Shown piece after piece: positions 1 through 26,714 of a DNA stretch of 26,714 nucleotides (position 1 is the first letter of the stretch; each line of letters starts with the position of its first letter). The translations under genes and the position numbers were made by a program. Under the pieces are notes generated by a model that did not search any database, was not told the DNA's origin, and worked only from the letters and a program-made list of their open reading frames with translations. Source of the DNA: Candidatus Thorarchaeota archaeon (GTDB lineage: Archaea; Asgardarchaeota; Thorarchaeia; Thorarchaeales; Thorarchaeaceae). Location of the stretch: NCBI GenBank assembly GCA_029858305.1, contig JAOUFI010000027.1:1-26714 (forward strand). The letters are read 5' to 3'.

Positions 1-3000
1 TCCAAGTATCGAAATCAAAATAGAAGTATCCAGCTCCTCCAATGAGAGTCCCATTTAGAAACTGACCGGTGTATACTGTTCCTGAAAGTGACCAGACCAC
101 TGTGCAATCTGAGAGCCCAGTTGTATATGGATAGGACTCATTTAATGAGGGTACTAGAACATAAATCCCCAGCGTTATTGTATCTGACCAGTTGAAGGTC
201 CGGCTGCTATATGTTGATGTCAAGGCATCAAGGTAGAGGGCCGTTTCTATCTGATTAATTCTTACGCTCAATGATGTAGATGCTGCTATATAGTTGAATC
301 GACTCGCTTTAATTTCAATTATATAATTGCCCACAATGAAATTGTTAGTATCAATAAGGCTAGAGTAGTAACCATTCTGGCCTGGTACTGGAGCGAGAGT
401 TATATCGAGAGTTCTTAGAGTATTTTTAGCAGTGACTGTCGCTCCTAGTAGTGGAATATTATACAATGTGTTGTTTACGTAGACGCTGATGTTCAGTAGA
501 TCTCCCTTGAATAATTCGGGGTGTACGCTTCCTATGATGGTTAATCCAAGAGGTATCCTAAGGACGTTCACTGTTACCTGTTTGGTAGACGTGGCATAGT
601 TTTCGAATGTTGCCGTTATGGTTATGATGTATGATGTTGCAGTTGCTAGATTACCAGTGTCAAGTGTGATTGAGTAGTTGCCTGCTGGTGTACCCTCAGC
701 CATTAATCCATTTAGTGTACCAAACTGGTAGACAACTAATGCTCCTGATATGAATCCACCATTCTGGGTGTCGTTGAATATTGCCCAAAGCGAGATATCT
801 TCGCCCCAGTAAACATCAGGCAATGCATCTTGCATGATGATTTCAGTTGGAATTCTAAGAATCTGGATTGGAACCGATATGTCTGCAATGAAATAGTTAC
901 TTTTCTCGGCTCCAATTGAAAGAGTATGGAGTCCGGAACTCAGACCGTTCGTTGTGAGATTTATTCTATACCAGCCATTTCCTAGAGGGCTCCAAATTGG
1001 CAAGTCCGCCCCGGGCCAGCTCAAACTCAAGAGCGCATCACTAATTGGCGCATCTTCTGCATCCACATCGATAAGCTGTACATCAACATAGGTGGTTCCA
1101 CCGTAGTATGTATCAGCAGGTGGTAATTCGTTCAGCTCTCCTTGTCTATCTCGAATTTGAAATGGTACTTGAATCTCTACACTCTGATAGTTTGAATATG
1201 TAATCTCGATAATAAGCGTGTTAGTCCCGATAGCTCCTGCATCTGAACAATCCACTACTAACAAGTAGCTTCCCAAGCCATAGGGAGTTATACTCCATAT
1301 TCCAGGACCCGAGGTATTTGTCTTATAGGTGACAGAAAATGCTGATTCTGCCCCACTTATTGGGCTGCTGTGATCCAAGTCACTGTATGTCAAAATGACC
1401 GAAACATTGTCATTAACAGGCACGGTTGAAGGAGTAGGCTCACTACTTTCTAATAACACCTGAATCAAACGCACTGAACCTTGAAGCAGCGCCGTTGTTG
1501 AATTTGCATAATAAGGTGCAAGAGATGGATTCCATAGAAGACGGAGTGAAAACGTAAAGGTTCCTGTATTTCCAAGAAATGTCGTATCAACTAGAATAGT
1601 ATAGTGTCCACCATTTCTAGTTACCCAAAAGTTCGTATTTTCGATCAATCCGCTTGGGCTAAGACAATCAAAAACAACTATCGCATTTGATATGTCTAAT
1701 CCAGAGATTATATCAACATAGGTAAACGTAAGGCTCATATTATCTCCTATGGGGGTTGTTGGTACAGGATCACGTAGTAGGAGTCCCATCCTATTGACAA
1801 CAGTGGCCCAAACAGACACTCGTTCATCAGTATAATAGGGTACTGTATTATCTTGCCAGTCTATGATGATTGTGATATTCCAATTGCTGACTAGACCCGA
1901 ACTTAGCCTTGTTGAGTTAATAGAAATTTCATATCCAGTACCAGTAAATATCATTGAGAAGTAGCTGCTAAGTAGTGGGCTTCCCCCACTAAATATGAGC
2001 AGTTGACTCTTGCTAAGTGGAATTAACACCTCGCTTTCGCTGTCAATATATCTAAAGGTGAAACTGACATTTTCCAGAAACATTACCTGCGCTGGGGAAG
2101 TGAGTATCTCGGTAATAGCCCCTCTTTTTGTGACGCTCAATGTGAGAGTAATGATAGAATCGGTATAGTATGGTATTCCTGCACTCCACGACGCTCGCAA
2201 AGAAAGACTTGCTGATGTACCGGCCGGACCTATTGATGTCGTGCTTATAGAAATGTAGTATAGTCCTTGAGTAGTTCTCTGAAGTATGTAATCATTCCCT
2301 TCTATAAGATCTGCTCCATACAGAGACAGCGTAATAACTGCCCCTGCAATACCGTTGGAAGAATCTGTGTCCCCATAGAAGACTGTGAGATTCACATATT
2401 CCAAATATGGCGCAGGCATTGGAGCTTCTATCAGATCTAAGAATGTCGTACGCCTGCTGAGTTCGAATGACACATAGGCCTCTGCTGCTCTGTAGAATGG
2501 AGAAGCATCCGGATAGCTAATTCGCAACCACAGAACATATGTTTTGTTAATATCTAGATTCTGATTGAATGTTTCAATGGTCAGTAGATAATCCTGTGAA
2601 AGGCTTCTCCAACTTGAAGTGAACAACCACGAACTTCCGTTGAGAATCTCCATGGTTGTTGGAGTTGATTCATTACCAATCCGCAAGGAACTAAGGACAT
2701 CAATGTATTCAAAGACAATTACTAATGATGAATTGTAAGAGGCTTCTCCCACAGGTTCTACAATGAGCATGGTGAGTCGATACCTTAGACTTAAGGTTCG
2801 AGTAGTAGTAGCATTAGCATAATAGAAATGGCTTGTGCTTATTTGGAGAGCCAGCTGATATGTTCCTGGTCTTCCGAAATAGGTTGTGTTTAATTCGAGT
2901 TCATACATACCATTTCCAAAATTGGATATGATGTAATTTGATGATGGGACTATTTGTGTCCCATTATAGAGCGTGATAAGTCCATCATTAATGGGACTTG

Positions 3001-6000
3001 AGGTCTCAAGAGTGATATCATTGAAAGTCAAGCCGATTGTTATATTGTTACCATAGGGCGTTGGACTGATAGAAGTGCAATCGAATTCAGTATCCCTAAA
3101 TCGAACAGTAATAATCACTGTCCGACCAGTGACATTGGCATAGAATGGAGTACCTGTCCAACTAACACTGATTGTGAACTGTCGATTACCGATAGGCGCC
3201 CCCAATATGCTTGTGTTGAAAGAAACCTGAAATTGTCTAGTTGATGAATTGTAGATTAGTGTATAATCTGGGAGCCCAATGATGATGTTCATCTGAGGAC
3301 CAAAGGCAATTCTGTCTGGAGTTTCATCCGCCACATCGTCAAATGAGAACATAAAGGTCGCATTTACTCCGTAAGGAGTGCTTTCAGGCGGATTTACGGT
3401 AACTACGGAACTTCTTGGTGTGATTCGTATTGTGACTGTATCTGTGCAGTTATCGTAGAACGGATCAACACCTTGGGACCAGTTTACAAAGACAACCATG
3501 GTATAAATCCCGGGTCTTCCAAAGATCGTACTATTAAATTCGAGAGTATATCGTCCTGGATATCCCACGACTTCTGTAATGCTTACTTGAGAGATGTCAA
3601 TTAATTCCCCTGGAAACTGGATGAAGATGAAGACATTTCCGGCTGGTGGTGTTGCATTTGAGATTCCCAACCCACTATAGAATTCACTATACAGGTAGGT
3701 GTAGCTCATATTTTCCAAGAACGGTGTGGGTCCGGATGACTCCAGCAATTCAAGCTCTGAAGCCTCTCCTATTATGTTCACGAATGCTCTCACAGTACGA
3801 TTATAGTATTTCTGAATAGAACCTGTCCAATTAAAATGCACAATGAGTTCATAGACGCCTGAAATGCCTAGATTTGAAGCAGCCAGCCTTATTATATAGT
3901 AGCCATTTCCTAGAGTCGTATCATTCTCAAAGATAGAAGGTATCAATCCAGTTTCGTTATACACAGAAAGGGCGACATATAACGAAACGATACCGTCATC
4001 ATTGTCAAGATCTCCGCAGAAAACCGATATGTTCACCATCGCGTTATAGCTAGTAGGTTCCACAGCATTAGCAAGACGGAACTCGGTAGAGTGCGTTCTG
4101 AGAATGATGGTGAGATTGAAGTATCCAAATTGATAGTTTGAGCCCTTTGAGAAGTTGAACATGATTGAATATGTGCTTAGAACATCTGTGTCAAGACTTG
4201 GTAGCTCGATTCTGTATTGAGACCCTGTCCAAGTTATCGTTAGGGCGTGTATCCAATCATGCGCTACTGTCGCTCCAAGAATTGGTTCATTATGTGTTAT
4301 ATCCCAGTAATCTGCATAGAAAATCGCAGTATCTCCGACTGGAAGATCAATTGTCGAAACCGAAGATCTCGCATAAGCATACGCAATCTGAACTATTATC
4401 TGGAATGTGAGAGTCTTTTCCTGATATCCTGTTGCGTCTGCAGTGAGGTTCACCTCATGAATACCCAGATCCCATGATTTGACAATGACCAGAACTTCAT
4501 ATACTCCATCTGTCACGTATTGCCAAACAATCGCTGCGCCTTCACTTGTTATAATTCCTGTGCTGATATTCAGACCGTGGTCAATGTCTACATACGACAG
4601 CATGATTGTAATGTTGGTGTCATAGCTTGTAGCTACTGTGGGGTAATCTGGAGAAGACAGATAGGTCAGGATTGGTCGATATGTGAATGTGATTATTGGT
4701 GTATGAGTGTCCGTGTAGTTTTCAGATAGTAGAAAATCAACATATACAATGATTCTGTACTCTCCTTCAAGGAAGATAGCACTATCGATTGTTAATTCGT
4801 AGAGCCCATCACCCAAGTTGAGAAAACTCTTGATCGAGTATGGGACTCCTGTCTGGTTCGTTGTGCTGAAGTAGCTCTGATCAAGCCAGTCAATTGGGGC
4901 TCCATCGATGGGCATTCCGGGTTCGCTCACATTCACGTGAATATACATGACAAAATCATTGCCATTTGGGAATGGTTCCAAATGGTCCCAGCTCAGAAAT
5001 ACATCGAGCTTCCTGATTTCCAGTTCAATGAGGATGTAGGTGTCCATGTAGTATCTAGGAGTAGATGTAGCGATGACGGTGAGGTTTATTGTATGGCTGC
5101 CAACAGACCATCCGCTAGTGTCAAGGATGAATGAAAGACTATACACATTTTGAGAACCTGTTCCCCAGTCAACAATTATGTGACTGAGATTACCAATGCC
5201 TATTGAGGAAGAGCTCAAATCAACATCTATGAAAGACACGTTGATTGAAGTGTCTGAACCAACAAGGTTTACCGGCAAGTAATCTACATCTATGGATGTC
5301 CTATGGGCCCCAACGATAATTGTAAACGTGGCCACTGTTTGTTGATAGTTGATTCTTGATATTGTAAGGTCGAAGACATAAGTTCCTGGAGCATATGATC
5401 TTACATCAATTGTGATATTATAATAACCTCCCCCTGTTCCTATCGTTGAAGTCTGCACAAATGGATCAATAGTAATGGTACCACTATCAATGCCAATTCC
5501 TGAGTGGTCTGTGTCAAACCAGTGAATGATAGCTGAGGCATCTTGGCCCCATGGCGTTTCATTTGTATCTAAACCTATTAGATACGCATCAGTTGCTACC
5601 GGTCGATATGTGAAATGCACATCGATCTGACTACCCAATAGGTATGATGTACTTGGTGTAGCGGATATGCTGAATGCGTAGTTGCCCGTGGAGAGTCCAG
5701 CACTATCTATCGTGATAAGATAAGTACCATTTCCATAATCGACAGGAGCACCGACCAATGTGCCATTACATGCAATCGTGGCACCAGGCAAGAGAATTCC
5801 ATCGAATTGGTCTCTGAAGGTCAATTTTACTGTGAAATCGTCGCCATATGGACTCGCCATCGGAGGCTCATATGTAATGAATGTCCTGTGAGACAGATCC
5901 AAATAGAAAAAGTTCGCAGTAGTAGCATAAAACGGATGTTCGGTGTCAAGATCTATCCGCCATCGTCCATAGTCACCGAGGTCCGACGTGTTGAGCGTTT

Positions 6001-6200
6001 TTCCGTATCTTCCATCTCCGTAGTCATTGAGCTGGACATTAGTGGGTATGCCCCCCACGCTCCAGTTCATATTTACCGTTGCTCCACTCACCAGCTCCGA
6101 ATTCAATGTATCCTCCAATTCAAATTCAACTTGGAGTTGTTCACCAATTACTTTAGTCGAAATGCCATCCGATATCGCATCTCCAGGTGCGGTCAGGCTC
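1..6200 (-). repeat. Tandem ~100-120-aa Ig-like (beta-sandwich) repeats forming a stalk, roughly 18-20 copies within the window
   Basis: A recurring pattern P(Y/W)G..(F/V)....(Y/F).D....I.GA....G.G.Y...(I/L)(D/N)(S/T).....G.Y appears, e.g. SPYGDDFTVKLTFRDQFDGILLPGATI...DYGNGTYLITIDSAGLSTGNY and ETPWGQDASAIIHWFDTDHSGIGI...GGGYYNITIDVRSYAPGTY. The region is Thr/Ser/Val-rich with many N-x-S/T sequons. The copy number is estimated from length. Confidence 0.7.
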
Positions 6201-9200
6201 AATGTAACTCCACGTTTCACAATAAAACTCCTGGAAAACACACCTACTCGATAAAGAACATCAGAGCTAGCATCACTATATCGCGCTGTTACTTGCCAAA
6301 CACCGGCAGGAGCTGATGTATCCAGATTAATGGGGGCTGACTCCGAGTATCCCATGGACTGCTCTCCGCTTACAGAGTAGAAGCTACTTGGGTCATATTG
6401 GTTTTGAAACTGCGTCTGAATCCAACCTGGAGTGCGTGTGACATCTGATATCCGAACTTCATCAATCTGACCTACCCACTCAGAACTCCACCCTTTGTCC
6501 TTTGGCTGGTCACCATGTCCTATCCAGAAGTCTTTCTCATAAGCTGAGGGATCGATTGCATTTGTCTTCACTACAACATTAGGATCTTGAACACCATCCA
6601 CAAATATTTTCATCAACGATCCATCATAAGTCGCGACTATTTGATGCCAAGTTCCACCTGTGACATCATTGTTTCCTACAAGCTGATACCCATCTTGGCT
6701 TGTGAGAGCAAAGGTTGGCTTGATTGTAGAGCCGCCTCCATAATTGATGTATAGTGCATATCCATCATACCACCCCTTGTGATTCATAATTCCATAGACA
6801 TGAGTGTTTGGAGTGATATCATGCTGAACCCATGCTTCAAGAGTTATCTGATAACCATCAATTTGCCATAATGGACTATCTCCACAATCAATGAGATCAT
6901 AGTATCCATCTAAATTATTGAAATCCTGCCCGGACCCAATCTTGCCAGAAACTTGAGTTGGGACATATGAGCTGTTGCCCTCACCGCCCTGGCCATGGTT
7001 CTTGTATTGACTACTGTCTAGATACTCGTCTGGTGCTCCAGTTCCGCTCTCTGATAGATGCCAGACTCCCAAATAGCCTGAATCCCATACAGGACCCGAA
7101 TCATATACTATTGGAGCCAGAGGATTGCCATAATACATGCCAATCACTGTATCAGATGAACCTGATAGTAAGGGCACATTTACCCATGCTATTAGATGGG
7201 CATGGGTCAGGTTGTATGTCTGATCGAACATCTCTATTTCGTGCGAGAGTGTTTTATCGCCAATAGCGAATGCTATGTCTCTACCATCTGAGCGAACATC
7301 TGTACGGAGGTCTGTGTCATATATGTCTACTAATACCGGGAAGTCGACAAGATCTTCTGCAACATTATAGTGACTGATTGTCAAGTATTTTCTATGATAA
7401 TAGGGGAGTGTGAATCTCTCTCCCTGAAATGTTGTGTGTCCTGTATACCACATAGAACCTGATGGATCTGATAGCTCGAGTGAAATTGTAGAACCTATAG
7501 TTCCAGAACTCCAAACTCTGAACTGAATATCATCACCAATTGCAAATTGATTTGTTGTGGTATAGGGTCCTCCAACAGGTCCCATTTGTGTGTCGAGAAC
7601 ATGATTCCTGTCAAGGAACTTTATATGCCACATTCCATATTCGTCGACTGCTGTCGAACCAACAACCAATTTGCCATCAAAACATGTCCAATTAGCTGCA
7701 TATGTCATCTCTATACCTGAAGGATTTGTAACAGAAAATGGCCACCATTCACCGTCCGGATAGGTAATCTCGAATGATACTGCATCGAATTCAGAAGGTG
7801 GAGAAACCAGCACACCAGCAGTCCAGATTGGCAGGCTACCATTAACGATTGAAAATGAGGATCCGAGAGTGAAGTCATCAGCGTAACTCTGAATCGGCGT
7901 TTGAACACCAAGCGATAGTTCAGCTCCAACTGTGATGCTTGACTCAGAACTTGTGGTGAAGGTGTATCCCTCGCCACTGATTTGTTCCTCTACCCCAATA
8001 GAGTAGAACGAACTTGGATTGTATTGATTATTATATTCTGTCGATATCCAACCAGAAGGTCTGACAGCATTGGAAACGCGAATTTCGTCAAATTTTCCTA
8101 GAAAATATTGGCCAGCGGCATCAAGTTGATTTCCTCCCCATAGCCAATCACCAAGACTCGCTAGTTGTGTCCACTGTGTTGGTACATTTTCTATTGCCAG
8201 AATCATTGGGATTCCATCTAGGTACATCTTGACACTCTTTGTGTTGTAGTCTAATGTGACGACAACATGATGCCATATATTATCTGTAAATGGGTTGGTC
8301 GCTAAATTGTAGTCAATACTATTACCGCCCCAAGGATAGAAGTAGTTGTCCCCATCTGGCTGTACAGCCCATTCAAAGCCATCATCTTGAATGAGTGTAG
8401 GCGGGGGGGAGGGATTCAATATGAAACGATCACTAGTTGTCATAATACGCTGATATCCGCTGTCGGATGCATCCACCCAGTTAATCCAGATTGATAGAGT
8501 ACCTGCATATTTTATTGAATCCAAGCTAGAGCTCTCGGATACATTGACCATGTCATCAGCTCCGTCCAACTCGAATCCACTTCCTACTTGACCTGGGACC
8601 AAATCCGAACCAGTCATGGATCCCAAGGTTGTACCATCATTATTGTATTGGCTACTATCATATACTATCCCTGTTGGACTGTCATCCAGATGCCACACTC
8701 CAACATAATCACCCCAAACTGCGCTCGGGTTCTCTTGAGACATTAGGTTTGGATTTCCATAATACAAAGTGATTATTGTATCGAATGACGCGGAAAGGTC
8801 GGCTTTCACCCAAGCAATAAGGTGCGCATGTGTTTCGTTGTATGCTTGGTCGAAGGATACAATCTCATGAGGACATAGGTAGTAGCCAGACTTGAATATG
8901 ATGTCATCTCCATCCGCTTGTACATCAGTCCTTAGGTCTGTATCAAAGATGTCAACTAGCATCGGGAAATCAATAAGATCCGTATCGACTTTTGTATGGT
9001 CGACCACTATGTCTTTCTTGTGCGCAAATTCAGTTGGTTGATTGAGTGTTTCCATTGATATCAAGTAGAAAGTAGATGGGTTATACTGATTGTTGAACTC
9101 AGTCGAAATCCATCCTGAGCTCCGATATGCGCCTGAAACCCGCACTTCATCTATTTGGCCATCCCATTCCTGTATGAACCCAGTCGAGCCAGGATTATTA

Positions 9201-12200
9201 CCAATTTGTAGAACTGAAGTACCAGTTTGGGTTGAGCCACTATAAAGGGCATTACCCCTCTCAATTCCGTCGATGTAAAGAAGCAAATTGCCACTAATGG
9301 AATTCGCTACTCCAACAACATGATGCCAACTACCATCATTTACAAGGCTAAATGATGCAGTCACACTCTGAGTGTTGTCGACATAAAATGCCAGAGTTGA
9401 ACTATCCAATTTACCCAACCAGTAATTTCGATGTCCCACGTCTCCCCATTTTGCAATTATCGTATCTGATGTAGGATCCGTGTTATTTGTCCGAATCCAT
9501 ACTTCCACTAGAATGTCTGATTGAAGCGAAAGTGAAGAAGAGTGAGGAGTTTCGATTCTTTCGTTGGTAGCCTCACCATTGAATTCAGAGCATCTGTATA
9601 TTTTGCCTGATTGAAGTGATGGTTCAGAACCGATAGGTAAGCCCAGGCCATGGTTGTTATTTGCTGTGCTATCATAAATAGTACCAGATGGATCCTCACT
9701 AAGATGCCAAACAGCAGCATATGAAGTATCCCAGACACCTGACGGATTCTCATAACTTGCTGAACTAGAATCACCGTAGTACATTGAAAATACAGTATCA
9801 GCAGAAGAAGAGAGGTCCAAACGTACCCACGCGATTAGATGTGCGTGTGAGGAATTGTACATTTGCTCAAATAGCTCAATCTCATGAGGGAGTATCCATC
9901 CATCTCGCACAAATACAATGTCATCGCCGTCTGCTTGAACATCAAAACGGAGGTCTTTATCGTAGAGCTCGATGAGAACTGGAAATCCGTTGAGGTCTGA
10001 AACTACCTTTGTGTGGTCGATGCTGATGTCTTTCTTGTATATAAAATCAAATGGAATTTCTTTTGGAATGATGACCTCCTGTTCAATTCCCAAGGAGTAG
10101 AAGCTAGATGGGTCAAACTGATTATTATACTCTGTAAGTATCCATTGTGAGGTGATTGGATCACTAAGAACTCGAACTTCGTCGAGTTGCGCTCTTGCAA
10201 AAAGATTGGGTGCTCCAGCATTATCGTAGTTGTCGCATGCTGCAATTAGAAACGGCTCCACAGAGTTGATACTTCCGTATCCCGTAATGTCAACAGGCGA
10301 AGTTGGCACCTCGGAACCATCGATGTATAGATGAAGCCAGCTTCCACTTCTTACCATGACTGCGTAATGCCACAGGCCATTATTCAACGTTGATGCTGAA
10401 TATATAGTGATTTTCCCGGGCGTGACTGAATTATCATCAATTTCAGCTTTTACTGTTCCTGAGCTCGTGACTGATAGCATGTATCTGTATGCATCAGTCC
10501 CGATAGCACCTTTGATAGCTAGTGGTATATCCAAATCTGTCGTGGCGAACCACAAGCTCATTGCTAAATCATTGTAGCCAACTGCAAGCGAAATAGTATC
10601 TCCGCAGTCCACATAGTCATTCGAACCATCAAAGTCGAGGGCATTGCCTATATGACCAATCACTCGGTCACTCTGGGTCATGGATCCAAATGTGGTCCCA
10701 TCATTGCTATTGTAAGTACTATCCGTGACTTGTGGGGCTGGTAATGCACCTGAAGGATCGTTCCCTAGGTGCCATACGCCTTGATACTGATTTCGCCAGA
10801 CTTCCAAAGGATCCTCTTGGCTTCCCATAGTGGGATTCGCGTAATACATAGTGACTATCGTATCAAAACTAGAGGAGAGGTCTGTTCTCACCCAAGCGAT
10901 CAAGTGTGCGTGTGTTGCGTTATATTGCTGATCAAATAGCTCTATCTCATGTGGAACACTCCTACCGTTCGAGGTGAACATTATGTCGTCACCGTCTGGC
11001 TGGACATTTGTCTTTAAATCAGAATCATAGATATCAATCAAGACCGGGAAACCTGTAAGATCGGATGCCACTTTGGTGTGATCGATTGTTATGTCCTTCA
11101 TATATCGAAAGTTAGCTATGCCTTCACCAACAGTCAAGAAAAGATCTGGATTTCTTTGATTGTTGTATTCTGTCTTAATCCAAGCATCAGATCTAGCAAC
11201 ACTTGAGATTCGAACCTCATCAACAATTGCATCGAGATACGATGTTCCGCCTGAATCATCCGACCTGCGACCAATTCTGACAGGTCGACTTGGGCTATTC
11301 ATGGATGCTGGAATCCCTGTTGTTACCTCTTCAACTAACTCGCCATTCAGGTAGAATCTTGCATAAGATGACGGACAGAAAACCCCCACTACTTGATACC
11401 ATTGACCCGTGTCAACACGCTCATAACCTGCGATGTTGGTGTTTATGCCATCCGGACTATATCGAAACATGACCCATCCAGCAGGGCTAATTGAGGGGTC
11501 GTCGTCAAAACTGAGATCCCATCCACGATAGTTTGCTTCGCCAGATTTTACTACAAGATAGTCGTTATCAATGAAATCCGCCTTGAACCACGCTTCGACT
11601 GTGAAGGCGCCTGTCATTTGCAATGCTGAAGGATTACCAAAATCGACATAGTCATTTATCCCATCTAGGTCAATCGCACCACCGAACATACCGCCTACAA
11701 GATCAGTCGATGTCATACTTCCAGAGGTATAACCATGAGTTGTACTGCCAAAGGTTGTTGTATGAATTGTTTCTGGAATCACGCTATCCTTAATCCGTGG
11801 ACGAGGAGCATTGTATCCAGGTGATAACGGAAGGTGCGGCAGGAAATCTGCATAAGTAGAGCTCCATGTGCTCTCAGGATTATCATTGAGGTGCCAGACT
11901 GCAGAATATCCGGTGTCCCAAACACCAACTGCATTTTGTTGATTTCCCAGGTTGTCATCGCCATAAACCATGACAATAGTCGTGTCTACTGTTGATGAAA
12001 GTTCAGGTACTTGGACCCATGCAACTAAATGGGCATGGGTTCCATTGCCTGCTTTATCGAAGAGCTCTATTTCGTGATTAAGCACTTCACCTTTGTACAC
12101 AAATGCTATATCATCACCATCGGATTGAGCATTCCAATGAAGGTCATCATCCCATATATCTACAAGAAGGGGAAAGTCCTGCAGGTTTGAAAAAACCTTT

Positions 12201-13855
12201 GTATGGTCAATTACTATGTTCTTATTGTAACGAAAACTAGGAATCACATCACTAGGATCTGGTACAATGAAGTCTACGAATAGCTGTGCAAGATCTGCCT
12301 GTGGATAATTTGATGAACCTTTGATCTGGTTATAGGCATACTGTTGGTTTGAATATGCATAGCCAATCATTATGCAGATATAATTTCCACTTTGCCATCC
12401 CGGTCTTGAAACGACATCTTGTATGAGAGCTGAGATATCTGGTGTGACAGGCCTGCTACCTGCTCCCCATGATGTTGGATGCCAGTAGACGCTAGTATTC
12501 ACCCAGTCATATCTGTCTGGAAGTAATGGATATCCACTAGTAAAGGCGGCCACATTGTCTTCATCAGCAACATAGACACGCATATCGGGTAGGTTGGTGG
12601 TGGAAACTGCTTCAACTTCCAGAAATGCAGACTCTATCACAGCTCCCTGAGGGACATTCAAAGGAAACTGGAGCCCTACCTGATATGCATTTGCAGTTGT
12701 CCAATCAGGGTAAAGAGGAACATCCGCGCCGACCTCTAGGGCACCATTGTCGTTATATCCATTCAGATCTACTCCGCCAGGACCTGGTGTGCCTGCTGGG
12801 ACTCCATTGGAAGTGATTCCGCTGTAGCAGTCCCTATTGGCCCCAACGGGGACATAGGGGGAAACACTTCCCCTTGTTGAGCCAGTCACAAAAGCTCCAT
12901 TGGCTCGGAGGTCAATCTTTTCCGGAAACGGTCGCACAAGAAGCCTTAGCTCGACATCATCAATGTAGACTTCATGGACCGAGGAACCAGGTTGGCCGCT
13001 TATATCTGTTCCAAGACCAATATCGAATATCAATGAGTCCAGATTATCTACTGACTGGAAATAAGATGATGGGACTGTGGCTGAGGCTTGAAACCAAGTA
13101 TCCATGGGTGTACCACTAACAAACACATGATGTTTTGAAGTGTAGTTTTCAAGTCTTGTGAAAATATACACATCATCGTCTAGGATAGAAGTGCTAGATA
13201 CATAATAACGAAATGTGATCTCAGCTGAATAGACACTTCTCCATGGCTTTGATATTTGCTGGCTGAAATACATCATGTTGGTTGGCTCGAATGTTGTACC
13301 ACTATCAGGATTAGCATCAAACCTCCATCCTATTGAGCCATCGTATCCATTTCCAGAATATCTATTCATTTCAAAGGTTCCATGCTGAGGATGCTGTGTT
13401 CCATCAGAAGAATCGAACTTGACTATTGTCCATCCATCAGGAACATAGAATGGATCATAATTATACTGTGAATCAGAACCACTGAAGAACCAATGCTCTT
13501 CATGTTCAGCATTAAGTGTTGGATTAACAAGCCCCGAATCCACCCAGTATGACAGATGATCAAGCTCTCCCTCAAGATACTCAGAACTCCATCCCAGAGG
13601 TGAGTCGGTACCTATGTATCCTGCACGGGTCCGATCTACTACAGCGGTACCATAGGATGATTTAGAACCAAGAATTGTTCCAGAAAGCGGAGTTCCTGTT
13701 CCTGTGTTAGGGTTATTCCAGTCAGAGAGAGAGTAATTATTTGACGTTGATAGGCTTTCTTCGGCAGCAAAGTCCACATCATTACTAAGCGGTTCACCGA
13801 CTATGGTTACTAAGAATACGAGTATCACAAGCAACGCGACATATGCTCTTCTCAT
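1..13855 (-). CDS. Giant secreted/cell-surface protein (>=4,618 aa, 3'-truncated by the window edge): signal peptide, 5x DUF2341+LamG-like jelly-roll modules, long tandem Ig-like stalk
   Basis: The ATG at 13855 gives MRRAYVALLVILVFLVTIVGEPLS (basic n-region plus hydrophobic h-region). An in-frame upstream ATG at 13900 is possible. The same frame gives sensible protein where I translated it (about 13855, 12235, 11110, 10045, 9028, 7400, 6200, and 2-320: ...GGAGYFYFDFDTW). The ORF track lists no long minus-strand ORF ending here, which fits a frame with no stop inside the window. Confidence 0.93.
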   Translation of the reverse strand, partial: MRRAYVALLVILVFLVTIVGEPLSNDVDFAAEESLSTSNNYSLSDWNNPNTGTGTPLSGTILGSKSSYGTAVVDRTRAGYIGTDSPLGWSSEYLEGELDHLSYWVDSGLVNPTLNAEHEEHWFFSGSDSQYNYDPFYVPDGWTIVKFDSSDGTQHPQHGTFEMNRYSGNGYDGSIGWRFDANPDSGTTFEPTNMMYFSQQISKPWRSVYSAEITFRYYVSSTSILDDDVYIFTRLENYTSKHHVFVSGTPMDTWFQASATVPSSYFQSVDNLDSLIFDIGLGTDISGQPGSSVHEVYIDDVELRLLVRPFPEKIDLRANGAFVTGSTRGSVSPYVPVGANRDCYSGITSNGVPAGTPGPGGVDLNGYNDNGALEVGADVPLYPDWTTANAYQVGLQFPLNVPQGAVIESAFLEVEAVSTTNLPDMRVYVADEDNVAAFTSGYPLLPDRYDWVNTSVYWHPTSWGAGSRPVTPDISALIQDVVSRPGWQSGNYICIMIGYAYSNQQYAYNQIKGSSNYPQADLAQLFVDFIVPDPSDVIPSFRYNKNIVIDHTKVFSNLQDFPLLVDIWDDDLHWNAQSDGDDIAFVYKGEVLNHEIELFDKAGNGTHAHLVAWVQVPELSSTVDTTIVMVYGDDNLGNQQNAVGVWDTGYSAVWHLNDNPESTWSSTYADFLPHLPLSPGYNAPRPRIKDSVIPETIHTTTFGSTTHGYTSGSMTSTDLVGGMFGGAIDLDGINDYVDFGNPSALQMTGAFTVEAWFKADFIDNDYLVVKSGEANYRGWDLSFDDDPSISPAGWVMFRYSPDGINTNIAGYERVDTGQWYQVVGVFCPSSYARFYLNGELVEEVTTGIPASMNSPSRPVRIGRRSDDSGGTSYLDAIVDEVRISSVARSDAWIKTEYNNQRNPDLFLTVGEGIANFRYMKDITIDHTKVASDLTGFPVLIDIYDSDLKTNVQPDGDDIMFTSNGRSVPHEIELFDQQYNATHAHLIAWVRTDLSSSFDTIVTMYYANPTMGSQEDPLEVWRNQYQGVWHLGNDPSGALPAPQVTDSTYNSNDGTTFGSMTQSDRVIGHIGNALDFDGSNDYVDCGDTISLAVGYNDLAMSLWFATTDLDIPLAIKGAIGTDAYRYMLSVTSSGTVKAEIDDNSVTPGKITIYSASTLNNGLWHYAVMVRSGSWLHLYIDGSEVPTSPVDITGYGSINSVEPFLIAACDNYDNAGAPNLFARAQLDEVRVLSDPITSQWILTEYNNQFDPSSFYSLGIEQEVIIPKEIPFDFIYKKDISIDHTKVVSDLNGFPVLIELYDKDLRFDVQADGDDIVFVRDGWILPHEIELFEQMYNSSHAHLIAWVRLDLSSSADTVFSMYYGDSSSASYENPSGVWDTSYAAVWHLSEDPSGTIYDSTANNNHGLGLPIGSEPSLQSGKIYRCSEFNGEATNERIETPHSSSLSLQSDILVEVWIRTNNTDPTSDTIIAKWGDVGHRNYWLGKLDSSTLAFYVDNTQSVTASFSLVNDGSWHHVVGVANSISGNLLLYIDGIERGNALYSGSTQTGTSVLQIGNNPGSTGFIQEWDGQIDEVRVSGAYRSSGWISTEFNNQYNPSTFYLISMETLNQPTEFAHKKDIVVDHTKVDTDLIDFPMLVDIFDTDLRTDVQADGDDIIFKSGYYLCPHEIVSFDQAYNETHAHLIAWVKADLSASFDTIITLYYGNPNLMSQENPSAVWGDYVGVWHLDDSPTGIVYDSSQYNNDGTTLGSMTGSDLVPGQVGSGFELDGADDMVNVSESSSLDSIKYAGTLSIWINWVDASDSGYQRIMTTSDRFILNPSPPPTLIQDDGFEWAVQPDGDNYFYPWGGNSIDYNLATNPFTDNIWHHVVVTLDYNTKSVKMYLDGIPMILAIENVPTQWTQLASLGDWLWGGNQLDAAGQYFLGKFDEIRVSNAVRPSGWISTEYNNQYNPSSFYSIGVEEQISGEGYTFTTSSESSITVGAELSLGVQTPIQSYADDFTLGSSFSIVNGSLPIWTAGVLVSPPSEFDAVSFEITYPDGEWWPFSVTNPSGIEMTYAANWTCFDGKLVVGSTAVDEYGMWHIKFLDRNHVLDTQMGPVGGPYTTTNQFAIGDDIQFRVWSSGTIGSTISLELSDPSGSMWYTGHTTFQGERFTLPYYHRKYLTISHYNVAEDLVDFPVLVDIYDTDLRTDVRSDGRDIAFAIGDKTLSHEIEMFDQTYNLTHAHLIAWVNVPLLSGSSDTVIGMYYGNPLAPIVYDSGPVWDSGYLGVWHLSESGTGAPDEYLDSSQYKNHGQGGEGNSSYVPTQVSGKIGSGQDFNNLDGYYDLIDCGDSPLWQIDGYQITLEAWVQHDITPNTHVYGIMNHKGWYDGYALYINYGGGSTIKPTFALTSQDGYQLVGNNDVTGGTWHQIVATYDGSLMKIFVDGVQDPNVVVKTNAIDPSAYEKDFWIGHGDQPKDKGWSSEWVGQIDEVRISDVTRTPGWIQTQFQNQYDPSSFYSVSGEQSMGYSESAPINLDTSAPAGVWQVTARYSDASSDVLYRVGVFSRSFIVKRGVTLSLTAPGDAISDGISTKVIGEQLQVEFELEDTLNSELVSGATVNMNWSVGGIPTNVQLNDYGDGRYGKTLNTSDLGDYGRWRIDLDTEHPFYATTANFFYLDLSHRTFITYEPPMASPYGDDFTVKLTFRDQFDGILLPGATIACNGTLVGAPVDYGNGTYLITIDSAGLSTGNYAFSISATPSTSYLLGSQIDVHFTYRPVATDAYLIGLDTNETPWGQDASAIIHWFDTDHSGIGIDSGTITIDPFVQTSTIGTGGGYYNITIDVRSYAPGTYVFDLTISRINYQQTVATFTIIVGAHRTSIDVDYLPVNLVGSDTSINVSFIDVDLSSSSIGIGNLSHIIVDWGTGSQNVYSLSFILDTSGWSVGSHTINLTVIATSTPRYYMDTYILIELEIRKLDVFLSWDHLEPFPNGNDFVMYIHVNVSEPGMPIDGAPIDWLDQSYFSTTNQTGVPYSIKSFLNLGDGLYELTIDSAIFLEGEYRIIVYVDFLLSENYTDTHTPIITFTYRPILTYLSSPDYPTVATSYDTNITIMLSYVDIDHGLNISTGIITSEGAAIVWQYVTDGVYEVLVIVKSWDLGIHEVNLTADATGYQEKTLTFQIIVQIAYAYARSSVSTIDLPVGDTAIFYADYWDITHNEPILGATVAHDWIHALTITWTGSQYRIELPSLDTDVLSTYSIMFNFSKGSNYQFGYFNLTIILRTHSTEFRLANAVEPTSYNAMVNISVFCGDLDNDDGIVSLYVALSVYNETGLIPSIFENDTTLGNGYYIIRLAASNLGISGVYELIVHFNWTGSIQKYYNRTVRAFVNIIGEASELELLESSGPTPFLENMSYTYLYSEFYSGLGISNATPPAGNVFIFIQFPGELIDISQVSITEVVGYPGRYTLEFNSTIFGRPGIYTMVVFVNWSQGVDPFYDNCTDTVTIRITPRSSVVTVNPPESTPYGVNATFMFSFDDVADETPDRIAFGPQMNIIIGLPDYTLIYNSSTRQFQVSFNTSILGAPIGNRQFTISVSWTGTPFYANVTGRTVIITVRFRDTEFDCTSISPTPYGNNITIGLTFNDITLETSSPINDGLITLYNGTQIVPSSNYIISNFGNGMYELELNTTYFGRPGTYQLALQISTSHFYYANATTTRTLSLRYRLTMLIVEPVGEASYNSSLVIVFEYIDVLSSLRIGNESTPTTMEILNGSSWLFTSSWRSLSQDYLLTIETFNQNLDINKTYVLWLRISYPDASPFYRAAEAYVSFELSRRTTFLDLIEAPMPAPYLEYVNLTVFYGDTDSSNGIAGAVITLSLYGADLIEGNDYILQRTTQGLYYISISTTSIGPAGTSASLSLRASWSAGIPYYTDSIITLTLSVTKRGAITEILTSPAQVMFLENVSFTFRYIDSESEVLIPLSKSQLLIFSGGSPLLSSYFSMIFTGTGYEISINSTRLSSGLVSNWNITIIIDWQDNTVPYYTDERVSVWATVVNRMGLLLRDPVPTTPIGDNMSLTFTYVDIISGLDISNAIVVFDCLSPSGLIENTNFWVTRNGGHYTILVDTTFLGNTGTFTFSLRLLWNPSLAPYYANSTTALLQGSVRLIQVLLESSEPTPSTVPVNDNVSVILTYSDLDHSSPISGAESAFSVTYKTNTSGPGIWSITPYGLGSYLLVVDCSDAGAIGTNTLIIEITYSNYQSVEIQVPFQIRDRQGELNELPPADTYYGGTTYVDVQLIDVDAEDAPISDALLSLSWPGADLPIWSPLGNGWYRINLTTNGLSSGLHTLSIGAEKSNYFIADISVPIQILRIPTEIIMQDALPDVYWGEDISLWAIFNDTQNGGFISGALVVYQFGTLNGLMAEGTPAGNYSITLDTGNLATATSYIITITATFENYATSTKQVTVNVLRIPLGLTIIGSVHPELFKGDLLNISVYVNNTLYNIPLLGATVTAKNTLRTLDITLAPVPGQNGYYSSLIDTNNFIVGNYIIEIKASRFNYIAASTSLSVRINQIETALYLDALTSTYSSRTFNWSDTITLGIYVLVPSLNESYPYTTGLSDCTVVWSLSGTVYTGQFLNGTLIGGAGYFYFDFDTW
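6360..12235 (-). repeat. Five diverged ~330-375-aa DUF2341 + LamG/concanavalin-like protein repeats within the giant CDS (approx. 12235-11125, 11110-10070, 10045-9050, 9028-7990, 7402-6360)
   Basis: The copies begin FRYNKNIVIDHTKV, FRYMKDITIDHTKV, FIYKKDISIDHTKV, FAHKKDIVVDHTKV and YYHRKYLTISHYNV. Each continues FP(V/L/M)L(V/I)(D/E)...DG(D/R)DI.F, then ..WH(L), and ends DE(V/I)R(I/V)...WI.T...NQ. This is the typical DUF2341-LamG module. Confidence 0.85.
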
Positions 13856-13958
13856 TTGACTGACTTCCAATTCTAACCACTGAACTTCAACTACGAACAT
13901 TCTATACAACATAAGATAAGATAATTTAGTATATTCAAGTCTTGAAGTTGAATCAGTT

Positions 13959-14597
13959 TTATTCGCTTACAAACTCAATACGGTTAGCGTCAATCAAATC
14001 ATTTAGTGCTGGAGGATTTAAAATCTCAATTTTCTGCCTTTCTCTTGATGTCAATCGTGCGCCTTCTGGTAAGATGAGAGAAAAGAGTGAAGCACACATG
14101 AAAAGAGGTGTCAAGTCGAGGCGCTTGATTGGATTACCTAGAAGGTTTAGCTCCTCAAGTCTAGAACATCTGGAAATTGGTTTCAGGTCTAGAACCATAA
14201 GCCGGTTTTCCATCAGATTAAATGACGTGAGGCTCTTGCAGTTAGATAATGGATTAAGTTCAATCCTAAGTATCTGATTGAAACTCAGATCCAACACCTC
14301 AAGATTGGGGCAGTAACTTATCGGATTTAAATCTAGAATTCTCATGTTATTATGATCAAGCTTTAGTTTACGTATTGAGGGACAAAATGCTAACACACTT
14401 AAATCAATCAACATGAATTCGTTTCCACTCAAATCTAGTTCTTCTAGGCCCTCAACACTATCTAGCACACTAAGGTCAATAGCAACAATCGATTTGTTTG
14501 ACAAATCCACCACAGTCGAACCAGAATCTATCGGCAATTTTTCTGATCTTCCATTTGATAGAGTTGCTTGAAGTTCTATCAAGCTCAAAGGACTCAC
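13959..14597 (-). CDS. Leucine-rich repeat protein (24-aa LRRs, ~6 repeats), cytoplasmic
   Basis: There is a regular 24-aa period LxxLxLxxNxxxxxDLxPLxxCxx (LDLSGNEFMLIDLSVLAFCPSIRK / LKLDHNNMRILDLNPISYCPNLEV / LDLSFNQILRIELNPLSNCKSLTS). No signal peptide. The real start may be the TTG at 14588, 5 nt after a GGTGA SD-like motif. Confidence 0.9.
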   Translation of the reverse strand: MSPLSLIELQATLSNGRSEKLPIDSGSTVVDLSNKSIVAIDLSVLDSVEGLEELDLSGNEFMLIDLSVLAFCPSIRKLKLDHNNMRILDLNPISYCPNLEVLDLSFNQILRIELNPLSNCKSLTSFNLMENRLMVLDLKPISRCSRLEELNLLGNPIKRLDLTPLFMCASLFSLILPEGARLTSRERQKIEILNPPALNDLIDANRIEFVSE

Positions 14598-14874
14598 CTA
14601 CAATATGCTTTCTTTTAGTCAGTTAGTAGTACTGTATCTCTAAACACTTCAATATTTAGCACTTCTCTGAATACAGTGGGCAAATATTCTTTTGCGAATC
14701 ATTCTGCACCATTTTCTATACTATATTGTACTGCTATTTCACTTTGTATGCCCTCAACCAAGCAAAAAATCTCATTTTATTACCCCGAAATATGTATACG
14801 AATGTTTAATATGCAAATATATTCATTAATAATATGTTATATCTTTCGAGAAAAGAGGCGTGGTTGTCAAGAAA

Positions 14875-16125
14875 ATGCAAATCCCAGGAACAAACTTGGA
14901 GCTTACCTCCAAGGTTGACCGAGTGTATATTGCACATGAAGGCGTAATCAAGAAAGTAAAGTACACCGGTAGGTCTTTCAAAGACGTCATGGAGGAAGTT
15001 CAACGATTTGCCTATCTTAGAGGATTTAATGTTCCGATCACCATTCTCAAGTTCATTCTGAAGAGAATAGGTCTTCCGGAAGTCGATCGAATTCCCGGAG
15101 AAGACCAGTTAACGAAGGAAGACTTACTGGAGCTCTCAAGAGCACTTACGGCTCTTGACTCCCTGAAGGATGAGTTTCTATCACCCTTCCGTACAACTGT
15201 TGTACCTGATGAAATCAAGAAGGGCTTGATTGCTGAATCACTTGGCATGGAAGACCTCACACCAGAGATTCATGTCAAGGAGAAACAGAATATTTGGGAC
15301 CTACCCCTAAGCGAAGAGGTCACTGAGCTAATATACTCGTTCCACGCAGAGAATATTCCTGTGAGTACTCCAACACCAAGGACCCAATCAGAATCTGAGC
15401 CTGCATCAAGCTCAGTGAAGTTCATTTGGGATGACGCTGATGCGGTTGAGCAAATAGCGAATCTCAATCCAGATGAACAAGCTCCTGCTGAGCTAGACTC
15501 TGAACTCCTCGAACTGAAAGTTCTCTTCCTTGGAGAACGTGGAGTTGGGATAAGCAGTATTCTCTTTGAATGTAATCTGAAGTCAGCCAATGAAATAGCT
15601 GCTCAGAGTTCATCAGAAATCCAGACATCAGCTCATAACAATACAGTCAAATTCGATGACAAGAATGTAAGACTTGATGCATGGACCTTTCCACAGGGTC
15701 TAGAAACTAAAAAACCAAAAACAGAGTTCTATACAGGTTCTGGAATTGTTGTACTTGTCTATTCAGTAGCTGACAGATGGAGTTATGATAGTCTTGACTT
15801 CTGGGTACGTGAAGTCTCTAATACGTTCCTAATACCTCCGCCTATCATAGTCGTTGGAAATAAGACCGATTTGCGGGATCATCCTGTCTTCGATGATGAG
15901 GATGAACTAGATACCCCTGTTACCACCGAAGAAGCTCAGGAGTTCTGCGATCAGATTGGAAAGAGGATTGGAGGAAACGGTCAATCACATCCGGTCTTTT
16001 TCATGGAAACTTCAAGTGTTACTGGTCAAGGTATCTCAAATCTGCTTGAAAAGATCATTGAGTTCTGGTTGACAAACGAGAGACCCAGCATGCCCGCAGT
16101 CGAGGAGCATGTTCCTCTCCCATAG
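14875..16125 (+). CDS. Ras/Rab-superfamily small GTPase-like domain with ~210-aa N-terminal extension; probable pseudo-GTPase
   Basis: The C-terminal domain has LKVLFLGERGVGISS (G1-like, Lys->Ile), IVVLVYSVADRWSYDSLDFW (Rab/Ras beta4-alpha3), IIVVGNKTDL (G4) and FMETSSVTGQGI (G5). I prefer the ATG at 14875 over the GTG at 14860. Confidence 0.85.
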   Translation: MQIPGTNLELTSKVDRVYIAHEGVIKKVKYTGRSFKDVMEEVQRFAYLRGFNVPITILKFILKRIGLPEVDRIPGEDQLTKEDLLELSRALTALDSLKDEFLSPFRTTVVPDEIKKGLIAESLGMEDLTPEIHVKEKQNIWDLPLSEEVTELIYSFHAENIPVSTPTPRTQSESEPASSSVKFIWDDADAVEQIANLNPDEQAPAELDSELLELKVLFLGERGVGISSILFECNLKSANEIAAQSSSEIQTSAHNNTVKFDDKNVRLDAWTFPQGLETKKPKTEFYTGSGIVVLVYSVADRWSYDSLDFWVREVSNTFLIPPPIIVVGNKTDLRDHPVFDDEDELDTPVTTEEAQEFCDQIGKRIGGNGQSHPVFFMETSSVTGQGISNLLEKIIEFWLTNERPSMPAVEEHVPLP

Positions 16126-16231
16126 ATTTTCTATACCCATCATTGGATTCCCAGCTTGAATGTCAATATTTATCAGTCAAAATGCATTCTGAATCTCAAA
16201 CAAAACGGAGGTATCGAATCCATGGCAATAA

Positions 16232-16237
16232 TTTATA
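16232..16237 (+). promoter_or_regulatory. Putative TATA box for the wHTH gene (near-leaderless transcript)
   Basis: TTTATA lies about 30 nt upstream of the TTG at 16268. An in-frame TAA at 16229 rules out a much longer ORF. Confidence 0.4.
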
Positions 16238-16267
16238 GGTGGGATCACGTTTGCCAGACGCTCGTTC

Positions 16268-16480
16268 TTGTCACTACCTCCTTCTGCAAAGTTCCTCTAT
16301 GTGCTTCTTAAGAGCAGGCGCCGGATGACTCGGCAGGACCTGATAAGCACAACATATCTGCCTCCTCGCACAGTGAACTATGGTCTTAGTCGGCTGAAGG
16401 CTCTAGGGCTCATTCAAGAGGCAGAACATCAAGAGGATGCGCGGGAGAGGGTCTACGAGTTGGTGCAGGCGCCCATGTAG
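16268..16480 (+). CDS. Small winged-helix (MarR/TrmB/Lrs14-like) archaeal DNA-binding protein
   Basis: LPPSAKFLYVLL...MTRQDLISTTYLPPRTVNYGLSRLKALGLI...DARERVYEL matches the common archaeal LPPSAK...LP.RTVRYAL..L...DAR...Y wHTH family pattern. Confidence 0.82.
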   Translation: MSLPPSAKFLYVLLKSRRRMTRQDLISTTYLPPRTVNYGLSRLKALGLIQEAEHQEDARERVYELVQAPM

Positions 16481-16495
16481 TAGGTCAAGGAATCA

Positions 16496-16528
16496 GAAGA
16501 TGGTCGATAGACCCATCAGACCATCTTC
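16496..16528. terminator. Inverted repeat/hairpin between the wHTH gene and aspS (terminator, operator or leader structure)
   Basis: Perfect 10-bp arms GAAGATGGTC (16496-16505) and GACCATCTTC (16519-16528) flank a 13-nt spacer, 15 nt after the wHTH stop. Function is not established. Confidence 0.4.
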
Positions 16529-16608
16529 ACCTTCCCATAATGAGTCTCTCCAAAAGCCTCATAATCTACCACGCTCCGATTGATAGTAATCAGATTGAGG
16601 CGTATCAA

Positions 16609-17967
16609 ATGGACTACTATAAAGCAGCAGGTGTTGTACCAATTGGCAAAGACCGCCGTACTCACTTTAGCAATCAAATAACACCAGAACTTGCAGACAC
16701 TCCAGTCGTACTTATGGGCTGGGCTCACATCCTGCGTGATAAGGGAAAGATCAAGTTTCTTATTTTACGAGATGAACACGGGACTGTTCAAATTACTATG
16801 CCGCAGAAGAAGGTCTCTGAGGAGGTTTTCGATGTAGCTGGTCAGCTAAAACCTGAGTGTGCGGTAGCTGTGCATGGAAAAGTTGTTGCTTCAGAACAGG
16901 CACCTAATGGAGTCGAAGTGATACCAACGAGAATTAGCATTTTGAATACTGCTGATCGCCTTCCCATCGATGTTGTTGAGGGTAAGGTTGACATTGATTT
17001 GGATACACGCCTTAATCATCGTATACTCGATCTCAGAAAACCAACAATTAACGCAATCTTCAGGGTTCAGCATAGTCTAGTACGTTATGCCAGAGAGTTT
17101 CTTGAAAAGAACGATTTTGTTGAGATACACACCCCAAAGCTTGTCGCGGAAGCCACTGAAGGTGGTGCCAACCTCTTTGAGGTGAAGTATTTTGAGAGAA
17201 AGGCATACCTTGCTCAGAGTCCACAGTTCTACAAGCAACTGATGCTTCTAGCGGGATTTGGTAGGGTCTTTGAGATTGCTCCTGTCTTCAGAGCCGAGAA
17301 ACACAACACACGCCGCCATGTCAATGAGTATACCTCATTTGATTTTGAAATGGCTTGGATAAGTGGAGTAGAGGATGTCATGAAAATGGAAGAAAAAATG
17401 CTCAACTACTCCTTCGAAAAGACAAAGAAAGCTGCTGCCCAAGAGCTTGAGCTTCTTAATGTGGACCTTATAGTTCCCAAAGTGCCTTTCAAGAGGGTAA
17501 AGTATGTTGAAGCGATTGATCTCCTAAATAGTGCAGGGAAAGAGTTGAAAATCACTGATGATCTTGATCCGGAGTGCGAACAGCTTCTAGGTGGGCTGTT
17601 TCCTGAGAAATTTGGAACAGATATGGTCTTTATCACACATTATCCTTTGGAACTTCGACCAGCTTATACTATGCCAAGTATGACCGATGAAGGTATGACT
17701 GAGAGTTTTGACCTCACTTACAAAGGAATGGAGATCACGACAGGCAGTCAAAGAATACATCTCTATGACCTTCTAGTAGAACGCTTCAAAGCGAAAGGCT
17801 TCAATCCGTTGGATTTCAGTTTCTATTTGGATCCCTTCAAGTATGGAGCACCTCCACACGGAGGATTAGGTCTTGGTGTTGAACGATTAACAATGCAAAT
17901 ACTTGGTATTGAGAACATACGAGAGGCTACATTACTCCCACGAGACAGAGACCGGCTTACGCCCTAG
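16609..17967 (+). CDS. aspS: Aspartyl-tRNA synthetase, archaeal type, probably non-discriminating (Asp/Asn)
   Basis: It has an OB-fold N-terminus (GWAHILRDKGKIKFLILRD), the AspRS signature YLAQSPQFYKQ, motif 2 FRAEKHNTRRHVNEYTSFDFE and motif 3 PPHGGLGLGVERL. The ORF is open from the ATG at 16540. The ATG at 16609 is closer to the usual length. Confidence 0.96.
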   Translation: MDYYKAAGVVPIGKDRRTHFSNQITPELADTPVVLMGWAHILRDKGKIKFLILRDEHGTVQITMPQKKVSEEVFDVAGQLKPECAVAVHGKVVASEQAPNGVEVIPTRISILNTADRLPIDVVEGKVDIDLDTRLNHRILDLRKPTINAIFRVQHSLVRYAREFLEKNDFVEIHTPKLVAEATEGGANLFEVKYFERKAYLAQSPQFYKQLMLLAGFGRVFEIAPVFRAEKHNTRRHVNEYTSFDFEMAWISGVEDVMKMEEKMLNYSFEKTKKAAAQELELLNVDLIVPKVPFKRVKYVEAIDLLNSAGKELKITDDLDPECEQLLGGLFPEKFGTDMVFITHYPLELRPAYTMPSMTDEGMTESFDLTYKGMEITTGSQRIHLYDLLVERFKAKGFNPLDFSFYLDPFKYGAPPHGGLGLGVERLTMQILGIENIREATLLPRDRDRLTP

Positions 17968-18009
17968 TAGTAGCAAGATAATACTCTCTCTTAAAGCACG
18001 AATATTAGA

Positions 18010-18822
18010 ATGAGTCTTGTCAGCTATACGCAGACATTCAGAATAGAGAAGGAACTATCATCAATGCAGGAGCGACTTGAAACAGAACTGTATGCCTCCA
18101 TTGCGACTCTTGACCAGTTGAAGAAACTATATGACCTTGGCTCAGTCGATATAGGGTCATTTCAGCGAGAATCACAAGCTCTCCTACAGGAGGTACGTAA
18201 CCATATTGATGATTTGAAACGCATTGGATTAGATATAGGTGGATTCTTTGCTGGAGAACGGATTTCGGAATGTTTCCCAGATGCATCTGAGCTTCTCAGA
18301 CTTCGTGATTATACTCCTGCAAGAACATACCAGGGTATGAATGCTGACCAATACTATGATTACATAGGACTCGCAATACTTGATGTTGCGACAGAGCACG
18401 CCTCAAAAGGTCTAATGGGCCTTGCAGAGCTTATTGTTGAAGTTGTGCGCCGTCTACCTGAAATCAAATCTGTGACTTACAACGACGTGATAGAAGCAGT
18501 AAATCGAGTAGCAGATAATGGACTTATACCAGGCATTCGTACGCTTCGTGGCGGAGTTAAAGTTGTGGAATTGAGACCGCTTGAACTTCGACGTGACCAA
18601 GCTGATGTCGTCAATCTTGCTGCGTCTAAAGGTCACGTATCAATTGAAGATGTAATGATGCAACTCAAATGGTCTGAAGATCATGCACGTCAAGTACTCA
18701 CAAGTCTTGTAGAAACCGGAATGGCTGTTGCAGACATTCGCTTCTCAACAGGAGGAAGATACTACTTTCCCGGTCTTAGGTCTCGAGATAGATCCGAACC
18801 GTCGAATCTGGGAATCTACTGA
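18010..18822 (+). CDS. vps22: ESCRT-I/II fusion: Vps28 N-terminal-like helical domain fused to Vps22/Vps36 (EAP30) tandem winged-helix domain
   Basis: The C-terminal part YYDYIGLAILDV...GLMGLAEL...VTYNDVIEAV...PLELRRDQADVVNLAASKGHVSIEDVMMQLKWSEDHARQVLTSLVETGMAVAD...YYFPGL aligns by eye with the EAP30/SNF8 WH domains. The N-terminal part ELYASIATLDQLKKLYDLGSVDIGSFQRESQALL...FPDASELLR resembles Vps28-N. An alternative start is the ATG at 18064. Confidence 0.85.
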   Translation: MSLVSYTQTFRIEKELSSMQERLETELYASIATLDQLKKLYDLGSVDIGSFQRESQALLQEVRNHIDDLKRIGLDIGGFFAGERISECFPDASELLRLRDYTPARTYQGMNADQYYDYIGLAILDVATEHASKGLMGLAELIVEVVRRLPEIKSVTYNDVIEAVNRVADNGLIPGIRTLRGGVKVVELRPLELRRDQADVVNLAASKGHVSIEDVMMQLKWSEDHARQVLTSLVETGMAVADIRFSTGGRYYFPGLRSRDRSEPSNLGIY

Positions 18823-19553
18823 GTATCTATCAAAATTGCGCCTTTCTTCTTGTCTATCCATTCAGCAAATCCTTTCTCAACCATCAATGCCATCACGATA
18901 TACAGATCATTTTCTGGAAGCTTAGCAAAACTCTCTCTTGATTCTTGTATCACAATGGATTTGACATCAAGTCTGAGTTTTCCTGTTCTTAATGACCAAT
19001 CATATATTTTGTCTGCCCAGTCTTCAAGAGGTTTCCAATAGATTCTAAGTTGACGCTTTCTCTTGTCACTCCATTCTGCAACTTCCTTATCGATCAAAAC
19101 CTGTGCAATCATCTTGAAGGAATCGACCTTGTTCCTGAGGTTTTTGAAGGGAGGTTCACTGATGAATACTGCAAGTGATAAAACATGAACCTCATTCTGT
19201 TCTGCCCACTGAAGTAAATAATCCGACCATTCCTCTGCCCAGAGTGTTTTGTCTTCCTCTCGTGGAGGAATACCATACATCCATTCACTTTCCTCCGGAC
19301 CACCCCAAGCTGGTGTTAATACTATAAATGTCTCAACTTGCTCTTCTGCTTCTGTTTCATTTGCGAGAACTTCTGCACCTTGAACTGCTTTAGATGTGGC
19401 TGGCTTAGTGTCCTCGACAACAACTTCCGGGGTATGGCTTTGTGGTTCAGCTACTAGTGTAGCTTCATCTTGTTGGCTTGCTGCCACAATTTCAGCACTC
19501 TCAGGTTCTTGTGAAGCCTTTTCTCTAGGTTTCTCTTTTCTTTTTTCCTTCAT
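18816..19553 (-). CDS. vps25: ESCRT-II subunit Vps25 with ~75-aa charged, disordered N-terminal extension
   Basis: EEWSDYLLQW...PPFKNL...AEWSDKRKRQLRIYWKPLEDWADKIYDW...F..LPENDL...EKGFAEW matches the Vps25 tandem WH pattern (EWLDK.K...I.WR.PEEW...IY.W). The ATG is at 19553 (TTG at 19559 in the track). It sits directly downstream of vps4. Confidence 0.9.
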   Translation of the reverse strand: MKEKRKEKPREKASQEPESAEIVAASQQDEATLVAEPQSHTPEVVVEDTKPATSKAVQGAEVLANETEAEEQVETFIVLTPAWGGPEESEWMYGIPPREEDKTLWAEEWSDYLLQWAEQNEVHVLSLAVFISEPPFKNLRNKVDSFKMIAQVLIDKEVAEWSDKRKRQLRIYWKPLEDWADKIYDWSLRTGKLRLDVKSIVIQESRESFAKLPENDLYIVMALMVEKGFAEWIDKKKGAILIDTQ

Positions 19554-19562
19554 CCCCAATAT

Positions 19563-20792
19563 TTAGGAACCCTCCGCCCAGTCAATATATCTCCTGACAT
19601 CCTCTGGGGGAGTTGCTGGTCTGATGTTCTCGATAGCACTCAAGAAGTCATCCCGAGAAACAGGTCGGATGTCTAAGATTTCTCTCTCATCGTCCATTCT
19701 TCCTGTGCGTTGAAGGTCCCGTATTGGCTCCATCGCTGCTTCTCGACAGACGATACTAATGTCTCTCCCACTGTACCCCTCAGTTAGATCTGCCATTTCT
19801 TCATAATCGACCGTTGGAGAGACCTCAATATCCTCCATATGAGTTTCAAAGATTACTTTTCTTGCCTCTCTTCCGGGAAGTGGCACATGTATCTTCTTCT
19901 CAAATCTCGATCGAAGCGCAAAGTCCAGTTCCCATGGCAGGTTCGTAGCACCAATAAGAGTAATTCGATCTTCTGGATTACTCCCAAGACCCTGAAGTTC
20001 TGTCAAGAGCTGTGTCTTGAGGCGTCGTTCTCCTCCTACATCATCTCCAGAGCGAGATACTCCAATTGAATCGAGCTCATCAACAAAAATGATAGCAGGT
20101 TGACTCTTTCTAGCTAGTTCAAAGAGACTCATGACAAGACGCTCTGACTCTCCCAACCACTTGCTGACTATGTTTGCTGCAGAGACATTAAAGAATGTAG
20201 CATTAACCTCTGATGCAACCGCCTTAGCTATCAGCGTCTTTCCACAGCCCGCTGGTCCATAGAACAGTATTCCTCTCCAGGGCTGTCGTGCCTTTCCTTT
20301 GAAAAGCTCAGGATGCTTCATGGGTGTAACTATTGCATCATTTATCGCTTGCTTGGCATCTTCAAGCCCAGCAACCTCAGAAAGCTTGATTTTTGGTCGC
20401 TCAGAGATGATTGTATCTGATATCATCTCGTGTAATCTCTTGGTATCTTCATCAACATCTTGCTCCACCTTGGAAGTCTGGCGAACTGATATAGGCTGCG
20501 GAGAACCAACGTCTGATTTTGGCGGCACAACGAGACCATCTACTGGTCCAGCTGTCCTCTTCTTAATGCCAGAAAGAAATCTCACCCTGTCCACGCATTC
20601 CTGAGCGCGGTCGAAGTAATGTTTTCTTATGCTAGGGAGTGAAGCCGAGTTTGAAAGTTTGATGAGTATTTTGCTCGCCTTGAGGTAGAGCTGACAAGCT
20701 TCATTCTTCATCCCTCTCTGATCAAGTTCTATCGCTCTGTCTAGAAGACTCTTGAGCCCTTGGTCCAGTCTATCACTATCCGATCCGGCCAT
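19563..20792 (-). CDS. vps4: Vps4/CdvC AAA+ ATPase with N-terminal MIT domain
   Basis: MIT-like helices (LLDRAIELDQRGMKNEACQLY...YFDRAQEC), PWRGILFYGPAGCGKT (Walker A), SKWLGESERLV (pore loop 1), IIFVDELD (Walker B) and IGATNLPWELDFALRSRFEKKIHVPLP (SRH/Arg finger). Confidence 0.96.
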   Translation of the reverse strand: MAGSDSDRLDQGLKSLLDRAIELDQRGMKNEACQLYLKASKILIKLSNSASLPSIRKHYFDRAQECVDRVRFLSGIKKRTAGPVDGLVVPPKSDVGSPQPISVRQTSKVEQDVDEDTKRLHEMISDTIISERPKIKLSEVAGLEDAKQAINDAIVTPMKHPELFKGKARQPWRGILFYGPAGCGKTLIAKAVASEVNATFFNVSAANIVSKWLGESERLVMSLFELARKSQPAIIFVDELDSIGVSRSGDDVGGERRLKTQLLTELQGLGSNPEDRITLIGATNLPWELDFALRSRFEKKIHVPLPGREARKVIFETHMEDIEVSPTVDYEEMADLTEGYSGRDISIVCREAAMEPIRDLQRTGRMDDEREILDIRPVSRDDFLSAIENIRPATPPEDVRRYIDWAEGS

Positions 20793-20822
20793 GCGCGTTC
20801 ATGTGTACATTGTCTGTAGGAT

Positions 20823-20834
20823 GTTAAGACTTTC
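20823..20834 (-). promoter_or_regulatory. Putative BRE-TATA promoter of the vps4-vps25 operon
   Basis: The minus strand reads GAAAGTCTTAAC (purine-rich BRE plus TTAA box) about 30 nt upstream of the vps4 ATG. Confidence 0.45.
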
Positions 20835-20887
20835 TGTGTTGATTACCTGATACTCTCTTAGAGCGCGTTCTTGAGATTGAGGAGCTG

Positions 20888-20899
20888 CGAAGGTTTAAA
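20888..20899 (+). promoter_or_regulatory. Putative BRE-TATA promoter of the ESCRT-III gene
   Basis: CGAAGGTTTAAA (BRE-like plus TTTAAA) lies in the divergent intergenic region. An SD-like GGTGA at 20945-20949 sits 5 nt before the TTG at 20955. Confidence 0.5.
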
Positions 20900-20945
20900 C
20901 GAATAGTCCGTAATCAAAGACCTGAGCTGGTACTTAAGAAAAAGG

Positions 20946-21563
20946 GTGAAATCTTTGGCTTCAATTAGAAAGGCATTTGCGTGGGGAAAGAAGAAACCTG
21001 ATGTTGGCGAGATTTCTAGTCGCCTGAGGATACTAAGCAAACAGCTTGCTCGACAGAGAAATAAACTTGAGAAAGAGGAACGTGACACAAGAGCTCGGGC
21101 TGTACGAGCACGGAAAGCTGGGCAAGCAGATGCATACCAAACATATGCGACTGAGATGATTCGTTTCAGACGCTACGCGCTCTCTGTTGACAAGTCCCGG
21201 CTTCAAATATTGAAGATACTTGCACATCTAAACCGAGCACAGACATCTGCTAAGACCTCACTAGCACTTCAAGAAGTAGCCAAAATTCTAGGTATGCTGG
21301 GCGATTCTACTGATGCTTCCAAGGTTGTAGCTAATGTTGATGAGATTGCTCGAAGACTTGAGGAATTCGAGATTGAAGCGAGTATATCTGATGAAGCGCT
21401 TGATTCCACGATGGAAATTTCTTCTGATGATCTTTCAGCTGCAATGCAGGAAATAGACATAGAAGCTGGTCTTGCAGATGCCTCCTCGGTTAAGAGACCC
21501 TTGGGCGAGATTGAGTCTTTGGAAGACGATATCAAGTCATTAGAGCGGGAACTGGGCATTTAG
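20946..21563 (+). CDS. ESCRT-III (Snf7 family) protein, Vps2/Vps24/Vps46 (CHMP1-3)-like class
   Basis: It has a basic N-terminal helical hairpin (LRILSKQLARQRNKLEKEERDTRARAVRARKAGQADAYQTYATEMIRFRR, like CHMP1 ...ARVYAENAIRKK), an acidic C-half, an N-terminal amphipathic ASIRKAFAWG and a C-terminal MIM1-like helix ESLEDDIKSLERELGI. It is divergent from vps4. The probable start is the TTG at 20955. Confidence 0.92.
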   Translation: MKSLASIRKAFAWGKKKPDVGEISSRLRILSKQLARQRNKLEKEERDTRARAVRARKAGQADAYQTYATEMIRFRRYALSVDKSRLQILKILAHLNRAQTSAKTSLALQEVAKILGMLGDSTDASKVVANVDEIARRLEEFEIEASISDEALDSTMEISSDDLSAAMQEIDIEAGLADASSVKRPLGEIESLEDDIKSLERELGI

Positions 21564-21564
21564 A

Positions 21565-23181
21565 TTACTGCCAAAGGTGCCCTCTAGATTCTGTTGAACG
21601 GCGCTGGATTTCTCTCCTATTCAGGTACGAATTTCTCATGAGATCTTTGTACCTACGAATGAAATCTTCAGTCACTAGACGACCATCCCTTAGTAGATGC
21701 ACAGTATCTCTTATGGCACCATAGATTGATTCTGCATCTCTCTGAAGAACATCAATTGATGCGTTTGGTCGATACTGAGTTTCATATCCGTAACTAGGTT
21801 CAGTACGTCCGACCGTCCTTTCTAAATCCCTTCTGAAGTACTCTGGGGATGAATAACCTGATCCGTATGGAATTCCCTTTGGTTGAACCTGGGGATTGGA
21901 CCACGGTTGATTATTGTATCCAAGATCCGGTTTCAGTGATGGTATTGTTTCATCTTGTCTCTTGTTTGGTGATAGAAGCGAGTAAACCATCCCCTCAATT
22001 TTCAATCTTACATCACTGATACTGACCTCATCCTGTTCGATTTTTCGCACTCTTTGCATATCCGTCTGAACGTATCTCTCAAACTTTCTAGCTATTTCTA
22101 CATAGTCGGGTAGGACCTTCTTTGTTTGGTCTGTACAGGATATTCTTACCTCGCCCTGTTTTAACTTCAGAACTAGCCTTTTCCTGAACCTCCCATCCTC
22201 TTCAATCGATTTCAAGTATAGAAGTGGAAAATCAAAGACTGCTTCAATCTTTTTTCTAACTCTTCCAGTTTCTGCTAAAAATAATAGTCTCTTATTTGTC
22301 AAGTATAATGTTCCCAATGCTTTGTCATTCTTTAGGAAATCACTTCCTGCTACCTTCACATCTGGAAGTGCACAGACAGGTAGCTCCCCGACAGAGAGCT
22401 GGTTGTGTTCATAGAAGTTCGTGAATTGATTCTTGTAGTAATCAAGCCCATCTAACTGTCTCTTGACCTCCTTTAGTGTGATTCTGAGGGGCTCAAGTGC
22501 CTCGTCAACATTTTGCTTATAATAGATACCGAGTTCGGTGATTCTATTAGTTATTCCTTCAATAAATGGAAACTGTGAGGGACTCCATAGAGCGTAGTCG
22601 ACGAAATTCTTTGTTTCAGCAGCCATTCTTCTTGCCACAATCTCTGCTTGACTGCCAATTCGGTTTTTGATTGCTGGCAGCTCCTCTTGGATCGCCTCAA
22701 TCTTTTCTTCCAGCCATTTATAATGGAGGAAATTCGCCATTCTCAATGAAACTAGTAATCGTTTTGTGATACTAAGTTTATTGCTAAACTCGCGAAGTTT
22801 TGTATGTCCATATTGAATTGTCATTATAGCATGTCGCATCTCAAGAGCTAGAGTTCTTCTCTTATCCTCTAAAACAACAACGCGCACTGAATGGCATCTT
22901 GTGCAAATATCAACAGTACGCCTACCTTTGGTTAGATTCTCGGATTTGCACTCAGGACAGCTCTCAAACTTCTCGCCAGGGATGGGTTCTCCCAAAGAGT
23001 GATGACAGTCACCACATACAACATACTCATTCGATCTGTTATCAAGGCAATCTGAGCAGAGTGCCGCTCCGCAGTCTTCACACATGTGAGTCGCCCTATT
23101 GTTCTGGCAGGATTGGCATCGTTCAGATGTAGGCTCTTCTGTCAACTGAGTACCTCCGGTCATCATGTCTTTACGAGGCAT
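21565..23181 (-). CDS. ESCRT-associated multidomain protein: Cys-rich Zn-finger cluster, coiled coil, PH/GRAM-like domain, Pro/Tyr/Gly-rich linker, C-terminal steadiness-box (Vps23/Vps37-like) hairpin
   Basis: Six CxxC pairs in aa 22-96; helical aa ~105-255; ALGTLYLTNKRLLFLAE...FDFPLLYLKSIEE...RLVLKLKQGEVRIS (PH/GRAM/GLUE-like, aa ~262-367); and AIRDTVHLLRDGRLVTEDFIRRYKDLMRNSYLNRREIQR (aa ~489-527), which resembles the TSG101/Vps23 SB. The CDS is certain; the domain calls are by eye. Confidence 0.75.
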   Translation of the reverse strand: MPRKDMMTGGTQLTEEPTSERCQSCQNNRATHMCEDCGAALCSDCLDNRSNEYVVCGDCHHSLGEPIPGEKFESCPECKSENLTKGRRTVDICTRCHSVRVVVLEDKRRTLALEMRHAIMTIQYGHTKLREFSNKLSITKRLLVSLRMANFLHYKWLEEKIEAIQEELPAIKNRIGSQAEIVARRMAAETKNFVDYALWSPSQFPFIEGITNRITELGIYYKQNVDEALEPLRITLKEVKRQLDGLDYYKNQFTNFYEHNQLSVGELPVCALPDVKVAGSDFLKNDKALGTLYLTNKRLLFLAETGRVRKKIEAVFDFPLLYLKSIEEDGRFRKRLVLKLKQGEVRISCTDQTKKVLPDYVEIARKFERYVQTDMQRVRKIEQDEVSISDVRLKIEGMVYSLLSPNKRQDETIPSLKPDLGYNNQPWSNPQVQPKGIPYGSGYSSPEYFRRDLERTVGRTEPSYGYETQYRPNASIDVLQRDAESIYGAIRDTVHLLRDGRLVTEDFIRRYKDLMRNSYLNRREIQRRSTESRGHLWQ

Positions 23182-23309
23182 TACCTAAGAATAAGTTGTG
23201 TATTACTCATGCAACATTCCTGACATTAGTCGAATATCACAAATGATTGTCCAAGCCATAGAAGTTAAAACACACAATGAATCGATTTAGCTAAGCAAAG
23301 GAGATACCC

Positions 23310-24695
23310 ATGGAAGACCTTGCACAGATCGCCATTGAAGCAGCCTTGAAGACTGGTGCACGATTTGCGGACGTGAGAATTGAAAATTCCGCTACAACAA
23401 TCATCGAGCTCAATGATGGTGTTTCCAAACAATCTCTTTCATCTCGACTCAAGGGTGCTGGAATTCGAGCATTTATTGATGGTGCATGGGCATTTGCCCA
23501 TACAACAGACTTGACCAAGAGTGGGATGCGAGCAACTGGGGCGTCTGTAGCAAAAATGGCCATCGCTACCAGAAAGAGAGTTTCTGAGAAATTTGAGATT
23601 GAAGGCCCATCAGTTCAAGCGCGATCCTATTACAATGTCAAGAAACCTTTCAGTAAAACTACAATCGAAGAGAAGATGGCATTTGTTAAAGCAATAGATG
23701 ACCAGGCACGGGACTATGATGCTCGGGTATCTTCCACACGTACCATCTATGGAGATCTCTGGACTGAGCTCTATCTTGCTAATTCTCTTGGTACAAATGT
23801 TTACACTCAGAACTCAATTCCACGAATCATCTCTGCTCCAACAGCAAAAGAAGGAACAAACCGACAACGCGTACTCAAATCGCTAGGTGTTCGCGGCGGA
23901 TACGAAATCATGGATAGCGATGAGGCACAGAATATAGGGACAGCTGCTGCTGAACTTGTAATTGAATTACTCTCTTCAGTTTCTGTCAAAGGTGGAGTGT
24001 ATAATGTTGTAATGGATCCAATCCTTAATGGTGTGATGATCCATGAAGCTTTTGGTCATGCAGTCGAGGCTGATAATTGGCCAGCACACGCTACAGTTTT
24101 AGAAGATAAAGTTGGAACCCAAGTTGGTCCGGAGAATCTAAGCATCATCGATGATCCTACGCTTGACGGTATGCGGGGGTCCTATGAGTATGATTGGGAA
24201 GGGACAAAAGCGAAAAAGCGTCTTTTAGTCAAAGAGGGCATCCTAACAGATCTATTACATAGCCTAGAAACTGCGAGCAGACTTAATCTAGAGGCAAACG
24301 GCGCATCAAGGAGCCAATCTTTCATGTATGAGCCACTTCCAAGGATGAGTAATACTTTCATGGAACCTGGGGACTGGGAGGTTGATGAACTAATCCAAGA
24401 TACCAAGAGTGGAATCCTCCTTTGTAGCTTCAACTATGGCTACACTCAAACAGCGAAAGGGCAATTTATGTTTCAAGCAAGTCATGGATATCTGATAGAA
24501 AATGGAGAGAAGGGCCAGATGATAAGAGATGTTTCACTTGCTGGGAATATTCTCGAGGTACTTGCAAAGGTTGATGCGATTGGTAATGACTTCATGCTTG
24601 ATGCAGGAACCTGTGGAAAGAATGGTCAGGCTGTACCTACAATGACTGGCGGCCCCCACGCAAGAATTAGAGAAGTGCCTGTGGGAGGAATGTGA
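23310..24695 (+). CDS. tldD: TldD metalloprotease (catalytic subunit)
   Basis: Zn motif IHEAFGHAVEAD, YDWEG, PRMSNTF, and C-terminal GTCGKNGQAVP (Cys ligand). SD-like GGAG upstream. Confidence 0.95.
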   Translation: MEDLAQIAIEAALKTGARFADVRIENSATTIIELNDGVSKQSLSSRLKGAGIRAFIDGAWAFAHTTDLTKSGMRATGASVAKMAIATRKRVSEKFEIEGPSVQARSYYNVKKPFSKTTIEEKMAFVKAIDDQARDYDARVSSTRTIYGDLWTELYLANSLGTNVYTQNSIPRIISAPTAKEGTNRQRVLKSLGVRGGYEIMDSDEAQNIGTAAAELVIELLSSVSVKGGVYNVVMDPILNGVMIHEAFGHAVEADNWPAHATVLEDKVGTQVGPENLSIIDDPTLDGMRGSYEYDWEGTKAKKRLLVKEGILTDLLHSLETASRLNLEANGASRSQSFMYEPLPRMSNTFMEPGDWEVDELIQDTKSGILLCSFNYGYTQTAKGQFMFQASHGYLIENGEKGQMIRDVSLAGNILEVLAKVDAIGNDFMLDAGTCGKNGQAVPTMTGGPHARIREVPVGGM

Positions 24696-26045
24696 ATGGT
24701 TGATTCTCTTCTTGCTATTGGTGAGAAAGCAGTAAAATTAGCTGAGAAGTTGGGAGCTGACCAAGCTGAGGCCTATTTAGCTCAAAGTAGATCTTTCGAA
24801 ATAGAGGCTGAGAACAATGCTATCAAGGCCGCAAGCGAATCTAGAGATGTTGGCATTGGTATCCGTACAATAATTGACAAGAAGATTGGATTTGCATATG
24901 TTACAACTCTCCAAAGATCTGATGTTGAAGAGGCGGTTGAACATTCAATAAGTCTGGCTAGGGCTTCTATTCCAGATCCTGCGTTTCATTCACTCCCCGA
25001 CTCGCTCTCAAAGTATCATAATGCCATGGGACTCTTTGATAAACAAATCCACGATCTGACTGCAGAGGCGACTGCCGAACTAGTAATCCGAGTTATCGAT
25101 GCTACTAAAGAAGTATTAGATGGTCAAGACTATGCTATTGAAGCCGGAGTTCAGAGTTCGTCTAGTGTAAATGCTATAATAAATTCGCTTGGAATAGCCA
25201 AAACAGAGCCTAGAACATCTATCTCGCTTTACTCCTATCCTATACTGAAACATGATGATGATCAAACTGCGAGTTACGAGTATCAAATATCACGCAGATT
25301 GGATGAGATTGATCCAGAATGGGTTGGCAAGAGTGCAGGGGAACTTACTATAGGATTCCTCCATCCAAAGATAATTGAAGGTGGAGAAATGCCAGTAATA
25401 TTTGCGCCACTCGGTGCAAGTGCTATTCTTGGTCGCGGATTTGCAGATGCAGTAAATGCGGAGGAGGTCCAGATGGGTAGGTCCTACATAGCTGATGCAT
25501 TTGGAGAAAGGATTGCATCAGAAAATCTTGAGATTGTAGATGATGGTCTTCTTCCTAGCGGGATTGGATCGCGTTCTTTTGATGCAGAAGGTTATCCCTC
25601 TCACCAAACTTCGGTAATTGAAGGAGGTGTATTGAAAAGTCTCCTTCACAATTCCTATACCGCTAACAAGGATTGCGTTGATAACACAGGCAATGCAAGT
25701 AGGCCCTCCTATTCAGGATTACCAAGTATCTCGACAACGAACTTTATTGTTTCACCAAGGAATGGTGATATGAACACTTTCATCTCGGAACTTGATAAAG
25801 GCGTGGTGTGTAGGAACACAGGTGATCGACCCAATATGACAACAGGGGACCTTAGTGCGATGATAATCGAAGGTTATTATGTCGAGAATGGTGAAATTAA
25901 ACACCCTCTCAAGAACACATTGATAGGCATAAACATGCGGGATCTTTTGAAGAGAATCAGTCATATTGGAAATGATAGTCGAACTACCTATTCAATGGTT
26001 ACACCTTCTATCGTTATTGAACACGCAAATATCACATCTGGATAG
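24696..26045 (+). CDS. pmbA: PmbA/TldE non-catalytic partner of TldD
   Basis: GADQAEAY, GIGIR, SRSFDAEG, TGNASR and TTGDLS motifs, with no HExxH. It abuts the tldD stop (TGA ATG) and has GGAGG upstream. Confidence 0.93.
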   Translation: MVDSLLAIGEKAVKLAEKLGADQAEAYLAQSRSFEIEAENNAIKAASESRDVGIGIRTIIDKKIGFAYVTTLQRSDVEEAVEHSISLARASIPDPAFHSLPDSLSKYHNAMGLFDKQIHDLTAEATAELVIRVIDATKEVLDGQDYAIEAGVQSSSSVNAIINSLGIAKTEPRTSISLYSYPILKHDDDQTASYEYQISRRLDEIDPEWVGKSAGELTIGFLHPKIIEGGEMPVIFAPLGASAILGRGFADAVNAEEVQMGRSYIADAFGERIASENLEIVDDGLLPSGIGSRSFDAEGYPSHQTSVIEGGVLKSLLHNSYTANKDCVDNTGNASRPSYSGLPSISTTNFIVSPRNGDMNTFISELDKGVVCRNTGDRPNMTTGDLSAMIIEGYYVENGEIKHPLKNTLIGINMRDLLKRISHIGNDSRTTYSMVTPSIVIEHANITSG

Positions 26046-26046
26046 A

Positions 26047-26714
26047 CTACATTCGTTTGATTACCGGAATCCCTAGAAGACTCAGGCAGTTGGTCATGGT
26101 GATGATAAATGTCTTAACTAGTGCTATTCTAGCCTCCTTAACTCCAGGTTCTGCTCTCAGAACTGGGCATGAATCATAGAACTTGCTGAATACAGTAGCA
26201 AGTCCATATCCATAGCTAGTAAGTCTATTGGATGCAAAACTTGTTCCCCACACATCTTTCTTCATTGACTTTGCGACATCAATGATTTCTTCAGGGAATT
26301 TCGAAATTGTCTTCATTAGCTCGAACTCAATGTCAGAGTTTAGGATATGATAGTCTAGTTTCTCCTCTGGATAGTTATCGACCTTTTCGATGATTCTATG
26401 TGCTCTTGCGAGTGAATACTGAAGATATGGTGCTGCATCACCTTGGAAATCAAGTACCTCATTCCATCTAAATGTTATTTTCCTATCTGGTGAAGCATTG
26501 AGCATAAAATAGCGTATAGCACCTACTGCGACTTGGTTTGCAATCTCCCTCTTTGTAGCATCATCTTCATCTGGGTTGCGTTTGTGGACCTCAATCTCAG
26601 CCAGTTCAGTCGTCTTGTTTAAGACATCATCAGTAGAAAATCCAATCCACGTTCCAAGTCGTCCTGAGAAGTCTTCATCCTCCAAGCCCACAAATTCATA
26701 TGCTATATGATGCG
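26047..26714 (-). CDS. argS: Arginyl-tRNA synthetase, C-terminal part (5'-truncated by window edge)
   Basis: HHIAYEFVGL...FSGRLGTWIG (archaeal equivalent of the MSSRKG region), AVGAIRYFML, F.W..VLDFQGDAAPYLQYSLARAHRI, and the DALR domain FSKFYDSCPVL...ARIALV...LLGIPVIKRM. The frame stays open to the window end. Confidence 0.95.
   Translation of the reverse strand, partial: HHIAYEFVGLEDEDFSGRLGTWIGFSTDDVLNKTTELAEIEVHKRNPDEDDATKREIANQVAVGAIRYFMLNASPDRKITFRWNEVLDFQGDAAPYLQYSLARAHRIIEKVDNYPEEKLDYHILNSDIEFELMKTISKFPEEIIDVAKSMKKDVWGTSFASNRLTSYGYGLATVFSKFYDSCPVLRAEPGVKEARIALVKTFIITMTNCLSLLGIPVIKRM

Follow-up and report, generated by a model that had tools for sequence, protein, structure and literature searches.

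What kind of ESCRT system could operate in an archaeon in which ubiquitin is not found, and how would its parts be connected? The question is raised by five genes at positions 18010-23181 of a 26,714-nucleotide stretch of Thorarchaeota DNA (hereafter, the window), which encode a Vps28N-Vps22 fusion, Vps25, Vps4, ESCRT-III and a protein with the Znr_CC_PH_SB architecture. The original prediction read this cluster as a compact, newly wired ESCRT pathway. The domain identities, the pairing of its two end proteins (as a prediction), the linkage and the lack of ubiquitin matches held up in our analysis, whereas the target assigned to Vps25, the minimality of the pathway and its novelty did not.

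A conserved five-gene locus

All five predicted contiguous ORFs are present, and Pfam searches confirmed their placement between aspS and tldD: on one side lies a class II aspartyl-type tRNA synthetase of the D/K/N group (16540-17967, plus strand; tRNA-synt_2, E = 3.7e-90) and on the other, two TldD/PmbA metallopeptidase genes (23310-26045, plus strand; PmbA_TldD, E = 3e-62 and 3.6e-63). The cluster is not a single operon: its five genes make up four transcription units, closely spaced and alternating in direction. As the proposed conservation of linkage implied, the order and orientation of the five genes are identical in 18 of the 18 same-genus loci fetched, that is, in those of 24 congeneric genomes that carry both end genes on one contig. 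The Thorarchaeota archaeon has, in these five genes, a genuine and strongly conserved membrane-remodelling (ESCRT) locus.

The three inner genes are assigned as follows. Vps25 (18816-19559, minus strand), which starts 3 nt past the vps4 stop, matches the Pfam ESCRT-II family (E = 3.9e-15) over residues 99-195, preceded by about 95 aa of N-terminal extension that is acidic and probably disordered. Vps4 (19563-20792, minus strand) combines an MIT-like N-terminus, an AAA ATPase domain (Pfam AAA, E = 1.3e-38), a lid and Vps4_C (21.4 bits, with a cut-off of 21.3); its MIT match (25 bits) falls under the cut-off of 30, and its NCBIfam CdvC match (E = 3.4e-78), under the cut-off of that model. The ESCRT-III protein (20946-21563, plus strand; Pfam Snf7, E = 1.4e-10) belongs to the Vps2/Vps24/CHMP1 class ('ESCRT-IIIA'), its best solved relatives being CHMP1B (E = 3.9e-8), CHMP2A (2.2e-6) and CHMP3 (1.3e-5), with weaker matches to Snf7 (0.023) and Heimdall ESCRT-IIIB (0.056). 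The genome-wide search for a Vps20/Snf7-class protein did recover a gene of the Snf7/Vps20/ESCRT-IIIB class, on a different contig and unlinked to the cluster, and with these class assignments the claim that Vps25 nucleates the ESCRT-III of the locus is not supported. Excerpts of published yeast two-hybrid data have Asgard Vps25 binding ESCRT-IIIB.

The Vps28N-Vps22 fusion

The longest ORF of the fusion gene (18010-18822, plus strand) encodes 270 aa and matches Pfam EAP30/Vps22 (E = 8.2e-13). To judge from its relatives, translation probably starts at M19 (18064), giving 252 aa, because 15 of 24 aligned orthologues begin at this residue and the stretch upstream of it holds stop codons in several relatives. 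The tandem winged-helix (EAP30) core of Vps22 occupies residues 111-257 (18340-18780, plus strand) according to Pfam, PDB profiles and Foldseek; human SNF8/Vps22 (3cuq_A) is matched at E = 1.6e-15, and the best Foldseek matches are Vps22 chains. Residues 19-98 (18064-18303, plus strand) form a hairpin of the Vps28-N type, as predicted: residues 23-92 share 31% identity with full-length Asgard Vps28 (BLASTP, E = 1e-11), the family profile matches yeast Vps28-N chains in the PDB at E = 0.07-0.11, a level at which profiles alone would make the assignment marginal, and VIA aligns residues 2-98 with 6vme_U (Z 11.2), 2f6m_D (Z 10.3) and 2caz_B (Z 9.5), all below the Z of about 13 advised for helical folds. 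The fusion protein has no match to Pfam VPS28.

A single fused match was found in 20 of the 24 congeners and in G025, which belongs to the only further family sampled from this order, compared to none of 15 genomes outside the order. Both halves found matches in nine non-Thorarchaeal Asgard genomes; in eight of these, vps22 is preceded on its own strand, at 0.6-2.0 kb, by the Vps28-like half and, in the ninth, the two are on different contigs. Most simply, this distribution suggests that the fusion is a derived state of the order: neighbouring vps28 and vps22 genes would have been joined and the C-terminal domain of Vps28 lost.

The Znr_CC_PH_SB adaptor and its predicted partner

At the other end of the locus, the Znr_CC_PH_SB gene (21565-23181, minus strand) encodes 538 aa in its longest ORF, but its start is probably the TTG codon at residue 13 (23145), giving 526 aa. 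Its AF2 model has a mean pLDDT of 82.6, and among its 166 homologues, those with a named source are mostly labelled Thorarchaeota. Pfam returns B-box, DZR, bPH and GRAM, all below threshold. Residues 20-103 (22873-23124, minus strand) contain three Zn-binding sites with 12 conserved cysteines, of which, across 27 sequences, C22, 34, 37, 56, 59, 75, 78, 93 and 96 are invariant and C25, 42 and 45 nearly so; this region weakly matches RING, FYVE, B-box and Zn-ribbon chains. There follow a coiled-coil 'stalk' of three long helices in the AF2 model (104-148, 155-189 and 201-253; residues 104-253; 22423-22872, minus strand) and, at residues 265-371 (22069-22389, minus strand), a PH domain of the GRAM/GLUE type recognized by VIA and Foldseek, the VIA matches being MTMR2 PH-GRAM (Z 12.9, rmsd 2.7, 107 aligned residues, 20% identity) and EAP45/Vps36 GLUE (2hth_B, Z 11.2; 2dx5_A, Z 10.5). 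The steadiness box (SB) predicted at the end of the protein is a hairpin of the Vps23/TSG101 type (residues 476-537; 21571-21756, minus strand; AF2 helices 476-498 and 504-537), whose profile matches yeast Vps23 (2p22_A, E = 4e-6; 2f66_A, 2.8e-5; 2caz_A, 4.4e-5) and TSG101 (6vme_B, 0.0032).

Complex modelling of this SB with the Vps28-N hairpin of the fusion agreed with the proposed pairing, as a prediction, with an ipSAE of 0.79 (0.78-0.82 in three runs) against 0.01 for the best control, a score that gauges likeness rather than binding and may echo recall of the solved Vps23-C:Vps28-N complexes (2F6M, 2CAZ, 2P22, 6VME). Among solved complexes, 58 of 80 reach the mark for pairing, as do 2 of 110 mismatched pairs. 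At least 97% of contacts are shared between the runs, and the partner has a pLDDT of at least 80. The predicted interface involves fusion residues 21-58 and adaptor residues 494-523, including the family-invariant positions A29, A32, T33, L37, E54 and L58 of the fusion and G500 of the adaptor.

Ubiquitin, E2, UEV and Vps28 in the genome and genus

The prediction that no ubiquitin module is present, originally confined to the window, extends to the whole genome and the 24 congeners. Ubiquitin, E2 and UEV families gave no match at E<=0.1 in the 3.04-Mb genome, which is 88.9% complete, so that absences are to be read as 'not found'. Searches for E2 and ubiquitin did match in other Asgard genomes, a positive control; in the home genome, the UEV and E2 searches were run without one. 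Ubiquitin and UQ_con (E2) were each found in 0 of 25 genus genomes compared to 13 of 15 outside the order, and VPS28, in 0 of 25 compared to 12 of 15. Extracts of Hatano et al. 2022 (PMC9192718) and Lu et al. 2023 likewise describe Thorarchaeota as lacking ubiquitin and UEV-Vps23.

A putative pathway and its alternatives

We consider it fairly probable that the five genes are the core ESCRT locus of a ubiquitin-less Thorarchaeota genus, in which the adaptor SB leads into the Vps28N-Vps22 chain. Znr_CC_PH_SB would be a putative membrane- or cargo-proximal adaptor, by virtue of its PH-GRAM/GLUE-like domain and three Zn sites, and its C-terminal Vps23-type hairpin is predicted to pack on the Vps28-N hairpin at the Vps22 N-terminus; the ESCRT-I headpiece contact would therefore lead into ESCRT-II through a peptide bond, in place of the eukaryotic Vps28-CTD:Vps36 contact. 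Data from eukaryotes and those published for Asgard archaea suggest the later steps: Vps22 would bind Vps25, either as a homodimer or together with an unlinked EAP30 paralogue, and Vps25 would seed the unlinked Snf7/ESCRT-IIIB-class protein; the Vps2/24-class ESCRT-III of the locus would join the polymer, and Vps4 would disassemble it.

Such a pathway would not be minimal, contrary to the original prediction: outside the cluster, the genome encodes a conserved second EAP30-type protein of about 780 aa and, on contig C34, a 410-aa protein with an IFT52-GIFT domain (E = 1.1e-14), a coiled coil and a C-terminal hairpin. Vps28N could have this second SB-bearing protein (GIFT-CC-SB) as its real partner or as a further one. 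It is conceivable, although we find it somewhat unlikely, that the hairpin of GIFT-CC-SB joins those of Znr_CC_PH_SB and Vps22 in a three-hairpin headpiece like that of eukaryotes, or that Vps28N-Vps22 is bound in competition by one or the other SB adaptor, the two being alternative sensors of cargo or membrane. The GIFT-CC-SB hairpin is the best non-self match of the adaptor SB profile (E = 0.042 among 31,023 frames) and the only Pfam VPS28 match in the genome (E = 0.03), and residues 289-401 of the protein match a 250-aa frame in genome G037 with a UQ_con/UEV-like domain (E = 7.7e-4); all these hairpin matches are marginal, and the gene lies outside the window. Full-length matches occur in 23 of the 24 congeners, in four of which (G001, G003, G013, G024) a distance of 12-15 kb on one contig separates the gene from the ESCRT cluster, and the Odinarchaeal ESCRT-I is reported, in an extract of Hatano 2022 (PMC9192718), to be a 2:1 Vps23:Vps28 trimer.

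That the main role of the cluster is in cell division or abscission and not in cargo sorting, with Znr_CC_PH_SB as a CdvA-like membrane recruiter of ESCRT, we regard as unlikely. The SB is reported to be homologous to the CdvA hairpin (extracts of Makarova 2024, PMC10936438, and Lu 2023), the G025 adaptor orthologue has a weak Pfam CdvA match (E = 0.014), and a ubiquitin tag is not available; however, an FtsZ division system is probably present because the genome has three tubulin/FtsZ-family genes, two of them strong matches (E = 1e-46 and 2e-43), and, according to Makarova 2024 (PMC10936438), parts resembling ESCRT-I and ESCRT-II are typically those of sorting systems.

The two hairpins could also have separate roles, the Vps28-N hairpin in Vps22 self-association and the SB in dimerisation or stability of the adaptor itself, as the self-interaction of Thorarchaeota Vps22 in yeast two-hybrid assays (Hatano 2022, PMC9192718, in part) and the stabilizing role of the SB in TSG101 (Lu 2023, in part) would allow. 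The predicted heterocomplex (0.79 versus 0.01 for controls), the strict co-location of the two genes and the hairpin types, Vps23 and Vps28, which pair in solved ESCRT-I cores, make this quite unlikely. Replacement of ubiquitin by a SAMP/Urm1-type beta-grasp tag with a ThiF-type E1, for which the Zn fingers or the GLUE-like PH domain would be the reader, is highly improbable: the genome has one ThiF-family E1-like gene (E = 6.7e-67) and mouse EAP45 GLUE (2dx5), a structural neighbour of the adaptor PH domain, binds ubiquitin, but the ThiF match is not diagnostic, given that such genes are present in 12 of 14 control genomes, and the E2, UEV and ubiquitin families were not found.

Comparison with known ESCRT systems

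The wiring had been put forward as the candidate novelty, but the literature already contains each of its elements (Makarova 2024, Hatano 2022, Lu 2023): Vps22 fused to an SB, Znr_CC_PH_SB, and Thorarchaeota without ubiquitin. Makarova et al. (2024, mBio, PMC10936438) describe the Vps22 fusion as cog.002769, 'Vps22#'. In the same paper, Znr_CC_PH_SB (cog.011556), with its membrane-binding PH domain, is considered likely to be an ancestral part of Asgard ESCRT-I, a reading that we share. As described, these have the same architectures as the end genes of the locus, in one case an SB with two winged helices and in the other three Zn ribbons, a coiled coil, a PH domain and an SB, with no substantive difference.

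Among other systems, crenarchaeal CdvA is also a membrane-binding recruiter, with a coiled-coil/hairpin region reported in extracts of Makarova 2024 (PMC10936438) and Lu 2023 to be homologous to the SB; unlike the adaptor, it recruits CdvB directly via a winged helix and has no Zn sites, PH domain or ESCRT-II context. The adaptor resembles Vps36/EAP45 with its GLUE domain and Zn fingers in pairing a GRAM/GLUE-type PH domain with Zn modules, which suggests lipid or cargo recognition, although Pfam yields no GLUE match above threshold at the sequence level. In the adaptor, however, the module resides on an ESCRT-I-like protein (stalk plus SB) rather than on an ESCRT-II winged-helix protein, and the Zn sites are N-terminal rather than inserted in the PH domain. 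The Heimdallarchaeial UEV-Vps23-Vps28 fusion, as excerpted from Hatano et al. 2022 (PMC9192718), likewise merges Asgard ESCRT subunits in one chain; there, two ESCRT-I subunits are joined and the UEV and ubiquitin binding are kept, whereas the Thorarchaeota locus joins the Vps28-N part of ESCRT-I to Vps22 of ESCRT-II, without ubiquitin.

A structural counterpart of the predicted contact is the eukaryotic ESCRT-I headpiece (Vps23-C:Vps28-N:Vps37-C; 2F6M, 2F66, 2CAZ, 2P22, 6VME), with the same two hairpin types and, here, a predicted packing. In contrast to this headpiece, the Vps23-like subunit of the locus has no UEV, and the Vps28-N hairpin continues covalently into Vps22 instead of being followed by a Vps28 C-terminal domain. 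What our analysis adds to the published architectures is that the SB on Vps22 is of the Vps28-N type and that of the adaptor is of the Vps23 type, and that the two are predicted to bind each other.

Gene content and conservation of the ESCRT cluster

The five closely packed open reading frames (ORFs) at 18010-23181 encode a Vps28N-Vps22 fusion protein (18010-18822, plus strand; Pfam EAP30, E = 8.2e-13, residues 111-242), the winged-helix protein Vps25 (18816-19559, minus strand; Pfam ESCRT-II/Vps25, PF05871, E = 3.9e-15, 56.7 bits, cut-off 27), Vps4 (19563-20792, minus strand), an ESCRT-III protein (20946-21563, plus strand; Pfam Snf7, E = 1.4e-10, 41.6 bits) and a 538-aa protein, here called the adaptor (21565-23181, minus strand), for which all Pfam matches (B-box, double-Zn-ribbon, bacterial-PH and GRAM) are sub-threshold. 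In Vps4, the AAA domain is readily recognized (E = 1.3e-38, 132.8 bits), Vps4_C is barely above the cut-off (21.4 vs 21.3 bits), and the N-terminal MIT domain (E = 2.1e-5, 25 bits) falls under the cut-off of 30. The gene directions are +, - -, + and -; vps25 begins 3 nt downstream of the vps4 stop codon, and of the two convergent gene pairs, one overlaps by 7 nt and the other is separated by a 1-nt gap. The cluster is flanked by genes for a class II Asp-type tRNA synthetase (aspS) and two TldD/PmbA proteins. The ORF and Pfam scans thus agree with the five genes and the flanks described in the original prediction.

Both end genes, those of the fusion and the adaptor, were found on one contig, 2.6-3.1 kb apart, in 18 of the 24 other genomes of the genus. 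Gene content, order and orientation of the cluster are identical in all 18 of these loci, and so are the aspS and TldD flanks as far as the contigs reach; the expected synteny is thus borne out. Among the remaining six congeners, three carry the end genes on separate contigs, two lack a detected fusion, and one lacks both. Of 16 more distant Asgard genomes, nine also yielded adaptor relatives, with an ESCRT-III gene nearby in six of these nine loci, and Vps4 and Vps25 in three. Where a source is named, the homologs of the two end genes are almost all labelled Candidatus Thorarchaeota.

Comparison with orthologs suggests that both end genes start later than the longest ORFs. The fusion probably starts at M19, leaving 18010-18063 upstream, and the adaptor probably at the TTG codon 13, with 23146-23181 upstream of the real start; the adaptor orthologs start with MTED..., and stop codons are found upstream in the relatives. 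Stop codon recoding was considered for the adaptor and rejected: the in-frame TAG codons in its orthologs sit upstream of the real start and are an artefact of read-through scoring.

Several other genes in the window deserve mention. An open frame exceeding 4637 aa (2-13912, minus strand) runs past the window end and contains five Laminin_G_3/ConA-like lectin stretches (E = 1.4e-85) as well as DUF2341 and Laminin_G_1/2 matches; given these lectin-like domains, it probably encodes a giant surface or adhesin-like protein. A leucine-rich-repeat protein gene (13959-14597, minus strand; LRR_8, E = 7.9e-16) adjoins a gene for a 421-aa protein (14860-16125, plus strand) that combines a C-terminal Ras/Roc small GTPase half (E = 5.9e-18) with an N-terminus of ~200 aa without assignment. 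The Ras gene stays beside aspS in 8 of the 18 congener loci examined.

The Vps28N-Vps22 fusion and its origin

The C-terminal two thirds of the fusion (270 aa as the longest ORF) correspond to Vps22 (human SNF8, E = 1.6e-15), with the tandem winged-helix EAP30 core present (49 bits vs the Pfam cut-off of 26.8) and Vps22 chains as the top three Foldseek matches. The fusion may bind Vps25, in view of the neighboring vps25 gene and of yeast two-hybrid data published for Asgard archaea. The Pfam models VPS28 and Vps23_core match none of the proteins in the window; these models are too insensitive here, and therefore, family profiles and pairwise comparisons were used. Such sequence comparison identifies the N-terminal ~80 residues of the fusion as a Vps28-N domain, with residues 23-92 aligned to residues 13-82 of a Vps28 from a neighboring Asgard class (31% identity, E = 1e-11). 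The latter is itself a full-length Vps28 (Pfam E = 2.3e-16, covering model positions 2-176 of 188). The profile of the fusion family (24 sequences) retrieves Vps22 chains first, followed by four yeast Vps28-N chains (E = 0.07-0.11). In structural comparison (VIA), residues 2-98 match the human ESCRT-I headpiece (6vme_U, Z 11.2), 2f6m_D (Z 10.3) and Vps28 (2caz_B, Z 9.5), values that fall short of the recommended level for helical folds and serve as corroboration only.

Beyond residue ~100, the fusion continues with the Vps22 winged helices in place of the Vps28 C-terminal domain, a four-helix bundle, which is absent from the fusion and was not found by Pfam search elsewhere in the genome. Because this domain is missing, the fusion cannot be classed as a Vps28, although it carries a Vps28-N domain. 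A profile search detected no further credible copy of the Vps28-N region in the genome (best non-self E = 0.42). The sole Pfam VPS28 match in the genome (E = 0.03, model positions 3-59) is not in the fusion but in the C-terminal hairpin of an unlinked protein with a GIFT domain (see below).

The fusion was searched against 40 relatives: the 24 congeners, the sole sampled genome of another family in the same order (G025) and 15 genomes outside the order. A continuous match was found in 20 of the 24 congeners (in the other four, one match is broken at a contig end, and three genomes show a paralog only) and also in G025, where the fused protein exceeds the Pfam VPS28 cut-off. No continuous match was found in the 15 genomes outside the order; in nine of these, the two halves match separate genes, and in eight of the nine, the match to the Vps28-like half is located on the same strand as vps22, 0.6-2.0 kb upstream. 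This distribution is most simply explained if adjacent vps28 and vps22 genes were joined in this lineage and the Vps28 C-terminal domain was lost along with this. Such a lineage-specific fusion of adjacent genes would be a derived, not an ancestral, state and is probably a secondary simplification.

Domain architecture of the adaptor

The AlphaFold2 (AF2) model of the adaptor, built from a 27-sequence alignment, has a mean pLDDT of 82.6. Residues 20-103 include 12 conserved cysteines, sufficient for three Zn sites; the matches to RING, FYVE, PHD, B-box and Zn-ribbon are weak and mixed, and none of these subtypes was assigned. In the model, three long helices (residues 104-253) precede a PH domain (residues 265-371), and a disordered linker (residues 408-472) connects to a helical hairpin (residues 476-537). 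The nearest solved fold of the PH domain is MTMR2 PH-GRAM (Z 12.9, rmsd 2.7, 107 aligned residues, 20% identity); further close folds (VIA, Foldseek) are Lam6, BBS5 and EAP45/Vps36 GLUE (Z 11.2, 10.5). The top Foldseek matches of the adaptor, DH-PH RhoGEFs, reflect a PH domain beside unrelated helices (TM 0.17-0.23, rmsd ~20 A), and this identity was discarded.

Like Vps23/TSG101, the adaptor ends in a steadiness box (SB) hairpin: a search with its family profile recovers the steadiness box at the C-terminus of yeast Vps23 (E = 4e-6, 2.8e-5 and 4.4e-5) as well as human TSG101 (E = 0.0032) and, weakly, VPS37B (E = 0.19). The N-terminal UEV domain of Vps23/TSG101 is lacking; the Zn sites occupy this position, and no UEV/UQ_con match was found in the genome. 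This combination of three Zn ribbons, a coiled coil, a PH domain and an SB in a single polypeptide is that of the published Znr_CC_PH_SB family (asCOG cog.011556), an assignment that rests on the architecture and the text of Makarova 2024 (PMC10936438). In that work, the family is reported from several Asgard lineages as likely ancestral and a likely ESCRT-I component, with a PH domain expected to be membrane associated; Lu 2023 (bioRxiv 10.1101/2023.07.25.550441) also lists cog.011556 as a steadiness/Vps23 box family.

Predicted pairing of the two hairpins

The proposed wiring, in which the SB hairpin pairs with the Vps28N fused to Vps22, appears plausible. In complex prediction from alignments of adaptor residues 470-538 and of fusion residues 19-110, the ipSAE was 0.79 (runs of 0.78, 0.79 and 0.82), against 0.01 for the best of three controls; the ipSAE mark is attained by 58 of 80 solved complexes vs 2 of 110 mismatched pairs. 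The runs share at least 97% of the contacts, with pLDDT of the partner at least 80, and the predicted interface (adaptor 494-523, fusion 21-58) contains family-invariant positions, among them A29, T33 and L37 of the fusion and G500 of the adaptor. Because Vps23-C:Vps28-N complexes have already been solved, this result may represent recall, and shows likeness to such a complex, not binding. The hairpin pair is small and well defined (about 70 + 90 residues) and would lend itself to biochemical testing. From yeast two-hybrid data, Hatano 2022 (PMC9192718) report a possible interaction of a steadiness-box protein of Thorarchaeota with 'Vps28'. We did not find an explicit statement of a Vps23-SB to Vps28N-Vps22 contact in our searches of the literature; figures or supplements may already show the locus and the hairpin typing.

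ESCRT-III classes and unlinked components

The ESCRT-III protein of the locus is closest to CHMP1B, CHMP2A and CHMP3 (E = 3.9e-8 to 1.3e-5) vs 0.023 for Snf7, which, on sequence similarity, places it in the Vps2/24/46 class, not Snf7/Vps20. The genome search for the latter class was positive: an unlinked Snf7-family gene (contig C75, 8703-9380, plus strand) shows the reverse order of matches, with Heimdall ESCRT-IIIB best (E = 5.3e-8) and Snf7 at 1.1e-5. This gene is flanked by genes for an inositol-monophosphatase family protein and a HAD hydrolase; in G025, two ESCRT-III genes are adjacent to each other, beside the adaptor gene. In eukaryotes, Vps25 nucleates the Snf7-type class of ESCRT-III. 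In Asgard archaea, Vps25 binds the ESCRT-IIIB class in yeast two-hybrid assays, according to Hatano 2022 (PMC9192718). With a Vps2/24-type gene in the locus and the Snf7-type gene on C75, the class engaged by Vps25 is therefore unlinked, and the direct step from Vps25 to the ESCRT-III of the locus in the original prediction is not supported.

Two further unlinked proteins bear on the claim of a minimal five-gene pathway. One is a 780-aa EAP30 paralog (contig C56, 3761-6103, minus strand) in which an N-terminal region without assignment, a coiled coil and a CarboxypepD_reg-like beta domain are followed, at the C-terminus, by a pair of EAP30-like winged helices (phmmer match with the fusion, E = 1.1e-15; Pfam EAP30, E = 0.009 only). 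It has relatives in congeners (frames of ~675-860 aa), in G025 and in another relative, G029, and is a possible second, Vps36-like ESCRT-II arm. The other is the 410-aa GIFT protein (contig C34, 20835-22064, plus strand), in which an IFT52-GIFT domain (E = 1.1e-14) and a coiled coil are joined to a C-terminal SB-like hairpin that is the top non-self match of the adaptor SB profile in the genome (E = 0.042). This protein has full-length matches in 23 of the 24 congeners and is conserved across the sampled Asgard genomes; its tail also has a match in the relative G037, to a Vps23-like frame with a UEV. Neither of the terms GIFT and IFT52 is used in the main text of Makarova 2024 (PMC10936438). 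In four congeners, the GIFT gene lies 12-15 kb from the cluster; in one of them, G001, the distance to vps22 is just ~12 kb, so that the gene of the giant lectin-like frame may be placed otherwise there. With a second EAP30 protein, a second SB protein and a Snf7-class gene all encoded elsewhere in the genome, the system is not a self-contained five-gene minimum.

Search for ubiquitin components and comparison with known ESCRT systems

The absence of a ubiquitin module, previously noticed in the window, extends to the genome (3.04 Mb in 205 contigs, of which the window is contig C168; 88.9% complete), where ubiquitin, UEV and UQ_con produced no match at E<=0.1. Ubiquitin and UQ_con (E2) were each found in 0 of 25 genomes of the genus (this one included), not in G025, and in 13 of the 15 genomes outside the order; for VPS28, the respective counts are 0 of 25, one of one (the fused protein) and 12 of 15. 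The 41 surveyed genomes are incomplete, so these absences mean 'not found'. They agree with the apparent lack of ubiquitin in Thorarchaeota and the lack of UEV-Vps23 in Loki- and Thorarchaeia stated by Hatano 2022 (PMC9192718) and Lu 2023 (10.1101/2023.07.25.550441), respectively. One ThiF-type E1-like gene is present; such genes match in 12 of 14 control genomes. The genome also encodes three tubulin/FtsZ-family proteins (contigs C205, C188 and C174; E = 1.1e-46, 1.7e-43 and 1.4e-20), so that division probably proceeds by FtsZ, without dependence on ESCRT.

The cluster represents an already known system, here seen in one more genome, and is not minimal. The wiring had been put forward as a candidate novelty; however, the components, the architectures and the ubiquitin-less Thorarchaeota have already been published, including an Asgard Vps22 of cog.002769 fused to SB (Makarova 2024, PMC10936438). 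Vps5-BAR-Vps28 fusions are described as frequent in Thorarchaeia by Eme 2023 (PMC10307638); no such fusion was identified in this genome, with neither a PF09325 match nor a Pfam VPS28 match of that kind. What the present analysis adds is limited to the Vps23- and Vps28-typing of the hairpins, the predicted contact, the evidence of derivation from adjacent genes and the inventory of unlinked parts.

Asgard ESCRT offers the best window on the origin of eukaryotic membrane trafficking, and this locus is a clean, conserved ESCRT-I/II/III/Vps4 set working without ubiquitin, in which the fused Vps28N and Vps22 serve as a 'Rosetta stone' that supports direct hand-over from ESCRT-I to ESCRT-II. A joint reading, which we consider rather unlikely as a whole, is that ESCRT-I/II of this order would form one covalently bridged, ubiquitin-independent supercomplex: the Vps23-type adaptor would read membrane lipid via its GRAM/GLUE-like PH domain and three Zn sites, the GIFT/coiled-coil/SB adaptor would supply the third hairpin of a eukaryote-like headpiece on the Vps28-N end of Vps22, and the Vps28 C-terminal domain would have been lost, through gene fusion, in parallel with the entire ubiquitin system. 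If true, the supercomplex would be a natural experiment on which ESCRT contacts exist solely for ubiquitin. Unlike this genome, in which none of the components of a ubiquitin-ESCRT system was found, Loki-, Odin-, Heimdall- and Helarchaeota carry ubiquitin, E2 and UEV-Vps23.

Follow-up and report, generated by a model that had tools for sequence, protein, structure and literature searches.

A Thorarchaeial member of the Asgard Znr_CC_PH_SB family as a candidate membrane adaptor of ESCRT-II

The locus and the protein family

The window, i.e. the whole stretch of 26,714 nucleotides of Candidatus Thorarchaeota DNA analysed here, contains an open reading frame for a multidomain protein, hereafter the target, which lies beside a group of ESCRT genes (Table 1). 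Such a linkage had been expected in a preliminary description of the reading frame, and genes for Snf7, Vps4, Vps25 and EAP30 proteins are indeed located close to it, with a Snf7 gene within ~4 kb in 12 of 16 loci, the 12 deriving from five of the eight GTDB families sampled. The tail-to-tail arrangement with the ESCRT-III gene is conserved in all four Thorarchaeial loci checked and also occurs in other families, Vps4 together with Vps25 is also present in 4/16 loci, and a further count of four of the 16 refers to loci with no ESCRT gene within ~6 kb.

Table 1. Coordinates of the ESCRT genes and of the predicted features of the target, numbered from the first nucleotide of the window.
Feature	Position	Strand	Remarks
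Vps22-like (EAP30) ESCRT-II subunit	18010..18822	+	Pfam EAP30 E 8.2e-13
Conserved N-terminal hairpin of the Vps22-like protein, residues ~21-64	18070-18201	+	predicted docking site of the target hairpin
Vps25-like ESCRT-II subunit	18816..19559	-	Pfam ESCRT-II E 3.9e-15
Vps4 (MIT, AAA, Vps4_C)	19563..20792	-	Pfam AAA E 1.3e-38, MIT 2.1e-5, Vps4_C 2.5e-4
ESCRT-III (Snf7 family) gene	20946..21563	+	Pfam Snf7 E 1.4e-10; convergent with the target, last bases 2 nt apart
Whole ORF (target)	21565..23181	-	538 aa, ATG start, stop included, intact; Zn-ribbon/coiled-coil/PH/steadiness-box family member
Zn module 1, residues 20-60	23002..23124	-	four CxxC pairs C22/25, C34/37, C42/45, C56/59; B-box/RING-like sequence
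Zn ribbon, residues 73-98	22888..22965	-	C75/78 + C93/96, beta-hairpin 83-92
Long helical region, residues 104-259	22405..22872	-	helices 104-148, 156-189, 201-259; one elongated three-helix bundle in the models
PH domain, residues 262-371	22069..22398	-	GRAM/GLUE/bacterial-PH kind; basic, 22 K/R vs 15 D/E
Disordered P/S/Y/G-rich linker, residues 404-473	21763..21972	-	10 P, 7 S, 7 Y, 6 G in 70 residues
C-terminal helical hairpin, residues 474-537	21571..21762	-	helices 474-498, 504-537; Vps23/TSG101-type steadiness box

Homologues of the target number 166 at E≤0.001, an exhaustive scan at the same threshold yields 87 cluster representatives, and a profile of the family matches 382 of 400 Asgard genomes at E≤1e-5, strongly in most GTDB families and weakly (E 1e-6 to 1e-12) in several others, homologues of Loki type being included. 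Owing to these homologue counts, the conserved cysteines described below and the phylum-wide profile matches, the sequence features of the target are far beyond chance. Most homologues comprise 523-532 amino acids and their alignments begin at residue ~15-20 of the target; as judged from these lengths and alignment starts, its translation may in fact begin at Met6 or Met7. Most of the listed source names give the homologues as 'hypothetical protein'. From Pfam and NCBIfam, the whole target retrieves nothing above the sub-threshold level.

The architecture had been taken as new in the preliminary description, which does not hold, as essentially the same architecture together with the same inference is found in the available text of Makarova et al. 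2024 (mBio 15:e00335-24; PMC10936438). The family is there designated Znr_CC_PH_SB, also written Znr_PH_CC_SB, and corresponds to asCOG cog.011556, which the accessible part of a preprint (10.1101/2023.07.25.550441) lists as 'Steadiness/Vps23 box'. According to the same text of Makarova et al., the family is Asgard-specific, absent from eukaryotes and encoded in ESCRT neighbourhoods, and it is predicted to be a likely ESCRT-I component with a membrane-associated PH domain. The finding on the target is correct, yet architecture and reading are already in print, and the target is one more unannotated member.

Domains of the predicted protein

The six CxxC pairs, the basic PH motifs and the C-terminal segment, AIRDTVHLLRDGRLVTEDFIRRYKDLMRNSY, which had been pointed out beforehand are all present in the translation of the target, and the nucleotide ranges given for the Zn region, the PH region (residues ~262-367) and the hairpin (~475-527) convert correctly. 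The domain order, from Zn fingers through long helices, a PH domain of the GRAM/GLUE kind and a disordered P/Y/G linker to a steadiness-box hairpin, without a UEV, is equally borne out by the models, Foldseek, VIA-align and profile searches. The full-length AlphaFold2 model of the target has a mean pLDDT of 88.3 and a pTM of 0.71, and Pfam gives no match of the target to UEV/UQ_con at E≤1.

The CxxC motifs of the N-terminal region, namely CQSC (22-25), CEDC (34-37), CSDC (42-45), CGDC (56-59), CPEC (75-78) and CTRC (93-96), together span ~nt 23118 down to 22894. In the 61-sequence alignment, in which identities go down to 17%, every one of the 12 cysteines is either invariant or retained in at least 90% of the sequences, with C75, C78, C93 and C96 being invariant, and, as far as can be predicted from sequence, the ligands would suffice for the binding of two Zn ions by module 1 and of a third Zn ion by the ribbon. 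Module 1 matches Pfam zf-B_box (E 0.002) and ANCHR-like_BBOX (E 0.0039), both below cut-off, and zf-B_box is also matched by 22 of the 61 family members at E≤0.01. Against solved chains, the family profile aligns this module with the RING of RNF4 (E 1.1e-4) and the B-box of KAP1 (E 0.005), the solved B-boxes of KAP1, TRIM2 and Midline-1 being reached at E 0.005-0.044. The excised Zn ribbon matches Pfam DZR (E 1.1e-4), which like the Pfam Zn-ribbon matches stays sub-threshold, and its strands are present in both models; in Foldseek, it gives local matches to the MCM N-terminal domain (E 0.18-0.34 over 54-56 columns), in which we read the aligned portion as the Zn-binding module of MCM.

The subsequent helical region is modelled with pLDDT >90 in two models, and in the 61-sequence alignment R147 is invariant, with H153 and E158 conserved to at least 90%. 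It has no Foldseek match at E≤0.001, and its other matches are generic helical bundles with Z≤9.8. Similarity to ALIX, HD-PTP and Bro1 V domains and to BAR domains was dismissed, as the Z scores of 8.2-9.8 fall in a range common to helical bundles.

That the middle domain adopts a PH fold, as had been proposed, is agreed upon by Foldseek and VIA-align. Foldseek returns 48 matches at E≤0.001, mostly PH domains, with the GLUE domain of Vps36/EAP45 at E 6e-4 to 9e-4, while VIA-align superposes the domain on the GRAM-PH domain of MTMR2 (Z 12.5, rmsd 2.7 Å over 107 residues), the GLUE domain of EAP45 (Z 11.3, rmsd 3.4 Å over 106 residues; a further EAP45 GLUE at Z 10.5) and bacterial PH domains (Z 10.5-10.8), the best Z for residues 255-371 being 12.5. 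Among the Pfam matches across the family, bPH_3 is the commonest (26/61), with GRAM in 7/61 and Vps36_ESCRT-II in 2/61 members. The basic character of the domain resides in GTLYLTNKRLLF at 290-301, RVRKK at 307-311 and RFRKR at 331-335, and lysine or arginine is conserved at positions 287, 297, 298, 309-311, 331, 334, 335 and 365. The lipid specificity of the target, and an 'ESCRT-0' role, are nevertheless pure conjecture, and the ligands of PH and GLUE domains can be proteins rather than lipids. A likeness to DH-PH RhoGEFs, which occupy the top Foldseek rows at E ~1e-5, was also rejected, with an rmsd of ~20 Å and a TM score of ~0.2; upon re-alignment the PH part alone superposes, with the rmsd otherwise at 7-12 Å.

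The linker falls below pLDDT 50 at residues 420-444 and 459-471 and varies between 18 and 463 residues across the 61 aligned sequences. The hairpin behind it is modelled at pLDDT ~94-97 in the full AlphaFold2 model and, in line with the earlier expectation that orthologues would keep it, we read it as aligned and C-terminal in 56 of the 61 family rows. Pfam Vps23_core matches 11 of the 61 members at E≤0.01 (best 7.2e-6), and in all five members for which coordinates were inspected the match is at the C-terminal hairpin. In the comparison with solved chains, the family profile matches yeast Vps23 (E 1.2e-5), TSG101 (E 4.1e-4) and Vps37B (E 0.048), the hairpin-only profile matches yeast Vps23 (E 7e-4), and with either profile no solved sequence ranks above yeast Vps23 and human TSG101. 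A resemblance to TSG101 had been noticed at the outset, and the hairpin profile does match the solved TSG101 headpiece. Since the target's own hairpin, when searched alone, gives no Vps23_core match in Pfam even at E≤10, the homology rests on family profiles; at this level of sequence comparison, the hairpin is homologous to the steadiness box of Vps23/TSG101.

The Vps22-like neighbour and the EAP30 fusion

The Vps22-like protein encoded in the window probably starts at Met19 (nt 18064); most of its homologues comprise 252 amino acids, with A29, I31-D35 and G44 being invariant. Its profile identifies SNF8/Vps22 among solved chains (E 5.6e-20), and the N-terminal positions 6-70 additionally match the N-terminus of yeast Vps28 weakly (E 0.078-0.13). 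Pfam VPS28 is matched in relatives at E 0.003-0.01, and the N-terminus of the Vps22-like protein is aligned with the target hairpin by hhalign at a probability of 17% (E 0.0015). As this steadiness-box similarity is weak and the EAP30 profile itself reaches over the N-terminal helices in one relative, these helices could also be an ordinary Vps22 helical domain.

Complex prediction for the target hairpin with residues 19-110 of the Vps22-like protein gave a score of 0.84, versus 0.02 for the best of three controls. In the calibration, which applies only roughly here as own alignments were used, 58 of 80 solved complexes and 2 of 110 mismatched pairs attained that level. Three runs share at least 97% of contacts with a partner pLDDT of at least 79, and on the Vps22-like protein the predicted interface extends over residues 21-58, taking in the invariant A29, I31-D35 and G44. 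The predicted contacts lie at residues 28-33 and 36-37 of the Vps22-like protein and at 508-519 of the target. The score is the model's own confidence and, as headpiece structures of Vps23-Vps28 have been solved, the pass may be due to memory of a similar complex.

All three genomes examined of one Asgard family encode a fusion of the Zn/helical/PH module with an EAP30 (Vps22/36) module, which replaces the hairpin, and in these three genomes no full-length copy ending in the hairpin was found. Such a fusion is as expected if both modules work together. On the same contig as the fused gene lie genes for a separate Vps22-like protein, a full Vps28, a UEV protein and an ESCRT-III protein, and a steadiness-box hairpin, looked for between PH and EAP30 in the fused relative, was not found (hhalign probability 0.5%). 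The layout is Vps36-like, whereas the fused EAP30 module itself matches Vps22 at E 5.5e-6 versus Vps36 at E 0.0034. In the available text of Hatano et al. 2022 (PMC9192718), no Vps36 homologue was identifiable in Asgard archaea. Neither the docking on the Vps22-like hairpin nor the EAP30-fused variant was found mentioned in the text of Makarova et al. 2024 (PMC10936438), figures and supplements aside, and no published description of the PH-EAP30 fusion was found in the sources considered, although figures or supplements of the latter paper may show it.

It is conceivable, if doubtful, that the Zn/helical/PH module is the archaeal source of the GLUE domain of Vps36, with hairpin docking in most Asgard lineages and covalent fusion to EAP30 in one. 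The fused lineage would, if this were true, have a pair of Vps22 and Vps36-like proteins that predates eukaryotes.

Proposed role and comparison with known systems

The protein family to which the target belongs probably ties a membrane-binding domain to the ESCRT machinery. More specifically, we consider it fairly probable that the target is an early-acting, ubiquitin-independent ESCRT adaptor, the PH membrane anchor of which is coupled directly to ESCRT-II via the hairpin. The PH domain would hold the target on the membrane through the conserved basic residues, the Zn/helical module would bind some partner or cargo, and the steadiness-box hairpin would dock on the conserved N-terminal hairpin of the neighbouring Vps22-like subunit. 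The membrane anchor would in this way be coupled to ESCRT-II and then to Vps25, ESCRT-III and Vps4, involving neither a UEV nor a ubiquitin step, with one chain performing the job of the Vps23 headpiece and that of the Vps36 GLUE domain. The independence of ubiquitin, which had been suggested before, fits the lack of Pfam matches to UEV and ubiquitin in the target's genome, which is 88.9% complete. A UEV was equally not found in four other genomes of the same Thorarchaeial family, in a search with a matching positive control, and Thorarchaeota are seemingly without true ubiquitin homologues as stated in the accessible text of Hatano et al. 2022 (PMC9192718).

Alternatively, the hairpin could pair, in an ESCRT-I-like arrangement, with a free-standing steadiness-box protein, Vps28-like or a small coiled-coil/hairpin protein, and the resulting headpiece would then contact ESCRT-II, the Vps22-like N-terminus not being the direct partner. 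Candidates for such a protein are encoded in the target's genome, as the hairpin part of the family profile also matches a 410-aa protein with IFT52-GIFT, coiled coil and terminal hairpin (E 2.8e-6) and a 194-aa coiled-coil/P-rich/hairpin protein (E 4.1e-5). Furthermore, a protein of ~415-450 aa with a weak full-length VPS28 match, which could be the real partner of the target hairpin, is found in 25 of 61 genomes of the Thorarchaeial family (E≤0.01, one over the cut-off), and two-hybrid hints, in the available text of Hatano et al. 2022 (PMC9192718), indicate that a free-standing steadiness-box protein and Vps28 may interact in Loki- and Thorarchaeota. On the other hand, Pfam gives no VPS28 or Vps23_core match at E≤0.001 in the target's genome, a result that does not imply absence at the given completeness and with all 14 control genomes also missed. 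Moreover, the hairpin and the Vps22-like N-terminus, the sole pair modelled, passed by wide margins, and the natural fusion to EAP30 points to ESCRT-II as the direct partner; overall, we regard an ESCRT-I-like pairing as unlikely. Still less probable is a cargo receptor comparable to ESCRT-0, in which FYVE- or NZF-like Zn fingers and the PH domain would read the head group of a lipid together with a cargo tag, ubiquitin-like or of another kind, as in Vps27/Hrs and yeast Vps36, the hairpin only recruiting the downstream complexes. The layout of Zn fingers and PH domain does recall the FYVE domain of Vps27 and GLUE/NZF of Vps36, and the GLUE fold is similar. The FYVE assignment made in the preliminary description could not be maintained, however, as the excised Zn region matches Pfam FYVE just at E 0.22 and the family profile matches solved FYVE domains weakly at E 0.02-0.05, whereas RING and B-box score better. 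VHS, a feature of Vps27/Hrs, is without a Pfam match at E≤1 among the matches listed for the whole target, and the lack of ubiquitin and UEV matches in the target's genome also argues against such a receptor.

That the target merely adjoins the ESCRT genes and is a membrane-associated protein in the prokaryotic style, combining a PH domain of bacterial type with a generic oligomerisation hairpin, would agree with bPH_3 as the commonest Pfam match of the family. Short hairpins of the 'G-x-I-S-x-x-E-F/Y' type are widespread, phycobilisome linkers match the hairpin profile at E 0.003-0.04, and the target hairpin motif presumably resembles the SHOCT C-terminal domain. However, no other solved sequence matches the hairpin as well as Vps23 and TSG101 do, SHOCT is missing from the 25 listed of the 31 Pfam families that match the 61 members, and the recurrence of the Snf7 neighbour in five GTDB families, the EAP30 fusion in one and the passed complex prediction likewise make a role outside ESCRT very improbable. 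A TRIM-like scaffold, i.e. an E3-type or self-assembling lattice protein with B-box and coiled coil, had also been considered beforehand on account of the domain layout, and the B-box matches of module 1 speak for it, all below the Pfam cut-off for the target. The coiled coil of TRIM proteins is a long antiparallel dimer, whereas the helices of the target fold back in the monomer models as an intramolecular three-helix bundle in one chain, with generic helical matches only. In addition, there is no Pfam RING-family match on the whole target at E≤1, TRIM structures are absent among the fold-search matches listed, and Thorarchaeia are without detectable ubiquitin, which leaves this assignment with next to no credence.

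It is still an open question by what means ESCRT reaches membranes in the archaea most closely related to eukaryotes. The question is most pressing in Thor- and Lokiarchaeia, in which no UEV-Vps23 was found, Thorarchaeia being seemingly without ubiquitin as well. For a membrane adaptor that would work there without ubiquitin, the Znr_CC_PH_SB family is the best candidate, an idea that is already published. Added here are two hypotheses, that the adaptor may join ESCRT-II directly by a modelled hairpin-hairpin contact with named interface residues, and that the natural EAP30 fusion may connect the module with the way in which the Vps36 architecture arose.

Compared with known systems, the target shares with the published Znr_CC_PH_SB the same set of three Zn-binding modules, coiled-coil region, PH domain and steadiness box, with no substantive difference to the available description. 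All five features, namely the Zn modules, the helical region, the PH domain, the steadiness box, and the distribution with the ESCRT neighbourhood, are found in the target or its family, and the target is, as assigned by matching the published description, the Thorarchaeial member of Asgard Znr_CC_PH_SB (cog.011556).

With Vps23/TSG101, the target family has the C-terminal hairpin in common, homologous at profile level, and the target hairpin is likewise predicted to pair with a second hairpin, which is weakly Vps28-N-like. In contrast, the target is devoid of a UEV, Vps23 has no counterpart of the N-terminal Zn/helical/PH module, and the hairpin is preceded by a disordered linker of 70 residues instead of a coiled-coil stalk. 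An Asgard Vps22 'fused to an SB' (cog.002769) is described in the available text of Makarova et al. 2024 (PMC10936438); this comparison concerns the neighbouring protein and not the target, and the former resembles cog.002769 in its highly conserved N-terminal hairpin, the predicted partner, with weak Vps28-N matches, the Vps28-likeness of that hairpin being weak.

From Vps36/EAP45, the target differs in that the tandem winged-helix core of EAP30 is, according to Pfam, present only in the fused relatives, in that the Zn fingers precede the PH domain rather than being inserted in it, and in that GLUE is no better a match to the PH domain of the family than GRAM and bacterial PH domains are. On the other hand, its PH domain is of the GLUE/GRAM type, Zn fingers are combined with a PH domain as in yeast Vps36, and the PH module is found fused to the winged helices of EAP30 in relatives from one Asgard family.

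The target gene, its family and its locus

The target ORF, with Zn fingers, a helical region, a PH domain, a linker and a C-terminal hairpin, is intact. All motif strings quoted for it in the preliminary description are present in the translation at the quoted positions: six CxxC pairs span residues 22-96, residues 290-301 read GTLYLTNKRLLF, RVRKK and RFRKR occupy residues 307-311 and 331-335, and residues 404-473 form a P/S/Y/G-rich stretch, while the C-terminus is a helical segment. The surroundings are an ESCRT locus.

Features of the window and of related loci
Feature	Coordinates	Strand	Remark
Giant ORF, at least 4637 aa	2-13912	-	runs off window start; five Laminin_G_3 (concanavalin-like) domains and DUF2341 repeats
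LRR protein	13959-14597	-	just upstream of ESCRT cluster
Ras-family GTPase, 421 aa	14860-16125	+	long N-terminal extension; just upstream of ESCRT cluster
Vps22-like EAP30 gene	18010-18822	+	ESCRT locus member
Vps25	18816-19559	-	ESCRT locus member
Vps4	19563-20792	-	ESCRT locus member
ESCRT-III/Snf7 gene	20946-21563	+	its end 2 nt from target's end
Target ORF, 538 aa	21565-23181	-	intact (ORF list)
TldD/PmbA metallopeptidase pair	within 23310-26045	+	downstream, beside target
Arginyl-tRNA synthetase, C-terminal part	26047-26712	-	window end; by eye only
410-aa GIFT protein, same genome	G000:C34:20835-22067 (L031:6836-8068)	+
194-aa protein, same genome	G000:C56:8756-9340 (L032:6757-7341)	+
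601-aa fused relative	G299:C138:83400-85202 (locus L055; L058:10401-12203)		counterparts in G300 and G298, of the same GTDB family

The TldD/PmbA pair adjoins the target homologue in all four Thorarchaeial loci checked and is followed by arginyl-tRNA synthetase in three of them. An aspartyl-tRNA synthetase-like gene, its identity taken from relatives' loci, lies upstream in the window, and in the locus of a distant relative (L048) an LRR gene adjoins Snf7. The giant ORF, which continues into a long repetitive C-terminal region after its Laminin_G_3/DUF2341 part, probably encodes a surface protein.

A word-indexed search returned 166 homologues at E≤0.001, those with a source name being mostly from Thorarchaeota (52-90% identity) and nearly all labelled hypothetical. 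Exhaustive scanning of 1.84 billion representatives gave 87 cluster representatives at E≤0.001 (75 at E≤1e-10), including proteins of 436-1171 aa with 20-31% identity that cover query residues about 20-405. Throughout the 61-sequence family alignment A1, C25, C34, C37, C56, C59, C75, C78, C93, C96 and R147 are invariant, and C22, C42, C45, P94, H153, E158, F253, E266, G290, T295, F301 and G306 show conservation of 90% or more. The architecture as first observed is confirmed. Of 400 genomes from the phylum, 382 match the A1 profile at E≤1e-5, and among the 90 of high quality 87 do so; the matches are strong in most GTDB families and weak (1e-6 to 1e-12) in several others, where single domains probably account for them.

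Linkage to ESCRT genes was assessed in 16 genomes of 8 GTDB families by retrieving about 17-18 kb around each homologue and searching Pfam (E≤1e-5) with the 144 ORFs of 90 aa or more that lie within about 6 kb, and is given as bare counts, because the sampled genomes are related and not independent. Most loci show such linkage, with a Snf7 gene no more than about 4 kb away in 12 of 16 (Thorarchaeial 4/4, largest family 4/5, third 2/2, two more 1/1 each). This gene is directly adjacent, 3-144 nt off, in six of the 16, and convergent with the homologue, as in the window, in the five of these outside GTDB family f6; Vps4 and Vps25 were also found in four loci. No ESCRT gene occurs within about 6 kb in four of the 16, two of which (L050, L053) have Ras/Arf-type GTPase genes close to the homologue, in L053 on both sides.

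Domain structure and the C-terminal hairpin

Near the Cys pairs (32-103), the AlphaFold2 model built on A1 (mean pLDDT 88.3, pTM 0.71) shows short strands. Three long helices come next (104-148, 156-189, 201-259), then a domain of seven strands that ends in a helix (268-365), two short helices, a linker modelled at low confidence (404-473) and a helical hairpin (474-498 and 504-537, pLDDT about 94-97). Foldseek against the PDB returned 48 matches at E≤0.001, including the MTMR2 GRAM-PH domain, Lam6 and the GLUE domains of Vps36/EAP45 (2hth_B 6.1e-4, 2cay_A 7.1e-4, 2dx5_A 9.1e-4). By VIA-align the match falls on residues about 255-371, which in the model adopt a PH fold belonging to the GRAM/GLUE/bacterial-PH group, the subtype not being separable by these scores (MTMR2, Z 12.5, rmsd 2.7 Å, 107 residues; EAP45 GLUE, Z 11.3, 3.4 Å, 106 residues; bacterial PH domains, Z 10.5-10.8). 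The domain contains 22 K/R and 15 D/E, and at ten positions K or R occurs in 60% or more of the 61 sequences. Among these members, Pfam matches at E≤0.01 comprise bPH_3 (26), zf-B_box (22), ANCHR-like B-box (12), Vps23_core (11), GRAM (7), Vps36_ESCRT-II (2) and EAP30 (1).

The hairpin segment is aligned and C-terminal, by eye, in 56 of 61 A1 rows, and is kept in orthologues to that extent; of the five exceptions one has nothing aligned, one carries EAP30 instead, one is gapped and two are truncated. Pfam Vps23_core was matched at E≤0.001 in five of 48 distant members, always on this hairpin (best 7.2e-6, 26.3 bits; cut-off 26.8). When a profile built from 17 genomes on the C-terminal 75 residues (A3) was searched against all solved-structure sequences, yeast Vps23 came top (2p22_A 7e-4, 2f66_A 8.5e-4, 2caz_A 0.004), with the human TSG101 headpiece at 0.0062; phycobilisome linker proteins are also picked up (0.003-0.04), through a short motif. 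The whole-family profile is stronger, matching Vps23 (1.2e-5, 1.7e-5 and 7.2e-5), TSG101 (4.1e-4) and Vps37B (0.048), in every case within profile positions 460-521. The target's own hairpin, searched singly against Pfam, gave no Vps23_core match, which counts against the assignment. As judged by the family profiles, the hairpin is a steadiness box.

Two further proteins of the genome carry similar hairpins. The 410-aa protein combines an IFT52-type GIFT domain (Pfam E 1.1e-14) and a coiled coil with a C-terminal hairpin matching the target family's steadiness-box profile (E 2.8e-6). A coiled coil and a proline-rich linker precede the steadiness-box-like C-terminal hairpin (E 4.1e-5) of the 194-aa protein, which may be a free-standing steadiness-box protein. 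Its neighbours are two ORFs of 370 and 780 aa and an Arf/Ras-like GTPase; by eye, the C-terminus of the 780-aa ORF resembles tandem winged helices.

The core of the preliminary interpretation was right; two of its readings found no support. Residues 1-262 modelled alone (pLDDT 86.6) gave no Foldseek match at E≤0.001, and a Foldseek-independent search gave generic helical-bundle matches only (Z≤9.8), so that the TRIM/B-box scaffold idea is without structural support; the Zn part of this model shows a local match to the MCM N-terminal domain. The FYVE/ESCRT-0 reading is likewise unsupported, FYVE sequence support being marginal. Family, architecture and predicted role are already published: passages of Makarova et al. 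(PMC10936438) present cog.011556 as 'a likely ESCRT-I component' whose PH domain 'is expected to be membrane associated', and an entry in a 2023 preprint (10.1101/2023.07.25.550441) lists it as 'Steadiness/Vps23 box'. Lipid binding, Zn binding and all interactions of the target are predictions. Thorarchaeota seemingly do without ubiquitin, according to a passage of Hatano et al. 2022 (PMC9192718); UEV and ubiquitin Pfam matches at E≤0.01 were absent from the target's genome (88.9% complete), and UEV from four of four other Thorarchaeial genomes (positive-control genome, E 2.9e-7).

Predicted docking on the Vps22-like neighbour

Most of the 120 homologues listed for the Vps22-like neighbour are 252 aa long, so its start is most likely Met19. 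Its N-terminal hairpin (residues 19-64; ELYASIATLDQLKKLYDLG...) is near-invariant, with A29, I31-D35 and G44 invariant in 32 sequences, and the evidence that it would be a steadiness box is weak but consistent. In searches with the Vps22-like profile, the N-terminal domain of yeast Vps28 is matched in four entries of the ESCRT-I core (E 0.078-0.13), and the remainder of the profile matches human SNF8/Vps22 (5.6e-20). Pfam VPS28 N-terminal matches (0.003-0.01) occur in a matching ORF of six relatives, about 250-270 aa long (one 106 aa) and 3-4 kb from the target homologue, and hhalign of this hairpin with that of the target gave E 0.0015 (probability 17%). Such a hairpin would agree with the statement, in a passage of Makarova et al. 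(PMC10936438), that Asgard Vps22 (cog.002769) carries a fused steadiness box.

Complex prediction with Vps22-like residues 19-110 and target residues 465-538, using separate alignments, scored 0.84, 0.86 and 0.84 (best of three controls, 0.02), with at least 97% contact agreement between runs, partner pLDDT of at least 79 and an interface of Vps22-like residues 21-58 with target residues 494-523. In the predictor's calibration, 58 of 80 solved complexes and 2 of 110 mismatched pairs attained this score mark, counts that are only rough here because own alignments were supplied. Since Vps23-Vps28 headpieces are already solved, a passing score may stem from resemblance to a known complex instead of true binding of this pair. 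From the models, the target hairpin probably docks on the N-terminal hairpin of its Vps22-like neighbour.

Fusion of the module to EAP30

One A1 member, the 601-aa P0153, carries EAP30 (E 1.8e-11, residues 460-585) after its Zn/helical/PH module, in place of the hairpin, and its PH domain matches Vps36_ESCRT-II (1.8e-4). At E≤1e-40 it found three matches in 400 genomes, one in each of the three genomes of a single GTDB family; two are full length and the third covers residues 1-481, reaching the end of its locus sequence. No hairpin-ended full-length copy of the target family was found in these three genomes, nor any hidden hairpin before the EAP30 part of the fused relative. The fusion gene shares its contig with a Vps22-like gene that is separate from it, with a full VPS28 (8.2e-17) and a UEV/E2-like gene, and with Snf7, about 640 nt downstream. 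The fused EAP30 part scores nearer Vps22 (5.5e-6) than Vps36 (0.0034).

The fusion is a hint that the Zn/helical/PH module works with ESCRT-II. No description of it was found in the portions of the literature consulted, and a passage of Hatano et al. 2022 (PMC9192718) states that Asgard archaea had yielded no identified Vps36 homologue. The fused relative has a Vps36-like layout within these archaea, and may be ancestral to Vps36 or an independent fusion.
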